DNA from: a virus
Length of the DNA stretch: 64,000 nucleotides
IMG/VR virus record: IMGVR_UViG_3300044691_000113
Location: 5,300 to 69,299 of that record
Direction: 5' to 3' (one strand)
Shown piece by piece: positions 1 through 64,000 of this stretch. The position numbers and the translations under genes are program-made. A model generated the notes under the pieces. The model did no database searches, was not told where the DNA came from, and saw nothing but the letters and a program-made list of their open reading frames with translations. Positions within the stretch are counted from its first letter, which is position 1; the number at the start of each line of letters is the position of its first letter.

Positions 1-123
1 ATTGGGCTGGCCTACCGTCTCCTCGGTGGAGTCCGCGCCATAGGTCAGCAGGGCACTCAGAGAACTGGACTGAGGATCATCCGCGCCGCCCATCGCACTG
101 CCAAAACTGTAATCACCCGCCAC
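1..123 (-). CDS. N-terminus of putative internal virion/ejection protein (runs off window)
   Basis: GTG at 123 behind AGGAGG; open frame MAGDYSFGSAMGGADDPQSS... to the window edge; function from position only. Confidence 0.6.
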   Translation of the reverse strand, partial: MAGDYSFGSAMGGADDPQSSSLSALLTYGADSTEETVGQPN

Positions 124-135
124 GTTCGCCGCCTC

Positions 136-693
136 CTAAACCTTTGTCGCCGCACCAGCGCCCGCCGCTCCCACCGCGCCGATGCCTGCCTGCCAGAGCG
201 CGTTCTGTTGACCCTGAATGCTCGTGAGGTCGCTGAGAGAAGCGTCGCGTCCGCTGGTCGCTGTGCCGAACATGCCCGCCTCGGAGTTCGCGCCCTGGAG
301 TTGTTCACTGCGAAGCTGCTGCTGCTCCTGCTCCCACTTTTCGGTATTGGCAGTGTCGCGTGTGGCGTTGTAGTCGGTGACCTGCCGCTGGCCGGCGCGA
401 GCGTTCTCTGCCTGGGTCGCTGCTACCGCTGCGGTGTTGCTGCCCGTGCGGAGTGCGGTGTCGCGGACCTGCTGGTTCGCCTTCGTGTTCGCGGAGTTCA
501 TCGCGCCCGAGGTCATCAGGTTCTGGTTTTGGAGGTATTGCTTGGACTGGTAGGGGTTGCCCTGGGCGATCTTGGAATTGACGTTCGAGTTGAAGTTGTT
601 GATGTCGCTCTGGTAGTTGTTCGCTGCGGTATTCTCCCAATTTGTATATTGGGAGTTCGCGTCCTGCACGGCACCTGTGGCTACGCTCGACAT
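136..693 (-). CDS. Putative DNA ejection/pilot protein
   Basis: Start re-called at ATG 693 just downstream of the repeated promoter; Q/N/A-rich helical sequence ending in a Gly/Ala hydrophobic tail (AGIGAVGAAGAGAA), typical of podovirus ejection proteins. Confidence 0.6.
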   Translation of the reverse strand: MSSVATGAVQDANSQYTNWENTAANNYQSDINNFNSNVNSKIAQGNPYQSKQYLQNQNLMTSGAMNSANTKANQQVRDTALRTGSNTAAVAATQAENARAGQRQVTDYNATRDTANTEKWEQEQQQLRSEQLQGANSEAGMFGTATSGRDASLSDLTSIQGQQNALWQAGIGAVGAAGAGAATKV

Positions 694-699
694 AACGAC

Positions 700-731
700 G
701 CGTACCCTACCATTTTTAGGAGGCAGCACAA
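700..731 (-). promoter_or_regulatory. Late promoter motif, copy 1
   Basis: Minus strand TTGTGC-N16-TAGGGT containing the 18-mer AAAAATGGTAGGGTACGC shared by five sites. Confidence 0.8.
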
Positions 732-740
732 GAGCAAAGG

Positions 741-764
741 AAAAGCCCCCATGAGTAGGGGGCT
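741..764 (-). terminator. Intrinsic terminator
   Basis: Minus strand AGCCCCC-TACTCAT-GGGGGCT followed by TTTCCTTT. Confidence 0.75.
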
Positions 765-1175
765 CATCCTCGGAGATTCAGACCATCCACGCAATCAACT
801 TCAACCAACCTCCGGTCACGTTACAGCGTGGCCGGAGCCGCAGCAAAGATAGAGTGTCACAACCCTTCGGAGGAGAGGTTTGTTTTCCTCTCCCCCTTCC
901 GGTTTACTGCTCGTCGTTTTATGGGTGTTCCGTGTGGCGTCGATGTTCGGACTGCCGAATTTGAAGCCCCGATTTCACTAGCGCATTCGGGACAAGATAC
1001 GCTGGGTGCCCATATCCCGTTTCGGCGTTTGATAGCTCGTGTGGCGGCATCGTCCCCGCCACTGGACCAGCACGCCAAAGCTACAAAGACGCGCCGCGTA
1101 GAATTTGGTAGTGCAAGGGCAGGTCGGATCAAGCTTCCTACGGCGTCGAATCGAACCCCGCCCCCCGGAACTGAA
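741..1175 (-). ncRNA. Candidate structured non-coding RNA region (possibly two RNAs)
   Basis: About 430 nt with no credible ORF in a tightly packed operon; several hairpins; two related extended -10-like boxes (846-860, 1174-1188); ends in a terminator. Strand not certain. Confidence 0.5.
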
Positions 1176-1184
1176 GACAGAGTA

Positions 1185-1631
1185 TCACGGTCGGAGTTGT
1201 CGAACGAAGTGAATAAACTTCTCCGTCACATCGGTAAAGCCGCACCGCTCCACCGTGCCGCGCATAATCTTCGCAAGTCTCGACGGCACCGCTACCCGTG
1301 CAAGGCGTATCTTTCTCGATACTAGAAAGCTGCCCAGCGTCGGAACCAGCGCCTCGAGCGAGTTCATGCCCTGCTTATTCAGGCCGATCTTTCTCAGATA
1401 AGCTTCGAACTCGATGTAGAGTCCGTCGACGATAATCCCGTCGAGATTTTCAGCCACCAATGTCAGCACCACGGGGAAGGCGAAGAAGTCGGGACGTTCC
1501 TGCGGTCCCATCATTTGCCCCGCAGCGTCGAGCAGGAAGGTGAGCGCCGGCAAGTCCCTCTCCTCCGCGATCCGCCACGTCAGGCCGTTCGACTCCAGCG
1601 ACCAGTGGCGCCAGTTGTCTACTTCTCCCAC
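1185..1631 (-). CDS. Hypothetical protein, possibly GNAT-like virion assembly factor
   Basis: WRIAEERDLPAL N-terminus and ERCGF C-terminal motif resemble GNAT folds; lies just upstream of ejection genes as in many podoviruses. Confidence 0.5.
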   Translation of the reverse strand: MGEVDNWRHWSLESNGLTWRIAEERDLPALTFLLDAAGQMMGPQERPDFFAFPVVLTLVAENLDGIIVDGLYIEFEAYLRKIGLNKQGMNSLEALVPTLGSFLVSRKIRLARVAVPSRLAKIMRGTVERCGFTDVTEKFIHFVRQLRP

Positions 1632-1993
1632 TCGTCGCCCGCCGCGGCCTTCAATTGCTCAAGTCCGTCTTTCAGCGCATTCACCATGAGCAATCCGCTT
1701 GAGAAAGCTGTCGGGGAGAAGTGCATCGCAAACATGATCGTTCCGTCATCGAAACGGAAGATGCCTGGATTGTCGGGGAAATTTACTGCTGGGTTTTCGA
1801 AGAAGTCCGGTATCGCTCTGTCTTTTTTCCAGAAGATAAAGGCCGCGCTGCGCGCCATGATACTTCCATTGGCTCCTACCATTTGGAAGAAGATGCGACC
1901 TTCCGATCGATAAAGGTGAGCAGGAGAACCTTCCATTACATCTTCGAAACGAATCTGGACGAGTTGGCATTCGCGATCTGTTGGCATACGCAT
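1619..1993 (-). CDS. Hypothetical protein
   Basis: 124-aa ORF co-oriented with and overlapping the next gene. Confidence 0.6.
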   Translation of the reverse strand: MRMPTDRECQLVQIRFEDVMEGSPAHLYRSEGRIFFQMVGANGSIMARSAAFIFWKKDRAIPDFFENPAVNFPDNPGIFRFDDGTIMFAMHFSPTAFSSGLLMVNALKDGLEQLKAAAGDEWEK

Positions 1994-2034
1994 GAGTGCA
2001 TCTTACATCCACTCTGGCGACAATCGGCGACAAA

Positions 2035-3522
2035 TTACATCCAGCAGAATGCCATCCAGTTCACGTCGCCGGTGTTGAAGTTTCCTGTTGCGTCCACTAC
2101 CTGCATGAACGGAGTCAAGCCAGTAATCTCGCATTTGTAAACGCCGCTCATCGGATGGCTCGACGCGTTGATGCTCGCCGGGGTGGGGATAGCGAACATC
2201 TTATCCGACGTGAATCCAGCGGGGAGGCCGAATGCCGTACCACTCGTCACCCTGCCAGCGCCAAGGGCTATCTTGGTGCCGCTGGGTAGCTCAATGACGA
2301 TGAACTTCCCGCCCGCCACGCTGGTTACGGTCAGGCCCGGGGTCCATGCGATCGCGAACCAGTTGCCGGTTGCGCCCCACACACCGGTTGTAGTGTCAGC
2401 GAAGGAGCAACGCATCACGCCGCCCGCGTCGATTGCCGAGGTGTTGATGCCTCGCGCCTGTCGCGTCGGGTCAACGCCAGAGTTCGGGCTGACGATACTG
2501 AGGAAGTTCGCCGGGTTCACCCATGGCATCGTCGACGGCAGCGCCACCGCAACGCCGTTGTTCGTCACGCCGGTGCCGATCGAGAGATGCGCCCCACCCG
2601 GAAGCACAAAGTCTACCCACACCCCGTCCGCCGTCGTCTCCTCCGTCACATTCGTCCCCAGCGGGTCGTAGCAGAAGGCGAAGATGTTGCAACTCCCCGA
2701 CCACTTGTTCGGGATGCCATCCTCGTAAACCATGCTCACAAGGGTAGGGAAGTCCGGAGGTCCGGTCGTTGCGCCGCCGCCCGATGCGATAGATATGCTC
2801 TCGTTGAGGATGCCGTGGGCGAGGTTGCTGGTCTGCACCTGGAACCCGTTGGGTCCGGAGATAGCCTGCATCGCGGAGGTGAAGAGTTCAGCCGGAACGC
2901 CGAAGGTTCCGCCATCTGACGCGAAGGCCGCACCGAAGGCGACGAGCTGCTGACCCGGCAGCGTGAAGAGACCGAACGCGCCGTTGGTGGTTGCCTCGAC
3001 GGTTACGCCCTCTGGCTGGCTGGTGATCGTCTGGCCGCCGTTCGCGTTGCGCCAGAGGTTGAAGTTGATGCCGTCGTAGCTCGAGCGCACCTGAAAGAAG
3101 AAGCGCCCGCTCGGAAGGTTGGTCAGGGTCCAGTAGGTTTGCGTCGAGCCGGTTGTCCCGCCGAAGACGGTCACCGCAGAAGAGATGTTGAACTTAGGCG
3201 TCGTCGCGCACCTGATCTGGTGGTAGATGGGAGTGATGGATGCGCTGTTGGCCGCTACGGTCTGTCCGCTGGTCTGCTGGGCCTGCTGCACGGCGGAGGC
3301 GGGAGCGATGGCGCCGGGGTTCTGGATCTCGACGATGTAGGTTCCCTTGAGGAAGCTCACCGTCGCCTTTACCTGCTGCGGGACGTTCTTGCCCGAGGTG
3401 CTGGTTACCGTCTGCGAGAGGTTCGAGGTAGTGGCGAGCGCCTTCAGGATTTCGCGGAGCTGCTCGTTGCCGGCTGCCGCGTCCTGAATCTTCTGTGTGG
3501 GGATTACGTTATTTTGCGACAT
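2035..3522 (-). CDS. Tail fibre/receptor-binding-like structural protein with three C-terminal repeats
   Basis: Beta-rich; three repeats starting FTLPGQQLVAFGA, FVLPGGAHLSIGTG, IELPSGTKIALGAG and ending CNIFAFC/GNWFAIA/VNWMAFC, like gp53-type fibre tip domains. Confidence 0.65.
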   Translation of the reverse strand: MSQNNVIPTQKIQDAAAGNEQLREILKALATTSNLSQTVTSTSGKNVPQQVKATVSFLKGTYIVEIQNPGAIAPASAVQQAQQTSGQTVAANSASITPIYHQIRCATTPKFNISSAVTVFGGTTGSTQTYWTLTNLPSGRFFFQVRSSYDGINFNLWRNANGGQTITSQPEGVTVEATTNGAFGLFTLPGQQLVAFGAAFASDGGTFGVPAELFTSAMQAISGPNGFQVQTSNLAHGILNESISIASGGGATTGPPDFPTLVSMVYEDGIPNKWSGSCNIFAFCYDPLGTNVTEETTADGVWVDFVLPGGAHLSIGTGVTNNGVAVALPSTMPWVNPANFLSIVSPNSGVDPTRQARGINTSAIDAGGVMRCSFADTTTGVWGATGNWFAIAWTPGLTVTSVAGGKFIVIELPSGTKIALGAGRVTSGTAFGLPAGFTSDKMFAIPTPASINASSHPMSGVYKCEITGLTPFMQVVDATGNFNTGDVNWMAFCWM

Positions 3523-3697
3523 CGCGCCCTCGGCATCTCTTTCGGAACTCGTAGCCCTTCTCTTCCATCCACTCGATCATCATGTAGTTCCGGCAGCGCC
3601 AGCTTTTGCGGGGATCATCATCGAAGGCATAGCGCAGTGTGATGGGGCCAGCCTTCGTAATGCGGAAGATGCCGATTACTTCGTCCTTTGCGAACAT
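3509..3697 (-). CDS. Small hypothetical protein
   Basis: 62-aa ORF that exactly fills the gap between neighbours. Confidence 0.55.
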   Translation of the reverse strand: MFAKDEVIGIFRITKAGPITLRYAFDDDPRKSWRCRNYMMIEWMEEKGYEFRKRCRGRDVAK

Positions 3698-3991
3698 CTA
3701 GCTCTCCCAGTCAGGAATCTCAACGGTCTGGTTCGCCAGCGCGTGCGTGCAATCGCCAAGGAATTGAATGCGCCCATCAGCAACGTATGAGTGACACACT
3801 CCTACAAGATTCAACGAAGGGGATAGCGTTGGAGAATCAAGGCTGCCATTCCATTGCCAGAAAGGGTAGTCATCCCATTCGTGATGTGCCAAACCGTCTT
3901 CGTGGGGTCTAACCCTAAAGCGATGAGGAGAATCGCATCCAGGGCACATAAATATCGCCCATCCACTCGGACCTACCTTGAGCTTCGCCAT
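3698..3991 (-). CDS. DUF6527-like zinc-binding protein
   Basis: Start re-called at ATG 3991 (TAATG overlap); FMCPGC..H, WQWNGSLDSPTLSPSL, CHSYVADGRIQFLGDCTH motifs. Confidence 0.7.
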   Translation of the reverse strand: MAKLKVGPSGWAIFMCPGCDSPHRFRVRPHEDGLAHHEWDDYPFWQWNGSLDSPTLSPSLNLVGVCHSYVADGRIQFLGDCTHALANQTVEIPDWES

Positions 3992-6732
3992 TATCCAATC
4001 CTCGTCGAGAAGAACTTGCGCAGCCAGAGGATAGCGGTGTCGATCATGTAGCCCGCGCCCGCTACGCCTCCATTGTCGAACCCGATGCCCCACAAGACGC
4101 CCTGCGTCCCCACCACACCGAAGTCGCGTTGCTGGTTCGTCGAGGTCAGCACCATCGTCCGCAGGGATGTAGACAGTGGAACCGTGCGCCCCTTCTCATC
4201 CACCGCGTAGACATTCAGCGCACCGTTGCCGGTCCCGCCAACCGTCCCACCCTGCAGTGAGAAGATGCCCCGCGTCGGGTTCGAGCCGAAGACGCTCAAC
4301 CACTGCGAGAAGTAGCCCATCGGCGCGCCGTCCCAGTTCTGGTCAGAGAGTTGCCCTTCGGTCAGGGTGTAGAGCGCTCCGTCAGGCGAACACAGCATCA
4401 TCTGATTGTTGAGGTCGACGCCGGCTTGCGTGGTGCTCGTCTGGTAGCGCTGCGGAACGTAGACGTAATCGAGCGCGTTCAGATCATCTACCGACCAGCG
4501 CCGCCCACTGATGTTCGGAACCTCGCGCCCCGTCCTTACGATGAAGATAACGGCATCGTCCCATCCCAGCGCGTAGCTGAGGGTGATCGTCGTATTCGGC
4601 TCCGTCTGGAAGTCGAGCGGCACGGCGAAGCGTACCTCGCGGCGGCTGGTGTCGATCTTCACCACGATCTTGTAGCCGACCGACCAGTTGATCCGCCTCC
4701 ACAGACCAAACGTGTCCGTGTTGACGATTGCCCCGATCTCTTTGCCAACCAACTGCGGAGCTCCACCGACGAAGCGCATGGGACCGTCGTGGTGCGCGTA
4801 GATCATGAAGTCGGCCGAGTCCTCCGTCGCCACATCCCAAGCCTTCGCGCCGCATGGTCCGCTCCCGCTCCACAACCGGTGTACCGGCCAGGTGCTGGGG
4901 TCGCCGTCGTTCGGGACGACCGCATGTCCGGAGTTCTCTTTGAGCGCAATCTGGTTCTCGCGGATCTCGCCCCAGCCTACAGTGCGGTCGCCATCGGACT
5001 CCGCGCATTGCAGGTTCGAGCCCGGCACCCGTACCGCCTCCGGGTCGTCGAGGTCAGAGACGAGGAAGCCAGAAGGGAAGCCCTTGCAGCCGGTGTAGAT
5101 AACCTGCGCCAGCGTCTTCGAGAACGCGATTGCAGACGCAGGAGGAACCTCGATGCGGTTGAAGTAGTCGGTGACCTCGGAGGCTCCGGGCAGATACGTG
5201 TCGGTGAAGTTGAATTGGACCTGCGTGGTCGTATTGTCGTTGATCGTCGTCTTGGTGATGGGGACGTCGGCCTGGTTGAAGCCGGGACTCTCGACGTCGT
5301 CTCGATCGACATAGAAGTAGGGTCCAGCCGCACTCGCTCCCGCCACCGTGAAGGCGGCAATCCGGCGAACGCAGTTGTAAGGTCCGAGGGGTACGCGGTC
5401 ATTCAACAACTTGAATCCTGCCTGAGTAACATTCACCCGGATAGGAGCCGATGCGCTGAACCCGGTGATGTACTCGGTGCGGGTCTCGAACATCCACACC
5501 AACCAGCGAACGCCGGTGTCAACGTTGCCGGTGCCTGCCACGGTCGCACTGTTGACGGTGGGGAGCGGTGGTCCGATGGGGAAGGCGCTTATGGTGAATG
5601 GGGTAGAAGAGAGGAACGGGCCACCCGGGATCTGCGCGTAGAAGGTCGGGTCGGTGTACTTGGTGACGTCGGGCGGTCCTTGCGAGATGAAGGCGTAAGC
5701 CTGATACGACGTCGCGCCATTGGCTCCCAGCGGTCCGCCAACGGCAAACTCCGCGGGGATGCCCGGGTTGATGGCCGTCAGGTCAACGGGACCGCCTGTA
5801 GTGTTCTTGAACTGCAATACCCGGGAGGGGTCGAGCACCCCATCTGGAGTTACCAGTTCGTTGATGCTCTCGCCGTTGGCGTTGAGGTAGGTCAGCGCGA
5901 CAAACACCGTCGCCTGGTCAATGATGGGCGACGCCAGGTCTACCGTGGTCGTCGGCGTAATCGCCGCGTCAGGGTCGGGCAGGCCGGAGACCGCTACCGG
6001 GGTGTGTTCCTCCCATGTCACGGTGTTGTCAGTGACAGCGTTGCCGAACCCGGTGGGGAAGGTCGGCGGCGCGGTGCCGGAGGTGCCCGCCACTATACAT
6101 CTGTATAGGTGTCCGGTCTGTGTCGGTATCCACGTACCCTGCTGCGCAGGCAGTCCATCCGTCTGGAACGTCGACGGGCTGATCACATGGCCGATTCTGT
6201 AACGTTTTGAGGGGTTCCACGGTGCAGCGAAAGGGACATCCGATACCTGATCAAGAGTGCCGGCGTTCGGGTCGTAGATCATGTTCGGCGCGACGCCGGT
6301 GGTCAGGTCTCCCATGGCGATCATGCCCTTGTTGAAGGCCTGGGTAATCACCGGTCTCAGGCCGGGGACAAGCGGCAGGTTCGCCTGATTGATGAAGGAG
6401 GTCGTCGTCAGGACGGTGACGGAGCTTTGAATAAAGGGGGTGGCGCCGTAGATGTTGCCGTCTGTCGCGGTGTAGGCCGACAAGCCGATGACCTCGCGTC
6501 CGCTGTTGTCGTTGGCGAGGTAGCGGATGACGCCGAGCGCAGCCAACTCCGAGTTGCGCGCGCCGAACTTCAGCCGGTTGGTGAAGCCCCAGCGGGTTGC
6601 GACGGACTGCGGGGTGTAGCGGTTGTTGCGGGATATCTGCGCAGAGCCAAGGGGGAGTTGCACGGTCGAGTCGCTTTGTACGAGCGACCCGAACCGTGGA
6701 ATGGCCTGCGGTATGCAATCAGTGAATTGCAA
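3991..6732 (-). CDS. Tail nozzle/head-stabilisation protein (P22 gp10/T7 gp12-like)
   Basis: 913 aa, beta-rich, downstream of the adaptor-like gene; includes a small WNPSKRYRIGH...DNTVTW carbohydrate-binding-like insert. Confidence 0.6.
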   Translation of the reverse strand: MQFTDCIPQAIPRFGSLVQSDSTVQLPLGSAQISRNNRYTPQSVATRWGFTNRLKFGARNSELAALGVIRYLANDNSGREVIGLSAYTATDGNIYGATPFIQSSVTVLTTTSFINQANLPLVPGLRPVITQAFNKGMIAMGDLTTGVAPNMIYDPNAGTLDQVSDVPFAAPWNPSKRYRIGHVISPSTFQTDGLPAQQGTWIPTQTGHLYRCIVAGTSGTAPPTFPTGFGNAVTDNTVTWEEHTPVAVSGLPDPDAAITPTTTVDLASPIIDQATVFVALTYLNANGESINELVTPDGVLDPSRVLQFKNTTGGPVDLTAINPGIPAEFAVGGPLGANGATSYQAYAFISQGPPDVTKYTDPTFYAQIPGGPFLSSTPFTISAFPIGPPLPTVNSATVAGTGNVDTGVRWLVWMFETRTEYITGFSASAPIRVNVTQAGFKLLNDRVPLGPYNCVRRIAAFTVAGASAAGPYFYVDRDDVESPGFNQADVPITKTTINDNTTTQVQFNFTDTYLPGASEVTDYFNRIEVPPASAIAFSKTLAQVIYTGCKGFPSGFLVSDLDDPEAVRVPGSNLQCAESDGDRTVGWGEIRENQIALKENSGHAVVPNDGDPSTWPVHRLWSGSGPCGAKAWDVATEDSADFMIYAHHDGPMRFVGGAPQLVGKEIGAIVNTDTFGLWRRINWSVGYKIVVKIDTSRREVRFAVPLDFQTEPNTTITLSYALGWDDAVIFIVRTGREVPNISGRRWSVDDLNALDYVYVPQRYQTSTTQAGVDLNNQMMLCSPDGALYTLTEGQLSDQNWDGAPMGYFSQWLSVFGSNPTRGIFSLQGGTVGGTGNGALNVYAVDEKGRTVPLSTSLRTMVLTSTNQQRDFGVVGTQGVLWGIGFDNGGVAGAGYMIDTAILWLRKFFSTRIG

Positions 6733-7104
6733 TTAGAAGCCCCAGTTAGGTCCAACCAGAGCGAGGAGGAACGAATCAGCAACGAGCGCGGCAGGGACGG
6801 TAATCGCTGTCATCTCGGTGCCAGGGGCGGTGAAGAACTTCAGGTTGAAGGCCGTCGCCAGCGTGGTTCCACTTCCAGCAACAATCTCAGCGGAGTATCC
6901 AGCGGGTGAGTTCTCGACCTGAATGTAGTCGGGAACCTTGCCGGGGAAGCAACTGCCCTGAAACGTGGGGTCCGTGATGGTGGTCAGGTCCAGCGGAAGA
7001 CCGCCAGGGATGTAGGTGATGGAGGTTGGGGCTGCCTTGACCTTGATGGTTTTGCTGCGGCGGGTGTTCGAGGAACCAACTGCGGAGATGTTGAAGTTAG
7101 GCAT
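6733..7104 (-). CDS. Small virion structural protein
   Basis: 123 aa, beta-rich, RBS AGGAAGGA, in structural operon. Confidence 0.6.
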   Translation of the reverse strand: MPNFNISAVGSSNTRRSKTIKVKAAPTSITYIPGGLPLDLTTITDPTFQGSCFPGKVPDYIQVENSPAGYSAEIVAGSGTTLATAFNLKFFTAPGTEMTAITVPAALVADSFLLALVGPNWGF

Positions 7105-7165
7105 TGTGTTGTCCTTCCTGCGGTCCTTTGGGGATCGGGTTCAGGGTTGTCGTTGATCTACACGC

Positions 7166-7864
7166 CTAAGCGTAGGAACTACCTCCGGCTGTCGGAGAGG
7201 TGCGGCCAGTCCGCCCATGGAGCCGCGGATTCTGAATCTTGGTCTGCTGCTTCACCTTCGACAGCACCACAAGGAACTTGTTCCACGCCTTGTGCGCCTT
7301 CTTGTCGAGCCACGCCCCACGCTTCACTTGGTCGCCAGCAATGGCGCAGATGGAACATGCCACGCGCAGCGAGAGAATGTGAGCCGTCCCCCGGATGACG
7401 TTTTGGGCCGGGTCGAAGATGTTGGTGGAAACCGTGTCGAAGTAGACCTTGACCGTGATAGGGATGTTGCTCGGCGTGATCTGGATGGAGCCGTTGGCGA
7501 ATCGACACTGCCATGCGCCGATGTTCGAGATGTTTACCTCGTCCAACTCCTCGACAAGGGCGCACAACTGGTAGAACTCGTCGGTCTGGCTGGTCAACTT
7601 CCACTTCACGTACTTCGGGGACTTCATTGTCGCCAGCGGCTGTCCGGCGCTGAGGAAGGCGTTGAGGTCGCCGGTCAGAGGAGCCAGAGGGATAACCGCA
7701 ATCGACTCGATGTACTGCATCCCCACCGCCTCGAGTTCGACGTCCATCTCGTCGTACTCCTGGTCGATGAGCGGCATGACGTAGGCCGAAGTGAACGTGG
7801 CATTGCTGGGGTCGTCCAGAAGGACGCCAACGCGAATTACGATGTCTGCTACATCCTGCAGCAT
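7166..7864 (-). CDS. Head-tail adaptor/tail tubular protein A-like
   Basis: 232 aa; N-terminal VRVGVLLDDP...FTSAYVMPLIDQEY helix pattern of adaptor proteins; position between capsid and nozzle. Confidence 0.55.
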   Translation of the reverse strand: MLQDVADIVIRVGVLLDDPSNATFTSAYVMPLIDQEYDEMDVELEAVGMQYIESIAVIPLAPLTGDLNAFLSAGQPLATMKSPKYVKWKLTSQTDEFYQLCALVEELDEVNISNIGAWQCRFANGSIQITPSNIPITVKVYFDTVSTNIFDPAQNVIRGTAHILSLRVACSICAIAGDQVKRGAWLDKKAHKAWNKFLVVLSKVKQQTKIQNPRLHGRTGRTSPTAGGSSYA

Positions 7865-7879
7865 TGGCGTCCCCTCTGG

Positions 7880-8992
7880 TTACTCGGTTCGGTTCTTCGC
7901 GTTCTCGGCGCGGGTTCGGGCACCTCTCTGTGCCGGGTTGAGTTCGGAGTCGGGCAGCGGCGAGCGGGCGACGGCGGCGGCAGCAATCTCATCTGCCTCT
8001 TCCTGTTCAGCGCGCCTCTGTGCGATAGACTTCGGCTTCCTGCGACCTTCAGCCAACCGCGCCGGCTTCTCGTCCGAGGTCTCCGCCACGAATGCCGAGA
8101 TGCCGAGGTCTCCAACTTCAGCGCGGGTCAGGCGCTCAAGCGAAGCGTGCTCCTCGGTGATCTTTCCGTTGAGGAAGGCTGCGACAGGGTCGAGGACTTC
8201 GTTGCAGGTGACGCAGATGACGGCACCCACGGCGGGGATGATGCCGCAGAACGGGCAACGTGCCTCGATCGCGCTCTGCTCGGTGACCGGCTGGATCCAC
8301 TCGGGAAGTTGCGGAATCTTGCCGATATCGAACATCCGCGTCGCACAGACCCGGTGAACCTCGACGATGGCAGCGGCGGCCATGTGGTTGGGCGAGTTCC
8401 AGAAGCCATTCGCCTCGATGATCTTGCTCATCATCCACACGTACATGCGCTCGAGGCAGGCGTTGATCTTCTCGGCGTTCTCCGGCTTCTCCAAATTCTC
8501 CGGAGTCGCGTCGCCAGTGATGGCGATAACCCCACCCATGGCGTAATACTCGTTCTCAAACGCCTGGGCGAGGTCGATGGGCAAGTGCTCCCATGGGGTG
8601 TTGACGCCGTCGCCAAGGTACTTCACCTGAATCGCGCAGTGGTCCCAGGTGTGCGCGGTGTAGTCGAGGTCGCGACCGACGCAGGCATCAATCCTCACCC
8701 GAAGCTCATCCATCGGTGAGTTGACCACCAGCGGAAGCGGCAGGAAGTTGATGACGGTAGCGTGCTGGATGCCCGTCCTCGCATGGCGCATCAGCATGGA
8801 TTCCAGAACGGACTCGAACTGCAAATCCCGGGCGCGGCCCTTGGCTTTGCCGGGGTCGTACTCCCCGAAGATTACGGTTTGGCCCTGGTGGGTGACGGTG
8901 TGACGTCCGCTGATGCCAGACGCCATAGCGGTCTGGCTGCTGCTCGACTCCCGCTGATCCTCGATGCTGAACTCCGGTGCTTTCACTGGCAT
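7880..8992 (-). CDS. Hypothetical protein with zinc ribbon
   Basis: Start re-called at ATG 8992 behind AAGGAG; CPFC...CVTC motif near C-terminus. Confidence 0.7.
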   Translation of the reverse strand: MPVKAPEFSIEDQRESSSSQTAMASGISGRHTVTHQGQTVIFGEYDPGKAKGRARDLQFESVLESMLMRHARTGIQHATVINFLPLPLVVNSPMDELRVRIDACVGRDLDYTAHTWDHCAIQVKYLGDGVNTPWEHLPIDLAQAFENEYYAMGGVIAITGDATPENLEKPENAEKINACLERMYVWMMSKIIEANGFWNSPNHMAAAAIVEVHRVCATRMFDIGKIPQLPEWIQPVTEQSAIEARCPFCGIIPAVGAVICVTCNEVLDPVAAFLNGKITEEHASLERLTRAEVGDLGISAFVAETSDEKPARLAEGRRKPKSIAQRRAEQEEADEIAAAAVARSPLPDSELNPAQRGARTRAENAKNRTE

Positions 8993-9005
8993 GGTGTTGC
9001 TCCTT

Positions 9006-9728
9006 TTAGTTCCCCATGTGGGAACGAATACCCATTGCTTCTGCTGCCTTGTTGCGTAATCTTCCCGCGGCGAGGGAGGTGCCGAAGAGGATTCCGTTCG
9101 TCGCATCCGTGATCCGCAGGAAGTTCTCTTCGATGGCCTTCTTGCGCCTCTTCTCGTCAGCCTTCTCCGCGTCGTACACGCGCTGCTTGACGTAGTGGGT
9201 GATGTCCTGGTCGAGGATGGCTTCGGCCCGCTGTTGGTGCGCCGAGATGAAGTCTTGAAGGAAGTCGATCGAGGGTTCTTGCAGGAAGGGTCCGGTGAGC
9301 ATGACGTACTTGCCGCGCTCGGGGTACGGTCCCAACTGTGGAATCGCGGTTCCCGGGACAACCCGCGAATAGTGCTCCTCGGGAGAGCCGAACTTGTGCG
9401 CCGGAAACCAACGCTCAAGCACCCAGCCCTGTACCTCGAGGTGGCAATAGGTAGGGATGGTGCGTATCTCCGTGGTGACCCGGATAGGAGTCGAGGATGC
9501 CGTGGGGTTGCCGTCCTTATCCAGCACGTTCGAGATGGCGCCGCGGTCGGCATATGCGATGCCATCGTCCCAGTCGTTCCAAACTCCGCCGATGCGCTCG
9601 AAGACGAACTCGGAATGGACCAGGCGGAAGACAGGGAAGCCGCCCGGGGCATCAAGGCTGCGCCGCTTGAGCACGTCGCGGATGATTCTCGAAGGTTCCG
9701 GCCCGATGTACCCGTCCAAGTGATTCAA
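9006..9728 (-). CDS. Hypothetical protein downstream of capsid gene
   Basis: 240-aa ORF, TTG start behind AGGAG. Confidence 0.7.
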   Translation of the reverse strand: MNHLDGYIGPEPSRIIRDVLKRRSLDAPGGFPVFRLVHSEFVFERIGGVWNDWDDGIAYADRGAISNVLDKDGNPTASSTPIRVTTEIRTIPTYCHLEVQGWVLERWFPAHKFGSPEEHYSRVVPGTAIPQLGPYPERGKYVMLTGPFLQEPSIDFLQDFISAHQQRAEAILDQDITHYVKQRVYDAEKADEKRRKKAIEENFLRITDATNGILFGTSLAAGRLRNKAAEAMGIRSHMGN

Positions 9729-9746
9729 ATTTCTCTCCTGTGAGTT

Positions 9747-9770
9747 GAGGGGTGACCGAAGCCACCCCTC
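9747..9770 (-). terminator. Stem-loop after capsid gene (terminator or mRNA-stabilising hairpin)
   Basis: Minus strand GAGGGGTGGC-TTCG-GTCACCCCTC, C(UUCG)G tetraloop, no U-tract. Confidence 0.6.
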
Positions 9771-9779
9771 TCTCGCGCC

Positions 9780-11054
9780 TTAGTATCCAGCAGGCTGTTT
9801 ACACCCAAAGACTGAAGACTGACTCTTCGGATTCGAGTTGTAGTAATTCACAGTGTCCACCATAAAACTGGCGGCACCGCTGGTGATCTGCCCGTTGGTT
9901 CCGACCTGCTGGAAAACCTTGCGGCCTTCCGAGGTGAACCAGAACGGCGGAGCGCCCCACTTGATCTTTCCCCACGTCTCAGTGTTGAGATAATCCCAGC
10001 GCTGCATGTGCGCGTGGATGTTCTCGACGACCGTGCAGCCGTTGACGGTGGGATCGCCCTGGAACAGGAGATCGTAACCGTTCGGTGCCTTACCATCGGG
10101 GCGGGTGATGGTCATCATCTGACCGGCAATCGCCTCGTAAGCAGCCTTCTGCCCGGTGTGGGTGTGGATCTTCAGCTTGCCGTTCTTGATGGCCGACAGA
10201 CCGAGCGCCTGCTTGATCTGGTCCATGGGGAGCCGGAGCAAGGGAGGAGTTACGGAACTGTTAGCCGCATTCACGGCATTGCTGATGATGAAGTTGTTGG
10301 TGGCAACCGATCGGTCCAGACCGATGGTGAGACCGGTCGTTGCATTCGAGAGCCAGTAGGGGATGCCGTACACGAAGCTGGGTGCGCCGGAGGCAAGGCC
10401 GGGTACACGCAGGATCGCGCCGGCAGCACCGAACACCGCATCGCAGTTCACGGTCTGTGCTCCGCCGAGGGACTGGGATACGGAAAGGATGTTCGAGGTG
10501 CCGATCAACGTAGTGCCGGTGTAGACATCCACGGGCATGTTCTTCGAGAGCAGCCGCGCTCCGAAGTCGTTGTTGTTGAGGGTGTAGATTTTGTTGGTGG
10601 TGTCGACAGCGGTGACGTTGCCGAGGAAGCCAGTGCCGTCTCCACCGCAGAGGAAGATGTCGCGATAGCGGGCGACCGCATCGATCGAATCGGCCATCTG
10701 CTTCATGACGACGTTGACAGCGGTCTGCTGCGGCTTACCGGCAATCTCCGCCAACTTGGTCCAGCCTACGGGCAGCGCCCATGCGACCGGAGCCATCGTT
10801 CCCTGCTGCCAGGTCGCGGAACCCGGGGTGGGGAAGTTGACTGCGGGATTGTCCAGTGAGATCGCGGAGATAGCTGCCGGGATGCTGTCCTGGAACGTTA
10901 CGCGGTACGTGTGAGCCGACACCATTTCGGCGCGGCCGTTGTCGGCGATCAGAGAGTCGAGAACGGAATCCCGCTCGACGAGAACCTCTGGATTCGCCAT
11001 AACCTGTTCGAGTGCTACTGCGATTGCTCCTACCCCTGCCTGAAGATCGGCCAT
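9780..11054 (-). CDS. Major capsid protein (HK97 fold inferred)
   Basis: 424 aa after scaffold; strong RBS AAGGAGG; GDGTG, GLDRS and C-terminal NYYNSNPKSQS motifs typical of capsid proteins; followed by a UUCG hairpin. Confidence 0.8.
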   Translation of the reverse strand: MADLQAGVGAIAVALEQVMANPEVLVERDSVLDSLIADNGRAEMVSAHTYRVTFQDSIPAAISAISLDNPAVNFPTPGSATWQQGTMAPVAWALPVGWTKLAEIAGKPQQTAVNVVMKQMADSIDAVARYRDIFLCGGDGTGFLGNVTAVDTTNKIYTLNNNDFGARLLSKNMPVDVYTGTTLIGTSNILSVSQSLGGAQTVNCDAVFGAAGAILRVPGLASGAPSFVYGIPYWLSNATTGLTIGLDRSVATNNFIISNAVNAANSSVTPPLLRLPMDQIKQALGLSAIKNGKLKIHTHTGQKAAYEAIAGQMMTITRPDGKAPNGYDLLFQGDPTVNGCTVVENIHAHMQRWDYLNTETWGKIKWGAPPFWFTSEGRKVFQQVGTNGQITSGAASFMVDTVNYYNSNPKSQSSVFGCKQPAGY

Positions 11055-11109
11055 TTCGATTCCTCCTTGGAATCAGTTCGTTGTGGGGGGTTAGGGTTCG
11101 CTATCGGAC

Positions 11110-12705
11110 TTAGGCGGCGGCGGCGGAGTTGCGCTTGAAGTTTTCCTGCATCACCTCGAGATTTGTCGGGGATCGGCCAAGATTCTTCGTGAGATCAGCA
11201 ATCACCGAACTAACCTGTTCCGGTCCAGTCAGGGCCGGGGCTTGCTTGGTGGGGGTCTGAGCTCCGCGTACTTCGCTGCGTGCTGCTTCAGTGCGAGCGG
11301 CTGACTTGTCGGCTTGCGCCTTCTGTTTGGCAGTGATGGTGACGCCAGCCTCTTCAAAGCAAGCTTTGACGGCTTGGCTGTTCATGCCCTGATTGAAGTA
11401 TTTGGAAGCGACCTTCATGTGCTGCTTCTGTCGGTCGGGACCATAGGGGAGAGCGTCAAGCGCTTCCATTTCCTGCTTGAAGAACTTGTTGCCCTTGACC
11501 TGCTTCACCAGTGCTGCGTGGACGTCGCCCTTTAGTGCTCTCTTCGCGAAGGGGGTAAGCCCATCAGCGTGAGAAAGAACGGACTCGATCCCCGTCTCCA
11601 TCATTGCGTCGATACGAGTGTTGACAGTGGTGTTGTAGGTCTTCGCTGCTTCCGCAACTCCGGCCTGCTTCTCCGTCGCGAGCGCTGCCCGCTGTGCCTT
11701 CACTTCGTCCAACTGGGCCTTTACCTCGGCTGACATGGTCTCTTCATTCGCACTGGAGGGGGTGCGCAGTCCTGCTCGCTCCATGAGGATGTCAATCGCT
11801 GCTTGGCCTTCTTCGTCTCCCTTGGCTGTGAAATCTGCCTGCAGGAGAGTCAACTTCTGCTCAAACGAGTTGCGCAGAAACTTTCCAACCATGCCGTTGG
11901 TTTTGAGGGCTCCATTCGCTTCGAACTGGAGGTTCCCATCGGCGTCACGGATGGCGGATGCTTCGAGCATCGCGCCCATCACGGGTTGTAAGGTCGTCAT
12001 GTCGCCATCGGTGATGCTCTGCATGGCAGACGTAATATCGGTGAACGTCGCGTGTGCAGCGACAGCGCGGGCCGCATCCTCGGGCGAGGCGACCACGGCT
12101 TTGAAAGCGGCGGTCTCGGCGGCGAGGCGGGCGTTAGCGAAGAGTTCGCTCTTGAGGTCGGCGTTGCCTTCGAGTGCGGCCTTCAGCGCTGGATCCGCGT
12201 CAAGCTTCGCGGCAAGCTCCTTGGGCGCCAGGGCAATGGGGTCGAGTTCGAAGCCCGGGAGGTCTTCGTCGTCGCCCGCGGCATCCTTCTCGGCTTTGGC
12301 GGCAGCGGCAGCCTCTTCCGCAGCGGCGGTCTCGGCGGCGATGTCCTCCGGAGTCTTCGTTCCAGCGGCGGCAGCTTCGGCCGCAATCTCTTCGGGCGTC
12401 TTGGCCGGAGTACCTTCAGCAGCGGCAACAGCAACGGCGGCCTCGGCATCCTTGGTGGCCTGCGCCTCCTGCATCACCTGAAGCGTGGACTTGCCGGCGT
12501 CGGATGGGACGGCAGCGGCTGGTTCGGCGGCTGGAGTGGTCGCGGCGGCTGCCGGAGCCGCACCCTCCGTGCTGGCCGGAGCCGCTACCGTAGTCGCCGC
12601 AGCAGGAGCGGAAGTCGCTGCGGGCGTTGCCGTGGGCGCCGCAGAAGCGGCTGGTGCGCTGGAGGTTGAAGCGGGGGCGGCGGGTGTGATGGTGACTTCG
12701 CTCAT
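11110..12705 (-). CDS. Capsid scaffolding protein
   Basis: 531 aa, Ala/Pro/Glu low-complexity N-terminus then helical region; between portal and capsid. Confidence 0.7.
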   Translation of the reverse strand: MSEVTITPAAPASTSSAPAASAAPTATPAATSAPAAATTVAAPASTEGAAPAAAATTPAAEPAAAVPSDAGKSTLQVMQEAQATKDAEAAVAVAAAEGTPAKTPEEIAAEAAAAGTKTPEDIAAETAAAEEAAAAAKAEKDAAGDDEDLPGFELDPIALAPKELAAKLDADPALKAALEGNADLKSELFANARLAAETAAFKAVVASPEDAARAVAAHATFTDITSAMQSITDGDMTTLQPVMGAMLEASAIRDADGNLQFEANGALKTNGMVGKFLRNSFEQKLTLLQADFTAKGDEEGQAAIDILMERAGLRTPSSANEETMSAEVKAQLDEVKAQRAALATEKQAGVAEAAKTYNTTVNTRIDAMMETGIESVLSHADGLTPFAKRALKGDVHAALVKQVKGNKFFKQEMEALDALPYGPDRQKQHMKVASKYFNQGMNSQAVKACFEEAGVTITAKQKAQADKSAARTEAARSEVRGAQTPTKQAPALTGPEQVSSVIADLTKNLGRSPTNLEVMQENFKRNSAAAA

Positions 12706-12716
12706 GTTTGACCGGG

Positions 12717-12748
12717 GCGTACCCTACCATTTTTCGGAGATTCGTCAA
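12717..12748 (-). promoter_or_regulatory. Late promoter motif, copy 2
   Basis: Minus strand TTGACG-N16-TAGGGT with the shared 18-mer. Confidence 0.85.
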
Positions 12749-12776
12749 TCGTCTTTTTTTGTCGCCGCCTGTCGAA

Positions 12777-13139
12777 CTACTGCGCAACCGGTTCTATTTG
12801 CAGTCGTGGAATTACCGAGAGGTCGATGTATGTCCCATTGAAATGGATCGTCCAGCACATCCGACCGTGAGGCTTCAGCCGCGGGAACGGACCATCGTGA
12901 CCGTAGATGGCGAAGCCGATGATCTCTTCTGTCTTCTCACGCAAAGCATCGGCGAGTTCCTGCGGCGGCGCTGCCTCGTCAATCCACGGAATCGCCACAA
13001 GATCGATGTCGCGCTTGATACTTCCATGCACGGTGAGCGCATAGCCTAGCTCGCGGGCACGCTCGCGCAGAGGGGTGATCGTCTTCGCGTAGGCTTTCGC
13101 GACTCGAATCTGGCCGTGACGATCGAGGGGGATTTTCAC
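12777..13139 (-). CDS. Minimal nucleotidyltransferase-like protein
   Basis: Start re-called at GTG 13139 (GTGA overlap with portal stop); HGSIKRDIDLVAIPW matches the GS-x-DxD pattern of the Pol-beta NTase fold, with later IDLS. Confidence 0.55.
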   Translation of the reverse strand: MKIPLDRHGQIRVAKAYAKTITPLRERARELGYALTVHGSIKRDIDLVAIPWIDEAAPPQELADALREKTEEIIGFAIYGHDGPFPRLKPHGRMCWTIHFNGTYIDLSVIPRLQIEPVAQ

Positions 13140-15532
13140 TGCGCTACGGGCTGTGGACCGCTCGGCTGACCTGGCTGCGCGGCCGCCTGCTGCATCTGGA
13201 TAGCCTGCGCCGCCTGCGCCTCCTCGACCATCTGCGTAGCCTGAGTCAGCAACGCCAGCACATTGGCGAATCCGAGCGGATTGGTCGCCTCGGTCTGCCA
13301 GTTCTCCTGCAGCCAACCCTTCGCGATGGTCTGCGCCATGGCCATGTCGTCGTACTTCGGGTTGAGCATGATGCTCGGAAGCACGATCGGCTGTCCGTCC
13401 GGATCCTCGACGAGGCGGGGTTCCTGCTTCGCGAGCTGCTGGCAGATCATCTTGATTCGCGCCCGCTCGCGCTCGCCGGGGAGCCTGATCTGGTCGGGCA
13501 GGATGTAACGCGAGATAACCTTCTGCGTATCCGGGTCTGAGAGTACCCCGAGCAGGAAGTCGTTCTTGGCCGCCATCTCGAGCAGTTGCATGATGCGCGC
13601 CTGAACCTCTTCGTAGCTCGCCGGGAAGCCTTCGTCGGACTCCGCATAGGCAAGAAACTCGCCGGTAAGCTGGCTGGCCAGCAGAGTCTCCTGCTTGTAG
13701 TCGCCGTCGACGTCGCCCTGGATGACGATCTTGATCTCGTCGTCCATGTTGGCGACAGAGCACTTGACCGAGTTCTGGGCGCGGGCGGCGTGCTCCTCGC
13801 GTATCTGGTCCCAGAAAAGCATCATGCGTCCGAGTGCCGTCTTCAACGCTTGCTGCTGGCCGCCCATCGTCTTCACGTTCGGATCGGAACCGCCGAAGGT
13901 CTGCGGCTGAACGCCAACCAGTACCTGCGCCAACTGGATAAGCTGGGGACCATACTCGAAGATGTGCGAGTCGATGTGGAACTCGGGCTGGTACATCAAC
14001 TCCGAAAGCGGAGTGCTCTTCCCCTCCATGTCGCCGGTGCGCTTGACGCCGGTCATGTTGCCCGGGGAGAGTGTCTTCTTCTCGAAGCTGGCGCCGTCGA
14101 TGATGTCCTCGTCGTAGAGGATGGTGCCGAAGGCCAGCCGGTCCATGTAGGCGTGAACATCGTTGGCGGCATCGTTGATGCGGACCTGAACGTCGAGCGC
14201 CACGTCGCCCACGCCGAACGGGTACATGCCGAGACCTTTGATGGTCGCGCACCATGTCCACTTGTCCATCATCCGTTCGGGAACGGCTTGCAGGAAGAGG
14301 TCGTTGGAGAAGGTGACCAGTTTGACGCCATCAGGGAACAAGGCGAGGAGCTGGGCCGCCATGGTCTCGTCTTCGAGGATGTTGAACGCCTCGGGCTGCA
14401 ACCAGCAGCGGGAGTAGGTGCCGACGTTGGCGGTGGTCATCGCGACGCCACCATTCGCGCCGGGGGTTGTCAGGCTCTGCCGCGCCATCTTCGCGGTATC
14501 GTCTCCGCTGGATCCGCTGTTCGCTTCGCCCTGCTGGATGGTGCGGTAGAGCTTCGGATACTGCGCGCGCACCCACGCGATGTTGGTCTCGGCTTCGAGG
14601 TCGAGGTAGAGCGAGTCGTAAAGCTCCTTCGCGTCGGGGTCGACATCGACGTTCAGACCGGAGTAGACGTCCATCGCGGTCATGCCGGCCGCAGTCTCGT
14701 TGACGCCTACCTTCGTCGGTACAGGCATCGTCTGGCCTTCGTACCAGTCCTTGTCGCCCATCGGCGCGTTGCAGCCCGGGCAAGGAGGATTGGAGCCGCC
14801 CGCCATGCCGGTCTGATCTTCCGGCGTCACCTGCGAGCACTCCGGGCAGATGTAGCGGTTCGGCATTACCTGGGTGGGAACCATCGCGATGATCGGCTGG
14901 CGGTTGATCCCCGCGCGGTTCTTGTCGATGATGTGGCGGGTGTAGCAGAAGTAAGAGCCAGCGCACCACAGATACAGCAACTCGAGCTTTTGCAGCGCCT
15001 TGATACCGTTGCGCCGCTCGTTGTACGCCTGGATCGTTGAGGCCTTCTGCGCGATGACGATGTCTTCCTCGTTGTCCGCATCCCCGGGCTGGTAGCGCGT
15101 CTTCGGAACATCGGGCGAGAGCGCGGCGATGAACGCCAGACAAAGCATCTGGTAGACGTTGTCGTTGGACTGGTAGAGATCGACGTCCTTGCCGTCCGTT
15201 ACGCCCTGCATGATGGTGTCGAGGGTGTCGAACTCCTGGGTCGCGTCGTTGAAGGTGATGTAGGGGTTGTTCTTGAGGACTTCGAAGGCGCGTTTGACGC
15301 GGCGGAGGAAGATGAGCCGCTTGGAAACGTTCGCCTCTTTGAGGGTCTTACGGACCAGGATGAGCGCGGCCTGCTGGTCTGGAGTGACCTGAACCGGTGC
15401 GTTGCCCTGTGCGGTGTCGTCTGCGCCTGCGCTTGTGACTGGGGATGAAGAGGTTGGGTCTGCCGATTGCGGGGCCGGTGGCGGCTGTTGCTGCCCTTGA
15501 AGCGTGTCGGTCGGCATGGTCATTGTCGCCAT
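13136..15532 (-). CDS. Portal protein
   Basis: 798 aa upstream of scaffold and capsid; PKTRYQPGDADNEEDIVIAQKAS, LVGVQPQTFGG..KTMGG motifs and Gln-rich C-terminal barrel as in P22-like portals; CPEC...CPGC insert. Confidence 0.8.
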   Translation of the reverse strand: MATMTMPTDTLQGQQQPPPAPQSADPTSSSPVTSAGADDTAQGNAPVQVTPDQQAALILVRKTLKEANVSKRLIFLRRVKRAFEVLKNNPYITFNDATQEFDTLDTIMQGVTDGKDVDLYQSNDNVYQMLCLAFIAALSPDVPKTRYQPGDADNEEDIVIAQKASTIQAYNERRNGIKALQKLELLYLWCAGSYFCYTRHIIDKNRAGINRQPIIAMVPTQVMPNRYICPECSQVTPEDQTGMAGGSNPPCPGCNAPMGDKDWYEGQTMPVPTKVGVNETAAGMTAMDVYSGLNVDVDPDAKELYDSLYLDLEAETNIAWVRAQYPKLYRTIQQGEANSGSSGDDTAKMARQSLTTPGANGGVAMTTANVGTYSRCWLQPEAFNILEDETMAAQLLALFPDGVKLVTFSNDLFLQAVPERMMDKWTWCATIKGLGMYPFGVGDVALDVQVRINDAANDVHAYMDRLAFGTILYDEDIIDGASFEKKTLSPGNMTGVKRTGDMEGKSTPLSELMYQPEFHIDSHIFEYGPQLIQLAQVLVGVQPQTFGGSDPNVKTMGGQQQALKTALGRMMLFWDQIREEHAARAQNSVKCSVANMDDEIKIVIQGDVDGDYKQETLLASQLTGEFLAYAESDEGFPASYEEVQARIMQLLEMAAKNDFLLGVLSDPDTQKVISRYILPDQIRLPGERERARIKMICQQLAKQEPRLVEDPDGQPIVLPSIMLNPKYDDMAMAQTIAKGWLQENWQTEATNPLGFANVLALLTQATQMVEEAQAAQAIQMQQAAAQPGQPSGPQPVAQ

Positions 15533-15535
15533 CGG

Positions 15536-16027
15536 CTACTGGACCCTCGCCTGTTCTCTGCCTGCTTGCTCGGCCGCCTCAATCTTCGCCATCACCGATT
15601 CCGGCGCCGAGAGGACGCCTGGTTCCATCGCCCGCTGACGCTTGGCGGCCTGGGCGATGATGGCCTGAGCCCGGATGCTCTCCATCTTCTGCAGGACGTG
15701 ACTCGCGCTATTCTTTCCGGTTGGCATCTCTCGCAGTGCGAGGTTACGGATGGCTATCTTGTCGTTCGGGTCGACCTCAGCAAGGTCCAGCGTCGGGGGT
15801 TCGCTGTGTGGCTCCGCCTGGTCGCGGCGAATGAACCGCGGCGTCGGTAACGGCTTCGGCGTCATCGCCTCGATCAGATTCTCTATGGCAGCCTCGCGGG
15901 AGGCATCCGCCTGGAGGCGATCAGCGCGGGCGGCAGCCAACTCTTCGCGCAGACTCTGAATCTGCTCGTCCTTCACGGCGACGATAGCGGTGTGAAGCGC
16001 CTTCCAGATGAAGATGTCTCTCCACAC
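15536..16027 (-). CDS. Hypothetical protein
   Basis: Start re-called at GTG 16027; coiled-coil-like; fills gap upstream of portal. Confidence 0.6.
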   Translation of the reverse strand: MWRDIFIWKALHTAIVAVKDEQIQSLREELAAARADRLQADASREAAIENLIEAMTPKPLPTPRFIRRDQAEPHSEPPTLDLAEVDPNDKIAIRNLALREMPTGKNSASHVLQKMESIRAQAIIAQAAKRQRAMEPGVLSAPESVMAKIEAAEQAGREQARVQ

Positions 16028-16031
16028 GGGC

Positions 16032-16367
16032 TTAGTCGGTCTCCGTGACTCGCAGTTGGGTGGTGCCGGTGATGCACGAAGCCATGACGTAGACATCGGC
16101 GGCGCGGACATTGAGTCCGGTCTGCGCCGGCATCCCCACAAAGGAGCCCTTGTTGTCGTCCTTGGCTACCTTATTGCCGAGGAGTACCGGCTGGGCAGCG
16201 GCTTTGTAGGCGAAGGAGGCGGTAAAGTTGTCCTCGGGAAATTTGAGGACGAGACCGACAGAGGCGACGCTGTCATCCTCCTGCAACTCGACCATGCGGG
16301 CGAACTGAAGCGCAGGAATCGCGGTGAAGCTTCCGGCCGTGAGTGCAACTAATGGTCTGCGTAGCAA
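16032..16367 (-). CDS. Small late protein, probably structural
   Basis: TTG start behind GAGGAGG, directly downstream of promoter copy 3. Confidence 0.7.
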   Translation of the reverse strand: MLRRPLVALTAGSFTAIPALQFARMVELQEDDSVASVGLVLKFPEDNFTASFAYKAAAQPVLLGNKVAKDDNKGSFVGMPAQTGLNVRAADVYVMASCITGTTQLRVTETD

Positions 16368-16388
16368 GCGTCTACCTCCTCAACCGAC

Positions 16389-16420
16389 GCGTACCCTACC
16401 ATTTTTAGGATTCAGCGCAA
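16389..16420 (-). promoter_or_regulatory. Late promoter motif, copy 3
   Basis: Minus strand TTGCGC-N16-TAGGGT with the shared 18-mer. Confidence 0.85.
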
Positions 16421-16426
16421 GCGGGA

Positions 16427-16654
16427 TTAGAAACTGACCTTCGCTTGTACCGCCTGAACGTTGCCTTCGAGGAATATCCGGGCAGCCTCAAGGCCCAACT
16501 CGAAGCCGGCAATCGTGTCCTCGGACGCATCCGGCAGAGCGTCGTGTAATTCCTTCTTCTGTGCTGGCCACACCCATGCGTGCGCCTTGCGGTATTCGTC
16601 GCTGGCGAGCCGTTCCTTTGCCTGCTCGATCATCATTGCCGAGGGAGCTACCAT
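16427..16654 (-). CDS. Hypothetical protein
   Basis: ATG 16654 behind AGGAGG; 75 aa. Confidence 0.65.
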   Translation of the reverse strand: MVAPSAMMIEQAKERLASDEYRKAHAWVWPAQKKELHDALPDASEDTIAGFELGLEAARIFLEGNVQAVQAKVSF

Positions 16655-16669
16655 CGTTCCTCCTGAAGT

Positions 16670-16692
16670 AAAGCGGCCCCGTGAGGAGCCGC
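16670..16692 (-). terminator. Probable terminator after lysis genes
   Basis: Minus strand GCGGCTCC-TCAC-GGGGCCGC-TTT. Confidence 0.55.
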
Positions 16693-16712
16693 CTGGTTGA
16701 CTACGGATTGCG

Positions 16713-17375
16713 TTAGAAGCCCTGCGAGGTCTCAAAAGCGACAGCGCGATCGAAGGAATAGCCGGTAGCCGTCTCGATCCCCTGCTTGTCGAGGTACTGA
16801 CGGTACTCGCTGATCTTCGTCGATGCGTTCGCGGCAGCCGCTTTCAGCTTCAGGCTAGTCACGGCATCCTTGACTCGCTGGATGATCGAGAGCAGCAACA
16901 GTAGTCCGCTCTGGATGCCTCCGAGAACAAGCAGCGCCTTCGCCCTACTGTCCGGATTGACGATATGAGCCGCGGACAGGAGATTGGTCGCGTTCGTATT
17001 GACGATCGTAGTGACCGCATCAACGATGGACTGCCATGCCGAAGTCGAGGGACTGGCAGCATAGGCATTCAGAAGAACCTGCAGCTCAGTCAGCGAGGTC
17101 TGCACGATGCCAACCGCAGCATCCACGATGGGAGCCGCAGCCGGGTCGAGGCTGTCGATGATTGCCTGCGCGGTCGTAATGTAGGGCTGGACCTGCGGGA
17201 TGGCGTTGGCGATGTCCTGAACCGCCGTCTTCACGTCGGCCTGGGTGCAGCCAACAGTGACGTAGAGCATGACGCAACAGAGCATCAGCGCAAAGATGCG
17301 CTTGAGGTTGATCCGGAGCTCGGGGAGCGTCGGAAGCTTGAAATCGAGGAAGTCGGAGACGGTAGCGGTGTGCAT
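16713..17375 (-). CDS. Putative lipoprotein of lysis cassette (spanin-like role inferred)
   Basis: ATG 17375 behind GAAGGAG; basic then hydrophobic segment ending VTVG-C (lipobox-like); amphipathic helices and a second hydrophobic stretch (ALLVLGGIQSGLLLLLSII). Confidence 0.55.
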   Translation of the reverse strand: MHTATVSDFLDFKLPTLPELRINLKRIFALMLCCVMLYVTVGCTQADVKTAVQDIANAIPQVQPYITTAQAIIDSLDPAAAPIVDAAVGIVQTSLTELQVLLNAYAASPSTSAWQSIVDAVTTIVNTNATNLLSAAHIVNPDSRAKALLVLGGIQSGLLLLLSIIQRVKDAVTSLKLKAAAANASTKISEYRQYLDKQGIETATGYSFDRAVAFETSQGF

Positions 17376-17406
17376 CGGTGGTTCTCCTTCGGAGTGGGAT
17401 AGGTGG

Positions 17407-17640
17407 TTACTGCGTGGGTGGAACCGGGTGGCTGACGTCGAGCTGTTTTGCGCCGACGTAGAGCTTCGCGGCCGTGAGAATCGCGAGTGCGATAGCAGCG
17501 GGTTTGCCGTGGATGCACTGGCAGGCCAGAAGGGAAGGGATGCCGACAAGAGCGACAGTGAGGATTGCGCTCAGGGTGCTCTTGGGGTTCTTGGTGGCCG
17601 ACTCGATGAGACCGCCGAGAGCTTCGTTGACTGTGGTCAT
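17407..17640 (-). CDS. Holin-like membrane protein
   Basis: 77 aa, two hydrophobic segments after KNPKSTL, adjacent to endolysin. Confidence 0.65.
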   Translation of the reverse strand: MTTVNEALGGLIESATKNPKSTLSAILTVALVGIPSLLACQCIHGKPAAIALAILTAAKLYVGAKQLDVSHPVPPTQ

Positions 17641-17647
17641 GGGTGTT

Positions 17648-18019
17648 TTACTCCGTAACGTGAAGTGTGTTGTCGCCTTGATGCACCGCTGCTGCGATGC
17701 CGTCGCGCAGGCCGCGCTCGAGGATGATGCAGCCCTCAGAGGCCGTATGGTTGAGGTTGGGATTGTCGCCGTGGATGAAGAAGCCAGAGCGCCTGAACAT
17801 CTCGTTGTTAGCTGCCGGCTGCAACCGCATTGCTACCGGGCCGAGATGAGGGTCCGTCGCCGCGTTACCGATTGTGTAGATCCCCTGCGGGCACGGACCT
17901 ACCATCGGGACGTTCTGCATCGCGGGGTTATTCACACCCTCGCCGCGGCCGGAGTAGCCCTTGCCGATGGCAACGCCATTGTGGGTGAAGACGCCCGTCG
18001 ATTGTGAGAATGTCCACAT
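17648..18019 (-). CDS. Endolysin candidate, DUF2778/Tlde1-like L,D-transpeptidase fold
   Basis: GYSG, GPCPQGIYTI, RSGFFIHGDN...ASEGCII (His...Cys catalytic motif); next to holin. Confidence 0.8.
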   Translation of the reverse strand: MWTFSQSTGVFTHNGVAIGKGYSGRGEGVNNPAMQNVPMVGPCPQGIYTIGNAATDPHLGPVAMRLQPAANNEMFRRSGFFIHGDNPNLNHTASEGCIILERGLRDGIAAAVHQGDNTLHVTE

Positions 18020-18024
18020 GCGGG

Positions 18025-18056
18025 GCGTACCCTACCATTTTTCGGGAGGAAGTCTA
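18025..18056 (-). promoter_or_regulatory. Late promoter motif, copy 4
   Basis: Minus strand TAGACT-N16-TAGGGT with the shared 18-mer; ATG 9 nt after the -10, near-leaderless. Confidence 0.8.
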
Positions 18057-18407
18057 CTCGGGAGTGATGAAGTGGGTTTTGCCGGGAGGTTCACTTCGGC
18101 TCGGAGTCCTGATGAAGCCGAGCAGGTTGAGAACGCCAAGCCCGGTAACGATCGTGGCGCCGACACCGCATATCAGCGAGACCTTCTCCGCGACCCCGCT
18201 CAGGCGAGCATCCGTCGCCGTCAGGTGGTCGTTGATCTCCCGTTCCTTCTCGTCATGCCGGTCCCAGTCCCGACGCTCATACTGCTGCTGCGCCTGAGAC
18301 TGGCCCTGCGCGAAGACCACGAAGCCGCGGTCGATGTTGTGCAGCATCCCCGCGCCCGCGAAGGCCACCAGGCTGTAGACGAGTCGAAGTAGTCTGTCTC
18401 TCTGCAT
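18054..18407 (-). CDS. Membrane protein (holin/antiholin-like)
   Basis: N-terminal hydrophobic segment, short coiled coil, C-terminal TM (LICGVGATIVTGLGVLNLLGFI). Confidence 0.6.
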   Translation of the reverse strand: MQRDRLLRLVYSLVAFAGAGMLHNIDRGFVVFAQGQSQAQQQYERRDWDRHDEKEREINDHLTATDARLSGVAEKVSLICGVGATIVTGLGVLNLLGFIRTPSRSEPPGKTHFITPE

Positions 18408-18410
18408 TAT

Positions 18411-21400
18411 TTAGTGTCCGAACTGGGTTTGGTGGCCGAGGAAGTTGATGGTTCCGAACGTCTGAGGATGAGTGAGGGCAGGAGTTGCAAATATCAGTGC
18501 GCCGATGGTGCATGGAGAGGTCTGCGCATTGTTCGCAAAGTCCACCGTCGCGCACGGCGTTGTTCCCGCGCGGACGGCGTTGCTCCCGCTGGTGAGGTTG
18601 AAGTTGAAGTTATCGAGGAACGTCTCGGTAGTGGGGAGTGGAGTCTGCGGAGGCTGGCTCACCAGGGTAGGGGTAGCGCAAAGGTTCCCGTTGGTTCCGC
18701 ACGGAAGTCCCGTACCCGCCTTCTCTCCGATAGAGATGTTGTTGTGGTAGACCGGATTTGCGACCGACCCAGCGTCCGTCCCGAAAACCGCGGGCCCGTT
18801 GGGCTGTCCGTTCATCTGGTAGCCGATGAAGATGTTGTTGGTGTCGTTGATTACCGCGGTGCCGCACCCGCCTGGGGGGTTGGGCGTGTTGTACGCGCTG
18901 CCGCAACTGATGAAGGAGTGATAGCCGCCGTCGCTGTTGCTGATGAACGTGTTGTTGTATCGCGTCCAAACGGCTCCCGACTGCAAGTTTGCGGCAAAGC
19001 CATTTCCTCCAGCACGGCAGAAATCTCCCGCTGTACTAAGGTACGAACCGCCAAGCCCGGTACTCTGGTTGAAGTTCTGCGCCGCCCCAGGTAGAGCCTC
19101 CGACATCCTGTTGCAATTGAGTATGCTTTGATTGTCGTGGAAGTCGAGCGTGCCGTTCACGTCCGAAATGAACTTCCAAGCCGAACCCATATTGCCAACG
19201 ACTTTGGAGTTGGTGATGATGATGTGCGCCGCAATGGGATGCGGGCCAATCGTGGCGTCCTTGGTGTTGTACTCCATGTCTGCGTGGTCCAGGCTGAACG
19301 TGTCGAGAAGGGTGTCCTGACCGCTCAACGCATCACCGAAGCCGCCATTGACGGTAGCCCAACAGGACAGCGCCGAGAACACGGTGTTGACGATGGGATA
19401 CTGCTCGATGCAGCCGTTGCCGATCATGGTCGGATAGCTCGCAATCATGGTCGCCCCCACCCCGTCAGGGGTAGAGCCGCCGTCGTCCATGTTCCATGCT
19501 GCGAAGCCATTGAAGCCTATGAACACTCTCGTGGGCGCGATGCCAGCCCCGAACGGACCCTGCACTCCGGCGTGATCCAGTCCGTGGATGTAGAGATCGG
19601 TCATCACGATATCCGAGGTCTGGTTGTCCTCAAGGATTCCATTCCCGGCGTAGTCGTCCACTGGAATGTTTCTGCTGCAGCCTCTCGGATAGTTTGGTGT
19701 ACCAAAGGTGGAGCAGACCCCGTTGTGTGAAGTTATCTCAAGACAGCTAATGGCGACGTGTTGAGTGCTTGCGATGTTGAAGATGTTGGTCAGACCCATC
19801 CCGCCAAAGATTTGCGTAAGCTGGCCGGCAGTGTAGTTCCGGGGGTTCGTGCTTCCGCCAGTCGCGCACGCGGCAAAGTTCTTGCCTAGGAACTGTGTCC
19901 TTTGCGTGGCAGATCCAGCTGGAATCCACGGATTAGTGCAGCCCTGATTTCCAACCGAATTGCACCAGTTGTTGCTCACGCCGCCGCCGTTGTTGACATC
20001 CCAACCGATGCGGCAGTTTGGGTTGGAAGGATTCGACTGGGTGCCAAGCGCGGTGCAGCCTTTGATGATGACGATATCTCCACCAGCGATGACCCATTGG
20101 CCCTGGCCGATGATTCCGCTGTCGTCGTCCCACAAGTAGCGAATATCGTTGAACGGGCATGGCTGATTGGTTCCGCTGACGTAGTGCGTGGTGGAAAGCC
20201 CGTTGCACTGGCCCGAGGTCATGTTGGACGAAAACCTTGTGCCGCCGCCGTTGGCCGTGGTGTCAACAATCCACGTTCTTTGCGCCTGCTGCGTGTAGGT
20301 GCCGGTCTGTGGTGAACTAGAAACGCCACCGACGCACGTAATGAATTTGACCGGAGTGGTCGCGCTGTTGGGAAGGGTCACCTGCACACCGTTCGCCGCC
20401 GCCGTGCCGTTCGTGGCCGCGCAGCTTCCGTTGGCCGTGGGCGTGGTGCCGTTGGTGGTCCAGATCACGTTGGAGCCGAACGCTCCGTTGATGGTGGCCA
20501 CCAGGGGCGAGTAGGAGTACGCCCCGTTGGTGACGCCAGAAATTACCGGGTAAGGATAGAGCGGCGTTATGGCGAGGTTGATCGTTACTATACCGCTGTT
20601 GGTGAATCCGGTGGCCGTAGATAACAGCTTGATGGTCGCGGACCCGTCGAAATTTATCAGGCCACTAGGCCCGGCATTGAAGGTATAGAGGGTGCCATGC
20701 GTGCAGGTGCCGTCAGGCGTGGCCGGGGTAGTCGGGGTTGATCCATCCGTCGTGTAGCAGATCGCAATTGGGGCCGCCGCCGAGCGGTAGACGGCATTGA
20801 TGTTCGAGGGGATAAAGCGGAGCTTCGTCGCCTGCTGGTATGCGGGATTGAAGCCGATAAAGGGGTAGGTATTAGCACCACCGTCAGAGTTTTGGAACAC
20901 AGCGGTGGATAGGGCCGCAGTGGGGTTCAGGAGGGGCACGGGAGGCGAAACGCCAACTTGGAAGGAGCCGAAACTGTCTGTCGATGTGCTTCTGCGATCC
21001 ACCAGCAATCCGGCGTTGCCTGTGGCGTAGGTAGAGTCAGTGCCGTTGCAGATCGGGACGCCGTTGTCGTAGGCGGTGAGGGTCGTGCCGTTAGCCGCAA
21101 GCATGATGGTGTGACCGGGAGCAACCGAAGGGCAGGAGGCGATAGCGGAGCCCCCAAGGGCCGTCAGTTTGTAAATACCAGTTATTCCCGGCGCGAACAG
21201 ATATCCGTTTCCGGCCGTAGTGCCTCGGACTATTACGCCCGTAGCTGCGCTAAATGGGGCGGTGAGCACTGCCTGAGAGAAGTGATCGTTGCCGGGAGAG
21301 CATGAAGAACCAACCCAAATCGCCATGCCCTCCGTCGAGGCGGTCGTGGGAAAAGTGGTGCTCGAACCTTCTATGAGAGCGGAGGTCGCGCTTACTGTGG

Positions 21401-21542
21401 TCTGCGTCCAATCGACGGGGTTGAGGGCGCCGGAGCCGGGGAAGGTGTAGGTTGCGGGGCACTGAGACCATGCGTATCCGGCAGCAGACCAGAGGGCTAA
21501 CAGAGCAACGACCCGCTTCATCGATAGAATTCTCTTTAGCAT
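18411..21542 (-). CDS. Large secreted-type glycan-binding/beta-helix protein
   Basis: Signal peptide MKRVVALLALWSAAGYAWS-Q; two YTTDGSTPT/WTTNGTTPT (chitobiase C-terminal/Fn3-associated) motifs; Asn-ladder beta-helix-like region; C-terminal NFNLTSGSNAVRAG..DF..IGA motif; many Cys. Confidence 0.7.
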   Translation of the reverse strand: MLKRILSMKRVVALLALWSAAGYAWSQCPATYTFPGSGALNPVDWTQTTVSATSALIEGSSTTFPTTASTEGMAIWVGSSCSPGNDHFSQAVLTAPFSAATGVIVRGTTAGNGYLFAPGITGIYKLTALGGSAIASCPSVAPGHTIMLAANGTTLTAYDNGVPICNGTDSTYATGNAGLLVDRRSTSTDSFGSFQVGVSPPVPLLNPTAALSTAVFQNSDGGANTYPFIGFNPAYQQATKLRFIPSNINAVYRSAAAPIAICYTTDGSTPTTPATPDGTCTHGTLYTFNAGPSGLINFDGSATIKLLSTATGFTNSGIVTINLAITPLYPYPVISGVTNGAYSYSPLVATINGAFGSNVIWTTNGTTPTANGSCAATNGTAAANGVQVTLPNSATTPVKFITCVGGVSSSPQTGTYTQQAQRTWIVDTTANGGGTRFSSNMTSGQCNGLSTTHYVSGTNQPCPFNDIRYLWDDDSGIIGQGQWVIAGGDIVIIKGCTALGTQSNPSNPNCRIGWDVNNGGGVSNNWCNSVGNQGCTNPWIPAGSATQRTQFLGKNFAACATGGSTNPRNYTAGQLTQIFGGMGLTNIFNIASTQHVAISCLEITSHNGVCSTFGTPNYPRGCSRNIPVDDYAGNGILEDNQTSDIVMTDLYIHGLDHAGVQGPFGAGIAPTRVFIGFNGFAAWNMDDGGSTPDGVGATMIASYPTMIGNGCIEQYPIVNTVFSALSCWATVNGGFGDALSGQDTLLDTFSLDHADMEYNTKDATIGPHPIAAHIIITNSKVVGNMGSAWKFISDVNGTLDFHDNQSILNCNRMSEALPGAAQNFNQSTGLGGSYLSTAGDFCRAGGNGFAANLQSGAVWTRYNNTFISNSDGGYHSFISCGSAYNTPNPPGGCGTAVINDTNNIFIGYQMNGQPNGPAVFGTDAGSVANPVYHNNISIGEKAGTGLPCGTNGNLCATPTLVSQPPQTPLPTTETFLDNFNFNLTSGSNAVRAGTTPCATVDFANNAQTSPCTIGALIFATPALTHPQTFGTINFLGHQTQFGH

Positions 21543-21571
21543 CTAAGTCCTTGGTGGTACTATTCTTAGCT

Positions 21572-21679
21572 ATGCGACACTTGACGTTTTTACTATCTGC
21601 CTGCCGAACCTACTGGTCTCTAATCACTGAAAAGACAACGAAAGAAGAGAGGGATGAGTGGCGTCCATTCTCGATGTGA
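21572..21679 (+). CDS. Candidate 35-aa antisense-orientation microprotein
   Basis: TGGTACTAT extended -10 at 21555-21563, ATG 8 nt later; ORF fits the intergenic gap; AT-rich. Confidence 0.35.
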   Translation: MRHLTFLLSACRTYWSLITEKTTKEERDEWRPFSM

Positions 21680-21682
21680 TTC

Positions 21683-22480
21683 CTAGACTCCTGCATTGCA
21701 ATTGCTCCACGCCGCGATAGCGTTCAGCGCTGTGCTGTTCCAGATGCCGTTGAAATATCCGGCGTCGAGGATGTTTCCCTGGAAGGCATCCGCCAGTCCG
21801 TTGGCCACTCCGAAAGTAGTGATGGGCGCACCGAAGGAAATGGCGCCGGCTGTTCCGCTGCCATCAGCAGTCACCACGCCGCCAGCCATCGTATACAAGG
21901 CCCATGCGCCAGTGGTGGCGTTCACGGTCACTGCAACCGTGTACTTGCTACCGCTGGTAAACGTGGCAGACCCGGAACCTATAGAGGAGACGCTTGAGAC
22001 AAGGATCTCCTGGACACCGCCTCCGCTAATTCTCCATTCAAAAGCTGTAGATGGTCCCCCGATGATGCCGCGAAAAGCGCCAGACGGTTGTAGTGTCGCC
22101 CAGAAAGAGGTTGAGGTTACGCTGGTTGGAATTCCACTGCCTAGCTGCAAAGCGTTCGGAGCCCCTGAATAAGTTGCGGCAGTTAGAGTGCCGAAGGAGC
22201 TAGGTGTATAGGTGGGTTCAGCATAAGAACCCGTATTCCCTACGAGGCTCAAGCTTCCAACCGTGTCGGGAATCAAATTGATGGACGCTCCTAAGCTACA
22301 GGCACCTCCTACGCAGGTCACACCAGCGCCGTAGGCAGGCCATTGCGAGGTTTCAAAGGCTGTAGGTGCGGCACAACCGCCGCTCGACGGTCCACCACCA
22401 ACACCTCCTTTGCCGCCGATGCCGCCCTTACCGCCAATCTGAAGCAGCAGGAGAGCCAAAACTATTCCGTGTCGAATCAT
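21683..22480 (-). CDS. LamG/concanavalin-like domain protein with N-terminal hydrophobic signal
   Basis: Start re-called at ATG 22480 (MIRHGIVLALLLLQ); Gly-rich linker; YTVAVTVN..WALY and FQGNILDAGYFN match the LamG-like pattern. Confidence 0.6.
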   Translation of the reverse strand: MIRHGIVLALLLLQIGGKGGIGGKGGVGGGPSSGGCAAPTAFETSQWPAYGAGVTCVGGACSLGASINLIPDTVGSLSLVGNTGSYAEPTYTPSSFGTLTAATYSGAPNALQLGSGIPTSVTSTSFWATLQPSGAFRGIIGGPSTAFEWRISGGGVQEILVSSVSSIGSGSATFTSGSKYTVAVTVNATTGAWALYTMAGGVVTADGSGTAGAISFGAPITTFGVANGLADAFQGNILDAGYFNGIWNSTALNAIAAWSNCNAGV

Positions 22481-22485
22481 CGTCG

Positions 22486-25400
22486 TTATATCCCCGGGCA
22501 GGTATAGGTAATGGTGTAGCCGGTCGAAGCGGTGGGTGCCGTACCGACATTGAGGGTCCACACCGAGGTGGTGTAGCTCCACGAGTAGGGCAGAGCAGTG
22601 AAGGGGCTGGCAGTGAGGACGACGCTTGCCGTGCAGTCCGGCAGATTGGTGTGTGCCGTACCCGCCGTCACGGTGAGCAGTGCGCCCGTCGTGGTCGCCG
22701 TTCCTGCGGTGAGGGTGACGGTCCCGTTCGTGGGCCCGCAGAGATGGCTTGCGGTGCAGGCGATCGTCGGTGACGTTCCAGCAGCAGCGCCCGCCGCGAT
22801 GGTTGCCGCCGTGAAGGAGCCGATTGCATTGCCCTTGAGGGTCGGTGCCTGCTCTGCCCCGGTGTACGTGCCGCCCGTTCCAGTGGCTCCGTTGATGACT
22901 GGCGAGGTCAGCGTCTTGCCGGTGAGCGTCTGGGTCGCCCCGATGCCTGCCAGCGTGTCGCTCGCCCCTGGCAGGGTAAAGGTTGCGTTGGCGGACCCGG
23001 TGAACTGCGTGTTGAAGGCACCGTTGAGGGTGAGGGTTGAGCCAGTGATCAGAGTGAGTGTCGCCGAGGTCGTCGGCGCCGTGATGGTCACCTTGTTGAT
23101 AGAGGTGGCAGTCGCCGCGCCAAGGGTCGGTGTCACCATCGTGCAGCTCGTCACCAGGCAGACGTTGCCGCTTCCGCTCGTCCCCACGATGGTCTCGATG
23201 ATCGCGCTCGAAGAGTTTGTGTAGAACGGGAATCCGGTAGCGGCCGCGCCTGCCAGCGTGACACTGTAGGACGTGACTGCGGCCGGAGCCTGGATGCAGA
23301 TAGTCGTCGTCGTGCAATTGGCATCACCTGTACTTGTCGTTCCCTGTGGCAGGAAGAGAAAGCCTGCTGTGGTGCCGGTGCCGACGAAATACTTGCCTGC
23401 GAAGCCAGCCGTGCCGGTGTAGGTGAAGGCCGTTCCGCTGTCGGTCGCCAGGGAGTTCTTAGGGGCTCCGCCTGCACCGCCGCCGAGCATCACTACGTTA
23501 TTGGTCAGCAGCGCCGAGGTTGCGGCTGCCGAGGTGCTGGAGGCGTAGAAGACACCGCCAGAGGTGAAGCCTGCACTCGCCGGGAACGTGTTGCCGTTGA
23601 CCGAGGTCGCATTGATCGTTCCGCTGCCGGATACGCCAAGGCTGGCACCAGTGCCGACCACCATAGCCGCCGTGGAGTTCGTGCTGCCGGTGAGCGCAGA
23701 GAAGGCAGTTGAGCCGCCTGAGCCGCACGCAGCACCAGCGTCAACCAGGTCGATGCCGTTGGCTGCCAGCTTGACACAATCTGCCGCGGTGCCGGCTGTC
23801 GCAATACCCGGAATCATCAGCGCACCGATGTTGTTCGGGTTCTGCATCCAGCGGTGCAAGGTGGAGTCAGGGTAGAGCGCCGCAGAGGAGGCTACGCCGG
23901 TGATTGCCGTTCCTTCCGGAATCAACCAGCCGTTAGCCGTTCCTGAGCCCGTGTAGGTGAGCTTCGTTCCGTCATCCGTAAGTCCGGAGTTGATGATGGA
24001 ATTCGCACCGTTGGCTTTGGGGATAGTGTTCGTAACCAGCGAGGTCGAGGTCGTGTTGCCGGTGCCAGCAGCAGGACAACCAGACCCACCCGTCTGACAG
24101 AGGCCAGCGAGCGCCACACCGCCTACCGCGCTGGAGTTTGTGGCCAGTGTCGCTGTCGCCGCGTTGCCAGTAGTGCTCTGGTTGAGTGTGGGAAAGTCGG
24201 CAGCTACGGCCGCAGAGAGCGTGCCTGCCGTGTCCTTCAGTATCCCGGTGAGACCTGATGGCCCTTGAGTTGTTCCCAGATTCCCGGAGAGAAGCGAAAA
24301 GCTGTAGTCGCCGCTCACGGGCACAACCGCTCCGGCTCTCGTGTTGAAGCTCGACACACCAGTCCCGGAGCCGCTGAACGTATAGGCGTTGCCTGTATGA
24401 GATACGCCCGGTCCGCTGAAGGTGAAGGCCCCAGTCAGCGTATCAATACTGATTACGCCACCACCACCGCCCCCGCCGCAGCCAGAGCAGCTTGGCACGG
24501 TGATCGGCACGTCGCTAGACCATCCGGAAACTGTCTGAATCACGTGGGAATCGCCCGAGACGCCGTGGATTGTCGTCGTTGTTGCAGAGCTGGTCTGGTC
24601 GATAGTGGAGAATGTCCCGCCAGCACCGCCCACTACGCTATTGGCGTCTGAAGTAGTGATGGTTTGGATGTACCCAGAACCGGTAGTCTGAAGAATTATT
24701 ATGTGGTCTGCGGGTTCCTCGCGTACCGTCAAGGTGTTAGTGCTGTTTCCGGTCACCCTCTCCATTTTGCCGGTGTCCTGGTGGATCGTCTCGGTGTACG
24801 TCCCGTTTTGGGTTGGGACCCGAAAAAGAAGAAAATTGGAGCGTGCATCCGCACAACCAAACGAGCAACCCTGAAATGTGACGAACGCGGTGTCGGGCGT
24901 GGGAATATTCTGGAAAATGGTGAGGAACGGGGCTTCGTTATTGGTCATGTCGAGCATGACGTTCGCAACTGGCTTAGTTCCCCCGTGGCCGAGATAGTTA
25001 TTTGGGGTGTCCTGGAACGCAACGCGATACCACGTCGTTCCTTCGGGGATCTGGCCGCCGAGTTGATCAAAGTGAATAACGTCAGGGGTAGCCGGAGAGA
25101 CCTGTGATTGGAAGTTGATAAGGTTGTGGTCAAGCCCCTGGAAAACTTCGCTATAGACCTGATCTTCTAAGTGGTCTCCGGCAGTTACCTGAAAGTTGGT
25201 ATTCGGCTCGACGGTCAGATTGAAGTTGTTGGCGAAGGTGACGGGGTCTACCGTATTCACGATTTCTACGGCGGGAAACAGTTGAGCTTCGCGAACTGAA
25301 AGTCCATTGAGCTGAGACTGAATCTCGACAGCATTAGTGCAGGTTGTCGTAGCTGCTGGGCCGGCAGTGTTCCATGTGACCGTAGAGCCGTTATCGGAGG

Positions 25401-27831
25401 TAATAGCTGCAAGGATATTGAACGACGTATCTGCACAGCCAGAGACGATGATGAAATCTTTCGACAGGACTAAGAACGGATCAGTCACCGGGGCGCTGAC
25501 GACGTTCGAGCTGTTTCTGGTAAGCGTGACGCCAGCAGGGGCAACTATTCTCGTTGTGGCGTAGCCCGAAAGAGCCTGTAGCCAACGACCCGCACCGATC
25601 CTTGAATACAAGAGGTGCGTGGCGTCCAGTGCCCCAACGATACGGATAATCTGCCGCCCAGGGAACGTTCCAGTGTACTGATTGGCCCTGATGTCAATCG
25701 CGGTGCAGGAGTGCGAACCCTGTACGACATAGGCCTGGGCTTGGTGGTTGTAGCGTAGGGCTACCGTTATGGTCTGAGTCCCGCTAGAAAATCCACCGAC
25801 CGAGACTACCCTTGCACTCTCCATATAATCGCGGTCGGCATAGCAGACGGTGCTGGCCGTGGTGATTGCGGAGGTGAGACCGGTGACCACAACGGTCGCG
25901 TTCGTCGTCGCGCCATAGTACTGGGTAGGAACGGTTACAGGCGAAGCTACCCGTCCGATGTTGTCGGGAGTCAGGGTAAGCGTGTCGATTGTCAGTTGGC
26001 CCGCATCGGCAACCCCCGGATCACCTGAGAAAACTATCTTGAATAGGGCGCTTCCCTTGCTGGCATCGACGAGGGGCGTTCCATCTCCCGGAAAGGGCAC
26101 GTTACTAATCAGCGTCCCTTGTATCAGCGTGGCTCCCGCCGCAAGAGTGGAGTTAGCCGAGATGGTCATCGGGGTAAGGTTCTGGCCGATCTGATTCCTT
26201 ACCGTATTGAAGCCTTCAGCACCGCCGTCCGGGTTTCCCCTGTTGTTGGTGACAACGTTCTGCCAGATGTGGCTGTCGCCAACCCCCATTCCTTGATGCT
26301 GAATGGTGAATTCGTTGACAATGCCGCGCCGCATGAATTCGAAGGCCCACTGAAAGGCTACGTAGCTGTCAGGTCCGCCGCCGTCAAATCCGTTCTTCCC
26401 CGACCCGGTCATTTCAAAATCGCGTAGGTAGGTGAAGACGTTATTTCCCGCACCCGAAGCCTGCGCCTGCTGATTCGATACCCAGCGGTCGTCGCTAACA
26501 ATGCCGCTCGGCGATCCTACATTGGTGTTATAAGCGTAGCTGCCAATACCATTCTGCCGGTAGTCATAGAACTTAGTATTGTTGGCAAATGGTGCTGGGC
26601 AGCCGATGGCATCACGCCAGTTGGGGCCGACGCAGGTACTATTCCCGCTGAGGATGCCTTCAACTTGGGCGTAATCCGGGCCAGCCACAACGATGCTTCC
26701 CGCTACCGCCAAAGCATTCGCTATGCCATCGTTCGAGGTTGGTGTGGTCTGATTGAGGAAGGCATTCTTGAGGCCGTCGTTACTCAGAGATTTGAAGTTG
26801 CCCACGCTGTCGAAGGTGGCGTTAGAGGCTGATCCCGCTCCACCTCCGGCGCTGAAGATTGCCTGGTTGACCGTGCCGGGTATCGTGCTTCCACCTCCGC
26901 CCGGTCCGCATTGCCCGTTGACCTGCAACACGTTGGTTCCAACTGTGCAAGGGGTTCCACTCCATATCGTCCCAGCGAGCGAGACGTAGTCACCCAAGAC
27001 TGCCGCGCGAGAGGTGAGCGGCGTGATGCCGAAGACAGGAGCATTGCTTGGCAGGGTTGCGCCAGCTCCGCATCCGCCCGTCGAGCAGAGCGTAGTCAGT
27101 GGAACAAGACCGATCTGCGTAGGAGGGTTGCCGGGTACGGGTCCAGCCCATACGAAGCCAGGGGTGATGTACGCCTGATTCGCGTCGATGCAGAAGGTTG
27201 TCCCGTTGATCGCGGAGGCTATCGCCTGGTCGTTTCCACGCTGGCAGCTCGGGTTGAGCGAGGGATTCTGTGTCCAGTAGACAGCGGCGTCGCCCTGCAG
27301 CCTCGAGCACACCCATGGGTAAGGATCGGAGGCGAGGGTGTTGTTATACATCGCACTCGGATTGCAGTTGAGCGTGGGGATACCGGCGCCAGAGATGGTG
27401 ATGCCAGCGGGAGCGATGTAGCCGTCGTAGGAGAAGGACGCCGTGGTGATGTTGGTCAGCGGGAAGGTGAAGTAGGTTGTGCCGCCGCCCGTGCTCTGTG
27501 TCTGGATCCGGTAGCGTGTGTTCGCCGGAGCCATCGTCAAAGGGTTGGCGATCGTCGGGGGAAAGCCGCCGATGTTCTGCACTGCTCCCTTGACGACTGG
27601 GAGAGTGAAGGGCGCACTCGTCGGAGATCCACCCTGGGGCGTGTAGGTAACCGGGGTGTTTGACGTGTCGGTGACGGTGAAGATGAGTTGGCCGGTGAGC
27701 GGTTGCCGGTTGTTATCGACGACCTTGTTGCCGCTGACGGGGATGGTCGCCTGCGCATGGAGCGCAGGGGGGATGGCGAGGAGGACGGCCGCGAGCAGTC
27801 CGAAGGTAAGCCAAAAGTTGATCCTGCGCAA
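22486..27831 (-). CDS. Very long fibre/spike-like protein with Sec-type signal peptide
   Basis: TTG 27831 behind GGAGG; RRINFWLTFGLLAAVLLAIPPALHA-Q; G/T/S/A-rich fibre motifs (VSSFNTRAGAV, ADFPTLNQSTTGNAATAT, ATATSINKVTITAP). Confidence 0.7.
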   Translation of the reverse strand: MRRINFWLTFGLLAAVLLAIPPALHAQATIPVSGNKVVDNNRQPLTGQLIFTVTDTSNTPVTYTPQGGSPTSAPFTLPVVKGAVQNIGGFPPTIANPLTMAPANTRYRIQTQSTGGGTTYFTFPLTNITTASFSYDGYIAPAGITISGAGIPTLNCNPSAMYNNTLASDPYPWVCSRLQGDAAVYWTQNPSLNPSCQRGNDQAIASAINGTTFCIDANQAYITPGFVWAGPVPGNPPTQIGLVPLTTLCSTGGCGAGATLPSNAPVFGITPLTSRAAVLGDYVSLAGTIWSGTPCTVGTNVLQVNGQCGPGGGGSTIPGTVNQAIFSAGGGAGSASNATFDSVGNFKSLSNDGLKNAFLNQTTPTSNDGIANALAVAGSIVVAGPDYAQVEGILSGNSTCVGPNWRDAIGCPAPFANNTKFYDYRQNGIGSYAYNTNVGSPSGIVSDDRWVSNQQAQASGAGNNVFTYLRDFEMTGSGKNGFDGGGPDSYVAFQWAFEFMRRGIVNEFTIQHQGMGVGDSHIWQNVVTNNRGNPDGGAEGFNTVRNQIGQNLTPMTISANSTLAAGATLIQGTLISNVPFPGDGTPLVDASKGSALFKIVFSGDPGVADAGQLTIDTLTLTPDNIGRVASPVTVPTQYYGATTNATVVVTGLTSAITTASTVCYADRDYMESARVVSVGGFSSGTQTITVALRYNHQAQAYVVQGSHSCTAIDIRANQYTGTFPGRQIIRIVGALDATHLLYSRIGAGRWLQALSGYATTRIVAPAGVTLTRNSSNVVSAPVTDPFLVLSKDFIIVSGCADTSFNILAAITSDNGSTVTWNTAGPAATTTCTNAVEIQSQLNGLSVREAQLFPAVEIVNTVDPVTFANNFNLTVEPNTNFQVTAGDHLEDQVYSEVFQGLDHNLINFQSQVSPATPDVIHFDQLGGQIPEGTTWYRVAFQDTPNNYLGHGGTKPVANVMLDMTNNEAPFLTIFQNIPTPDTAFVTFQGCSFGCADARSNFLLFRVPTQNGTYTETIHQDTGKMERVTGNSTNTLTVREEPADHIIILQTTGSGYIQTITTSDANSVVGGAGGTFSTIDQTSSATTTTIHGVSGDSHVIQTVSGWSSDVPITVPSCSGCGGGGGGGVISIDTLTGAFTFSGPGVSHTGNAYTFSGSGTGVSSFNTRAGAVVPVSGDYSFSLLSGNLGTTQGPSGLTGILKDTAGTLSAAVAADFPTLNQSTTGNAATATLATNSSAVGGVALAGLCQTGGSGCPAAGTGNTTSTSLVTNTIPKANGANSIINSGLTDDGTKLTYTGSGTANGWLIPEGTAITGVASSAALYPDSTLHRWMQNPNNIGALMIPGIATAGTAADCVKLAANGIDLVDAGAACGSGGSTAFSALTGSTNSTAAMVVGTGASLGVSGSGTINATSVNGNTFPASAGFTSGGVFYASSTSAAATSALLTNNVVMLGGGAGGAPKNSLATDSGTAFTYTGTAGFAGKYFVGTGTTAGFLFLPQGTTSTGDANCTTTTICIQAPAAVTSYSVTLAGAAATGFPFYTNSSSAIIETIVGTSGSGNVCLVTSCTMVTPTLGAATATSINKVTITAPTTSATLTLITGSTLTLNGAFNTQFTGSANATFTLPGASDTLAGIGATQTLTGKTLTSPVINGATGTGGTYTGAEQAPTLKGNAIGSFTAATIAAGAAAGTSPTIACTASHLCGPTNGTVTLTAGTATTTGALLTVTAGTAHTNLPDCTASVVLTASPFTALPYSWSYTTSVWTLNVGTAPTASTGYTITYTCPGI

Positions 27832-27853
27832 AGTACGCCTCCGCTGTAACGCG

Positions 27854-27885
27854 GCGTACCCTACCATTTTTAGGATTCTTGGCTA
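27854..27885 (-). promoter_or_regulatory. Late promoter motif, copy 5
   Basis: Minus strand TAGCCA-N16-TAGGGT with the shared 18-mer. Confidence 0.8.
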
Positions 27886-28193
27886 GTGTCCTCGAGGAGC
27901 TTGTTCATCATCATGTGGCCGAACGCTTTCGTGCTGGCAGCGAGGATGGAGTCGAACTTGCGTCCTTCGTTGATACGTTGCTCCATCATCCTGTGGAGGA
28001 CATGGCGGGCGAGTCCATCGACACCTTCTTTGAAGAGAACCATTCGGCCATTGGCATAGTACAGGCATGGTTGGGACGTATCGTTGTCGTCAGGGAGTCC
28101 GAGCTGCTCGCGGATGCGGACCTTCAGCCGCATCTCGAACATCATCATCAGGTACGGCGGGAGACCCTCAAGGTGCTTGAACTCAGATTGCAA
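27870..28193 (-). CDS. Hypothetical protein
   Basis: TTG start behind GGAGG; 107 aa. Confidence 0.65.
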   Translation of the reverse strand: MQSEFKHLEGLPPYLMMMFEMRLKVRIREQLGLPDDNDTSQPCLYYANGRMVLFKEGVDGLARHVLHRMMEQRINEGRKFDSILAASTKAFGHMMMNKLLEDTSQES

Positions 28194-28563
28194 GTGCTGC
28201 CTCCGTTCCCGGGAAAGGCTTCAGGATCATGCCGCCGCGGTCCCTTGGTGGCCAGAGGCGTCCGTCTGGGACGTCATGGTGCAGCACGACTGGCATCCCT
28301 TCGAACTCCACAGCCGCCCCAGCGAGCATCTCCTGGCGCATGACCTCCTCGCGCGCGTGAAGCCGTTCCTCTGTCCAATAGTCGCCCTTGGGCATCTGGT
28401 TGGTAATGAGGACAAGGCTGATGATGAAGTCGAAGACGATTGGACCGCACTCCACCTTGTCGGGCCAGAAGCCAGCGAAGCGCATGAGGGAGATGTCATT
28501 CCGCAGGTCCATCACTCGTATCTGCGGATCCTCGGCCATTCTGTTTTCGCTGTTTTCGCTCAT
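28183..28563 (-). CDS. Small protein resembling an isolated capsid A-domain segment
   Basis: PDKVECGPIVFDFIISL...AVEFEGMPVVLHHDVPDGRLW; start uncertain (28563 or 28539). Confidence 0.5.
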   Translation of the reverse strand: MSENSENRMAEDPQIRVMDLRNDISLMRFAGFWPDKVECGPIVFDFIISLVLITNQMPKGDYWTEERLHAREEVMRQEMLAGAAVEFEGMPVVLHHDVPDGRLWPPRDRGGMILKPFPGTEAALAI

Positions 28564-28972
28564 GGTTTTGCTCGGCCTTCTTCCTATCGATCTTCTGTAA
28601 CCGCTCCTGCTCCCGTCGCTCCACGTAGCGCCGGTCAACATCCAGAGGATCGTCCGGTCCCCGATACACCGTGCTGCGAGTCGTGCCCTTGGGACGCCCT
28701 GTCGACTTGCCGTTCGCATTGTTGCGCTTCCGCTTCTCGCGGGTGTGTTCGTTGATGGTGTCTACGCTGGTATCGCCGATAGGTGCCTCGGCGCGCGGGT
28801 CCGAGGTGAAGGGTAGCGGCCGACTGGTCATCCCTCTACACTGAGCGGTGGTGACGAGGTCCTCATCGCACCATGGACACTTTGCTGCGAGGTCGGGACG
28901 ATCTGGCGTTCCTGTCTCGAAGGTTCCACAGGACGGGCAATCGAACCGCGTCAGGTAGTAGGGGTTGAGCAT
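28496..28972 (-). CDS. Zinc-ribbon protein with basic tail (candidate regulator)
   Basis: CPSC...CPWC; KSTGRPKG AT-hook-like; K/R-rich C-terminus. Confidence 0.6.
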   Translation of the reverse strand: MLNPYYLTRFDCPSCGTFETGTPDRPDLAAKCPWCDEDLVTTAQCRGMTSRPLPFTSDPRAEAPIGDTSVDTINEHTREKRKRNNANGKSTGRPKGTTRSTVYRGPDDPLDVDRRYVERREQERLQKIDRKKAEQNHERKQRKQNGRGSADTSDGPAE

Positions 28973-29248
28973 CTAGTCGGTTTGGTTGTCCCAGAAGAGT
29001 TGAACGGCCAGGGCCTTCTCCTCGATCGGCAGCTTCGCCCAGAACGCATCAAGTTGGTTCTCGTCGACCATGAGGGGCACGAGGAAGCGGGTAACGTCTT
29101 CGTTGACGGAGGCATCCGGGGCTTGCTTCTTGGGCTTCTTTGGGCCTTTGGGCTTCTTGACTCCGGCGTGGAGGTCGCAGAACTTGCGCGCACCCTTCGC
29201 CTCAAACGTCTCTTCGCAGTGCTCGGACGCACATTTCTTAGTAGCCAT
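28973..29248 (-). CDS. Small zinc-finger protein
   Basis: CASEHC...FCDLH; RBS GAAGGAG. Confidence 0.65.
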   Translation of the reverse strand: MATKKCASEHCEETFEAKGARKFCDLHAGVKKPKGPKKPKKQAPDASVNEDVTRFLVPLMVDENQLDAFWAKLPIEEKALAVQLFWDNQTD

Positions 29249-29507
29249 GGGGCTCCTTCATTTGGGAGAAGTAAGATGAGCGTTCTATGCCCAGGTAGGT
29301 TCCGGTGGTGCCACTCGCGTGCCAATACAGGACACCCCACGGCTCCGGGCTGATGTACTCGGTGGTGTACTCGGCGACGGGAACTAGGCTGCCGAACGGC
29401 TCAATGGGGATGATTTCCGTCTGGGCGAGGAAGATTTTGGGAGCAATGCCGACGCCTACAACCGCCGTGGCCAGTGATCGCAGGAATGATCGTCTACCGA
29501 GCACCAT
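29238..29507 (-). CDS. Twin-arginine-signal protein carrying a capsid-like peptide
   Basis: GRRSFLRSLATAVVGVGIAP; C-terminal WGVLYWHASGTTGTYLGIERS aligns ungapped to this phage's capsid protein. Confidence 0.65.
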   Translation of the reverse strand: MVLGRRSFLRSLATAVVGVGIAPKIFLAQTEIIPIEPFGSLVPVAEYTTEYISPEPWGVLYWHASGTTGTYLGIERSSYFSQMKEPHGY

Positions 29508-29572
29508 CGCAGGAGTCCCTCAATGCTTCAGGCTCGCCCGCGCTATCTCGGGGAATGGTTGGTTGCGGAGGG

Positions 29573-29926
29573 TTAGGCTTTCGGCCCAGTCCCCACGTTG
29601 GTCATCACAACTGACGCCTTAGCTGTCGCTTCCACGTCTAACTCGCCGGTTGGCTTGTAACGCGGACTCACAAAGGCGATGGTGTCTTTCGGCATTGCCT
29701 CGGAGACGGCGAGGTCACCGTAGAAGCGTTGGCCATCGAATCCGCCCTCGGATAGTGTTCTCCGTTGTGTAGGCCATTCGACCTTCTCGAACTCCCATGG
29801 CGGCTTGGCGAACGATTCAGCAAGGTGTTGAACGGTCGTCTGGCTTAGGGGCGTTCCGGTGCCGTACTTCTCCCACGCCGCCAGGATGCGCTCTCGCCAA
29901 ACGTCTTCACCTGGCCATTCCATCAT
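29573..29926 (-). CDS. Small protein with capsid-like C-terminal motif
   Basis: EGGFDGQRFYGDLAVSEAMPKDTIAFVSPRY; start uncertain (29926 or 29962). Confidence 0.5.
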   Translation of the reverse strand: MMEWPGEDVWRERILAAWEKYGTGTPLSQTTVQHLAESFAKPPWEFEKVEWPTQRRTLSEGGFDGQRFYGDLAVSEAMPKDTIAFVSPRYKPTGELDVEATAKASVVMTNVGTGPKA

Positions 29927-29955
29927 TTCGCCCTCGTTTCTCGCAGGGTAGCACG

Positions 29956-30021
29956 GTTGCACCGTATCCAGTGCAACATTATTTGTCGTAACTCTGACGA
30001 CAAGTTGCGACAGCCAAACGG
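29956..30021 (-). promoter_or_regulatory. Promoter/operator region of the attP-proximal cluster
   Basis: Palindromes GTTGCAC-N8-GTGCAAC and TTGTCGT-N7-ACGACAA; minus strand TTGTCG-N16-TAATGT and TGcTACCCT; shares two 12-mers with 41076-41124. Confidence 0.5.
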
Positions 30022-30240
30022 GGGAGAGTTTGAGGGAGAATTAGCAAAGCCACATACGCCAAACCCTGATAAATGCTGGAAAATGCTGGAACGTCGTAAC
30101 ACTCTATGTCATTGAAAACACAAAATACAGAATGGCTACGAACCAGTAGGTCGGGCGTTCGAATCGCTCCGGGCGCACCATTTAGGATCAATAGCTTACC
30201 TCATGTATGCAGAATTATCGAGGGAGGATTTGAGGGAGGA
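30021..30240. repeat. attP arm-type direct repeats flanking the core
   Basis: Paired GAGGGAG-like repeats with 12-nt period at 30021-30040 and 30220-30240; tandem AAATGCTGGA at 30071-30090; IHF-like GATCAATAGCTTA at 30186-30198. Confidence 0.65.
30133..30180 (+). other. attP core: 3' half of tRNA-Arg(ACG)
   Basis: TGG-CTACGAA-CCA anticodon arm remnant, T-arm GGGCG-TTCGAAT-CGCTC, acceptor 3' strand ending CCA; no 5' half; about 0.9 kb from integrase 3' end. Confidence 0.9.
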
Positions 30241-30833
30241 CTAATTTCTAAAGCACAATGTGGGAACTCCCTCTTCTTCGCCCTACGCACGCTCTCTGCC
30301 GCTTCCTGGGCGAGATCCTTGGATGGATACTTCTGTTCGTCTCCCAGAGTGATGGATCTGTACGTATTGCCGTCTTTATATCGAAAAACCCACACATCTG
30401 GTCCTTTTTTCCTCTCCTTCAATGTCACGCTTCCGCATTGACGGCGGCGGTTACGGGGGCGCTTTTTGGTGTGTGGTGTGGGAATGAAGCCGAAGTAGCC
30501 GAAACGCTCTCCGAGAGTCTTCACTTCTCCAAGATCGATCATCCCTGAGTCGGCTTCCCGGTGATGGTTGGGGCAAAGCGGTATCAGGTTATTCAAGTCA
30601 TTGATTTCATCGATCATCGCTGTTCCAGGGAAGGCCATGACTCCACGCTTGTGTGCAATGTCAACGTGGCGGTCGTAACCACAGAAGAAGCAGCAGAGTG
30701 GCAGGCCCGAGGTCTCGAACTTGTTGCGCGCACCTTTTTGAATCATTGTGCGTGCCCGCTGGTATCCCATGCGAGTGAAGACTGCCGCTCGGGTTTCTCC
30801 GAGACCGTGGGTTGCTGTACGCTTGAGATGCAT
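30201..30833 (-). CDS. HNH endonuclease fused to an integrase arm-binding-like domain
   Basis: Start re-called at ATG 30833 behind GGAG; CFFCGY..VDIAH...NLIPLCPNHHREAD; C-terminal GSVTLKERKKGPDVWVFRYKDGNTYRSITLG..KY resembles the integrase N-terminus. Confidence 0.8.
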   Translation of the reverse strand: MHLKRTATHGLGETRAAVFTRMGYQRARTMIQKGARNKFETSGLPLCCFFCGYDRHVDIAHKRGVMAFPGTAMIDEINDLNNLIPLCPNHHREADSGMIDLGEVKTLGERFGYFGFIPTPHTKKRPRNRRRQCGSVTLKERKKGPDVWVFRYKDGNTYRSITLGDEQKYPSKDLAQEAAESVRRAKKREFPHCALEISPPSNPPSIILHT

Positions 30834-30921
30834 GGGTGTTCTCCGTTGACGCGGATGAGCTTTGTGCGGAAGTCTCTGAACAGACGACCGCAACCATGCT
30901 TTCATTCTACACTTCGGCCTT

Positions 30922-31089
30922 CTATCTCTGATTGCTCAGGCAGAAATTATTGCGTTCCTCTTCGTTGCAGAACCAACCGTAGGCGCCATCTTTGACCATG
31001 CGAGTCTTCGAGACGATCGAGCCACACTTCACGCACCGCGCAACCTCGGAATAGTAAGCAGGAAATAGCCAGCGAAGAAATCTCTTCAT
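30922..31089 (-). CDS. 55-aa Cys-containing hypothetical protein (below ORF-track cutoff)
   Basis: ATGA overlap with int stop; MKRFLRWLFPAYYSEVARCVKCG...WFCNEE..C. Confidence 0.55.
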   Translation of the reverse strand: MKRFLRWLFPAYYSEVARCVKCGSIVSKTRMVKDGAYGWFCNEEERNNFCLSNQR

Positions 31090-32327
31090 GCTCTTTTCCT
31101 CAGCATCTCCACAACCCTGGCGTTGGCACCGCGCACCGTCTCCGCCTTCGAACTGCCGCCGTACTTCAGGGTTTGCCGGATGTCTTCATGGCGCATGAGC
31201 GCCCGTTGCTCCTCGAGGGTGAGCTTCTCCTGGTCCATCATCGCCCGGTAGGTGTGGCGGAAGTCGTGCCAACCAAGGTTGGGGATGCCGATCAGCTTGC
31301 CCGCAGGGACGAGATGGTCCTGCTGCAACGTTCCACCCCAGAACGGACGGCCGGTAACGATGTTACAGAAAAGCCAGCCATTGACTGGGGTGGGGATGCC
31401 GTCTCGGGTCTCACCTTCGATAGTCTGCTCCTCGCGCCATAGCTCGAGGATGGCGTAGAGGTCTTCGTGGATTGGCAACTCCTCCTCAGATCCTTCGGTT
31501 TTCGTGTCGCCGGTGTTCTGACCCACTTGGGAGCGGTGGATGCTCATGACGCGTCGTACCATATTGAAGTCTTCCCAGCGAAGGCCGAGTATCTCACTGA
31601 CGCGCAGGCCCAACAGCATGGCGATGAAGATCATGGTGCGAACGTGGGGAGCCAGTTCTACCACCGTGGTCAGGGCAATCCACTGGTCATGGGTGATGAT
31701 GTTCGCTGGGCGAACCTTCTTCCTGCGCCCCTTCACCTTGACCGCGGTGACTGGATTGCGTTGCATGGGGATAAGTTGGTGCTTCATCGCGTACTCGAAG
31801 ACAAGGTGTACGAACGCCTTGATGTGGAGCTTCGTCTTCTTGCTGGCTGGACGGGCAGGTTTGCCAGGGATCGTCTTGCCGGGGATGAGCTTGCCCTTTG
31901 CCATGCGGTCTGGGATAACCCTGTCGGGCTTGGCCAGGACTTCGTAGCCGTTGACCCAGTTCTCGATCGCGAGGATGTCCTTGACCATGTCGTCGACGCG
32001 CCACTCGCCCCAGTCTGCCCGTAACCGCTTCATGAACCCGAGGTATGTCTTGGCTGTCTTCGGGCGTATGTCCTTCGGCTTGTCCCACTCCAGTTTGAGG
32101 CGATCGCAGAGGCCGGAGACGTTGATGCCGGCGATGCGCTCGTTGATCTCGAGGAGTTGGCGGTCGGCTTCCTTGCGCGCGGCGCCCTTGGTTCGGAACT
32201 TGTCGACGGTGCCAATCTCTTTGGAGCGGTATCTACCGTTCTCTTCGAAGCGGAGAACCCACAGGTCAGGGCCCTTGGCGCGGGGTTTGCGGGTGACAGT
32301 GCCTTGCTGGTAGCTGCTGCGCTTCAT
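31086..32327 (-). CDS. int: Tyrosine integrase
   Basis: GLRVSEILGLRWED, TKT, HDFRHTY, LMRHEDIRQTLKY catalytic motifs; adjacent attP. Confidence 0.95.
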   Translation of the reverse strand: MKRSSYQQGTVTRKPRAKGPDLWVLRFEENGRYRSKEIGTVDKFRTKGAARKEADRQLLEINERIAGINVSGLCDRLKLEWDKPKDIRPKTAKTYLGFMKRLRADWGEWRVDDMVKDILAIENWVNGYEVLAKPDRVIPDRMAKGKLIPGKTIPGKPARPASKKTKLHIKAFVHLVFEYAMKHQLIPMQRNPVTAVKVKGRRKKVRPANIITHDQWIALTTVVELAPHVRTMIFIAMLLGLRVSEILGLRWEDFNMVRRVMSIHRSQVGQNTGDTKTEGSEEELPIHEDLYAILELWREEQTIEGETRDGIPTPVNGWLFCNIVTGRPFWGGTLQQDHLVPAGKLIGIPNLGWHDFRHTYRAMMDQEKLTLEEQRALMRHEDIRQTLKYGGSSKAETVRGANARVVEMLRKRA

Positions 32328-32366
32328 CTACGTCCTCGATGTCTAAGGCTCGGAAGCAAGTCTACC

Positions 32367-32534
32367 TCAGCAGTACCCACTCTCGCGCATCGTTACATCG
32401 TCGGGGTCTTCCCAACCCATAAAGTCGAGGTCGTCGCAGTCGTCTGGCATCTGGCAGTCGCAGTAGCAACCAGGTCCAGTGCAGGCGCTACACATCCCGA
32501 GGGCGCAGGCGGGGCAGACGACATCCCGACTCAC
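32367..32534 (-). CDS. Cys-rich microprotein
   Basis: GTG overlapping xis stop; CPACALGMCSACTGPGCYCDC. Confidence 0.5.
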   Translation of the reverse strand: MSRDVVCPACALGMCSACTGPGCYCDCQMPDDCDDLDFMGWEDPDDVTMRESGYC

Positions 32535-32755
32535 TGTGCCCGTCCGCTCTTGATGAACTCGTCGACATCGGACAGCCGGCAGCGCCAGTAGGTTTTCTTG
32601 CCGAACTTGTAGGCTTTTGCCGGTATCTTGCCCGCGATGGCGAGGCGCCGGGTGGTCTGGTAGCCGAAGCCGATGTGCTTGGCGACGACGCGCAGGTCCA
32701 CCCACTTCTCAGCCTCGGCGGTGGCGACTTGGGGTTCGACGAGTTGCAGGCTCAT
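32531..32755 (-). CDS. xis: Excisionase-like winged HTH protein
   Basis: Start at ATG 32755; WVDLRVVAKHIG...TTRRLAIAGKIPA...WRCRLSDVDEFI; upstream of int. Confidence 0.75.
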   Translation of the reverse strand: MSLQLVEPQVATAEAEKWVDLRVVAKHIGFGYQTTRRLAIAGKIPAKAYKFGKKTYWRCRLSDVDEFIKSGRAQ

Positions 32756-32988
32756 GGTTTGCTCCTCTTCATCGGGCCGAAGCACTCTTCGTAGCCCTTT
32801 ATCAACTTGGGGTCCGTCTTCATAATCTCGTCCCGCTTGCATCGGTTGGTGTCTTCCTTCCCGTGGCAGACTCCGAAGGGACACTTGCAGAGTGGCAATA
32901 GGTCCATCAGGCCGCCGTCCGCGAGGCGCTTCAGCTCGGCGTCGGGCTGGGGGTTGCGCTTTAGGAACTCTTCGAACTCCTTGCTCAT
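32752..32988 (-). CDS. Hypothetical protein
   Basis: 78 aa, ATGA-coupled to both neighbours. Confidence 0.6.
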   Translation of the reverse strand: MSKEFEEFLKRNPQPDAELKRLADGGLMDLLPLCKCPFGVCHGKEDTNRCKRDEIMKTDPKLIKGYEECFGPMKRSKP

Positions 32989-33185
32989 CGTTCGCTCCTG
33001 TGCCTGGTGCCGGTGGTGACCTTGACGGCTTCCGCTTTGTGGTCGCTGCAGTAGCCAATGTTGTGCTGGGTGGGGTGACGGTAGAGCGCAGGCTTACCAC
33101 AGTGGCAGGTCTCCGGATCCTGGCGGCGTACCAGTGGCTGATCCCCGCGGTCGTTCCATGGGACAATCGGCGCTATCGTTCTCAT
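32985..33185 (-). CDS. Small zinc-finger protein
   Basis: ATG 33185; CHCGKPA...GYCSDH. Confidence 0.6.
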   Translation of the reverse strand: MRTIAPIVPWNDRGDQPLVRRQDPETCHCGKPALYRHPTQHNIGYCSDHKAEAVKVTTGTRHRSER

Positions 33186-33514
33186 GGCCGCGCCTCCGTG
33201 ATCGACAGCAGCTTGTCGACATCCTGGTGCGGGTTGTAGATCGGCTTGTCCTCGTACAGAAACCACTCCCGCGTCTTGTGCTCCATCGACGTCAGGATGC
33301 ACTTGAAGCAGGTGGAGACGACTTGGCTCTTGGTGGTGGTGGCCATGACCAGCGTCCACTCGCGGGTTACCTGCATCTCCTCGAGGCCGGTGATGGTGTC
33401 GGCTTCGACGTAGGAGGCGTAGATGTAGGCGTTGATGCCGTCAATGCTGACCGCGAGGGTGTAGCCGGGGAAGAAGCAGGAGGATACGGCGTCGATGATC
33501 TCTTGCGGCGTCAT
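33182..33514 (-). CDS. Hypothetical phage protein
   Basis: 110 aa, ATGA-coupled; EHKTREWFLYEDKPIYNPH motif. Confidence 0.7.
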   Translation of the reverse strand: MTPQEIIDAVSSCFFPGYTLAVSIDGINAYIYASYVEADTITGLEEMQVTREWTLVMATTTKSQVVSTCFKCILTSMEHKTREWFLYEDKPIYNPHQDVDKLLSITEARP

Positions 33515-33855
33515 TTACTCACCGCCATGGTTGCGACTGCCCAGCCGAGTTTCATCAGGTAATGTATGGATTGGTCGTACTCGAAGCTGAACGCGCCCTC
33601 ACACTTCCAGTAGTCGATGAAGAAGTGGATGACTAACTCCGCGATGCCACACCACACATTGCCAGTGATAAGCGCGACCGTGCCGCCGTGGATGAGGCAA
33701 TGCGCCAACATGAGTTGCCACCATGGGAAGCGTGGCGAGCCGTAGCCCTTATGACGATTCTTGCCGAGAGCGAGGATGTCAGATTGGAGCGGGAAGTCGC
33801 ATAGTGCGTGGCCAGCGCAGAGCATGAGCAGCAGCCAGAGGAAGGAGTGTGTCAT
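33511..33855 (-). CDS. DUF3307-like membrane protein
   Basis: HALCDFPLQ, HCLIHG, HFFIDYWK, DQSIH motifs with TM helices. Confidence 0.8.
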   Translation of the reverse strand: MTHSFLWLLLMLCAGHALCDFPLQSDILALGKNRHKGYGSPRFPWWQLMLAHCLIHGGTVALITGNVWCGIAELVIHFFIDYWKCEGAFSFEYDQSIHYLMKLGWAVATMAVSK

Positions 33856-34043
33856 CTGAGCCTCGCTTGCACTGTGCATACCGTTTTGCAGATGGGGCAC
33901 TCTATCGAGAGGTAGTCGCCGTCTCTCTGGTCGGAGTTGTATTTGGCTTCTTTTGCTTCAATCTCAAATTCGGTGTGGCAATGGTTGCAGTCGAGGCGAT
34001 ACACCTCGTTACCTGGAACTTGCCCGCGCTTGATGATCTTCAT
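33852..34043 (-). CDS. Small zinc-ribbon protein
   Basis: MKIIKRG...CNHCHTEFE...CPIC. Confidence 0.7.
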   Translation of the reverse strand: MKIIKRGQVPGNEVYRLDCNHCHTEFEIEAKEAKYNSDQRDGDYLSIECPICKTVCTVQARLR

Positions 34044-34345
34044 TTGGTCTTTGCCTTTCTGAATCGGTTGGGGTCGGTGCAGGTCGACCAGTGGGCAATC
34101 GCGGGCGTCTCTGGCGTCGGCATCGGGTTCATGGGCAGCGCGCGGCCGGTTGGGGTCTGCCACCATTCCAGTGGCGCTCCACAAGCTCTACAGACCGCCA
34201 CAGCGCCGCTGCCACTGGGCTCGTAGCCGCGCATCAGCATCTCGCCGTTGGTCTTCGGGAACCAGCCGGGGGAGCGTGGCGCCTTCTTCGGCTTCTCGGG
34301 CACGGTCCGTGGCAGGTCCATCTCGAACAGGGTTGGCTCAGTCAT
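34040..34345 (-). CDS. Zinc-finger hypothetical protein
   Basis: CRACGAPLEW..TPTGRALP...HWSTC. Confidence 0.7.
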   Translation of the reverse strand: MTEPTLFEMDLPRTVPEKPKKAPRSPGWFPKTNGEMLMRGYEPSGSGAVAVCRACGAPLEWWQTPTGRALPMNPMPTPETPAIAHWSTCTDPNRFRKAKTK

Positions 34346-34584
34346 GGGCGCACCGTCGCCTTTCTAGCCTCGATCAGTTTGTCGATGTCCTCGATGGTGG
34401 CATCGTTGATGTTGAACTCAATGCCGTCCGCCTCAGACGTTGGCGGCGGTACCTTGAGGAAGATCAGCGTTTTGCCGTTGAGGTTGCCATCCGTTCCCAT
34501 CAGCGGAAAGATGGCGCGTCCGTCCTTGTTCCAGATGTCTCCGCGCATCTCCAGGTGAATTGCGAGGCGTAGTAGCTCAGTCAT
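34342..34584 (-). CDS. Hypothetical protein
   Basis: 80 aa, coupled to neighbours. Confidence 0.6.
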   Translation of the reverse strand: MTELLRLAIHLEMRGDIWNKDGRAIFPLMGTDGNLNGKTLIFLKVPPPTSEADGIEFNINDATIEDIDKLIEARKATVRP

Positions 34585-35515
34585 GGCTGGCCTTCGGGTC
34601 GAGCATCTGGATCGGGCACACGTCGATGTCGGCGGGCATCACGCAGGATGGCGCTGGCGCTGGCTTGGGGTCGGTAGTTCCCCATGCTTCGTACAAACAA
34701 TGCCAATTAGCTTTTTCGTTGCGTGTATTACATTTGCCGTCGCTCGCGCACTGCAACTCCCTATACCGTTCACGGTCGGTGCATTCACCACTGGGGACAA
34801 ACAGGCTGTCATAGAAGTCCTGGTCGTGATCGAGAACCAACTGGTCGTACTCCGCAGCCTTCTCAGCCTCACAGGGTCCGCTAGTCAACGTTCCATCAGG
34901 GCAGCGGCCTACTGTCGGCGCGAGCTTGGGAGCCGTATGAGGCTGGAGAAGCCAGTTGCCATCGTTACCCAGACTCAGCTTCGGCGTCATTGGCTTGTAC
35001 TGATCAATCTCTGCTGGCGTCAGCGGGCGCGACTCGCAACCCCAAGCGTGGTCGCTGGATAGTTTGTCGCAACTAATTTTCGCCGGGATCGTATTTATGA
35101 ACACCCAGCGATCCCGCCAAGGACTAGTAACGGCGAATGTGGGGAGACCATCCTTCCGCTTGTGCTTGCGCGGCCGAGTCACCCGGAAGGCGTTCGACGT
35201 CCGATAGGGCACCTTGCCGCATTCACCGGGATTAGGTGTTGGGTAACACCAGTCGTCGTTAGTTGTATTCCAGGCCTTCACTGAAGGATCAAGGCATAAA
35301 TACCCGCCACCCTCCACGGGCGAGCAATTTGGTGGTTCGGCCGCCAGTTTCGTGTACGGGACGACGAACGGCTCGGCCGCTGCGGGCTTCGGTCTCGGCT
35401 TCGCGCTCTTGTAGCCGCGGTAGCCTGCCCAACCCATCAGGGCCAGCAGTAGGGCCACGAGGAAGAACGGCAGTGCGCGCAGGAGGTTGTGCTCGGGAGT
35501 TCTGGGATACGCCAT
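34577..35515 (-). CDS. Membrane-anchored Cys-rich exported protein
   Basis: RBS AAAGGAG; N-terminal TM (LPFFLVALLLALMGWAGY); many paired Cys. Confidence 0.65.
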   Translation of the reverse strand: MAYPRTPEHNLLRALPFFLVALLLALMGWAGYRGYKSAKPRPKPAAAEPFVVPYTKLAAEPPNCSPVEGGGYLCLDPSVKAWNTTNDDWCYPTPNPGECGKVPYRTSNAFRVTRPRKHKRKDGLPTFAVTSPWRDRWVFINTIPAKISCDKLSSDHAWGCESRPLTPAEIDQYKPMTPKLSLGNDGNWLLQPHTAPKLAPTVGRCPDGTLTSGPCEAEKAAEYDQLVLDHDQDFYDSLFVPSGECTDRERYRELQCASDGKCNTRNEKANWHCLYEAWGTTDPKPAPAPSCVMPADIDVCPIQMLDPKASHD

Positions 35516-35547
35516 CGTGTTGCTCCTTTCGCTTCAGCTAGGGCGCG

Positions 35548-35697
35548 CTATCTCGCCGGGGGTTGTGGTGTGTTGACGCAGAGCGGAGCGTGAGGCGTAA
35601 ACACTTGCGTGCTCGACCACGTATCCGGACCAATGGGGCACTGGACTCCGTCGTAGTGGCTGTCTTCAGCGGCTCCGCAAAGTTGGCAAGTGTCCAT
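35548..35697 (-). CDS. 49-aa zinc-finger-like microprotein (below ORF-track cutoff)
   Basis: ATG 35697 behind GGAGG; MDTCQLCGAAEDSHYDGVQCP... Confidence 0.5.
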   Translation of the reverse strand: MDTCQLCGAAEDSHYDGVQCPIGPDTWSSTQVFTPHAPLCVNTPQPPAR

Positions 35698-35699
35698 GG

Positions 35700-36368
35700 C
35701 TACACCTCCCTGTAGGCGTCAACGAACCGCTTGAGGATCTCGTCGCCGGCCCGGAGCTGGTTCTGCCGGTACTGGTCCGTCGTGGTGTCCTCGCTCGTCA
35801 TGACTCGCCTGACAGCCGGGTGCTGCGCGATCAGGGCGATTCCTGCCGTGCTATCCCCCCAACCGATTCGCGCCAACGCCGCCTGCGTCCTCCTGGCGAT
35901 GGGAAATACCGTGCTTTCACCCCGGATCGGCGCATGGGTGCGATTTCCCTCCGCGTCCTTCGGGTCGGCATCAGTGCCGTATAGGATCGGCCCAGGGATG
36001 GGTTTGAGCATCGGCCCGTGAGGTCCACGCATCCCCGCGATGAGGTACAAGAGCTGTTCCTTGGCGGCACACTCGACAGGATCACCCGTTACGGCGCGGC
36101 CACTGTACTCGCGGAGGATAGCTGGGCTTGGGAAGTATTTGCAGCACTCCAGCGCTCGGCTGAACCCCAGGATGATCTCCTCCTCCGTGCAGTCCTCCAG
36201 CGCCGCGATGTAGAGCCTCACCGTCCTCGGAGTCGCTGTCTTGTCGAAGACCTCCGCCAGTGCTTCCAGCGACAGGACTATCCCCTCGATCGGTTGCCCT
36301 GGCCCTTGCTTCTGCCAAAATTCCTTGAAAAACTTCTGAGTTGCCGATAGCGCCTTTTCGTCTGCCAT
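35700..36368 (-). CDS. Putative helicase loader-like replication protein
   Basis: ATG 36368 behind AAGGAGG; LYIAALED...CKYFPSPAILRE pattern of proteins that follow phage initiators. Confidence 0.6.
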   Translation of the reverse strand: MADEKALSATQKFFKEFWQKQGPGQPIEGIVLSLEALAEVFDKTATPRTVRLYIAALEDCTEEEIILGFSRALECCKYFPSPAILREYSGRAVTGDPVECAAKEQLLYLIAGMRGPHGPMLKPIPGPILYGTDADPKDAEGNRTHAPIRGESTVFPIARRTQAALARIGWGDSTAGIALIAQHPAVRRVMTSEDTTTDQYRQNQLRAGDEILKRFVDAYREV

Positions 36369-37413
36369 TGCTTGCGCCCTCCTTGGCGCTGGTGATCCCT
36401 GGTAAGTCTTTGGGTTGTAGGCGGTAGTCGCCCGAGTTGTAGAACTTTGGAATCGCGGCCACGAACTGCCAACGGTCTTGCGGAACCTCATCCCATGCGT
36501 CGAGATGCAGCAGCATCGCCCGCCCCACGTCAGCCATCGGCTCTTTGCGCCGTTGCGCGTCATCGGCCATGGCGTCGAGAATCGCCTGCCGGTCAGCCAG
36601 CCCCACATTGCGCTCCGTCCACTGCCGCATCCGGCTCCGAGGATGGCGAAGGGCTATCTTCACTGCCAACCCCTCAAGGTCTTCTTCCACCAAGCCCATG
36701 AGGGAAGAACCTTCAGCCTTCGCCTGCGCGCGCGCCTTTTGTGTCTGCTCTGCTTCTGGTTTTGAATCTGAATATGCTTCTGAATCTGAATCTTGGGCAG
36801 TTACACCCCCCACCATGTCACCGTTACTGTAACCGTTACGATCCGTGACCATCTTGTAACGTGCTGCCGCGTCAGGGTTTTTGAATATGTATCCCGCTTC
36901 CTCTGGCGTGCGCCCTGATTTACCGCTGTTACAGCCCTTGCAAGCAGTGGCTAGATTGTCCTCTTCGTCGGTGCCACCTTTTTGGAGGGGAATCACATGG
37001 TCAATGCAGAGGTGTAACGGTGACAGGCAGTACACACACTTTTTGCCGTCGCGTTTGAAGATTACGTTGGAGTCGATAGCGCCAGAGCTACGCTTTAGAC
37101 CTAAAGCCTCGCGCCGATCCCGGTACCGCTTGACGCGCTCCTTACTACTGTCAGAGAGAAACTGTCTATCGTCCCAATGCCGCAGGTTCCAATTCGCGTC
37201 AATGAAACCGTAGTTGATGAACACCCGCTTAGTCGTCTCTAGTTCTTCTGGGCTGATTCGCCAATAAAAGGCCCGTTGATCATCGGTAAGAACTTCTTCT
37301 TTGCAGCGGGAACACATGAGCATCACGAGCCGGCGCTGCATCGCCTCAGACATGATCTGGACTTTGGGGTCATCTGCGAACTCGGCGTAGAGGCGGAACC
37401 ATGGGTTAGCCAT
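36082..37413 (-). CDS. Phage replication initiator with in-frame HNH domain
   Basis: MANPWFRLYAEFADDPKVQ N-terminus, SKERVKRYR, then KRDGKKCVYC..IDHVIP..GGTDEEDNLATACKGCNSGK, then DSDSE linker. Confidence 0.8.
   Translation of the reverse strand: MANPWFRLYAEFADDPKVQIMSEAMQRRLVMLMCSRCKEEVLTDDQRAFYWRISPEELETTKRVFINYGFIDANWNLRHWDDRQFLSDSSKERVKRYRDRREALGLKRSSGAIDSNVIFKRDGKKCVYCLSPLHLCIDHVIPLQKGGTDEEDNLATACKGCNSGKSGRTPEEAGYIFKNPDAAARYKMVTDRNGYSNGDMVGGVTAQDSDSEAYSDSKPEAEQTQKARAQAKAEGSSLMGLVEEDLEGLAVKIALRHPRSRMRQWTERNVGLADRQAILDAMADDAQRRKEPMADVGRAMLLHLDAWDEVPQDRWQFVAAIPKFYNSGDYRLQPKDLPGITSAKEGASNGRRKGAIGNSEVFQGILAEARARATDRGDSPVAGSTGGGLRQDSDSEDGEALHRGAGGLHGGGDHPGVQPSAGVLQILPKPSYPPRVQWPRRNG
36760..36865. 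repeat. Probable replication origin (iterons) inside initiator gene
   Basis: Clustered GTTAC/GTAAC/GTGAC motifs (CCGTTACTGTAACCGTTACG) beside TGAATC repeats. Confidence 0.5.
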
Positions 37414-37696
37414 TGGTCCCCTCCGGCATCGTCTCTGTCCACACCGGGAGAACTATCCAGTCCACTTCGATCAGCTTGGGGCTGTTGTGCGCTTTGTCGA
37501 GCCAGCCGATAACGAACAGGGCTTTGCCCCCAACCTGTCGCGAATCGTTCATGTGCTTCGCCTGCCGTGCGGCAGAGCGCTTTCTGGCGTAGATATACAT
37601 CCGCTGTGTGCCCACACCCTCCCAAACGAACCGGGGCTTACTCCAGCCCTCGCGCATCGCCATCACCGCGTAATTCTTGAGGCCTCGACTATCCAA
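37406..37696 (-). CDS. Hypothetical protein
   Basis: TTG start behind GGAGG; 96 aa. Confidence 0.55.
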   Translation of the reverse strand: MDSRGLKNYAVMAMREGWSKPRFVWEGVGTQRMYIYARKRSAARQAKHMNDSRQVGGKALFVIGWLDKAHNSPKLIEVDWIVLPVWTETMPEGTNG

Positions 37697-38009
37697 CGGT
37701 TGCCTCCGGCGCCCGCCTGGGTGGAATCATTGGCATGGGGCGTTCCTTACCGTTGGCGGTGAAGACTGCCTCGGGGATCATGCGGCCCACAGCCAGCAAC
37801 TCGGCATAGCGGATCAGGAGGCCGAGGCTTACTTCGAGCGCCGCGGCAAATTTCTCGAGCTGCGCGACGGTGGGCACGATGTAGCCGCACTCGATCTTAG
37901 TCATGTACTGGCGCGGGCAATTCATCCGCGTGGCGAGCTGCGACTGGTAAAGGTGCCGGTCGTGCCTCACGTTGCGGATGGCTTGGCCGATAGAAGCATC
38001 AACTCTCAT
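37689..38009 (-). CDS. XRE-family HTH regulator
   Basis: IGQAIRNVR..LYQSQLATRMNCPRQYMTKIECG..PT..LEKFAAALEV. Confidence 0.85.
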   Translation of the reverse strand: MRVDASIGQAIRNVRHDRHLYQSQLATRMNCPRQYMTKIECGYIVPTVAQLEKFAAALEVSLGLLIRYAELLAVGRMIPEAVFTANGKERPMPMIPPRRAPEATVG

Positions 38010-38242
38010 CCGTGCTTCTCCTTCATCTCAGCCACGCGCCTTGCGTCCTTGAGCCGGTGGGCGTGGGCTACCTCTACGCCGGATTGGTTGGTCTTGGGGA
38101 CTGCGACGGCCTTGGTGCGCCCTATCCAGCGGACAGAATGGCAGGCGATGCCAGGAGGGGCGTTGCAGGTAGGACAGTGGGCTGTGCGTGCGAATTGCTC
38201 ATCTGCGGGGGTGTGGCGCTGGGCCGGGACGATCTCAGGCAT
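38006..38242 (-). CDS. Small zinc-finger protein
   Basis: CPTCNAPPGIAC...HAHR; RBS AAGGAG. Confidence 0.7.
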   Translation of the reverse strand: MPEIVPAQRHTPADEQFARTAHCPTCNAPPGIACHSVRWIGRTKAVAVPKTNQSGVEVAHAHRLKDARRVAEMKEKHG

Positions 38243-38281
38243 GGGTGGGAGTGCTCCTTGCGTGCGCTGGTGGGGCGGGGA

Positions 38282-38536
38282 CTAGCTGGCCTGAGAGAGA
38301 TTCTCGGAGGGTGTTTCGGTGAAGCGTTCGGGGAACATGAAATGGATCTCGTCGTAAGGCGTCCCAAAGAACCGAGCCAGCACCTTTGCCGACTTGAGGC
38401 GCATGGGACCGCCACACTCCGCACGGGAGATGGTGGATTGGTTGAGGTTCGTCTGTTTGGCGAGGTCGATCTGGCTCAAGCCCCGAGCTCTACGAGCTTT
38501 TTCTAGGGGGGTGAGGCATCTTTCAACTGGCTCCAT
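38282..38536 (-). CDS. cro: Cro-like repressor
   Basis: ATG 38536 behind AGGAG; LEKARRARGLSQIDLAKQTNLNQSTISRAECG; divergent from cI. Confidence 0.85.
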   Translation of the reverse strand: MEPVERCLTPLEKARRARGLSQIDLAKQTNLNQSTISRAECGGPMRLKSAKVLARFFGTPYDEIHFMFPERFTETPSENLSQAS

Positions 38537-38552
38537 GCATCTTGCTCCTGTA

Positions 38553-38636
38553 ATATGCGTATGAAGCATGACACCAAATTAGCCGATATGTCAATATCGC
38601 ATGGAGTGACAAAGGCTGTTCACGCATAATGAAAGG
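38553..38636. promoter_or_regulatory. Lysis-lysogeny switch: divergent promoters and operators
   Basis: Leftward TTGACA-N18-CATGCT; rightward CATAAT 6 nt before the cI ATG (leaderless-like); ATATGC-N7-GCAT operator-like sites at 38553-38571 and 38586-38604, half-match at 38611-38629. Confidence 0.7.
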
Positions 38637-39272
38637 ATGAATGATATGGGAGCACGACTGAAACAGCTTCGTACATCAGTGCATATGAGTCAGGGCGAAC
38701 TCGCTCTGGCAACAGGACTCGAGCAGTCCACCATCTCGCGTATTGAGCGGGGTGAAATTGAACTTGTCTCCCCGGCCGCAAAAAAAATATCGGCGGCTCT
38801 GGGAATTTCCTTGGTGGGACTGCTCGGTGTGGCTCATAATGTATCCCCTGCCCCTCTTGGAACAAGACGACTCCCCGTGCTTGATTACGTCCAGGCTGCG
38901 AAGCGTGCAAGAGGTCAGGTAGGCCCGCAGGATTTGACAATGAAGCGATTCGCTGTGACCGATTTATCGCAATCTGCCAATAGTTATGCTCTAAACATCG
39001 AGGGTGACTCCATGGAGCCGGAGTTCGACGCCGGCGATCTGGTGGTCATCGACCCCGATGTTCCGTACCAGCCAGGAGACTACGTTGTAGCTGTTGGAAC
39101 GGAAGGCAAGGCCACCTTCGGAAAATATAAGGCGACCGGCGTCAACAGTGAGGGTGCGGACACGTTCGAAATCGTCCCACTCAATCCCTATTACGCACCG
39201 CTGAGGTCCGGCCTTCTCAGCCTGACGATCGGTGGCGTGATGGTGGAGCACCGCAAGTTCCGCCGCAGGTAA
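38637..39272 (+). CDS. cI: CI-like repressor (HTH plus S24 peptidase)
   Basis: XRE HTH; IEGDSMEPEFDAGDLVVIDP; ATFGKY; PLNPYY. Confidence 0.92.
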   Translation: MNDMGARLKQLRTSVHMSQGELALATGLEQSTISRIERGEIELVSPAAKKISAALGISLVGLLGVAHNVSPAPLGTRRLPVLDYVQAAKRARGQVGPQDLTMKRFAVTDLSQSANSYALNIEGDSMEPEFDAGDLVVIDPDVPYQPGDYVVAVGTEGKATFGKYKATGVNSEGADTFEIVPLNPYYAPLRSGLLSLTIGGVMVEHRKFRRR

Positions 39273-39289
39273 AAGACTCTTCCATCTAA

Positions 39290-39321
39290 GCCCCACGCGA
39301 ACAGAGATATCCGCGTGGGGC
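39290..39321 (+). terminator. Hairpin after cI
   Basis: GCCCCACGCG-N12-CGCGTGGGGC 10-bp stem, weak U-tract. Confidence 0.55.
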
Positions 39322-39322
39322 A

Positions 39323-39382
39323 TTGACAGGTCTCGCGATATGCATTAGGGTCATATCCAAAGTAATACGCCCAATGCATATC
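39323..39382 (+). promoter_or_regulatory. Rightward early promoter with repressor operators
   Basis: TTGACA-N17-TAGGGT (39323-39351); overlapping ATATGC-N7-TCATAT and a downstream GCATAT half-site. Confidence 0.75.
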
Positions 39383-39386
39383 AAGG

Positions 39387-39538
39387 CCAGCAATGTCACC
39401 TAACACACAGACTTTCGAGAGCTTAGGGCACGGAAAAGGCCCCACTCCGCCAAGTTGGATCCAGTCGCCCCCAATGACGAAGGGCGGTGGCAAGGCAGTG
39501 TGGGGCTCAAGAGGAATCCTAGCACGCGGCAACGCTGG
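39387..39538 (+). ncRNA. Candidate structured leader RNA
   Basis: Nested complementary segments forming a long interrupted stem directly downstream of the early promoter. Confidence 0.4.
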
Positions 39539-39570
39539 TGCACCTCATAAAATAATTCTGTTTATCTCTG

Positions 39571-39599
39571 TAGACAAATTACGACAAGACGTGTAACTT
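39571..39599 (+). promoter_or_regulatory. Second rightward promoter
   Basis: TAGACA-N17-TAACTT, AT-rich upstream, TTACGACAA box in spacer. Confidence 0.55.
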
Positions 39600-39629
39600 C
39601 GACGCATCGGGTATTGGAGCCCGCGAACA

Positions 39630-39839
39630 ATGACAACCCTCGGCACACATCCTTTTGTACCCGGAGCCTCGAAGCTAGGCGCTCCGATCCCTTGTCAGCG
39701 CTGCACTCACGATGCCGCGCACCCCGTTCACGACTGGCTCTCGCACACCGCTTCATGGTGGACGGTTGTCCTCGCGCCGATCACGCCCGAGGAGATGGTG
39801 CAGCTTCCCAACCTTCTCACCGCAGACGGAGGCCGCTAA
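39630..39839 (+). CDS. Hypothetical protein
   Basis: 69 aa behind GGAG; H..CQRC..H motif. Confidence 0.55.
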   Translation: MTTLGTHPFVPGASKLGAPIPCQRCTHDAAHPVHDWLSHTASWWTVVLAPITPEEMVQLPNLLTADGGR

Positions 39840-40045
39840 TGCCGATGACTCTCCCATGGGCTGATCCCAACAAGTGCGAAGCGTGCGGCGGCTGCGGCAA
39901 GGTCGTCAGGCAGTTCTCCAGCGCTCGGTATACCTGCGGATTTGAGACCAAGGCTGTCACATGCGATGCGTGCCAGGGCAGCGGTCGCAAGATGCCGGTG
40001 TCCCTCGTCCACGACGGCAAGGCTGCTGCGGCGGGTGAGCGATGA
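39839..40045 (+). CDS. DnaJ-type zinc-finger microprotein
   Basis: TAATG overlap; CEACGGCG...CDACQGSG. Confidence 0.65.
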   Translation: MPMTLPWADPNKCEACGGCGKVVRQFSSARYTCGFETKAVTCDACQGSGRKMPVSLVHDGKAAAAGER

Positions 40046-40284
40046 GCAACCTCGAGACCCGCAAGACCAAGCTGCAGTTCACCACCGCCAGCACGTTCCG
40101 TGACGGTCGCAAGCCCCGGCGCATCGTTGCCGAGGTTGAACCCACCTTCATGTATATGCGGCTGGCCGGTACGCGCACTCGCTACGCCATCCCGTTCGAC
40201 GCCATCATGTCGGCGGCGGTGAAACTCCACGTTGCAGCAGAGCGGCGCGAGAAGGATGCCGCGAAGAAGAAGGGAGGCCGCTAG
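40042..40284 (+). CDS. Hypothetical protein
   Basis: 80 aa, ATGA-coupled, basic. Confidence 0.7.
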   Translation: MSNLETRKTKLQFTTASTFRDGRKPRRIVAEVEPTFMYMRLAGTRTRYAIPFDAIMSAAVKLHVAAERREKDAAKKKGGR

Positions 40285-40802
40285 TGGCCTACATGTTCGG
40301 ACTCGAATACACGCTCCTCACCTGCGCCACCTGCTCCCGCGACTGCAACGCCGACGACGAGACCATGACCAGGCTCGACGATGACTACCAGTGCGAGGAG
40401 TGCCGCGAAAGCTGCCCCTGCTGCGGTGAGTGGATCACCGACGAGACCATCAAGATGTACGGCAAGGTCGTCCACTGGCGCGACTACGTGCTGGACGGCA
40501 AGCTGGTGACCATGCACTGCGACTGTGCCGCCTCTACCTTCCTCACCTACCTCAACCCAAACTTCGACGACGACTACACCACCCGTGGCGAGATTGCCGC
40601 CGCCGTCGAACCGCACTACGCCGAGGCGCTGGTCCAGGCCAAGTACCGGGATGCGGTCTGCATCGGGCGCAACGGCTGGTTCTACATCTTCAAGCGGATG
40701 GCCGTGACTCCCCACTTCACCGCCAGCAACATCGTTGACTTTGGCCGCAGTGAGCGCGAGGCGTGGATCAACGCCGGCAAGGAGGTCCGCAATGCTGCAT
40801 AG
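40284..40802 (+). CDS. Cys-rich hypothetical protein
   Basis: GTG behind GGAGG; several CxxC pairs. Confidence 0.7.
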   Translation: MAYMFGLEYTLLTCATCSRDCNADDETMTRLDDDYQCEECRESCPCCGEWITDETIKMYGKVVHWRDYVLDGKLVTMHCDCAASTFLTYLNPNFDDDYTTRGEIAAAVEPHYAEALVQAKYRDAVCIGRNGWFYIFKRMAVTPHFTASNIVDFGRSEREAWINAGKEVRNAA

Positions 40803-40971
40803 CAATAGCAACTGGGGCGGCATCTGCGGTGCCTGCTTCCTCCTCCTGCTCTGCGTGGCCATCCTTGCGCTCTCCGAGTACGAGGATGAGGTCAGGGACT
40901 TCGTCTGCCGCTGCCTTGGCCACATCGCGGCACCCAGCCCCGAGGAGGCAAGCGACTATGAGTATCGCTGA
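40792..40971 (+). CDS. Small membrane protein
   Basis: ATG behind AAGGAGG; one TM segment. Confidence 0.55.
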   Translation: MLHSNSNWGGICGACFLLLLCVAILALSEYEDEVRDFVCRCLGHIAAPSPEEASDYEYR

Positions 40972-41068
40972 CATCCTCCAGTGCATCGTCCTCTTCGTCG
41001 GCTCTGCCTACATGCTCTGCGCCCTTGGCGTGGCTACCCTCCGCTGGAAGCGTCGGAGGCGCTGGTAA
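40958..41068 (+). CDS. Small membrane protein
   Basis: ATG behind GAGGAGG; one TM plus basic tail. Confidence 0.55.
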   Translation: MSIADILQCIVLFVGSAYMLCALGVATLRWKRRRRW

Positions 41069-41145
41069 GCGTAACTTGTCGTAACTCGTCGTCTCCCTGA
41101 TACAACTTAGACACAGCCAAACGGCTGAAAAGGGAGATATCACCT

Positions 41146-41367
41146 GTGAAGAAGACAACCGTAAAGAAAGCAGCCAAGCGAGTGACCGAAGCCAAGCGCA
41201 AACGGGGACCAAAGCCAGATCCGGCGTCCGAGCGCATGGCCTTCCGCCTCACGTTAGACGAGAAAGGCCACCTGCACACCCTGGCCGTCAATGACCGCCG
41301 CACCGATTCGAACTATATCCGCGAGATTGTTCTAAAGCACCTGAAGGAAAATCCACCACCCGAGTGA
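41146..41367 (+). CDS. Ribbon-helix-helix DNA-binding protein
   Basis: RGPKP, MAFRLTLDEKGHLHTLA..DRRTDSNYIREIV, CopG/Arc-like pattern. Confidence 0.7.
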   Translation: MKKTTVKKAAKRVTEAKRKRGPKPDPASERMAFRLTLDEKGHLHTLAVNDRRTDSNYIREIVLKHLKENPPPE

Positions 41368-41376
41368 GGTAACACC

Positions 41377-42504
41377 ATGGCAGCACAGCCCCAAGTAATG
41401 AGCCCCAGCGAATTTGAAGAGGAGACTGGAGAAGCGGTTCCAATCTCAGGGACCGCCCTCTCCGTCCTCAACCGTAGCGAGATCGAGCAGCAGATCGCCG
41501 CTGCCGAGAAGCGACCACGCTCCATTGATAAATTCCGTATGGAGTTGGAGAAATACTCCACCCTCACCCCCGAAGTCGCGCTGACGATGTTCTATTCGCT
41601 CAAGCGCGCTGATAAGCCCATCGTTGGCCCCTCGGTTCGATTTGCCGAGGTCATGGCGATATGCTGGCGCAACCTGCGCGCGGGTAGCCGTCCCCTCGGC
41701 GCTGACTCCACCACCGTATCCGCTCAGGGTCTTTACTACGACTGTGAGACCAACGTTGGGTTCACTGTCGAGGCGCAGCGCAGCATCATGGGCAACCGTG
41801 GCCGCTTCTCTAACGACATGATTACTGTCACAGGGAACGCCGCCGCATCTATCGCTTACCGCAATGCCATCTTCAAGGGCGTCCCGCGTGGGCTCTGGCT
41901 GGACATCTACGAGAAGACTAAGGCTTGCGCCGTAGGCAAGGTGGAGAGTTTCGCAGCAACCACCATGAGCGCCATGGAATACTTCGCCAAGTCCGGCGCC
42001 ACCGAACTGATGGTCCTCAACACCCTCGGCGTAAAGTCCGTCCGCGACATCACCGCCGATCACATCCTCGTGATGCGCGTCTGGGCGCATGAGCTCAAAG
42101 AGGGGGAGAAGTCGATCGAGGACATCTTCGGCTCTCAGGCCGACGCCGAGATTGAAGACATCATGGACGAACTCGACTGGTCGGGAGCGCAGAAGACTAT
42201 GGCGAGGAACAACCATAAGGGACGCCGTGACGAGTTGCTCGAGTTCCTCCGCACCAAGAAGAAGGAAGCGGACGCCGCCACCGGCAAGACGCCTGCGGCA
42301 GCCAAGACGACCGCGAAACCGAAGGAGTCGGTAGCACCGGACCCTACGCCTACGCCTGCCACTGCGGAGCAATCTACTACGTCCGCGCCGGAGACGAAGA
42401 CCCAGGAGAGTGCTCCCGCTGCATCTGGGAAAGCCCAGACGACAACGGCGGCGGCTTCGACGTCGCAGGCAAGTAAGCCAGCAGCCAGCAAAGAAGAGTG
42501 GTAG
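41377..42504 (+). CDS. Putative single-strand annealing/recombination protein
   Basis: EIEQQIAAAEKRPRS, YSLKRADKPIVGPSVRFAE motifs; low-complexity tail with acidic end (EEW); upstream of exonuclease. Function inferred from context. Confidence 0.55.
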   Translation: MAAQPQVMSPSEFEEETGEAVPISGTALSVLNRSEIEQQIAAAEKRPRSIDKFRMELEKYSTLTPEVALTMFYSLKRADKPIVGPSVRFAEVMAICWRNLRAGSRPLGADSTTVSAQGLYYDCETNVGFTVEAQRSIMGNRGRFSNDMITVTGNAAASIAYRNAIFKGVPRGLWLDIYEKTKACAVGKVESFAATTMSAMEYFAKSGATELMVLNTLGVKSVRDITADHILVMRVWAHELKEGEKSIEDIFGSQADAEIEDIMDELDWSGAQKTMARNNHKGRRDELLEFLRTKKKEADAATGKTPAAAKTTAKPKESVAPDPTPTPATAEQSTTSAPETKTQESAPAASGKAQTTTAAASTSQASKPAASKEEW

Positions 42505-42516
42505 CACTCCAACCCT

Positions 42517-42546
42517 CGGCGGGTGACGAACTCACCCGCCCCTTTT
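42517..42546 (+). terminator. Intrinsic terminator
   Basis: GGCGGGTGA-CGAAC-TCACCCGCC-CCTTTT. Confidence 0.7.
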
Positions 42547-42560
42547 GAAAGGCACGTCCC

Positions 42561-42890
42561 ATGCGCCAATACCGTGAAGATTTCGCCAAAGAGAAGGCCC
42601 ACCTGACCGCGTGCTGCGTGGCCAATGGCTTCGAGATTACCTTCCTGAACCCCGGCCATCCCGTCTACCAACTCGCTAAAATAACCGGCCCCGACTTCTG
42701 CATCATCGCCTATCCCCACAAGACATCAGCGGGGAACCGGCACATCCGCCTTCGACAGCAGGGGTCCAAGAATGTCGCCAGAGCCTATGAGGTCATTGCC
42801 GCGCTTGATGTGGAAGCTGGCTACAACTGCACCTTCCAGACGAAACATTCATCCTCTCGGACGCCAAGAAAGTACACACCATGCGCGTAA
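42561..42890 (+). CDS. Hypothetical protein
   Basis: 109 aa filling the gap. Confidence 0.65.
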   Translation: MRQYREDFAKEKAHLTACCVANGFEITFLNPGHPVYQLAKITGPDFCIIAYPHKTSAGNRHIRLRQQGSKNVARAYEVIAALDVEAGYNCTFQTKHSSSRTPRKYTPCA

Positions 42891-44110
42891 TCCCACCACT
42901 CTCTCAGTCTCTCGTCGAACTCGGCTCCTGCCCGGAGTCCTACGTTCATCAGATCATCGAAGGGAACAAACAGGCCGACTCCATCCAGTCCGAGCGCGGT
43001 ACCGAGGTACATCACGTCGCTGCCGAGTACACCAGGCACTGCGTCAAGCATCGCGTCCCCGTCGACTTCGCCTACTTCGACAAGCTCTCCGCCGCCGCTG
43101 GCCCGGTCGCCGGTCCCATCCTCGACAACCTGCGCGATACCTTCGTGGTCGACTTCGAGCACGTCCTGGCCTGCGAGGTTCGCTTGCGACTGGACGACGA
43201 CCTCAATCCAACCCTCCTTGAGCGCACCTCTGGTGTCGGTGGCATCATGCACAACGAGGATGAGATGGTTGGCGTTGCGTACAGTTCCGGCACCGCCGCC
43301 CACGCCGGCACACTCGACGTTCTTATGATCAACGACGACCTCAGCGAAGCTCGTGTGCTCGATTACAAGAGCCACATGCGCCCGTTCGAGCCTGACACCT
43401 ACCAGTCGGAGTTGTATCCATTCATGGTCCTAAAGCACATACCCACTGTTCAGAAGGTCACCTTCAAACTCATCTTCGTGCGATACGGGTTCAACGTCAT
43501 CCGCGAAGTGGTCTGGCTGCGCGAGGACATGCCGGAGATGGCGGTCCACATCAAACGGGCCCGGGAACGCCAGCTTGCGCTCGAGGCAGCGGGCGAAGGA
43601 CCGGCGCTCCCCGGCTCCCACTGCCAGTACTGCCCGAAGATCACGAAGCCGACGCTCTGCTCGATCGCGGAGTTCAATCCACAATCGAACACTCCGATGG
43701 ATGAGCGGTTGCGCTTCACCATTTGGGCAGCGGAACAGGCGAAGGTCAGTAAGGCCGTGATGAAGGATTACGTGGACGCCAGGGGCAAGCCGATTACCTG
43801 CTTCGACGCCAACGGCAGGGCTACGGAGTTCGGCATTCAGGACACCGAGGAGACCATCTACCCGCTTGATAAGACCTCGTTCGCCCTGCTTGACCGGCAC
43901 ATGAGCGTGTCGCCCAAGGATTCGTTCGAGACGATGAAGCTGCGCATCAGTTCCACGTCGATCAAGCCGAAGCTGAAGGCTAAGTTTCGCGCTGGTCTGG
44001 CGGAGGCGTTCGAGAACTCGGTCATCATGCGCGAGAGCAAGCCGAAGTTCGGCATCCGTAAGCCTGATGGGGATATCGACACCGGGTACGCACAAGGGGA
44101 GGACTTTTAG
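42881..44110 (+). CDS. PD-(D/E)xK exonuclease (RecB/Cas4-like)
   Basis: RGTEVH, E, GTLDVL, VLDYKS, YQSELY, PGSHCQYCP motifs. Confidence 0.85.
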   Translation: MRVIPPLSQSLVELGSCPESYVHQIIEGNKQADSIQSERGTEVHHVAAEYTRHCVKHRVPVDFAYFDKLSAAAGPVAGPILDNLRDTFVVDFEHVLACEVRLRLDDDLNPTLLERTSGVGGIMHNEDEMVGVAYSSGTAAHAGTLDVLMINDDLSEARVLDYKSHMRPFEPDTYQSELYPFMVLKHIPTVQKVTFKLIFVRYGFNVIREVVWLREDMPEMAVHIKRARERQLALEAAGEGPALPGSHCQYCPKITKPTLCSIAEFNPQSNTPMDERLRFTIWAAEQAKVSKAVMKDYVDARGKPITCFDANGRATEFGIQDTEETIYPLDKTSFALLDRHMSVSPKDSFETMKLRISSTSIKPKLKAKFRAGLAEAFENSVIMRESKPKFGIRKPDGDIDTGYAQGEDF

Positions 44111-44112
44111 CC

Positions 44113-44415
44113 ATGGTTGAGTTCACAACAGCAGACGGCAAGGTTCGCATCAACCCAGCGCTGGTGGCGGCCCTCTATCAGGTGGAGGGTGTCGAGCACA
44201 CAAACGTAGTTCTCTCTGATGGTCTGAACTACTACGTACCTGGCACGCTTGCCGAGGTCGACGACAAACTCACCAATTCCTACACCGACATCCGCTACGT
44301 GGCCTTCGTCCTCGAGGCGCTATGCGCGCACCTCAAGGTAGAGATCGTTCCGCCCTCGCAGCTAAAGGTCGAGGTCATCACACCAACTGAACCGAAGGAA
44401 GAGAACCCCACATGA
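44113..44415 (+). CDS. Hypothetical protein (FlbD-like small beta fold)
   Basis: VRINPALVAAL...TNVVLSDG..YYVPGTLAEV. Confidence 0.6.
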   Translation: MVEFTTADGKVRINPALVAALYQVEGVEHTNVVLSDGLNYYVPGTLAEVDDKLTNSYTDIRYVAFVLEALCAHLKVEIVPPSQLKVEVITPTEPKEENPT

Positions 44416-46343
44416 AAATCACGAGCCTCAAACTAGAGAACTTCCGTTGCTTTACTGCCCTCGACGTAACTCTGTCCAACCGCATCTCCGTGCTGCGCGG
44501 TCCCAACCACGTCGGCAAGTCCACATGGGAGCAGGCTATCCAGTACGCGCTCACCGCCCGCAGCGAAGGCACTAACGCGGCAGGCGCCGGAGCCGACGAG
44601 ACCCTGATCCGCAACGGTGCGGACATCGCCCGCGTCACCCTCGGTCTGGAGGTCGACGGTGAGCAGAAGAAGCTGCGCGCAACCCTCTCCCGTAAGAGCG
44701 GACGCGCCATCGCCACCAAGGACGCGGACGGCGTAGACACCACGCACATCATGAACCCGTGGCTCCGCGACCAGGCGGAGGTTATCTCCTGCCTGACGAA
44801 CTCGCGCTACTTCGTGGATCTCGATCCGGCCAAGCAGAAGGACATCCTCTCCGGCATCGTGCTGCCAGCCAAGTGGGACGGCTGGGATAAGGAAATCATC
44901 GCCGCATCGGAGAAAGTCGGTCTCGAAAGCGCTGCCTTCTTCGCCAACGAGCATCCCTTCCATGTCATCAGTTGGAGCTACGACGCAGCGTTTGAAGCCC
45001 GGAAGAACGTCAACCGCGACCTCAAGAACTTCATTGTCCCGAACGCCGATGTAGCCGACGCAGGCGACACGCTGGAGATCAAGGCGAAGCTTGTTCAGCG
45101 CCGCGAACAACTCACCGAGGCTCAGAACAAGCGGGCGAAGATGGTTGCTGGCATCGTCTCCCCGGAGGTCCACGCAACCCGGAAGGCAGCGGTACAGGCC
45201 CGCATCGACAAGGCGGAGACCAAGCTGGCAGACGAGAACCGTAGCCTCACCGAGCACCAGGGCAAGATCCTCGACAGGAAGCAACTCAAGGCGAACAAGG
45301 ATGCAGCCGCGCAGAAGTCCCACGCTGCCGAACTCGACACCAAGATCGCCACGCTCGAAATTGAGATCAAGACCGGCGCTGCCGCCATCGCCAAGGTGGA
45401 CTCGCTCGAGGACAAGTGCCACACCTGCGAGCAGGCCATCACTGAGGAGACGAAGGCCATCATCATCCGGCCGCTGTTCGAATATCAGGAGAAAGCGAAG
45501 GCCGTTCTAAAGAAGACAAAGGAGGATCGTGCTGCTGTCGGAGACTTCACTTTCGCTGCCCAGGCGCTGCTCGACCATGCCGCGGCAGAGAAGGAGGTCA
45601 CTCGCACTACGGAACGGCTACAGGAGGCTAGCCAAGACCTGAAGGCGGGCTACATGGACCTCGAAGCCATCGGCGAGGCTACTGTCGTCGACACCACGGA
45701 CGTTGACGCGGAGATTGCCGGCCTTCAAGAGCGCATCACCAAGGGTACGGAAGTCCTCACCCGCACCACGGCAGCCAACGAGCGCAAGATCGCCTACGAT
45801 GCCGCCGTCGTGAAGCTGGCTGCGCTCAAGGAGAAGTCGGCGCTGCTGGAGAAGCTGGTCGCCTACTTCGGACCCTCGGGCGTGCAGGCAACGCTGCTGC
45901 AGGAGTACGTGGGCGCGTTCAAGGAGTCGATGAACAAGGTGCTGGAGTCGTGGGGCTACCGTTGCCTGCTGACCTTCGACCCCAAGTTCTTCTTCGGCAT
46001 CGTCACCGAGGGACCAACCGGCGCGATCGTGTGGGACTTGAAGACGCTCTCGAAGTCCGAGCGCTACCGCTTCGCCATCGCCTTCCAGGTTGCCCTCGCC
46101 ATGCACACAGGCTTCCGCTTCGTGGTCATCGACGAGACCGACATGCTCGACAAGGAAGGAAAGGGCGGCCTGATGCAGCAGATCATCGACTCCGACCTCG
46201 ACCAGGCCATCCTCGTAGGCACCGACGAGCGTGACACCATCTCCCCCGGCATGGCGGCCGCCGCAGACTTCTTCATGGTGTCGTCATCGCTGGTCGACGG
46301 CATCCCCACCAGCTCCGTCGCACGGCTGCAAGCGGCGATCTAA
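44412..46343 (+). CDS. Rad50/SbcC-like SMC ATPase
   Basis: LENFRCF, Walker A GPNHVGKST, coiled coil with central CHTC hook, LSKSE signature, VVIDETDMLD Walker B/D-loop. Confidence 0.88.
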   Translation: MKITSLKLENFRCFTALDVTLSNRISVLRGPNHVGKSTWEQAIQYALTARSEGTNAAGAGADETLIRNGADIARVTLGLEVDGEQKKLRATLSRKSGRAIATKDADGVDTTHIMNPWLRDQAEVISCLTNSRYFVDLDPAKQKDILSGIVLPAKWDGWDKEIIAASEKVGLESAAFFANEHPFHVISWSYDAAFEARKNVNRDLKNFIVPNADVADAGDTLEIKAKLVQRREQLTEAQNKRAKMVAGIVSPEVHATRKAAVQARIDKAETKLADENRSLTEHQGKILDRKQLKANKDAAAQKSHAAELDTKIATLEIEIKTGAAAIAKVDSLEDKCHTCEQAITEETKAIIIRPLFEYQEKAKAVLKKTKEDRAAVGDFTFAAQALLDHAAAEKEVTRTTERLQEASQDLKAGYMDLEAIGEATVVDTTDVDAEIAGLQERITKGTEVLTRTTAANERKIAYDAAVVKLAALKEKSALLEKLVAYFGPSGVQATLLQEYVGAFKESMNKVLESWGYRCLLTFDPKFFFGIVTEGPTGAIVWDLKTLSKSERYRFAIAFQVALAMHTGFRFVVIDETDMLDKEGKGGLMQQIIDSDLDQAILVGTDERDTISPGMAAAADFFMVSSSLVDGIPTSSVARLQAAI

Positions 46344-46407
46344 AGGCTCTGGCAACCTCAACCCCTCGCGGAGATTGCGCCGCCCAAACTGGAACAAGGA
46401 GAGCATC

Positions 46408-47202
46408 ATGGACGGTTTGTACCCAGCATCAAACGCAGCAATGGGGAAGGCTCCACATTTCGACGGTCAGTGCCGCCCCTCAGATCGCGACATGCTCCTG
46501 AAGCAGTCGCAGAGCAATCAGGTGACGTCTGCGCCTCACCCTCCGCCTCCGACGACCATACGACTCGTCACAATGGTAGTGGAGGCAGCGAGGGGCGTGT
46601 ATCGGGAGTCCCTCGAGTTGCTGGGAGCGACGGTCGGGGAAGTTCCCGAATCGGAAGCTAACCGCGACGGGCTCGACGGACTGAAAGGTGAACTCGCCTT
46701 AGCGATACGGCTTATCCACGAAGCCTGTGGCAACCTGTCGAACCTGCGCAAGATCACCGGCGTCTTCCTCCTCTGCCTCTTCCTCGGAGGCGTGGCGTTC
46801 GCACAGAAGCCAGCGGCACCCGCACCAGCCGACGACAACATTGCCTGCAGCAACAAGGTCCAGCCCACCACCGGCTTTACCGAGTGCGAGATGCTACGCC
46901 TGAGCAACTACATAAGCCAGATCAACTCCATCCAGACGCAAGCGGACGCGCAGAAAGGCCCGGTCGCTACGGACGCCAATGAGTTCATCGGCAAGGTAGT
47001 CGCCGTGGATCGGAACAAGGGCAAACAGTACGAGTCGCCCAGCAAGCAGTTCCCGCTCGGACGTCTGGTTCCGATTCCTCCGCCACCCGCAGCACCGGCA
47101 GCAGCGACACCGGCACCGCCGATCGGTCCGCACACCGGGCCACTCCCGACGCCAGAGGCCACGCCACCAGCAGCAGCAGCGCCAGCACAACCAAAGAAGT
47201 AG
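46408..47202 (+). CDS. Hypothetical protein with internal signal/TM segment and Pro/Ala tail
   Basis: ATG behind AAGGAG; internal LRKITGVFLLCLFLGGVAFA-QKP. Confidence 0.6.
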   Translation: MDGLYPASNAAMGKAPHFDGQCRPSDRDMLLKQSQSNQVTSAPHPPPPTTIRLVTMVVEAARGVYRESLELLGATVGEVPESEANRDGLDGLKGELALAIRLIHEACGNLSNLRKITGVFLLCLFLGGVAFAQKPAAPAPADDNIACSNKVQPTTGFTECEMLRLSNYISQINSIQTQADAQKGPVATDANEFIGKVVAVDRNKGKQYESPSKQFPLGRLVPIPPPPAAPAAATPAPPIGPHTGPLPTPEATPPAAAAPAQPKK

Positions 47203-47254
47203 CACCCCAGGTGGGGCCTCGGCCCCGCCAACCCTTTCGAAAGCGAGTACCACC

Positions 47255-47827
47255 ATGAGCGTCGAGGCATATCCGCTTTATTGGCCCGAAGGCTGGAAGC
47301 GCAGCCGCTGGACAGAACAATCGAAGTTCAAGACAGGATTCGGCGCCGCCCGCGTCTTCCTGTCGGCAGAGATCGCCCGCATGGGTGGCTCGAAGGTCAT
47401 CATCTCCACCAACGTCCCTCTCCGTAACGATGGGATGCCGCGCTCTGGCTGCCCCGAGCCGAAGGACGCTGGCATCGCCGTCTATTTCCGCTACAAGGAC
47501 AAAGACATGGTGTTCGCGTGCGATAAGTTCAAGTACACGCGAGACAACATCTACGCCATCGGCAAGACGATCGAGGCGCTACGTGGGATAGAACGTTGGG
47601 GAGCCTCCGACATGATGGAGCGTGCCTTCGCTGGCTTCAAGGCGCTGGCGTCCACGTCCGAGGAGAACTGGTGGGATGTACTCGGGTGCCTGCCAGACGC
47701 CACGCATGAGGCTATTCAGACTCAGTTCAAGGCCCGTGTACGTGCGGCACACCCTGACTCTGGCGGCTCCGTCGAAGCCATGCAACGCCTCAACGTCGCC
47801 CGCGACCGGGCACTGGCACCGAGATAG
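47255..47827 (+). CDS. J-domain-containing phage protein
   Basis: AYPLYWPEGWKR N-terminus; C-terminal WWDVLG...HPDSGGS..MQRLN. Confidence 0.85.
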   Translation: MSVEAYPLYWPEGWKRSRWTEQSKFKTGFGAARVFLSAEIARMGGSKVIISTNVPLRNDGMPRSGCPEPKDAGIAVYFRYKDKDMVFACDKFKYTRDNIYAIGKTIEALRGIERWGASDMMERAFAGFKALASTSEENWWDVLGCLPDATHEAIQTQFKARVRAAHPDSGGSVEAMQRLNVARDRALAPR

Positions 47828-47829
47828 CC

Positions 47830-48123
47830 ATGGACCAGCGTCCCCCACTCCGGTTCCCCGCACAAAGGAAAGCCCGCGCACCCCGCAAACTGAAGCCTGC
47901 GACGAAGGACTGCCAGCGTTGTGACAATCTTCTGAACCGGAGGATGTTCGTAGAGTTCGGCGACGGGAAGCGACACTACGAAGCCACGCTACCGGAGCGG
48001 TGCGAGCACAAGGGGCGCCTCTATACGCTCAACGGCCTGCTGACGATGACCCTCTGTATCTGCTGCATTTCCGCTCTACGCAAGAAGGCCACCGTCACGG
48101 TGCGCCAAGTGAGAACCAAGTAG
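47830..48123 (+). CDS. Hypothetical protein
   Basis: 97 aa, basic, Cys pairs. Confidence 0.55.
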   Translation: MDQRPPLRFPAQRKARAPRKLKPATKDCQRCDNLLNRRMFVEFGDGKRHYEATLPERCEHKGRLYTLNGLLTMTLCICCISALRKKATVTVRQVRTK

Positions 48124-48152
48124 CACCCCTAGAGACACAGGAGATGAGAGCT

Positions 48153-48353
48153 ATGAGCGAAGTTAGAACGGTTAGCTTTCAGCAGCGTCAAGTGAGAAAA
48201 ATATGCGATTGCGCCTGCACCAAGTTCGGCTATCGGATTTACATCGTGAAAATCAACAGGGGCGCGATTATCGGCAAAGGTAATTCACTATATGGCGCTT
48301 ACGTCCGCGCATATCAATTTCTGACCCGGAGGCCCAATGACACCCAATCCTGA
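48153..48353 (+). CDS. Hypothetical protein
   Basis: ATG near AGGAG; lower-GC block. Confidence 0.45.
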   Translation: MSEVRTVSFQQRQVRKICDCACTKFGYRIYIVKINRGAIIGKGNSLYGAYVRAYQFLTRRPNDTQS

Positions 48354-48687
48354 CCCACAACCGAGCGATTTGAAGATTGGAAGCACGATTTATCGCAGGA
48401 ATGGCACCCCAGTAGAAATCACTGCCGAGACAAAAGTTAGCTGGATCGTCGGAGGACCGCACACGTGGGACCAACACAAAATAAAGAAATCAGCCATGCG
48501 AAAAGGTAACAGCGGGGAGCGTTGGGTCCAGTTCTTTGTGAATCGACAGGATGCGCTAGATTGCGCCTTTGCTGGCGCGAATAGATACCGGATCGGGTCG
48601 CTGGTGCAGGGTTGTGATGATGGCAAGCTACTGCGAAAGATAGCCGAGATGGTTGGCTATGAACCGGAGGCACCGCATGAAAACTAA
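48337..48687 (+). CDS. Hypothetical protein
   Basis: ATG behind GGAGG; 116 aa. Confidence 0.65.
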   Translation: MTPNPDPQPSDLKIGSTIYRRNGTPVEITAETKVSWIVGGPHTWDQHKIKKSAMRKGNSGERWVQFFVNRQDALDCAFAGANRYRIGSLVQGCDDGKLLRKIAEMVGYEPEAPHEN

Positions 48688-49699
48688 CTTACCCGAGGGA
48701 GCTACCACCCAACCTACCCCAGCCGTAATTTGTGTTGATCCAAACTGCGCTACGTGTGCGGAGGGACGGAGAATTGATGCCGAGCACGAAGCGCATTACG
48801 GAGCCAAACCCCAACCTATCCAAAATACCCCAGCCAGCGACGAGTTGAGAGATTCACTAAGCCGCGAGTTCGAGTGTGGCTATGCTCAATTGAATCCTAC
48901 ACAGAAAGTTCTGGTTGACCGGAGGGTTGAGCAACTGTCCGCACCCCTCCCGAGCGCAGGGAGTAAGCCAGCGCCACCTGACGATACGCCGAGTGCCCAG
49001 AATCGCAATGGGCTGTGCTGGTTTGGAGATGGAAGCTGCAATAATCCTCAGACCAGTAGAACTTTTTACTGCGCCGAACACGAATTCAAACCCGTCCAAG
49101 AGGTAAAGTCACGCAAAACATATTCTAAAAATGGCTATTGGATTTGTCGCTGCGGAGTAGTGGCTATGCCCCTGACTGATGACACAAGTTGCGATTGCGG
49201 AGATATTTATGAGCAGGAGTGGAACTTTGTCGAGATATCAAAGCCCGCCTCGCAGCCTGTAGCGGATGGAGGGGGATTGCCACCAACCGACGCCGAGTTC
49301 CTTTCGCGTGCGGAGAAGTTCATGGCCGATGCCGCCAAACTTGATAACGCCCCCATTGGCTACATGGTCGCAGCAGCCTTCAAGAATGAGGATCGCGCCC
49401 AACGTGCCGAGCGCCAACTGGCATCCTCTCAGGAAGCTCTAAGAGTCGCAAGGGAGGAGAATGAGCGGCTAAAGGCTGAGGTAAAAGCCGCCGACGACTG
49501 CACGCTGACAAATTATCGACTCTATGTGAATAGCGAGAACGCCATTTCTCCATTAAATGCCGAGTTGGAGGCGTTGCGCGAAAGGATGCAGCAGGCCGTG
49601 GAGAAACTGAGTACCGTAGGAATAAAAGCTGGATCATTGAACAGGGTACATTTCAACGAAGCCCTATCCTTACTCTCTCCAGAGGGGAGCAGCACCTAG
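48677..49699 (+). CDS. Mosaic hypothetical protein (zinc fingers plus coiled coil)
   Basis: ATG behind GGAGG; several Cys clusters separated by Pro-rich linkers. Confidence 0.65.
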   Translation: MKTNLPEGATTQPTPAVICVDPNCATCAEGRRIDAEHEAHYGAKPQPIQNTPASDELRDSLSREFECGYAQLNPTQKVLVDRRVEQLSAPLPSAGSKPAPPDDTPSAQNRNGLCWFGDGSCNNPQTSRTFYCAEHEFKPVQEVKSRKTYSKNGYWICRCGVVAMPLTDDTSCDCGDIYEQEWNFVEISKPASQPVADGGGLPPTDAEFLSRAEKFMADAAKLDNAPIGYMVAAAFKNEDRAQRAERQLASSQEALRVAREENERLKAEVKAADDCTLTNYRLYVNSENAISPLNAELEALRERMQQAVEKLSTVGIKAGSLNRVHFNEALSLLSPEGSST

Positions 49700-49786
49700 T
49701 AGTAGCATCTAACCACCACCCATCTAAAAGTTGTGGCCGCGGGATTTCACGCAAAGGTCGTTCAGTCAATCGACAGGACCCTTTGC

Positions 49787-50350
49787 ATGAGCCTCGAAGC
49801 CCTCTTCAAAAAGCGTTGCAGCCAGCAGTACCGCGATATGTCGAAGCGGTGCCAGCCGAAGCTCTGGTCCAAGGGCAAGAAGAAGGGCAAGGTCCGCGTC
49901 GCCGGCCTCAAGTCTCTCCCGTTCTGGCGGGACGAGCTCTGGGACCATGTCACCGCCCAGGTGCCGGCAGGTGGCGCAGACTGCCCCTACTGCGTCGCGC
50001 TCGGCCGCCGCACCATCATCTTCCTCGACACCTTCGTCCTCGACCACCACGAGCCGCTGAAGTGGATAGAGACCGGCGCCGACCCCGCGTGGATATGGCG
50101 TCTGGAAAATCTCGTCTGCGTGTGCAAGGACTGCAACAACATCAAGGGCTCGATGAGCTACCCCGCGTTCATCGTCATCTTGCGCGACTTCATCCCCGAC
50201 TTTGACCCCAGAGACCAGAAGTACCTCACCGCCTGCCTGAGAACCCACGGCCAGGTGATGCGGGGCTATGGGAAGAAAGATGAGCCCCCCCTGGAGTTGC
50301 CGAAGTTGGCAGCCCCACCACAACAACGCACCCTCGACGACGACTTCTAA
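49787..50350 (+). CDS. HNH endonuclease-like protein
   Basis: CPYC...LDHHEP...NLVCVCKDCNNIKG. Confidence 0.8.
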   Translation: MSLEALFKKRCSQQYRDMSKRCQPKLWSKGKKKGKVRVAGLKSLPFWRDELWDHVTAQVPAGGADCPYCVALGRRTIIFLDTFVLDHHEPLKWIETGADPAWIWRLENLVCVCKDCNNIKGSMSYPAFIVILRDFIPDFDPRDQKYLTACLRTHGQVMRGYGKKDEPPLELPKLAAPPQQRTLDDDF

Positions 50351-50361
50351 GGAGCATCCGC

Positions 50362-50976
50362 ATGGCTACCTTCCTCCCGAAAGGGAAACGCATTCACCTC
50401 AAACTCCGCAAGGCTACGCTCAACCGCGGCGGCTCGACGCGCCAGCACAACTTCAAGCTCGAACTCGACCTGACCGAAGGCGACGACGTCCTCACTGGCT
50501 TGCCGGAGTGGATGCAGAACGCCTTTACCAACCTCGCGCAAATCGGCAATTGCGCCGAGGAACAGAAGTTCGACGTCGTCTTCAACGACCATACCCTCGA
50601 GTTCTTCGGCTCCGGCAAGGCGAAGCAGAAGCTGTTCCCCGTGGTGCTCAAGGCGAAGCTCTCAAAGTTCGTGATGACGCGCACCGGCACCGAGGACGAG
50701 GACGTCGAGGTAAAGCTCGTTTTCACCGCACTCTTCGACACCACCAAGCAGATCCACGAGTGGGTGTTCGACGACGAGGACTCGGAACTCTGGATGACGG
50801 CCGAGTCGCCGCAGCTTGACCTCAACCTCAACGGGGTTCAGGAGAAGAAGGAAGACAAGGAAGAAGAGGACGAGATCGACGCGCAGCAACGCCGTAAAGA
50901 GGAGGCAGGAGCACGCACCACTCCCCTGATTCCGCTTGTCCCTCGCCGCACCCCTGCCAGCAGCCCGCACAACTAA
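50362..50976 (+). CDS. Hypothetical protein
   Basis: ATG behind AAGGAG; 204 aa, acidic C-terminus. Confidence 0.75.
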   Translation: MATFLPKGKRIHLKLRKATLNRGGSTRQHNFKLELDLTEGDDVLTGLPEWMQNAFTNLAQIGNCAEEQKFDVVFNDHTLEFFGSGKAKQKLFPVVLKAKLSKFVMTRTGTEDEDVEVKLVFTALFDTTKQIHEWVFDDEDSELWMTAESPQLDLNLNGVQEKKEDKEEEDEIDAQQRRKEEAGARTTPLIPLVPRRTPASSPHN

Positions 50977-51044
50977 CCCGCACGGGGTCGACGTCTGGCC
51001 CCTGCCGCACCCGCTGTAGAGAAGCACTCAGGAGAACACCGGAA

Positions 51045-51320
51045 ATGGAAGAACAAGGAATTGGATGGGCAGTCAAGCAGATGCACAACGGAAGTCTCGT
51101 GCGCCGCGCCGGTTGGAACGGTAAGGGGATGTTTATCTTCCTCGTGAACGGTAGCAAGTTCACCGTCAACCGCGCACCGCTCAATGTGATCTTCCCTGAA
51201 GGCACGGAGATCAGCTATCGCCCCCACGTCGATATCAGGACGCCAGACGGAAGCATTTTCCCTTGGAACGCAAGCCAGGGCGATTTGCTGGCCACCGATT
51301 GGGAACTCGCCACTACGTAG
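51045..51320 (+). CDS. DUF2829/Tad2-like protein
   Basis: VRRAGWNGKGMFIFL...PWNASQGDLLATDW signature. Confidence 0.85.
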   Translation: MEEQGIGWAVKQMHNGSLVRRAGWNGKGMFIFLVNGSKFTVNRAPLNVIFPEGTEISYRPHVDIRTPDGSIFPWNASQGDLLATDWELATT

Positions 51321-51371
51321 CAACCAAGGCGGTCGCCAACCAGCGGCCGCCGCACCACCTGAAAGAGCACG

Positions 51372-52763
51372 ATGCCCGAGCCCGTCAACGTCGAACTATC
51401 GCTCCCCGTCAACCAGCACGCAGAGATGACCATTCTCGGCGGCTGCCTGGTCGACGCTGCAGCTCTGGCAGACTCCTTAGACCTTCTCTCTCCCGACGCC
51501 TTCGCGCTCGACTCTCACCGCGAAATATTCTCCGCCATCCAAGCCATCAACAAAACTGGCGCGAGTGTAGACATCGTCACTGTCACCGACTACCTGCAAA
51601 AGAATAAGCGGCTGGCTGCGGTCGGTGGACTGCCTTACATCGCATCGCTCTCCGAAGGTCTCCCCCGCAAACTGTCCGTCGAGAGCTACGTCCGCATCGT
51701 CCACGACGCTTACCTTCAGCGCCAGCTCTACACCTTCGGAACGAGCGTCGCGGAGGGCGTCCTGGCCAAAGAGGACGAAGCCATGATCCTCATCGGAAAG
51801 GCGAAGCGCTGGCTCGCGTCGATAGAGGACGAGACCGGCGCCGACACGCCGATGGAGTCGGTCGGCCAGTACCTCGCGGATACCTATGCCGACCCCGAAG
51901 ACGTGTTCATCCTCGATCCGCAGGAGCAGGGAACTCCATCGGGCTTCGCATGGCAGGACGACAAGACAGGCGGCTACGTGCCGGGTCGCCTCTACATCCT
52001 CGCCGCACGCCCGAGCATGGGCAAGACGGCCAAGGTCGTCAACGAGATATCGAACGTTGCCCTCAAAGCCAAGGTTCCCACCGCCGTCTTCACCTTCGAG
52101 CAGGACCGCAAGGAACTCCTGCAGCGCCTCCTCTGCGGACGCGCCACCGCCAACCTGACCGACTTCATCAAGGGCAGGAGCGACCACGGCGACAAGGCCG
52201 CCATCCTCAAGGCGTATCAGGACTATCAGCAAGCGCCTCTCTACTGGGACCATAGCCCCGGCCTGACGGTGACGCAGATCCGCGCCAAGCTCATCCGCCT
52301 GCAAAAGAGCCTGACCGAGAAGCTGAAGGTTGTCTTCATCGACCAACTCAGCTTCATGAAGTGGGACGACGTTTACGAGAAGGGGCAGCGCACCGACCAA
52401 CTCATCGGCAGCATGACGCGCGGACTCAAGCGCATGGGGCAGGAGCTAGGGGTTGCCGTCGTCCTCGTGTGCCAGTTGGGACGCAGCGCCACCAAGAACA
52501 AGGACGCCCGCCCGACGCTGGCCGACCTCAAGGAATCTGGCTCGATCGAAGAGAACGCCGATGTCGTGGCCTTCCTCCATCGCGCCGAATACTACGACCG
52601 CACCGATCCATCGTTACGCGGGAAAGGAGAGTACATCATCGCCAAGCAGCGCCAGGGGCCCGTAGGCTCGCACGTCCTGAAGTACATGGCCCAGTCCGTC
52701 AAGTGGCTGGACGAGTGGACACCGAAGGACGGCGACGACGACGGAGAACAAATCCCGTGGTAG
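51372..52763 (+). CDS. dnaB: Replicative DNA helicase
   Basis: AARPSMGKTA Walker A, VFIDQL, CQLGR, PTLADLKESGSIEENAD, IAKQRQGP. Confidence 0.95.
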   Translation: MPEPVNVELSLPVNQHAEMTILGGCLVDAAALADSLDLLSPDAFALDSHREIFSAIQAINKTGASVDIVTVTDYLQKNKRLAAVGGLPYIASLSEGLPRKLSVESYVRIVHDAYLQRQLYTFGTSVAEGVLAKEDEAMILIGKAKRWLASIEDETGADTPMESVGQYLADTYADPEDVFILDPQEQGTPSGFAWQDDKTGGYVPGRLYILAARPSMGKTAKVVNEISNVALKAKVPTAVFTFEQDRKELLQRLLCGRATANLTDFIKGRSDHGDKAAILKAYQDYQQAPLYWDHSPGLTVTQIRAKLIRLQKSLTEKLKVVFIDQLSFMKWDDVYEKGQRTDQLIGSMTRGLKRMGQELGVAVVLVCQLGRSATKNKDARPTLADLKESGSIEENADVVAFLHRAEYYDRTDPSLRGKGEYIIAKQRQGPVGSHVLKYMAQSVKWLDEWTPKDGDDDGEQIPW

Positions 52764-52794
52764 ATACCAGCGCAGCACAACCGAGAGGAGCACT

Positions 52795-53004
52795 ATGCAC
52801 GATCCCGTAAACAACAGGCTTGTAGCCGTCACGCCCGCGTTGGCTGGCAAGTTCGCAGGACCGGAGTCGGAGCTTACCCCGACCGAGCGAGTTCAACGCG
52901 ACTGGACCCGCTTCAACGAAGGCGAACTGATCTCCATCAAGGGCGTGATGTTCTACGTCCACGAGATTGGCGAATCCCGCATGGTTCTGAAGCTCAAGAA
53001 GTAG
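52795..53004 (+). CDS. Hypothetical protein
   Basis: ATG behind GAGGAG; 69 aa. Confidence 0.65.
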   Translation: MHDPVNNRLVAVTPALAGKFAGPESELTPTERVQRDWTRFNEGELISIKGVMFYVHEIGESRMVLKLKK

Positions 53005-53052
53005 CCCGCACCCAACCATCCACGCAGCACTCACCGCACAAGGAGCGCACCA

Positions 53053-54099
53053 ATGCAGGTTACCGACACCGTCCGCGCAGTCCACACAGCAGGCGCCATC
53101 CGCCGCGCCTTCTTCGCCACCGTCCTCAGCGTTCAGCCATCCCTACCCGACGACATCGGGACCAACGGCGAACCCACCATCACCATCGGCTTCCTCGACC
53201 CCGCCATGCTCCACATGGTCGGCGGCGTCGGGTTCGGCAATGCATTCCGGCGCATCACCACCGTGCGCCACGTCAGCCACGACGAGGTACAGACCAGCGC
53301 GGCAGAGTATTGCTGGACCGACCTGCTCCCGAACGACGGCGGCATCATCGTCATCGCAAGCCTCAACATGGACGACCTCAACGAGCCGGCCGCGCAACCA
53401 TCGGAGCCAGAGGACACCATCGGCACCATCGTCTACATCAACCACAACAACGATCTGGAGGTGTTCCACGGCGGAGAAAATATGTTCCGGGTTCACTTTG
53501 AGGGAGAGGACTTCGACTTCAGCGACCTCTTCTCAGCAAAAGTCTTCGTGGACGCCAAGCCAGCAGCCAGCATCGAAGGCTCGCCGCGGGACTTGCTCGG
53601 GCACCAGATGTTCGGCGAGGACTCGGAAGAGGTCGCGAAGGCCCGGTACGAGATCCACAAGAAGCAGTTGCAGGCAGCGGAACCGCTCTTTACCGGAGTC
53701 TTCGATCGTGGGGAAGCGTTGGGACCGGAACGATTCGCTGCCGTCTCGAATGGCGTGACGATCTGGAACTACGCTACCCGCGATGAGGCCCAGTCCTACC
53801 TTGAGAAGTATCAAGCGGGAAACGCCCCACCGCAGCCCAGCGCCGCCGACCTCGACGCGCACGCAGCCGAGGACCAAGCGAAGGAAGCTACCGAAACACC
53901 GGGGTTCCAGAAAGTAGCAGACGACGCGGCAGCACTTCACGCGGCTCCGGAGGTTCCCACGGAACTGGCGATCGAGACGAAGGTGTACACGGACGGCACG
54001 ACTGCGACCGGAGTAGCCCCGCTTCCCGAACAGTCACCGGCACAGCAGGACGCAGAGCAACTCCCACCTGACTCTCCTGACCCACTGGCAGCACTGTAA
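53053..54099 (+). CDS. Acidic mosaic hypothetical protein
   Basis: ATG behind AAGGAG; 348 aa; followed by UUCG hairpin. Confidence 0.75.
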   Translation: MQVTDTVRAVHTAGAIRRAFFATVLSVQPSLPDDIGTNGEPTITIGFLDPAMLHMVGGVGFGNAFRRITTVRHVSHDEVQTSAAEYCWTDLLPNDGGIIVIASLNMDDLNEPAAQPSEPEDTIGTIVYINHNNDLEVFHGGENMFRVHFEGEDFDFSDLFSAKVFVDAKPAASIEGSPRDLLGHQMFGEDSEEVAKARYEIHKKQLQAAEPLFTGVFDRGEALGPERFAAVSNGVTIWNYATRDEAQSYLEKYQAGNAPPQPSAADLDAHAAEDQAKEATETPGFQKVADDAAALHAAPEVPTELAIETKVYTDGTTATGVAPLPEQSPAQQDAEQLPPDSPDPLAAL

Positions 54100-54106
54100 C
54101 CACCAC

Positions 54107-54128
54107 GGCGGGTCTCTTCGGAGGCCCG
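54107..54128 (+). terminator. Hairpin/terminator
   Basis: GCGGGTCTC-TTCG-GAGGCCCGC then TCTT. Confidence 0.65.
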
Positions 54129-54136
54129 CTCTTACT

Positions 54137-54571
54137 ATGCCAATGAATGAACCCCTTTGGTGGCTTACGAAAGACGGCGACAGAGACTGCCTCGAACTCT
54201 ACGAGCGGCATTACTCTGCGTATCGGTACAAGGACGGCCGGAAGCGAACGCAGTTTGTGGGACCAGGGGAAAAGGTCGTTTTACGGACGAGGGATGCAGA
54301 TGCGTTGTTTGTTTGGCGAAACTTCATCGACGACAGCGGGCAAGTCGGTATCAACTGCGCCATCTTTAGGAATGAAGGAGCGCATCGCAGCTCGGACCTC
54401 ATTCGCCAAGCGGACGCAATTGCTGATGCGCTCTGGCCTGATAGCAGGCATTACACCTACGTCGCACCGGAAAAGGTCGCGTCAAGGAATCCTGGCTATT
54501 GCTTTATCAAGGCCGGATGGCAGCGATGCGGGCGAACCAATACCGGGCTACTAATTCTTGAAAGACTCTAA
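54137..54571 (+). CDS. Mom-like GNAT-fold protein (putative DNA modification)
   Basis: ERHYS, QFVGPG, CAIFRNEG..SSDLI, YTYV...NPGYCFIKAGW pattern; family assignment from recall. Confidence 0.55.
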   Translation: MPMNEPLWWLTKDGDRDCLELYERHYSAYRYKDGRKRTQFVGPGEKVVLRTRDADALFVWRNFIDDSGQVGINCAIFRNEGAHRSSDLIRQADAIADALWPDSRHYTYVAPEKVASRNPGYCFIKAGWQRCGRTNTGLLILERL

Positions 54572-55695
54572 CGCCCCATCCGCTTCTTATTCCGGATGTC
54601 GAACCGCCCCACCTTCGAACTCTTCCCCAGCCGCGAGATGAACCGCTCCGCCGCAATCTGCGCGCTGGTAGCGTTCAGTCCTTCAATCAACTTCTCCAAC
54701 TGCTTCGCCGGAGGTATCGGCTCCGACTTGGGGAACTGCATGACGACATACTTGAATGCAGCGTCAAAAGCATGGTTGTCTTTATCGACTACCTTCTCCG
54801 TTTGGTTCTGGGTCATCAGTTGCCGCGCAGTGAGTTCGGCTCTCCGAATACGCTTGACCTCCCACAACAGGTTAGGCGAGTCGTAGGGGTGTAGCCCAGG
54901 CTGGCGCGCATCGCTCTCATTCCGGCACACAATGTACATCTTCGGTTTCTGGCTGTGGAGTTGTCCCCAGAGGTCGTCCTGAATCCGCTGAACGACGGCC
55001 AGGTCACTGCGTTCCCCCTCATACTTACGCAGTGACAAGCCAAGGTTCCTATATATAGATGCCGCGGCGACTAGCTGGCCTTCCTTGGTCGGCTCCTGGT
55101 CCCAGAAGATCGATGGGTCTGCATTGATCCATCGCATACGCTTCAGGTCGGGCATCCCCTTACCTGTGGGTTCTCCCGCTTCGTTCAGACCAAGAATCTC
55201 GCGGGTGTTGCTGGCAATGGTGTTGTCCCAGTCTTTCGTCTTGTAGCGGTAAAACTCGCCCGCGAAGTACTTGTTGCCCTCATGGTCGATGTAGCACTTC
55301 TCCAGCGTGGTCGGGTTGGTACTCCCGTGATCGAAGCCTCCCACCACGCCCCACTCCGGATTAGGTGCCCACGCTGGGTCTCGGATGACGATGACCGAAC
55401 CGTAGCGGGTCAGGATGTCAGCAAAGACACGCTCACCGCCGCCCGCTTCGTCGACGATCTCGTACTCCCGCTCCCAGCCAGACTTGTTGCTGTCGTACTC
55501 CAGCCGCTTCATGTCGTACCAAGCTTTGCCTGCGGGTGTGGCTGGATCTCGGTCAGGGTCCGCAGAGTAGTGGATGCGTCCCACGGGGATGCCATTCGCC
55601 TTGCGCTTCACAGAGAAGCCGCGCACCACTTCGACGAGGGTCTGCTTCGGCACCCGGCTCAACTCCTCCAGCGCTCTGGCAAGTTCCGGGGTCAT
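54568..55695 (-). CDS. terL: Terminase large subunit, C-terminal nuclease part
   Basis: Start re-called at ATG 55695 (ATGA overlap); RIHYSADP, WEREYEI, GFDHGSTNPT, ADPS, DKDNHAFDA RNase H-like motifs. Confidence 0.85.
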   Translation of the reverse strand: MTPELARALEELSRVPKQTLVEVVRGFSVKRKANGIPVGRIHYSADPDRDPATPAGKAWYDMKRLEYDSNKSGWEREYEIVDEAGGGERVFADILTRYGSVIVIRDPAWAPNPEWGVVGGFDHGSTNPTTLEKCYIDHEGNKYFAGEFYRYKTKDWDNTIASNTREILGLNEAGEPTGKGMPDLKRMRWINADPSIFWDQEPTKEGQLVAAASIYRNLGLSLRKYEGERSDLAVVQRIQDDLWGQLHSQKPKMYIVCRNESDARQPGLHPYDSPNLLWEVKRIRRAELTARQLMTQNQTEKVVDKDNHAFDAAFKYVVMQFPKSEPIPPAKQLEKLIEGLNATSAQIAAERFISRLGKSSKVGRFDIRNKKRMGR

Positions 55696-56444
55696 ACGGC
55701 ATCCACGTCGCGCCGGAGATCGGAATAAGGGCCGATGCCAGCGGAAGAGTTGAAGACGATCTTCTGTGCGCCCGTGCCCAGAGCGTTCGAGAGGCACTGA
55801 ACGGCGTCAGGCTGGAACGAACTTTCATCATTGAAATACGACCACGGGTGATACGAACGGATAGCCTCCGCGCCTCCGGGTAGACCGATGATCTTGCCGC
55901 CATGCGCGAACTCGAGAACGTCCGACGCCTGCTGCTTGCTCGGCTTTACCAATGGGAACGCCTCGCGCAACCACATCGGCTGACAGTCGTAGAGGCACTT
56001 CGCGTAGTCGACCATCTCCTCCATCTTCGTTTTGACGAGAGTCTGAAAGATACACTCACGCGCCGGAACCATCATCGCCTGCCAGGTGAAGTACCCGACG
56101 ATGCCCCAGGTCACCATCATGTCGCGGGACTTCTCCCAGAAGGTGATCTTCTCCGCGTGGATGAGGTCGAGCATCGGTTCAAAGTACGGCTTGTTCGGGA
56201 ACGGCTCGAACGGGCTGTTGCAGCCTTCCTCCTGCCAATGCGGGTTGAAGGTCTTCGTGCTGGTACTCAACCAGCGCCAGGGCGTAGCTGTAGCCTCCCG
56301 CACCCGCCGCTGCGTCTCCTCGTCAGAAGTAGCGGACGCCTTCTGCTGTGACCTTGCCCGCTCCTCCTCAATCTGGTTGACACGATGCCGCGCCACAGCC
56401 CGCAGGTACACCTCGTGCGGCGTCAGCTCGAGCAGGGCAGACAA
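55692..56444 (-). CDS. terL: Terminase large subunit, N-terminal ATPase part
   Basis: EKSRDMMVTW Walker A variant, YFNDESSF Walker B, VFNSSA motif III, then stop. Confidence 0.85.
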   Translation of the reverse strand: MSALLELTPHEVYLRAVARHRVNQIEEERARSQQKASATSDEETQRRVREATATPWRWLSTSTKTFNPHWQEEGCNSPFEPFPNKPYFEPMLDLIHAEKITFWEKSRDMMVTWGIVGYFTWQAMMVPARECIFQTLVKTKMEEMVDYAKCLYDCQPMWLREAFPLVKPSKQQASDVLEFAHGGKIIGLPGGAEAIRSYHPWSYFNDESSFQPDAVQCLSNALGTGAQKIVFNSSAGIGPYSDLRRDVDAV

Positions 56445-56445
56445 G

Positions 56446-56979
56446 CTAGTTTACCCGTGGTGGCGCGAAGGCCCCATGCTCGGCGTAATAGCGCATCTCT
56501 TCGATCGTGCGGCCCTCGAAGAACTTGTCCGGATTCTTCAGCGGTTGGTCCAGACCGAGGATCCTGCCCATGGCTTCAGCCGCCGCGACCTGCCCGCTGA
56601 TTGAGCCGCGTGTCTTTTCGACGGGGATCTGCGACAACTCATCCAGCCTCGAGAGAACGTAGTCACGGGTGTAGCCCTTGCTGTGCAGGAGCCGCACTTC
56701 AGACTTCACCATCTCGACCATCATTCGTTCGCGGTAGACCTCGATGTACTTCTGGACCGGCTTGCGATGGTAGACCCGACTCGACTCCTCCGCCGTGTAG
56801 CCACACTTCTTGCCAGCATCGACGATGCGCTTCGTCTGGTTGGTGTTCGTGGTGCCGTCGCCCTTCATGACGAGGTGACAGAACAGGGTCTCCACTTGGC
56901 CGAGCGGAGGTTCTTTGCGTGGTGCTCGCGGCTTCGCTGGCTTCTTCGGGGTTGCGGCCTTCTTCTTAGGGGTTGGCAT
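56446..56979 (-). CDS. terS: Terminase small subunit
   Basis: 177 aa directly upstream of terL; FCHLV..AGKKCGY..PVQKYI..TRDYVLSRL..AAEAMGRILG helical pattern. Confidence 0.7.
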   Translation of the reverse strand: MPTPKKKAATPKKPAKPRAPRKEPPLGQVETLFCHLVMKGDGTTNTNQTKRIVDAGKKCGYTAEESSRVYHRKPVQKYIEVYRERMMVEMVKSEVRLLHSKGYTRDYVLSRLDELSQIPVEKTRGSISGQVAAAEAMGRILGLDQPLKNPDKFFEGRTIEEMRYYAEHGAFAPPRVN

Positions 56980-59900
56980 CTGCTCTCCGTACTGCTTCCG
57001 GATTCCTTCGTAACAGGTTCATCCGTTTCTTGTCCATCTCAGGCTTCAGGATACGACGCTCTGCCGGCGTTGCGAGATTGTTATAAACCTCGCGTGCATC
57101 GGCGTAGCTCATATTCTTGAACTCTTTCTGGAGGTACTCTGTGTGACCCGCCTTCAGCGCCATGTGCATGGAGCGCACCGTAGGCGCCTTCACGATCGCA
57201 TCCTGGTCCTGCCGGTCCTTCACCTGCTGCGGGGTCAGCGGTGTGCGGCGTGCGCGGAGTATCTCCTGCATCCTTGCCTCTGCCGGGGTCAGGTCGCGCT
57301 CTCTCGATGTGGGACTCAGGCCCGCAGTCTTCAGCACCTTCGTCATGGTGGACTGGCCGCCGTGCTTGTCGGTGAAGCCCTGCGCCGCAATCGGCTTCGG
57401 CAGCCCGTACTTTACCGCCTCCGCCACCTGCTGATACAGCGGTGCGTTCGGGTCGTAGACGTAGTTGTTGAAGAAGTCGCGGTTTTCGAGGAGGTCCACG
57501 AAGTTACCCGCTGTGCCAGACATGGATCCACGGACGTACTCGCGGGGATGCAGATAAGCGTGCTCGAAGTCCTTGAAGCCAGTCGGCAGCGAGATACGCT
57601 CCGGCTTGCCCGTGCGCGCATCCACCTGGCCGGTGCGCGGGTGAGTCATCTCTAGGAGCAGATGCCCGTCGTCACCTTCCGCGAACTCCCACGGGTACTT
57701 CTCCGTCCACAACTTCGTTAGGATCGTGCCGAGGACCACCGTCGCCGCCGCCATGCCGAGGAGCCAAGCCTGATTCATCCCAATCTTCGGGACATACTCG
57801 CCGGCTGGCCGCTGCTTCTTGCCTGCCTTCGCGTCTTCGATCATCGCCTGAATAGGGTCAGCAAACGCATGGTAGGCTTCCGGACCCGCCGCGGAACCAG
57901 CCCCGCGCCAGTTGCCCAGCTTCCACGTAACCGAGCGGAAGTTGAATTGCGCCACACTCTTGAACGTGTTGTTCCACAGGATGTTCGAGAAGTTCATCTC
58001 ACCGAAGCGGTTCTCAGCGGTGTCGATGACCTTGCGCGCTATCGCCGCCCGGGTGGTGTCACCGTTCGCGAGCGCCGTCCGGTTCTCGACGAGCTGCTGT
58101 GAATACTGCGCCAGCGCGAAGCCTAATTTGAGACGTGGAATGTAGTGTTCGAACAGAGGCGACATGATGACCTCGTTCGCCCAAGGCATCAGCCGGAGCA
58201 TTGCACCGCCGTAGTTCTTGTCGGTGATGGCCTGCCGCACCGACTTCATCATGGACACCTTGTAATCGGGGTTCATGCCCCACTGGTAGCCGCCCGTGAA
58301 TAGATCGTCCATCATCGCCGGAGCGTCCGGGTGCTGCTGTAGGAAGGAAGCCCCACGCTTTGTCTTGGCGAAGTTCTGCAGGTTGTCTACCATCTTGAGC
58401 AGGCTGCCGCCCGTGCGCGCCATCAGGACCGGCGCCGCCATCGACGTCGCAATCTCCTTGACGCCCTTCATCGCCTCCGTACCCTCACCCAGGCGGATAC
58501 CGTTGTTCCACAGCCGTTGCACGCCGAGGCCGAACTGCGAACCCATCGCCTCCACCGTCTCAAAGCCGAAGTGGAACGGCGACAGGCCAAGCTCGATCAT
58601 CGTCGAGATGTTCTTCGCCGCCATCAGAACCTTGCCGATCGCGTTCTCGCGGATGAGGTCGCGGGAGAGGTAGTTATTCAGCGTGCGCCCGGCAGACGGT
58701 TCCAGATACCACTCGCCCGCCTGGACCATGCCCTCGCCGGAGGAGGCAGGGAAGAAGCTCTTGGCGATACGGTCATCCAGCTTCACCCACCCGTCAGGCC
58801 GCTTATCGCCGGGTTTGACGAACTTGCGGAGTCCCAGCTTCTTCAAGTCGCGCCAGTGATCTTGAGCGGTGATGTACTGCATCATGCTCTGCTGCGCGAG
58901 GGTGAACATCTTCCACGGGTTCGTCGAGACCGGCACGCCGCCGTAGTGGATGCCCTCGGAGATGGTGTCGAGCGTCGCCCGCTTCATAAAGCCCTTGTCA
59001 CCCTCGAACGGACGCCGCCCCTGGCCGACTCCGGGCCGCGCCGTCGTGTTGCCGTGGGTGCCACTGGGATCCGGAATAACCTTCCACAGCACGCGGTAGT
59101 GATCTTCCTTCGCCGTCATGCTCGGCTTGTAGACCTGCGCCCGGTCGAATGTCGCCTTGTCGATCGTCCGCATCAGCGTCTCAATCTTCTGCAGCGTCGG
59201 GTCGATCTGGCCTACTCCCATCTTGTAGCGGTCGATAAAGGCCAGCCGCGCCGCCTCCGGCATCTTGTCGAAGAACTTCTCGAGGCCGCCTTCCATCCGA
59301 TCGAGCATGAACCGGGCTTTCTCCCGTTCACCCTTGGCCTTGAAGAGGGAGTCGAGCGCGTCCTGGTTGGCACCAATGCGGGGATAGAGGAGCGCCGCCG
59401 TCTGGATTCCTGCCTTGCGCACGGTCTCAAGGGTGGTGCCGATGTGTGGGGCAATCTCCTTCTCCCAGAGCTTCTGACCCTGTTCCACCATGAACTCCGC
59501 AACGATGTCCGCGCCAAAGAAGGAGGAGCGCAGGACAACGCCCTTCGATGGTGGCTTCTCCTCGTCCTCGTGGTCGTCGTCATTGGATAGCTCCTTCGAC
59601 TCTTCCTCATCTTCCGCCTCGTCCTGCGTCTGGCCCGTATTGTCTGCCTCTGCGGTAACCGCCTGCGTCATGGCGAGGTCCCCGTCGAGGTCGCTCTTAC
59701 CGATGCCGAGCGAGACGTTCACCTTCTTGAGTTCGGCCTGAACCTCTTTCAGTTCGTCGGCCTGGTCGGACTTGCCACCCTCGGCGTACTGCTTCAGCTT
59801 CGCGGCACGCTCCTCGGCAACCTTGATCGAGTCGAGCATCTCGCCAACCCTATCCGGCAGACTGCGGAGGCGTTGGTCGATCGAGCGGCCGAGCGACTCC

Positions 59901-62900
59901 ATCGTCATCTTCGGAGCGTCGAAGGTCTCATCTCCGGTGTACGGCAGGTTGTAGCGAAGCACCTCTTCGCCAAGTCGCTCCGTCCGCATCACGGAGACGC
60001 CCTGCCCATTCATCGTCAGATAGAAGTTGCCCGGGGGAACCTCCATAGCCTTGAGGTATTCGAACGCGGTCTCTTTGTCGGTGAACTTCTGGCCGTCCAC
60101 ATCGAGTTGGTAGCCTTCGCCGTCTTTGCCGACCGCCTCCGCATACTTCGCCGCGGCTGATTCGACTGCCGCCATGCGTCCCTTATTGCGTGCCACCTGC
60201 CCCTGTGCCTCCGCGATGCGCTGCTGTGTGGCTCTGCGAGCCGCTTCCTCGCTACGCTGGAGAGACTGTAGCTGTACCAGCCGCCGCTCAAGCTCCATCT
60301 TCTGCTTCACTGCAGGATTGCCGGAGGCCGCAATCTTCATCTCCTCGGCAGACATCACCTGCTCGCCGGCCGCGTCGATCATCGTACGGCCGTGATACTT
60401 GCCCGTCATCACCTGATGGATAAACTCGGCCTTCGTCTGGAGAGTCTGCGCCATGTACGCATCGAAGCTCTTAGTGGTGAGATAGTTCGAGACGTCCACT
60501 ACGGGATTGAGGTTGCCCTGGCGCTCGATGCGCCCACGTCGTTGCTCGAGGTCGCCCGGACGCCACGGCAGGTCAACATTGTGCAACCGGATCATCCGCG
60601 TCTGCGCGTTCATGCCGGCGCCCATCTTCTTCGTCGAGCCAAAGATCACCCGGAGGACTCCAGAGTTCATCTGGTCGAACATCCGCTGCTTGTCCTCTTT
60701 GGTCTTCGCCTCGTTGATGATGGCAATCTGGTCAGGCTTCATCCCCAATTTGAGGAGCTTGTCGCGCATGTCGTGATAAAGGTTCAGCCGGGTCTTCGGC
60801 TTAGCGCCATCTACACCCTCCTCGTAGGCGCGGAACATATCGAGGAAGACGGCTTGCGTGCCTTTCACGTCGCCAGCTTCACGGTAGGTTCTGAAGATTT
60901 CCTCGACCGCTTGGTTGATCTTCGAGTCAGGGTCGTCGGGGTACTTCGCATCGACGAGCCGCATGTCGGTCGCAGCCTTCCGCCCATCGGAGGTGATCTT
61001 CAGCATGTTGTCCACGCTGGGGTCTGGTTTAGCACCCTTCTTGCCGGAGACGGCCAGCGCCCGGTCCATCAACTCCTTCACGTACTCGTCGACCGCATCG
61101 GAAGCCGCTACCGTGATGATGGTCTCCTTGCCGTCCTTCAGCTTGGGAACAGGCAGGTTCAGGTCAGCCTTCGTCTTCACGTCGGTGAATGCCCGGAACA
61201 TCTGCATCAGCTCGGGGACGTTGACGAACTTCGCGAACTTAGTGCGGGCCTTGTAGCTGCGCCCATCCGCCGACAGTTCCATGCTGGTGATCGCCTCGCC
61301 GAAGTTGGCGGCCCAGTCGTCGAAGAACTTGATGCCCGCCTTCTGGAGGATGTCTGGCGCGACGTACTTGTTCTGGCTGTAAAGCTCGGCCATGGTGTTC
61401 TGGACCGGCGTGCCGGAAGCGAAGATGACGCCGCGCCCGTTGTAGGTGTCCTGCAGGTACTGGGTCTTAGCCAGCAACCGCGTACCCTTCTTCGACGACG
61501 ATTGACCCAGCCCGGACACGCGCTGCATCTTTGTGTAGAAGGCGAGGTTTTTGTACTCGTGAGCCTCGTCAACGTAGAGGCGATCGACGCCCATTTCATC
61601 GAAGTTGATGGTCTTGTCGGCCTTGAGGTCTTTGAGCTTGTCCATGCGGGTGCGCAGAGCGTCCATCGACTTCTGCATCTGCTTCACCGTTCTCTTGTTT
61701 TCCGTTCCGCGCTGGGATTCGAGCGCCCGGATAGTCTCGCGGAGCTCGTCTAGTTCACCCTGCATCGTCTTCTCCATCCGCTCAGGGGAGATGTCCATGA
61801 GGTCGAACTGCGAGTGCGGGAGGATTACCGCGTCGAAATCGCCGGTTGCGATCTTCGCCATGATCTTATTGCGGTTCTTGGCGTTGAAGTCGTCTTTGGT
61901 CGGGACCAGCAGCGTTGCGCCGGGGTACAGCAGCATGAACTCTTTGCGCCACTGGCCGACCAGATGGTTCGGCACGGCAATCATCTGCTTCTTCGCCAGC
62001 CCCAGCCGCCGCGACTCCATCACCGCCGCCACAATCTCGAAGGTCTTGCCGGCGCCTACTGTGTGCGCGACGAACCCGCGGCCCTCTTGGAGTAGCTGCC
62101 AGACGAGATTGACCTGGTGAGCGTTCAGCTTGATGGCTGGATTCATGCCGGGGAAGGTGAGGTGTGAACCGTCGAACTCTGCCCGGACGAGGTTGTTGTA
62201 CGTGTAGTTGTAAGCCTTCTCGAGGTGCGGTCCCCACGTCGGGTGCTCGCTCGCGTAGTCGTGGAAGTCTTTGGCGATCTTCTCCTGCATCGCCCTGGCC
62301 GCGTTGGTGGCGTCCACATCGAGGCCGCCGCTTGAGCCGTCAGCGTTTGGCGGGAAGTTCACCGTCGTCTGCTTCTGGTTCAGCATGTCCGTCATCAGTT
62401 CGTCGGCGTGGCGCTTCGGGGTTCCGTAGAGGGTCGTGGCCTCAACCGTTGGCCTAACGTTGTCGACCTTCCAGAGACCAGCCACGTTCGAGACCGTCGA
62501 CGGGGAACTGAGCTTGTCCTGAATGAAGTTCTCGATCGTCCTGGTCGGTATCCACGTCTGGCCCAGCCGGATGTTGACATCCTTGATGGGGATGGTCTCG
62601 GGGACTGCCTTCGTCAGAGCGTCGACATTGCGCTGGTACTCCTTGTTGCCTTGCTCGACGGCGGCGGTCGCGTCAGCCAGCTTGTCGCGGACATAGCCGG
62701 AGAGGTAGTTTGTCGGCGTCTCGTACTTGCCGGATAGCGGGTCTTTGTAGACGAGGTTCTTGTCGATGAGCGCCTTTGCTACTTCCGCCGCAGATTTGCC
62801 CTGCAGCTTCGCAATCAGCCCCACATCGGGGAATCCGCTCTCGCCGAGGATCTGCTGCAATGCCTCCTGTGGGTCGGGGGATACGCTGGTGAGGGTCTCG

Positions 62901-64000
62901 CGGGGAAAGATGGTGCGCTTGGAGAAGATGTCAGCCGGCGTCGCCACCCTCGTCGCCCGGTCGTAATTCTCGAGCGCCAGCAGCCGTGGGTAGTGCGGAT
63001 CGTCCTCGAAGAGGTTGTTTACCGGAGCGTTCAGCAGACCATTCTTTTTGACGAACGCATCGTATTCCTTTTTCAGCGCGCCACGCTGTCGGGCGATGAT
63101 GGCATTGTTCGCGTCATCGTTGGGCGACACCTTCATCTGCGTCAGGAGGTCGTTGAGTTCATCCCTCAGACCTACCAAGTCCTTTAGACGTTCGATCTTA
63201 CGGAGGCTTACCGTGCCGAACTTGTCAGTGACGATGGGCGGCTTTACCAGCTTACCCTGTGCCCGCTGGAGGAGCTTGCCGTCTTTGACGATGTACTGAC
63301 CCTCCTGCAGGTTGTCCGGAGCGAACGCCGCGGCAGTGTCGGCCTGCTGGCTCCCCTGCTTCGTCTCCTCCATGGTCCCGATAGGCACGCGCTTGAACGC
63401 GGCATTCATCAGGTCGGCCATGCTCTTGTCAGTGTGCGGATCCAGTGAGAAGCGGTCGTCACGATCGCTATACATGCTCGACGCCAGCGGCTTGCCCAGC
63501 AGGTTGTCGGGATGATCTTTGTAATACTCGTTGACATGGAGCGTCTGCATCGCGCCCTGATCGTTGGGAACCTGCGTCTCAATCGAGTTGACCCACGCCT
63601 CACCCTTGGCTGGTTGGCCGGGAGCACGCTTGCGCAGGAGGATGAGGTCGGTGGTGACGGACGTGCCGGCAGTCGCCTTGAATGCGGTCGACGGCAACCG
63701 GAATGCGGCGAGGAGGTCCGCTTTGCTCGCCAGTATCTCGCGGATGGCCTTCCCCCGCGCATCCATCGAACCAGTGCCAGTGATAAAGGCTACCACTCCG
63801 CCAGGGCGAACCTTGTCCAGCGCCTTCACGAAGAAGTAGTCGTGAATCTGCGCCTTCAGCTTCGGATACTTTGGGTCGTAGATGGAGCCGCCAAAGGGAA
63901 CGTTGCTGATGGCCAGGTCGACCGAGTTGTCCGCGAGGATGAGGTCTTTGAAGTCCTTGTTGTAGAGCTGCGCGTCGGGGTAGAGCTGCTTCGCGATGGC
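56966..64000 (-). CDS. Giant DarB-like protein: N6-adenine methyltransferase plus SNF2-type helicase plus long C-terminal region (5' end outside window)
   Basis: Frame open to the window edge with DLAISNVPF and IHDYFF..ALDKVRPGG MTase motifs; AHTVGAGKT, VDEAHEYKN, SGTPVQN, GAGMNAQ, QRRGRIERQGN helicase motifs; over 2300 aa. Confidence 0.88.
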   Translation of the reverse strand, partial: AIAKQLYPDAQLYNKDFKDLILADNSVDLAISNVPFGGSIYDPKYPKLKAQIHDYFFVKALDKVRPGGVVAFITGTGSMDARGKAIREILASKADLLAAFRLPSTAFKATAGTSVTTDLILLRKRAPGQPAKGEAWVNSIETQVPNDQGAMQTLHVNEYYKDHPDNLLGKPLASSMYSDRDDRFSLDPHTDKSMADLMNAAFKRVPIGTMEETKQGSQQADTAAAFAPDNLQEGQYIVKDGKLLQRAQGKLVKPPIVTDKFGTVSLRKIERLKDLVGLRDELNDLLTQMKVSPNDDANNAIIARQRGALKKEYDAFVKKNGLLNAPVNNLFEDDPHYPRLLALENYDRATRVATPADIFSKRTIFPRETLTSVSPDPQEALQQILGESGFPDVGLIAKLQGKSAAEVAKALIDKNLVYKDPLSGKYETPTNYLSGYVRDKLADATAAVEQGNKEYQRNVDALTKAVPETIPIKDVNIRLGQTWIPTRTIENFIQDKLSSPSTVSNVAGLWKVDNVRPTVEATTLYGTPKRHADELMTDMLNQKQTTVNFPPNADGSSGGLDVDATNAARAMQEKIAKDFHDYASEHPTWGPHLEKAYNYTYNNLVRAEFDGSHLTFPGMNPAIKLNAHQVNLVWQLLQEGRGFVAHTVGAGKTFEIVAAVMESRRLGLAKKQMIAVPNHLVGQWRKEFMLLYPGATLLVPTKDDFNAKNRNKIMAKIATGDFDAVILPHSQFDLMDISPERMEKTMQGELDELRETIRALESQRGTENKRTVKQMQKSMDALRTRMDKLKDLKADKTINFDEMGVDRLYVDEAHEYKNLAFYTKMQRVSGLGQSSSKKGTRLLAKTQYLQDTYNGRGVIFASGTPVQNTMAELYSQNKYVAPDILQKAGIKFFDDWAANFGEAITSMELSADGRSYKARTKFAKFVNVPELMQMFRAFTDVKTKADLNLPVPKLKDGKETIITVAASDAVDEYVKELMDRALAVSGKKGAKPDPSVDNMLKITSDGRKAATDMRLVDAKYPDDPDSKINQAVEEIFRTYREAGDVKGTQAVFLDMFRAYEEGVDGAKPKTRLNLYHDMRDKLLKLGMKPDQIAIINEAKTKEDKQRMFDQMNSGVLRVIFGSTKKMGAGMNAQTRMIRLHNVDLPWRPGDLEQRRGRIERQGNLNPVVDVSNYLTTKSFDAYMAQTLQTKAEFIHQVMTGKYHGRTMIDAAGEQVMSAEEMKIAASGNPAVKQKMELERRLVQLQSLQRSEEAARRATQQRIAEAQGQVARNKGRMAAVESAAAKYAEAVGKDGEGYQLDVDGQKFTDKETAFEYLKAMEVPPGNFYLTMNGQGVSVMRTERLGEEVLRYNLPYTGDETFDAPKMTMESLGRSIDQRLRSLPDRVGEMLDSIKVAEERAAKLKQYAEGGKSDQADELKEVQAELKKVNVSLGIGKSDLDGDLAMTQAVTAEADNTGQTQDEAEDEEESKELSNDDDHEDEEKPPSKGVVLRSSFFGADIVAEFMVEQGQKLWEKEIAPHIGTTLETVRKAGIQTAALLYPRIGANQDALDSLFKAKGEREKARFMLDRMEGGLEKFFDKMPEAARLAFIDRYKMGVGQIDPTLQKIETLMRTIDKATFDRAQVYKPSMTAKEDHYRVLWKVIPDPSGTHGNTTARPGVGQGRRPFEGDKGFMKRATLDTISEGIHYGGVPVSTNPWKMFTLAQQSMMQYITAQDHWRDLKKLGLRKFVKPGDKRPDGWVKLDDRIAKSFFPASSGEGMVQAGEWYLEPSAGRTLNNYLSRDLIRENAIGKVLMAAKNISTMIELGLSPFHFGFETVEAMGSQFGLGVQRLWNNGIRLGEGTEAMKGVKEIATSMAAPVLMARTGGSLLKMVDNLQNFAKTKRGASFLQQHPDAPAMMDDLFTGGYQWGMNPDYKVSMMKSVRQAITDKNYGGAMLRLMPWANEVIMSPLFEHYIPRLKLGFALAQYSQQLVENRTALANGDTTRAAIARKVIDTAENRFGEMNFSNILWNNTFKSVAQFNFRSVTWKLGNWRGAGSAAGPEAYHAFADPIQAMIEDAKAGKKQRPAGEYVPKIGMNQAWLLGMAAATVVLGTILTKLWTEKYPWEFAEGDDGHLLLEMTHPRTGQVDARTGKPERISLPTGFKDFEHAYLHPREYVRGSMSGTAGNFVDLLENRDFFNNYVYDPNAPLYQQVAEAVKYGLPKPIAAQGFTDKHGGQSTMTKVLKTAGLSPTSRERDLTPAEARMQEILRARRTPLTPQQVKDRQDQDAIVKAPTVRSMHMALKAGHTEYLQKEFKNMSYADAREVYNNLATPAERRILKPEMDKKRMNLLRRNPEAVRRADANP

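What the first reader, a model, noticed from the sequence alone, without database searches (positions are those of the whole stretch)
28183..29926. Cluster of small genes beside attP that look like detached major-capsid fragments (candidate capsid-mimic/decoy system)
Seen: three small ORFs carry capsid-like segments. 29238-29507 has WGVLYWHASGTTGTYLGIERS, matching this phage's capsid YGIPYWLSNATTGLTIGLDRS. 29573-29926 has GGFDGQRFYGDLAVSEAMPKDTIAFVSP. 28183-28563 has PDKVECGPIVFDFIISL...VEFEGMPVVLHHDVPDGRLW. Recalled knowledge: the last two resemble the PD-I...GF-x-x-L-x-F-x-G-x-P-V-V-x-D-x-x-x-P-x-x-x-x-YF pattern of HK97-fold A-domains, more like other phages' capsids than this one. The cluster has its own promoter/operator region and would lie at the prophage end after integration. 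Inference: the fragments act either as decoys for capsid-sensing defences (CapRel and Lit are established capsid-triggered systems) or as dominant-negative poisons of rival capsid assembly.
Basis: partly seen in the sequence, partly recalled or inferred. Interest (0 to 1): 0.85.

Follow-up and report, generated by a model that had tools for sequence, protein, structure and literature searches.

The report
Phage mini-genes built from capsid pieces
In a complete temperate soil phage, one small gene beside the integration site joins a bacterial export leader to a copy of the most conserved stretch of the head-shell protein, a second probably folds like one domain of that protein, and the third flagged gene is unrelated; what they do is untested.

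Summary
Partly confirmed. The window is most of a complete 69.3-kb phage genome with an integrase and an attP-like site. Six tightly packed minus-strand ORFs (A-F, 29926-27870) run from attP into a 1793-aa signal-peptide protein.

- ORF B (29238-29507) is truly capsid-derived. A Tat-type leader is followed by about 30 residues matching the best-conserved motif of the phage's HK97-fold capsid family (hhalign 95.7%, E 8e-9; 19.4 bits against at most 4.4 for 2000 shuffles).
- B is a presence/absence cassette in related soil phages.
- ORF E (28183-28563) has no sequence signal. Two independent predicted models resemble the HK97 A-domain. The best match is the A-domain encapsulin 2PK8, and 41 of the top 50 rows are capsid-type, but Z is at most 5.
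- ORF A (29573-29926) has no capsid support.
- A further capsid-derived ORF lies at 1619-1993.
- Five related phages have none of these genes.

The decoy or dominant-negative function is untested. I favour capsid mimicry that interferes with capsid-binding partners, at low confidence. Earlier notes of this scan report the same "Tat leader plus capsid piece" design in at least 8 other soil-phage genomes. My literature searches found no description of it.

The parts
30134..30190 (+). attP core candidate: a stretch that reads like the 3' half of a tRNA (T-arm, acceptor strand, CCA)
   Evidence: Read by eye. ARAGORN and Rfam at E<=1 call no tRNA here. It is flanked by 25-nt direct repeats at 30019-30043 and 30219-30243 (80% identical). 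The integrase lies at 31086-32327.
29983..30021 (+). Two 12-mer operator-like boxes upstream of ORF A, repeated at 41076-41124 upstream of an RHH-like gene
   Evidence: Searches give exact matches at both places. For the first box, 0 of 100 shuffles reach 2 matches. Searches cover the alignment and the RHH-like gene.
29573..29926 (-). ORF A, 117 aa, a conserved orphan with no capsid relationship detected
   Evidence: Three homologues at 55-77% identity. Negative capsid tests.
29238..29507 (-). ORF B, 89 aa: Tat-type leader (residues 1-31, 29415-29507), variable middle, then capsid-family motif
   Evidence: The leader resembles the N-termini of bacterial enzymes of 300 aa and 367 aa.
29268..29348 (-). 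Capsid-derived segment of B (residues about 54-80), equivalent to capsid residues about 225-250; it keeps the family's G230, G241 and R248
   Evidence: The hhalign alignment, the HMM hit at window 29268-29339 and the conserved columns.
29251..29518 (.). Extent of the B cassette that is missing in contigs of related soil phages
   Evidence: Joints 29250>29519 (X4), 29251>29526 (X2), 29255>29519 and 29255>29526 (X2) and 29239>29532 (X5), each with 1-30 other letters between, plus 29244>29504 (X2, letters between not known).
28973..29248 (-). ORF C, 91 aa, a Cys/His-rich N-terminus then a Lys/Pro-rich basic stretch; its start overlaps the end of B
   Evidence: No family hit.
28496..28972 (-). ORF D, 158 aa, a CxxC...CxxC zinc ribbon plus a basic tail
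   Evidence: Weak zinc-ribbon Pfam and NCBIfam hits below cut-off. Strain variants are 6 synonymous to 1 non-synonymous among those listed.
28183..28563 (-). ORF E, 126 aa, predicted to be a free-standing HK97 A-domain-like protein
   Evidence: Five homologues at 62-82% identity. AF2 pLDDT 71.1. VIA-align: 2PK8 at Z 5.0 and HK97 1ohg residues 250-374 at Z 4.7, with 41 of 50 rows HK97-type. Atlas: 4 of 8 rows are capsid families. No sequence-level hit.
27870..28193 (-). ORF F, 107 aa (TTG start behind GGAGG), an orphan; its stop lies 2 nt before the start of the 1793-aa gene
9780..11054 (-). Major capsid protein, 424 aa, HK97 fold, of a family absent from Pfam and PHROGs
1619..1993 (-). A further small ORF (124 aa, P0165) carrying capsid-derived stretches: residues 22-53 match capsid 367-398, and residues 65-86 match capsid 67-87
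   Evidence: 10.9 bits against a maximum of 3.5 in 2000 shuffles. Absent from 5 related phages.

Best explanation
ORFs A-F form a strain-variable accessory gene array at the attP-proximal head of the leftward operon of a complete temperate soil phage.

Shown:
- ORF B is a chimera of a bacterial-type twin-arginine (Tat) leader and a copy of about 30 residues of the single best-conserved motif of this phage's HK97-type capsid family.
- B comes and goes as a discrete cassette among related phages.
- A second capsid-derived ORF lies at 1619-1993.
- ORF A is not capsid-related.

Probable: ORF E folds like a free-standing HK97 A-domain.

Inferred: these mini-proteins work as mimics of capsid-protein elements. 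By presenting a conserved capsid piece, they compete for whatever normally packs against it. The likeliest partner is capsid subunits of related phages during assembly, which would be interference or exclusion. Tuning of the phage's own head assembly is the alternative. B would do this at the Tat translocon or membrane because of its leader.

Confidence by step: B is capsid-derived, about 0.85. E is A-domain-like, about 0.6. The mimicry or interference mechanism, about 0.35.
For: Capsid homology of B:
- hhalign probability 95.7%, E 8.4e-9.
- HMM 19.4 bits against at most 4.4 for 2000 shuffles.
- Genome-wide six-frame hit at E 6.9e-5, with no secondary hit in 5 related phage records.
- All three B homologues keep the residues that align with the capsid family's invariant G241 and near-invariant G230 and R248.

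B is closer to other family members than to this phage's own capsid. The 25 best family members score 29.3-34.7 bits, against 26.6 for the own capsid. That fits a target other than self.

The leader is Tat-type:
- TIGR01409 scores are 18.0 bits for P0002 (cut-off 16.7), 15.9 for P0003 and 15.3 for B.
- It is 48-55% identical to the leaders of ordinary bacterial enzymes of 300 aa and 367 aa.

E has five intact homologues at 62-82% identity. AF2 and the ESM Atlas model both retrieve HK97 capsid families. In VIA-align, 41 of 50 rows are HK97-type and align on the A-domain; the top row is the A-domain encapsulin 2PK8.

Signs of selection:
- Among the 40 best-supported of 397 strain differences, D shows 6 synonymous to 1 non-synonymous and E shows 5 to 4, with 3 of the 4 in one codon.
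- Outside its variable middle, B shows 3 synonymous and 2 conservative changes.

Accessory, hypervariable character:
- A, B, E and P0165 are each absent from 5 related phage records.
- The B cassette is cleanly missing in contigs from three runs.

Fragment reuse recurs in this genome. In an all-against-all comparison of 391 ORFs, the pairs at E<=0.01 that look real are capsid with B, capsid with P0165, integrase with the HNH/arm ORF (plus its antisense-frame mirror), and the repressor paralogues; two weak pairs at E 0.007 look spurious.

Assembly interference by prophage accessory genes has a published precedent, the Tai systems (PMC11364771, abstract read).
Against: - No binding or phenotype was tested.
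- A Tat leader would send B's capsid piece to the membrane or periplasm, away from cytoplasmic capsid assembly.
- The B family is tiny: 3 proteins among 4 candidates.
- B's middle is changing fast, with 11 non-synonymous to 4 synonymous among the listed variants.
- E's fold match is weak. VIA Z is at most 5.0, Foldseek's best E is 0.46 against PDB and 0.075 against BFVD, and the model's pLDDT is 71 from only 6 sequences. E has no sequence similarity to any capsid family.
- C and D look like zinc-ribbon nucleic-acid binders, so the array may be regulatory.
- The array is co-directional with, and abuts, three signal-peptide proteins. Its role may therefore concern exported proteins rather than capsids.
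- Expression timing is unknown.
Confidence: 0.36

Rival explanations
1. Exapted scraps with jobs unrelated to capsids. B is simply a small Tat-exported or Tat-anchored protein whose mature part happened to be recruited from a capsid-gene fragment. E is a small alpha/beta protein. Together with the zinc-ribbon proteins C and D, the array serves regulation or lysogenic conversion linked to the downstream exported giant proteins.
For: - B has a Tat-type leader.
- The next three genes, of 1793, about 265 and 1043 aa, begin with signal-peptide-like sequences.
- C and D have Cys-rich and basic features.
- Operator-like boxes are shared with an RHH-like gene.
- E has no sequence link to capsids.
Against: - B retains exactly the capsid family's most conserved residues in all 3 homologues while its middle diverges. 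This is unexpected if the capsid origin were irrelevant.
- A second capsid-derived ORF exists elsewhere in the genome.
- Earlier scan notes, which I did not check, report the same leader-plus-capsid-piece design in at least 8 other genomes.
Confidence: 0.27
2. Immune decoy. The capsid pieces soak up or pre-empt host or prophage sensors that recognise the major capsid protein. CapRel and Lit/Gol are the recalled examples.
For: B displays the most conserved capsid motif, which is a logical sensor target. The array sits in a hypervariable accessory position beside attP.
Against: - Known capsid sensors are cytoplasmic (recalled), while B carries an export leader.
- No defence or sensor gene was identified nearby.
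- I found no paper describing a capsid-fragment decoy (search listings). The 'decoy' passages I read in one listed preprint concerned proteomics target-decoy searches only.
Confidence: 0.13
3. Non-functional debris. The ORFs are short-lived by-products of illegitimate recombination that pasted capsid-gene scraps into an accessory region.
For: - B is present or absent among close relatives.
- Its middle shows 11 non-synonymous to 4 synonymous changes and contains a 12-nt tandem duplication.
- The families are very small.
- None is found in 5 related phages.
Against: - Reading frames are intact in 3 (B), 4 (A) and 6 (E) lineages at 55-82% identity, with in-frame indels only.
- Family-invariant residues are retained in B.
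- Shine-Dalgarno-like sequences lie before A, B, C and F.
- Variation in D and E is biased to synonymous changes.
- Caveat: homologues came from gene calls, so broken copies would not have been seen.
Confidence: 0.12
4. Chance resemblance: nothing capsid-related is there at all.
For: The match in B is short, at 21-33 residues. E's structural scores are individually in the range the tool calls 'common arrangement'.
Against: - For B, 0 of 2000 shuffles come near the observed score.
- hhalign gives E 8.4e-9.
- The capsid HMM gives no secondary hit in 5 control phage records.
- Three B homologues each hit independently.
- For E, 41 of 50 top rows out of 48,161 representative chains being HK97-type is not a chance composition.
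Confidence: 0.03

Closest known systems
Family 4 'A-domain encapsulins' (Pfam PF08967/DUF1884; PDB 2PK8, P. furiosus PF0899), from Andreas & Giessen 2021, PMC8346489 (passages read)
   Same: These are proteins of about 100 aa that consist of the HK97 A-domain alone. 2PK8 is the top VIA-align match of the ORF E model (Z 5.0, rmsd 3.5, 78 of 94 residues aligned). Their function is also unknown.
   Different: ORF E gives no Pfam hit at all at E<=10, so none to PF08967. It is encoded by a soil phage. The published family is restricted to Euryarchaeota and thermophilic Bacteroidetes and sits in two-gene operons with enzymes, and no enzyme partner lies beside E.
HK97-fold major capsid proteins (SU10, A-1(L), Mic1, HK97 gp5)
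   Same: The phage's own 424-aa capsid protein is of this fold. B copies its best-conserved motif. P0165 copies its C-terminal strands. E resembles its A-domain.
   Different: B carries only about 30 capsid-like residues, P0165 about 55 and E about 100. None has the N-arm, E-loop, spine helix and P-domain together, so none can be a shell subunit.
Bacterial Tat signal peptides (TIGR01409) and Tat 'hitchhiker' co-export (the latter recalled, from no call)
   Same: B starts with RRSFLRS, followed by a Gly/Ala/Val-rich hydrophobic stretch. It scores at or near the TIGR01409 cut-off. It resembles the leaders of real bacterial enzymes.
   Different: The passenger is a peptide of about 58 residues copied from a cytoplasmic virion protein. 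There is no clear AxA cleavage site; the leader ends ...KIFLAQ.
Gol peptide of T4 gp23 / Lit, and CapRel sensing of capsid proteins (recalled, from no call)
   Same: A short stretch of a major capsid protein is the biologically active element.
   Different: In those systems the stretch acts within the full capsid protein as a trigger of host defence. Here it is a separate phage gene with an export leader, and no sensor is known.
Tai tail-assembly-inhibition systems of prophages and satellites (PMC11364771, abstract read), and SaPIbov5 Ccm, a capsid-protein homologue that redirects capsid size (entry 7rwz, listed)
   Same: These are accessory genes of mobile elements that act by interfering with virion assembly of other phages.
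   Different: There is no sequence relationship. Tai acts on tails. Ccm is a full-length capsid homologue, not a fragment.

Membership tests
HK97-fold major capsid protein family of this phage (alignment A2) | Significant sequence or profile similarity to the family | tested here: met
   Met for ORF B (hhalign 95.7%, E 8.4e-9; 19.4 bits against at most 4.4 for shuffles) and for P0165 (10.9 bits against at most 3.5; BLASTP E 1e-7). Not met for ORF A (-3.4 bits) or ORF E (-2.8 bits).
HK97-fold major capsid protein family of this phage (alignment A2) | Complete fold: N-arm, E-loop, spine helix, P-domain and A-domain in one chain of about 280 aa or more | tested here: not met
   B is 89 aa, E 126 aa and P0165 124 aa. 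Only about 30, about 100 and about 55 residues respectively are capsid-like.
HK97 A-domain fold (ORF E) | Predicted structure superposes on the A-domain of solved capsids | tested here: inconclusive
   41 of 50 top VIA-align rows are HK97-type and align on the A-domain (HK97 1ohg residues 250-374, Z 4.7). But Z is at most 5.0, Foldseek's best E is 0.46, and the model's pLDDT is 71. The independent Atlas model gives capsid families in 4 of 8 rows at TM 0.49-0.50.
Family 4 A-domain encapsulins (PF08967) | Match to Pfam PF08967/DUF1884 | tested here: not met
   0 Pfam families for all 6 members of the E family at E<=10.
Family 4 A-domain encapsulins (PF08967) | Protein of about 100 aa made of the A-domain only | tested here: inconclusive
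   The size fits, and the top structural match is 2PK8 at Z 5.0. The model is of moderate confidence.
Family 4 A-domain encapsulins (PF08967) | Two-gene operon downstream of an enzyme, in Euryarchaeota or thermophilic Bacteroidetes | tested here: not met
   The neighbours are small orphan ORFs and a zinc-ribbon protein in a soil phage genome.
Tat signal peptides (TIGR01409) | Twin-arginine motif followed by a hydrophobic region, scoring above the model cut-off | tested here: inconclusive
   RRSFLRS plus a hydrophobic stretch is present. P0002 scores 18.0 bits, above the 16.7 cut-off. B scores 15.3 and P0003 15.9, both just below. Bacterial Tat-type leaders match at 48-55% identity.
Tat signal peptides (TIGR01409) | Actual Tat-dependent export or membrane anchoring | not testable with these tools
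   This needs fractionation or reporter fusions and an RR-to-KK mutant.
Capsid-sensor decoy (anti-CapRel or anti-Lit type) | Binds or neutralises a capsid-sensing defence protein | not testable with these tools
   No sensor is known for this uncultured host, and no defence gene was identified beside the array.
Phage attP / tyrosine-integrase module | Tyrosine integrase next to a core site flanked by arm repeats, in a complete phage genome | tested here: met
   PF00589 at E 3.6e-12 and phrog_1 at E 6.6e-50. 25-nt repeats flank the core. A 127-bp terminal repeat and 100% completeness. The tRNA-half reading of the core is by eye only.

The most novel reading that the evidence does not exclude
B is one member of an undescribed class of phage mini-proteins that pair a Tat export leader with a copied capsid element. 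The copied element grips capsid subunits of related, superinfecting phages, and B matches the family consensus better than this phage's own capsid. The leader then drags the subunits to the Tat translocon, by hitchhiker-type mislocalisation or by jamming. That would be a new kind of superinfection exclusion acting on head assembly. The free A-domain protein E and the P-domain-like P0165 would be cytoplasmic companions that cap capsomers.
Probability: 0.12. Interest if true: 0.85.

Novelty: new variant of a known kind. Interest (0 to 1): 0.55.

Why it matters
Capsid proteins are both the commonest phage building block and a frequent target of bacterial immunity. Small phage genes that copy only their conserved pieces would be a compact, evolvable way to interfere with rival phages' assembly or with capsid sensing. 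One of these genes carries an export leader.

A phage-borne free A-domain would also give a plausible origin for the enigmatic A-domain (Family 4) encapsulins.

The Tat-leader-plus-capsid-piece design appears in none of the papers my searches listed, and I know of no description of it. Earlier notes of this scan report it in at least 8 other soil-phage genomes (I did not check them). It may therefore be widespread and is directly testable by expression.

Tried and rejected
Split-capsid idea: that A, B and E are colinear pieces of one broken capsid gene that reassemble.
- A has no capsid signal.
- A and E are not related to each other (hhalign 0.2%).
- C and D lie between B and E.
- I therefore dropped the idea. 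The complex-prediction job on E plus B residues 30-89 gave 'no answer' (score 0.00, mark 0.32; controls not run). That is no evidence either way.

A third, C-terminal match of P0003 to the capsid end (8/13 identical). I rejected it as a separate piece for three reasons:
- B's last codons overlap the Shine-Dalgarno sequence and start of ORF C.
- Sequence from 29250 down is kept in B-less phages.
- In many capsid homologues this part of B aligns contiguously after the motif instead.

Other leads that went nowhere:
- The L001 'relative' of ORF A (14 residues) lies in no ORF of at least 40 aa on that strand, so it is chance.
- Scans with the B alignment found nothing in viral contigs. In genome and metagenome contigs they found only ordinary bacterial Tat leaders.
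- The ORF E scan of viral contigs found nothing.
- Pfam, PHROGs and NCBIfam gave nothing for A, B (apart from the Tat model), C, E and F.
- PDB sequence searches with the capsid protein and with the A and E profiles gave nothing significant.
- The BFVD fold search of E had a best E of 0.075, with small uncharacterised phage proteins and capsids mixed.
- Only B carries a convincing Tat-like leader in this genome.
- No sigma-70-like promoter was found in 27500-31200. The host's promoter type is unknown.
- No RNA holder was listed among the sequencing runs, so nothing can be said about expression.

Limits of what I could do:
- Paper supplements were not consulted.
- For PMC8346489 I read found passages only. 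For PMC11364771 I read the outline and abstract only. For preprint 10.64898/2026.01.04.697583 I read only three 'decoy' passages, which were irrelevant. All other papers were seen as search listings only.


Full report
Setting. The window is bases 5300-69299 of a single 69,299-bp contig. The contig has a 127-bp direct terminal repeat, and the collection classes it as a virus record with direct terminal repeats and 100% completeness. It is therefore a complete phage genome. Near-identical and related DNA occurs in soil metagenome runs.

A tyrosine integrase lies at 31086-32327 on the minus strand (PF00589 E 3.6e-12; phrog_1 E 6.6e-50). Between it and the flagged cluster lies a stretch at about 30134-30190 that reads, by eye, like the T-arm, acceptor strand and CCA of a tRNA. 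ARAGORN and Rfam do not call it. It is flanked by 25-nt direct repeats at 30019-30043 and 30219-30243. 'Beside attP' is therefore reasonable.

Anatomy of the cluster. Six minus-strand ORFs are packed head to tail:
- A, 29926-29573, 117 aa.
- B, 29507-29238, 89 aa.
- C, 29248-28973, 91 aa. Its start overlaps the end of B.
- D, 28972-28496, 158 aa, a CxxC...CxxC zinc ribbon plus a basic tail.
- E, 28563-28183, 126 aa.
- F, 28193-27870, 107 aa.

F's stop lies 2 nt before the start of a 1793-aa protein. Shine-Dalgarno-like GGAG/GAGG sequences precede A, B, C and F.

Two 12-mers upstream of A (29983-29994 and 30010-30021) recur upstream of an RHH-like gene at 41146-41367. No sigma-70-type promoter was found.

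The 1793-aa protein and the next two proteins (about 265 and 1043 aa) start with signal-peptide-like sequences.

Is the '424-aa capsid' a capsid? It has no Pfam, PHROG or PDB sequence hit. It does have 200 relatives at E<=0.001, mostly about 420 aa. An AF2 model built on 75 of them has pLDDT 88.5. Foldseek against PDB matches the SU10, A-1(L), Mic1 and HK97 capsids, with a best E of 9e-11 and 240 matches at E<=0.001. It is an HK97-fold major capsid protein of an unnamed family.

ORF B: confirmed.
- B against the capsid gives 9/21 identities (E 7e-5 pairwise). The capsid is B's best non-self hit among 391 ORFs.
- B has two homologues of the same length (P0002, P0003; 64-65% identity; 3 proteins among 4 candidates).
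- Their first 31 residues are identical except for one position in P0002. The middle is variable, and the last 35 or so residues are conserved.
- Profile against profile, the B family matches the capsid family at probability 95.7%, E 8.4e-9, with B 54-87 on capsid 225-259.
- The matched stretch is the family's best-conserved motif, consensus G-x-x-Y-x4-A-x-TGTWLGL-x-RA. B keeps the residues aligned with the invariant G241 and the near-invariant G230 and R248.
- With a capsid-family HMM, B, P0002 and P0003 score 19.4, 19.6 and 16.2 bits. The best of 2000 shuffles of B scores 4.4.
- A six-frame search of the whole genome with that HMM finds the capsid gene, B (E 6.9e-5) and one more place. The same search in five related phage records finds only each capsid gene.
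- B matches many family members better than its own phage's capsid. The 25 best score 29.3-34.7 bits, against 26.6 for the own capsid.
- P0003 additionally carries PVGWTKL, which is identical to capsid 95-101.

B's leader. B's N-terminus (RRSFLRS followed by a Gly/Ala/Val-rich stretch) scores at or near the TIGR01409 Tat-signal cut-off of 16.7 bits. P0002 scores 18.0, P0003 15.9 and B 15.3. It is 48-55% identical to the leaders of ordinary bacterial enzymes of 300 aa and 367 aa.

B is a cassette. Contigs of related phages from soil runs X2, X4 and X5 join about 29250 directly to about 29519-29532, with only 1-30 other letters between. They therefore lack B cleanly. One of these is the 11.5-kb contig, the same length as the one that carries an E homologue.

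Among the 40 best-supported of 397 differences, B shows 4 synonymous and 11 non-synonymous changes. Nine of the 11 fall in codons 46-52, the variable middle, which also contains a 12-nt tandem duplication. Outside the middle, B shows 3 synonymous and 2 conservative changes.

ORF E: probable A-domain.
- E has five homologues at 62-82% identity (6 proteins among 24 candidates, including itself).
- It has no sequence link to any capsid: hhalign probability 1.1%, HMM score -2.8 bits, no Pfam or PHROG hit for any of the 6 members even at E<=10, and no PDB sequence hit.
- The ESM Atlas's own model (pLDDT 0.59) retrieves capsid families in 4 of 8 structure rows, at TM 0.49-0.50.
- An AF2 model on the 6-sequence alignment (pLDDT 71.1, pTM 0.61; three helices and a short sheet) gives no significant Foldseek hit. 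Its best E is 0.46. About 14 of the first 20 listed rows are nonetheless capsids, encapsulins or 2PK8.
- VIA-align against 48,161 representative chains puts 2PK8 first (Z 5.0, rmsd 3.5, 78 residues aligned). After it come the A-1(L), HK97 (residues 250-374, Z 4.7), phage G, SU10 and T5 capsids and others. I count 41 of the 50 rows as HK97-type.
- 2PK8 is the founding structure of the 'Family 4 A-domain encapsulins', proteins of about 100 aa that are the HK97 A-domain alone (PMC8346489, passages read).
- Each score is weak, and the tool warns that Z under 8 can be a common arrangement. But the composition of the list, and its agreement with a second predictor, make an A-domain-like fold the best reading at about 0.6.
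- Listed strain variants in E are 5 synonymous to 4 non-synonymous, with three of the latter in one codon.

ORF A: not supported.
- A has three homologues at 55-77% identity.
- All capsid tests are negative.
- A and E are unrelated to each other.

Beyond the flagged span. The genome-wide HMM search also hit ORF 1619-1993 (124 aa, P0165). Residues 22-53 match capsid 367-398 at 15/32 identities (E 1e-7). Residues 65-86 match capsid 67-87 at 11/22, including NPAVNFP exactly. hhalign gives probability 33.7%. The HMM score is 10.9 bits, against at most 3.5 for 2000 shuffles. In some relatives the first match extends to the capsid C-terminus.

An all-against-all comparison of the 391 ORFs shows these pairs that look real: the two capsid pairs, the integrase N-terminus copied into the HNH ORF at 30201-30905 (E 4e-8) with its antisense-frame mirror, and the repressor paralogues. 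Two weak pairs at E 0.007 look spurious. This genome therefore reuses pieces of its core genes. None of A, B, E or P0165 occurs in five related phage records whose capsids are 34-53% identical.

Mechanism. What is shown is origin and conservation, not function.

I favour mimicry, at about 0.35. In this reading the pieces present conserved capsid elements and compete for their partners. The likeliest partners are capsid subunits of related phages, given B's closer fit to the family consensus than to the own capsid and the accessory, strain-variable position beside attP. Published precedent for assembly interference by prophage accessory genes exists for tails (Tai; PMC11364771, abstract read).

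The Tat leader is the main difficulty. It points B to the membrane or periplasm. The bold way out is hitchhiker-type mislocalisation of bound capsid subunits, which rests on recalled Tat biology and is untested.

The rivals are capsid-unrelated functions tied to the neighbouring exported proteins and zinc-ribbon proteins (0.27), an immune decoy (0.13), neutral debris (0.12) and chance (0.03). A co-folding test of B with E gave no verdict.

Known or new. My searches listed no paper describing phage genes that fuse an export leader to capsid fragments, or free A-domain proteins in phages. I judged these from listings only, apart from the passages named above. Earlier notes of this scan, which are AI notes I did not check on their own DNA, report the same leader-plus-capsid-piece design in at least 8 other soil-phage genomes. 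B therefore looks like one more instance of a recurrent design.

Verdict. I class it as a new variant of known kinds (truncated HK97-fold proteins and accessory mimics) and score interest at 0.55.

Noticed in passing
window 1619-1993 (-): A 124-aa ORF (P0165) inside the virion operon carries two stretches copied from the capsid protein: capsid 367-398 at 15/32 identical, and capsid 67-87 at 11/22 including NPAVNFP exactly. It is absent from 5 related phages.
   Followed up: partly
window 30201-30905 (-): An ORF with a weak HNH match (PF13391, E 2e-4) whose C-terminal part copies the N-terminus of the adjacent integrase (21/49 identical, E 4e-8). It ends next to the att core.
   Followed up: partly
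window 18411-27867 (-): Three consecutive large genes (1793, about 265 and 1043 aa) directly downstream of the cluster begin with signal-peptide-like sequences. The 1043-aa protein has a chitobiase/Fn3-associated domain. Exported proteins are unexpected for virion fibres.
   Followed up: no
window 29351-29374: A 12-nt tandem duplication (11/12 identical) inside the variable middle of ORF B, encoding ...EYT TEY.... It coincides with the cluster of non-synonymous strain differences.
   Followed up: partly
window 3698-4093 (-): A 131-aa ORF among the virion genes matches DUF6527 (PF20137, E 1.5e-11).
   Followed up: no
window 28496-28972 (-) and 28973-29248 (-): ORFs D and C look like small zinc-binding, basic proteins. 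D has CxxC...CxxC plus a Lys/Arg-rich tail containing GRPKG. C has Cys/His pairs plus a KKPKGPKKPKK stretch. They are possible nucleic-acid binders or regulators at the head of the operon.
   Followed up: no
window 29983-30021 and 41076-41124: Two exact 12-mers occur in the same order at both places. The second place is 22 nt upstream of an RHH-like 73-aa gene (41146-41367). This is a possible shared operator.
   Followed up: partly
window 9780-11054 (-) and relatives: The capsid family (200 relatives at E<=0.001) is in neither Pfam nor PHROGs. It has an extra beta-rich stretch of about 80 residues (143-225) after the spine helix.
   Followed up: no

What the first reader, a model, noticed from the sequence alone, without database searches (positions are those of the whole stretch)
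29238..29507. Twin-arginine signal fused to a 21-residue capsid peptide
Seen: N-terminal GRRSFL plus a hydrophobic stretch (Tat-like). Codons 29277-29339 align ungapped with capsid codons 10308-10370 at 9 of 21 identical residues, plus Y/W, I/V, I/L, L/I and D/E substitutions, while the DNA is clearly diverged. Inference: a capsid epitope is being directed to the membrane or periplasm, or the Tat motif engages the translocase.
Basis: partly seen in the sequence, partly recalled or inferred. Interest (0 to 1): 0.75.

Follow-up and report, generated by a model that had tools for sequence, protein, structure and literature searches.

The report
Tat-signal peptide built from capsid fragments
A small accessory gene of a temperate soil phage joins a twin-arginine export signal to short pieces copied from the phage's own major capsid protein, and the same odd design recurs in other phages, which suggests that capsid look-alike peptides are deliberately sent to the cell envelope.

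Summary
ORF 29238-29507 (-) encodes 89 aa with a Tat-type N-terminus, and residues 57-77 match capsid residues 229-249 at 9 of 21.

Taken alone, that pair is only borderline. It is rare against shuffles (1 of 5000), but five other frame pairs in the window score as well or better.

Relatives make it solid:
- The RRxFL motif and a Pro in the c-region are invariant in 8 of 8 aligned family members.
- Every member with a mature part long enough to test carries patches of an HK97-fold capsid protein: 0 of 1000 shuffles reach the observed score in 6 of 6.
- The patches differ between members: N-arm, 91-108, 229-252, 352-383 and the C-terminal tail.
- Four further phage records carry the design. One has a different capsid family, Mu gpT-like, and there the patches match that capsid.

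In this phage the gene is a roughly 270-bp cassette that is present or absent. It is the second gene from attP, and contigs of relatives join across it.

Function is untested. My best guess, at about 0.3, is an exported capsid mimic that acts in the envelope against superinfecting phages.

The parts
29238..29507 (-). 89-aa ORF (here TAT89): a Tat-type signal followed by a roughly 60-aa acidic mature part made of capsid-like patches
   Evidence: ORF list. GC3 is 0.71. Homologues P0002 and P0003 are 64-65% identical. The mature part has pI 4.6 and GRAVY -0.26. The ESM Atlas model of this protein has pLDDT 0.32, so it is probably unstructured on its own.
29421..29507 (-). Tat-type signal, residues 1-29: n-region MVLG-RR-SFL (RRSFL at 29481-29495), h-region SLATAVVGVGIA, c-region PKIFLAQ. 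The cleavage site is uncertain.
   Evidence: TIGR01409 scores 15.3 bits against a cut-off of 16.7. R5, R6, F8, L9, A15, P23 and K24 are invariant in 6 of 6 members. The same GVGIAPKIF-type signals occur on cellular proteins.
29274..29345 (-). Capsid-like patch, residues 55-78. It aligns with capsid residues 227-250 (motif GIPYW..N..TG...G.DRS).
   Evidence: BLASTP 9 of 21 identical. hhalign probability 91.3%, E 9.4e-7. Capsid profile 10.9 bits at profile positions 231-252. 0 of 1000 shuffles reach the observed score.
29316..29360 (-). Weak second patch, residues 50-64 (EYISPEPWG...), resembling capsid 354-368 (DYLNTETWG...). It lies out of capsid order, ahead of the 229-252 patch.
   Evidence: BLASTP 6 of 15 identical, E 0.013. 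The same [DE][YF][IL]....WG lead-in is present in other members, where it continues into capsid 363-383.
29241..29282 (-). C-terminal tail, residues 76-89 (RSSYFSQMKEPHGY), resembling the capsid's own C-terminus 412-424 (QSSVFGCKQPAGY). It also carries the AAGGAG Shine-Dalgarno sequence (29253-29258) and the start codon (29246-29248) of the next gene.
   Evidence: BLASTP 7 of 14 identical, E 1.1 for this ORF; 8 of 13, E 0.003 for P0003. P0091 aligns to capsid 355-425 with a single 34-residue gap. DNA read.
29516..29521 (-). GAGGGA ribosome-binding site of the ORF, inside the right-hand border of the cassette
   Evidence: Sequence. Joints in contigs of relatives resume at 29504-29532.
29250..29519 (.). 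Presence/absence cassette. Contigs of related phages join 29207-29255 directly to 29504-29532, with 1-37 other letters in between.
   Evidence: tables 5 and 5c: six such joints in 3 of the 4 runs laid, all from one study. The tool warns that joints laid under 95% likeness or with short sides can be spurious; the X4 joint has a 20-letter side.
28973..29248 (-). Downstream 91-aa gene. Its start overlaps the ORF's last codons, which suggests translational coupling.
   Evidence: No Pfam or PHROG family.
9780..11054 (-). HK97-fold major capsid protein, 424 aa. Residues 227-250 lie at 10305-10376 and the C-terminal tail 412-424 at 9783-9821.
   Evidence: AlphaFold2 pLDDT 77.9. Foldseek matches to solved phage capsids, E down to 9e-11. 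86 homologues found.
30141..30183 (+). attP core: the 3' end of a tRNA gene (T-arm, acceptor stem, CCA). TAT89 is the second gene to its left.
   Evidence: Sequence. Depth peak at 30110-30263, and loose ends at 30133-30141 (before) and 30180-30184 (behind), in soil contigs. ARAGORN finds no whole tRNA.
31086..32327 (-). Tyrosine integrase, 413 aa, the lysogeny gene next to attP
   Evidence: ORF. 50% identical over 410 aa to an ORF of relative G002. The name rests on the ORF's sequence and on the Arm-DNA-binding-like N-terminus seen in the neighbouring ORF; the integrase ORF itself was not scanned against Pfam.
1619..1993 (-). A second capsid-patch ORF in the same phage: 124 aa, no signal peptide. 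Residues 22-53 resemble capsid 367-398 and residues 65-86 resemble capsid 67-87. Relative to its relatives it is an inserted cassette.
   Evidence: BLASTP 15 of 32 identical, E 1e-7, and 11 of 22, E 5e-4. Second-best hit of the capsid profile among 1604 frames. 0 of 1000 shuffles reach the observed score. Its two neighbouring genes are adjacent in G001-G004.

Best explanation
What it is (shown; about 0.85). TAT89 is a real accessory gene of a temperate soil phage of 69.3 kb with direct terminal repeats. It encodes a twin-arginine (Tat) signal peptide followed by an acidic peptide of about 60 aa that is probably unstructured. That peptide is a mosaic of short patches homologous to an HK97-fold major capsid protein. 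It belongs to a rare family whose members keep the Tat signal but carry different capsid patches.

How it arose (inferred). Pieces of a capsid gene were joined and trimmed at tiny shared motifs (WG/YG, RS-S/V) behind the signal. At least one further capture happened in a phage with another capsid type.

How it most likely works (inferred; about 0.3). The Tat pathway exports the peptide, or tethers it to the periplasmic face of the inner membrane. There it presents conserved capsid surface motifs. The only molecules in the envelope that normally touch a capsid are the internal or ejection proteins of an infecting virion. The peptide would therefore bind those proteins of superinfecting related phages and block or sense their entry. 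That would make it a superinfection-exclusion or sensing function, expressed early or from the prophage.
For: Gene and signal:
- The ORF has a ribosome-binding site, typical GC3, and an overlapping start with the next gene.
- R, R, F, A and P of the signal are invariant in 8 of 8 aligned members.
- TIGR01409 reaches its cut-off in 6 of 11 ORFs tested: P0002, P0091, P0092, P0093, tat132 and tat97.

Capsid homology:
- hhalign probability 91.3%.
- The capsid profile hits 6 of 7 family members at different positions, the best being P0091 at 28.7 bits.
- 0 of 1000 shuffles reach the observed score in those 6.

Recurrence, each time in an ORF with a Tat-type N-terminus:
- G018 tat97: the best non-self hit among 1484 frames of its genome is its own capsid, 14 of 25 identical, E 2.2e-6.
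- G022 tat90: the best non-self hit among 541 frames is its own capsid, E 9e-8.
- G034: a 99-aa ORF of the same design.
- G006 tat132: the best non-self hit among 983 frames is its own Mu gpT-like head protein.
- Smith-Waterman shuffles reach the observed score 0 of 1000 times in all four genome-resident cases.

Accessory nature and position:
- The gene is absent from 4 of 4 close relatives searched with the small-protein profile.
- Of 27 further records scanned with the capsid profile, 2 hold a second, small capsid-like ORF.
- Contigs of relatives join across it.
- It is the second gene from attP.
- tat90 lies downstream of a DnaB-like helicase (named by eye from the frame's sequence, not by a family search) and tat132 lies near an ORF that I read by eye as an SNF2-like helicase, both early-type modules.

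Tat compatibility:
- The mature parts are acidic, mildly hydrophilic and lack membrane-spanning stretches.
- Passages of PMC13673990 state that small unfolded substrates without exposed hydrophobic stretches are tolerated by Tat.
Against: - No export, localisation, binding or exclusion was measured, and no RNA run was listed.
- This ORF scores just under the TIGR01409 cut-off (15.3 against 16.7), and Pfam's Tat model gave no hit at E <= 1.
- The cleavage site is not A-x-A.
- That capsid patches would bind ejected internal proteins is pure inference. I could not map the patches onto inner or outer capsid surfaces, because no model coordinates were available.
- Within the main capsid family the patch does not track the phage's own capsid: 8, 7 and 37 of 139 capsids score higher for G018, G022 and G000.
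- The C-terminal MKEPHGY motif is also constrained by the next gene's Shine-Dalgarno sequence and start codon, so part of its conservation need not reflect capsid mimicry.
- A second capsid-patch ORF in the same phage has no signal peptide. Capsid fragments can therefore persist in new ORFs without export.
Confidence: 0.3

Rival explanations
1. The peptide acts in the cytoplasm before export. Its capsid patches dock onto capsid subunits, of a competitor phage or of the phage itself, at assembly interfaces. The Tat signal then drags the complex to the translocase. That would remove capsid protein from assembly, or arrest translocation and damage the membrane, which amounts to assembly interference or abortive infection.
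For: - The most conserved stretch of the capsid, about residues 361-400, is the stretch carried by P0091, P0090, tat97 and tat90. From general knowledge of the HK97 fold I read it as the P-domain hairpin; this was not mapped here.
- The natural partners of capsid motifs are other capsid subunits, and these are cytoplasmic.
- Passages of PMC13673990 say that substrates with exposed hydrophobic regions stall translocation late and cause growth defects. The same paper's reference list cites hitchhiker co-translocation.
- The best single match of this ORF's patch is to a distant capsid clade, 12 of 24 identical with an 8-residue identical run, against 9 of 21 for its own capsid. That would suit targeting of other phages.
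Against: - A poison of assembly needs no export signal, yet the signal is the most conserved part of the family.
- The profile of the distant capsid clade does not score this ORF higher than the profile of its own family, 8.4 against 10.9 bits.
- The phage would risk poisoning its own assembly.
Confidence: 0.2
2. The capsid likeness is ancestry only. Fragments of a capsid gene served as raw material for a new small exported protein. Its present role, in envelope modification, lysis timing or something else, has nothing to do with capsids, or the cargo is close to neutral filler behind a functional signal peptide.
For: - The same phage holds another new ORF made of capsid fragments without a signal, so such fragments do get built into new genes.
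- The middle of the protein varies freely, with insertions and deletions, among close homologues.
- Different members have lost different patches.
- The protein is predicted to be unstructured.
- P0093 and the 179-aa tandem ORF of G018 have the signal but no recognisable capsid cargo.
Against: - Members whose signals are only 26-34% identical to the first aligned row still keep patches that are 43-56% identical to capsids, including the capsid's invariant glycines.
- A phage with a different capsid family carries patches of that family, so the association arose more than once or is maintained.
- Third codon positions are saturated (8 of 21 identical) while the protein patch persists.
Confidence: 0.2
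3. It is an anti-defence decoy. The peptide imitates the capsid segments that a host immune sensor recognises, and occupies or removes that sensor before the late capsid gene is expressed.
For: - Early-type gene neighbourhoods in G006 and G022, which is where counter-defence genes usually sit.
- The gene is accessory and patchily distributed.
- From memory, not from any call: major capsid proteins are frequent triggers of bacterial abortive-infection systems.
Against: - The known capsid sensors that I recall are cytoplasmic, so an export signal would take the decoy away from them.
- No defence gene was identified nearby.
- A full-text search for capsid decoys or mimics as anti-defence returned only 3 general reviews (listing and abstract starts seen).
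Confidence: 0.1
4. The resemblance is chance, or this is not a gene: a generic small Tat-like ORF whose 9-of-21 match to the capsid is a selected coincidence.
For: After all-against-all correction the single pair is unremarkable. It has E 0.007, and five other pairs among 823 x 71 frames do as well or better. The ORF sits just below the curated Tat cut-off.
Against: - Profile-profile probability 91.3%.
- 0 of 1000 shuffles reach the observed score in 6 family members and in 4 genome-resident cases.
- In three other genomes the best non-self match of the Tat ORF is the phage's own capsid.
- Homologues conserve the reading frame and the signal.
Confidence: 0.03

Closest known systems
Twin-arginine (Tat) signal peptides of bacterial exported proteins (TIGR01409; consensus S/T-R-R-x-F-L-K, more generally Z-R-R-x-hydrophobic-hydrophobic)
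   Same: It has the G-R-R-S-F-L-R motif, a 12-residue mildly hydrophobic h-region rich in G, A, T and V, and a Pro-Lys c-region. The GVGIAPKIF stretch is shared with signals on cellular proteins of Gammaproteobacteria and Bacteroidota MAGs. The consensus is quoted from passages of PMC13673990.
   Different: The cargo is not an enzyme or a cofactor protein. It is a peptide of about 60 aa, apparently unstructured, made of virus capsid fragments. This ORF scores 1.4 bits under the curated cut-off. There is no A-x-A cleavage site.
SaPIbov5 Ccm, a capsid-protein homologue used by a satellite to redirect helper-phage capsid assembly
   Same: A mobile element carries a derivative of a major capsid protein that is not its main shell protein and is used in conflict between elements (abstract of PMC8569155, seen in the listing).
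   Different: Ccm is a full-length HK97-fold protein that co-assembles in the cytoplasm. TAT89 keeps only patches of 13-33 residues, cannot form the fold, and carries an export signal.
Small exported phage proteins that deal with superinfection: T4 antiholin RI, and, recalled from memory, T4 Imm/Sp, HK97 gp15 and the lipoprotein Ltp
   Same: These are small, signal-bearing, non-essential proteins. They act in the envelope on material coming from a second infecting virion. [quoted passage not shown]
   Different: To my knowledge none of them is Tat-targeted or derived from a structural protein. No exclusion phenotype is shown here.
Gol peptide of the T4 major capsid protein (recalled from memory; not checked in any call)
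   Same: A short stretch of a major capsid protein has a biological effect of its own, apart from shell building.
   Different: Gol is part of the capsid protein itself and triggers a host defence. Here the capsid-like stretch is encoded by a separate phage gene with an export signal.
Phage morons and accessory cassettes near att sites
   Same: The gene is present or absent among relatives, lies next to attP, and is inserted precisely between a ribosome-binding site and the next gene's start.
   Different: No promoter or terminator of its own was found: 0 promoter-like sites in 27800-31200, and terminator-like sites at the chance level. It appears to ride inside an existing operon.

Membership tests
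Tat (twin-arginine) signal peptide | Z-R-R-x-hydrophobic-hydrophobic motif close to the N-terminus | tested here: met
   G4-R5-R6-S7-F8-L9. R, R and F are invariant in 8 of 8 aligned members.
Tat (twin-arginine) signal peptide | Score at or above the curated cut-off of the TIGR01409 profile (16.7 bits), or a Pfam Tat-signal hit | tested here: not met
   This ORF scores 15.3 bits and has no Pfam family at E <= 1. Across the family, 6 of 11 ORFs tested reach the cut-off: P0002 18.0, P0091 18.6, P0092 19.6, P0093 22.1, tat132 18.0, tat97 18.4. P0003 scores 15.9. P0090, tat90 and tat179 are not listed.
Tat (twin-arginine) signal peptide | Moderately hydrophobic h-region, then a c-region with Pro or a basic residue and an A-x-A peptidase site | tested here: inconclusive
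   The h-region is SLATAVVGVGIA. P23 and K24 are invariant in 6 of 6 members. The candidate site F-L-A|Q is not canonical, and no SignalP or TatP was available.
Tat (twin-arginine) signal peptide | Export depends on TatABC and on the two arginines | not testable with these tools
   This needs an RR-to-KK mutant and tat-mutant localisation experiments.
HK97-fold major capsid protein | Complete fold: N-arm, E-loop, spine helix, P domain and A domain | tested here: not met
   Only residues 55-78 and the tail of the 89-aa protein align to the 424-aa capsid. The ESM Atlas model has pLDDT 0.32. The protein is derived from the family but is not a member of it.
Phage moron / accessory cassette | Present in one phage and absent at the same place in close relatives | tested here: met
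   Six joints across 29207-29255 to 29504-29532 in 3 of the 4 runs laid, all from one study. No small-family gene in G001-G004: the only profile matches there lie inside their capsid genes. G005 has no match. The 91-aa, 129-aa and 107-aa neighbours also have no tblastn match in G001-G004.
Phage moron / accessory cassette | Its own promoter and terminator | tested here: not met
   0 sigma-70-like sites, and 4 terminator-like sites against 3.8 expected, in 27800-31200. Promoters of the presumed host phylum may not fit this consensus.
Superinfection-exclusion proteins | Blocks entry or growth of a second phage when expressed | not testable with these tools
   No cultured host or isolate is known. 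Neither the capsid nor TAT89 has a match in 50,697 phage records.
Capsid-homologue interference proteins (Ccm-like) | A full-length capsid homologue that co-assembles with the target capsid | tested here: not met
   The cargo consists of short patches only.

The most novel reading that the evidence does not exclude
Phages repeatedly build 'capsid-on-a-Tat-signal' peptides as a weapon or a sensor in conflicts between phages. The capsid-derived cargo recognises capsid-associated proteins of a rival: either free capsid subunits in the cytoplasm or ejected internal proteins in the periplasm. The Tat signal supplies the effector step, which could be export, mislocalisation, or arrest of the translocase with loss of membrane potential. 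That would be a modular recognition-plus-targeting device made from a virus's own structural gene, with the cargo swapped to suit the capsid family. It would be a kind of protein-level self/non-self system not described before.
Probability: 0.12. Interest if true: 0.9.

Novelty: new variant of a known kind. Interest (0 to 1): 0.68.

Why it matters
- A consistent design, export signal plus mimic of the virus's own shell protein, recurs in ten ORFs and across two capsid families. No paper found in six full-text searches describes it.
- If the peptide is exported, it points to an unexplored site of interaction between capsid-type surfaces and the cell envelope. The most obvious candidate is the entry of a second phage.
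- If it acts before export, it would show the Tat pathway being used as an effector in phage conflict.
- Either way it is a clear example of a new gene assembled from fragments of a structural gene.
- It gives a simple search rule for more cases: small signal-bearing phage ORFs whose best match within their own genome is the capsid.
- The family is rare: 7 proteins in a library of 5.8 billion clusters, plus four genome-resident cases. Its ecological weight may therefore be small.

Tried and rejected
- **Complex prediction.** Capsid with mature TAT89: no verdict, score 0.00. This is no evidence either way.
- **ESM Atlas**: no usable hit by features. Structural neighbours have TM 0.30-0.56 and come from a model with pLDDT 0.32, so they are meaningless.
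- **Expression.** No RNA holder was listed, so nothing can be said about expression.
- **Searches with the close trio's alignment.** In viral contigs nothing was found. In metagenome and genome contigs only signal-peptide matches on cellular proteins came up: an uncharacterised 300-aa protein and a 367-aa protein (neither scanned against a family library), useful only as examples of similar signals.
- **Searches with single proteins in viral contigs.** P0091 and P0090 found nothing.
- **Isolate phages.** INPHARED records hold no match to the capsid or to TAT89.
- **Alignment too diverse.** Alignment A3 was too diverse for a collection scan (error), so I used A1 instead.
- **Does the cargo track the phage's own capsid within the family?** Not supported: the own capsid ranks behind 8, 7 and 37 of 139 capsids.
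- **Did this ORF's patch come from a distant capsid clade?** The best BLAST hits say so, but that clade's profile scores lower than the own-family profile. The question is left open.
- **The 179-aa tandem Tat ORF of G018.** I guessed it might carry terminase-like cargo. BLASTP against its own genome gave nothing better than E 0.66, so I dropped the idea.
- **The 434-aa ORF of G034.** Its weak capsid-profile hit (E 0.016) falls in an ORF that does not look like a capsid, so I did not count it.
- **L129** showed no + strand ORF of 50 aa or more at the match, so I did not count it.
- **RNA and regulatory scans.** Rfam over 27000-33000 gave only one sub-threshold hit. The promoter and terminator scan was at the chance level.
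- **Earlier notes of this scan:** none for this genome.
- **Patch mapping.** I could not map the patches onto the three-dimensional capsid model, because coordinates are not exposed.
- **Timeout.** timed out and was redone.
Full report
**The setting**

The window is bases 5300-69299 of a 69,299-bp virus record with direct terminal repeats, judged complete. Most genes of the left half lie on the - strand.

- ORF 9780..11054 (-) is the major capsid protein. It has no Pfam, PHROG or NCBIfam family.
- An AlphaFold2 model built on 76 homologues has mean pLDDT 77.9. Foldseek matches solved HK97-fold capsids (SU10, A-1(L), HK97 itself) at E 9e-11 to 6e-7.
- Of the four capsid homologues that carry an organism name, three come from Acidobacteriaceae MAGs (Edaphobacter, Terracidiphilus, Acidobacteriaceae) and one is labelled Patescibacteria. 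The runs that hold the locus are soil metagenomes. The host is therefore probably an acidobacterium; this is an inference.
- The phage is temperate. An integrase-like ORF (31086..32327, -) lies beside a 3' fragment of a tRNA gene at about 30141-30183. At that spot contigs from soil show a depth peak and loose ends on both sides, as expected of an attP core shared with a host tRNA gene. Several relatives are classed as proviruses.

**The observation**

The ORF 29238..29507 (-) is as described: 89 aa, ATG start, a GAGGGA site 8 nt upstream, and GC3 of 0.71. BLASTP reproduces the reported alignment exactly: residues 57-77 against capsid 229-249, 9 of 21 identical, 16 of 21 positive, E 7e-5 for the single comparison. 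The DNA is 37 of 63 identical, with only 8 of 21 third positions shared.

- Against shuffles the pair stands out: 1 of 5000 for the whole ORF and 0 of 5000 for the mature part.
- A reader scanning a whole window makes many implicit comparisons. In an all-against-all BLASTP of 823 short frames against 71 long frames, this pair (E 0.007) is matched or beaten by five other pairs, most of them in non-coding frames.
- In a six-frame scan of 1604 frames with the capsid profile, it ranks third at E 0.013.
- By itself the alignment would not have convinced me.

**What relatives show about the signal**

The family is rare.

- The word-indexed search found two close homologues, P0002 and P0003, 64-65% identical and both on short contigs.
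- An exhaustive profile search of 1.84 billion representatives added P0090, P0091 and P0092.
- A profile search of the large library added only the fragmentary P0093.

In the close trio the first 31 residues are identical but for one T/A change, the last 21 are nearly so, and the middle cannot be aligned. Across six members R5, R6, F8, L9, A15, P23, K24, W57 and G58 are invariant. Across eight members, including three found later in phage genomes, R, R, F, A and P remain invariant at 26-34% identity to the first aligned row.

This is the pattern of a Tat signal: the RRxFL motif, a short mild h-region, and a Pro with a basic residue in the c-region. The consensus is quoted from passages of PMC13673990.

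- The curated TIGR01409 profile scores this ORF at 15.3 bits, just under its 16.7 cut-off.
- It scores six of the eleven ORFs I tested at or above the cut-off.
- Pfam gave nothing at E <= 1.
- Searches with the N-terminus pick up cellular proteins with near-identical GVGIAPKIF signals.
- I could not run SignalP or TatP, and the likely peptidase site (F-L-A|Q) is not canonical. The peptide may therefore stay tethered to the membrane.

**What relatives show about the capsid likeness**

A profile-profile comparison of the trio with 76 capsids gives one hit. Residues 55-78 align with capsid 227-250 at probability 91.3% and E 9.4e-7. G58, G69 and G73 fall on invariant capsid columns and R76 on a column that is at least 90% conserved.

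Running the capsid profile against each family member gave the surprise. Six of seven members hit it, but at different places:

| Member | Capsid profile positions hit | Score |
|---|---|---|
| P0091 | 359-383 | 28.7 bits |
| P0090 | 10-40 and 351-375 | 14.5 and 3.5 bits |
| P0003 | 91-105 and 230-255 | 6.6 and 10.8 bits |
| P0092 | 210-251 | 11.1 bits |
| P0001 (this ORF) | 231-252 | 10.9 bits |
| P0002 | 230-252 | 8.6 bits |

- None of 1000 composition-preserving shuffles of any of these six mature parts reached its observed score. The highest shuffle scored 4.3 bits, against observed scores of 9.4-28.9.
- P0093, which has a mature part of only 37 aa, does not hit the profile.
- P0003 has three hits in capsid order against this window's capsid: 94-108, 228-253 and 412-424.
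- P0091 aligns to capsid 355-425 with one 34-residue gap.
- The C-terminal tail (SSYFSQMKEPHGY against SSVFGCKQPAGY) sits at the very end of both proteins.
- The junctions fall at tiny shared motifs: WG/YG before x-x-x-W, and RS-S/V. That fits deletion or joining at microhomologies, which is an inference.
- The lead-in [DE][YF][IL]....WG, resembling capsid 354-362, is followed either by capsid 363-383 or by capsid 231-252, so the order is not always that of the capsid.

**Independent replicates in whole phage genomes**

I searched 4 close relatives with the small-protein profile. There the profile hits only their capsid genes, at about residues 352-379, which again shows the likeness. They have no small gene of this kind.

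I then scanned 27 further related records with the capsid profile; 3 of the 30 handles I gave were not held. Two of the 27 have a second, small capsid-like ORF, and both begin with MNRRNF[LF]K.

- **G018 tat97.** The best non-self match among 1484 frames of its own genome is its own capsid, 14 of 25 identical, E 2.2e-6.
- **G022 tat90.** The best non-self match among 541 frames is its own capsid, E 9e-8.
- **G034.** A pattern scan found a 99-aa ORF with the same design in this 48%-complete record.
- **G006.** The signal of P0092 led to this unrelated 67-kb phage with terminal repeats, which has no capsid of this family. Its 132-aa Tat ORF scores 18.0 bits on TIGR01409. Its best non-self match among 983 frames is a 307-aa ORF. 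That ORF is a Mu gpT-like major head protein: PF10124 at 26.8 bits against a cut-off of 20.1, plus PHROG head families. Two patches match it, 14 of 32 identical at E 3e-6 and 19 of 58 at E 4e-4.

Smith-Waterman shuffles reach the observed score in 0 of 1000 trials in all four genome-resident cases, with z from 6.8 to 14.5.

In all I saw ten ORFs that join a Tat-type signal to capsid patches, across two capsid families.

Within the main family the cargo does not follow the phage's own capsid closely: 8, 7 and 37 of 139 capsids score higher than the own capsid.

**The gene as a cassette**

Laying contigs of four soil runs from one study on 27800-32400 showed six joints in three of the runs. They connect 29207-29255 directly to 29504-29532, with 1-37 other letters in between, which removes the ORF and little else (tables 5 and 5c).

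- The tool warns that joints laid below 95% likeness or with short sides can be spurious, and the best-covered one has a 20-letter side. The agreement of six joints on the ORF's borders is what persuades me.
- A 225-nt contig with 39 differences covers part of the ORF, so ORF-bearing variants exist in that study as well.
- The cassette sits between a ribosome-binding site and the start codon of the next gene (28973..29248).
- The ORF's last codons (AAG GAG CCC CAT GGC TAC TAA) hold that gene's AAGGAG site and its ATG. Part of the tail's conservation may therefore be a constraint at the DNA level.
- TAT89 is the second gene to the left of attP. In a lysogen it would lie at one end of the prophage.
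- In G022 and G006 the counterparts lie beside helicase-type genes, named by eye from their sequences.

**A second capsid-patch gene**

The best non-capsid hit of the capsid profile in the window is a 124-aa ORF, 1619..1993 (-), which has no signal. Residues 22-53 resemble capsid 367-398 (15 of 32 identical, E 1e-7) and residues 65-86 resemble capsid 67-87 (11 of 22, E 5e-4). None of 1000 shuffles reaches its score. Its two neighbouring genes are adjacent in G001-G004, so it too is an inserted cassette. Capsid fragments therefore do seed new ORFs in this phage, with or without an export signal.

**How it may work**

Shown:
- It is a gene.
- It has a Tat-type signal that is conserved as such.
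- Its cargo is derived from a capsid protein.
- The same design recurs in other phages.
- It is accessory.

Everything below is inferred.

- The cargo is acidic (pI 4.6-5.4), mildly hydrophilic, without membrane-spanning stretches, and probably unstructured. Passages of PMC13673990 say that Tat tolerates small unfolded substrates without exposed hydrophobic stretches, and that hydrophobic unfolded ones stall translocation and harm growth.
- The signal is the most conserved part of the family, so I take export at face value.
- In the envelope, the only things that normally touch capsid surfaces are the internal proteins leaving a virion during infection. My preferred reading, at about 0.3, is therefore a capsid mimic that binds such proteins of superinfecting relatives. 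That is exclusion or sensing of superinfection, loosely like the small exported T4 protein RI (abstract of PMC8385771).

The rivals are:
- action before export, on capsid subunits, with the Tat signal as the effector (0.2);
- capsid ancestry with no capsid-related function (0.2);
- a decoy for capsid-sensing immunity (0.1);
- chance (0.03).

A complex prediction of peptide with capsid gave no verdict and counts for nothing.

**Comparison with what is known, and novelty**

The signal works like a Tat signal and meets its motif features, but this ORF misses the curated score by 1.4 bits. The protein derives from the HK97 capsid family but is not a member of it. The nearest functional analogues differ as follows:
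- the capsid homologue Ccm of SaPIbov5 is full length, cytoplasmic and co-assembling (PMC8569155, abstract only);
- small exported superinfection proteins are neither capsid-derived nor Tat-targeted, as far as I recall.

Six full-text searches found no description of Tat-signal proteins made from capsid fragments.

I rate it a new variant of a known kind, namely an exported phage accessory protein, with a modest chance of being something more. Interest is 0.68. The architecture is well supported, it recurs, and it is odd. It is also rare, and its function is still a guess.

Noticed in passing
window 1619-1993 (-): A 124-aa ORF without a signal peptide carries two patches of the capsid protein in swapped order (capsid 367-398, then 67-87). 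It is inserted between two genes that are adjacent in four relatives. Its GC3 is only 0.58.
   Followed up: partly
window 30141-30183 (+), with 30110-30263: A 3' fragment of a tRNA gene (T-arm, acceptor stem, CCA) marks the attP core. Soil contigs pile up here and diverge on both sides. ARAGORN and Rfam do not call it.
   Followed up: partly
window 30201-31089 (-): An HNH-endonuclease ORF (234 aa) and a 55-aa zinc-ribbon-like ORF sit between the integrase and attP. The C-terminal part of the HNH ORF resembles an integrase N-terminal arm-binding domain. Contigs of relatives join 30180 directly to 31086. It therefore looks like an inserted homing-type cassette that copied part of the integrase.
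   Followed up: partly
L117:921-1460 (-) in G018: Directly downstream of the Tat-capsid ORF of G018 lies a second ORF (179 aa) with a paralogous Tat-type N-terminus (18 of 31 identical, sharing RVWPFRT[FY]SF). Its cargo is not recognisable.
   Followed up: partly
L131:700-2004 (-) in G034: A 434-aa ORF with a cysteine cluster reminiscent of Cas4/RecB-type nucleases contains LDNPEIQFPQP, close to the capsid motif LDNPAVNFPTPG (profile E 0.016). This may be chance.
   Followed up: no
window 22486-27867 (-) and 56966-64000 (-): There are very large ORFs: one of 1793 aa with an N-terminal signal-like stretch, and one of more than 2287 aa running to the end of the genome. Relative G018 has a 4978-aa frame. 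These could be virion internal or ejected proteins or fibres. None was annotated by PHROGs.
   Followed up: no
window 37692-38027 (-) and 38610-39269 (+): Two divergently placed ORFs share a 61-residue similarity (E 5e-4), possibly paralogous regulators at a switch region.
   Followed up: no
L115 / G016:C1:5695-7181: The capsid gene of relative G016 appears in two pieces (profile positions 3-384 and 379-425), with a TGA inside the second match. This could be a frameshift, a sequencing error or an insertion.
   Followed up: no
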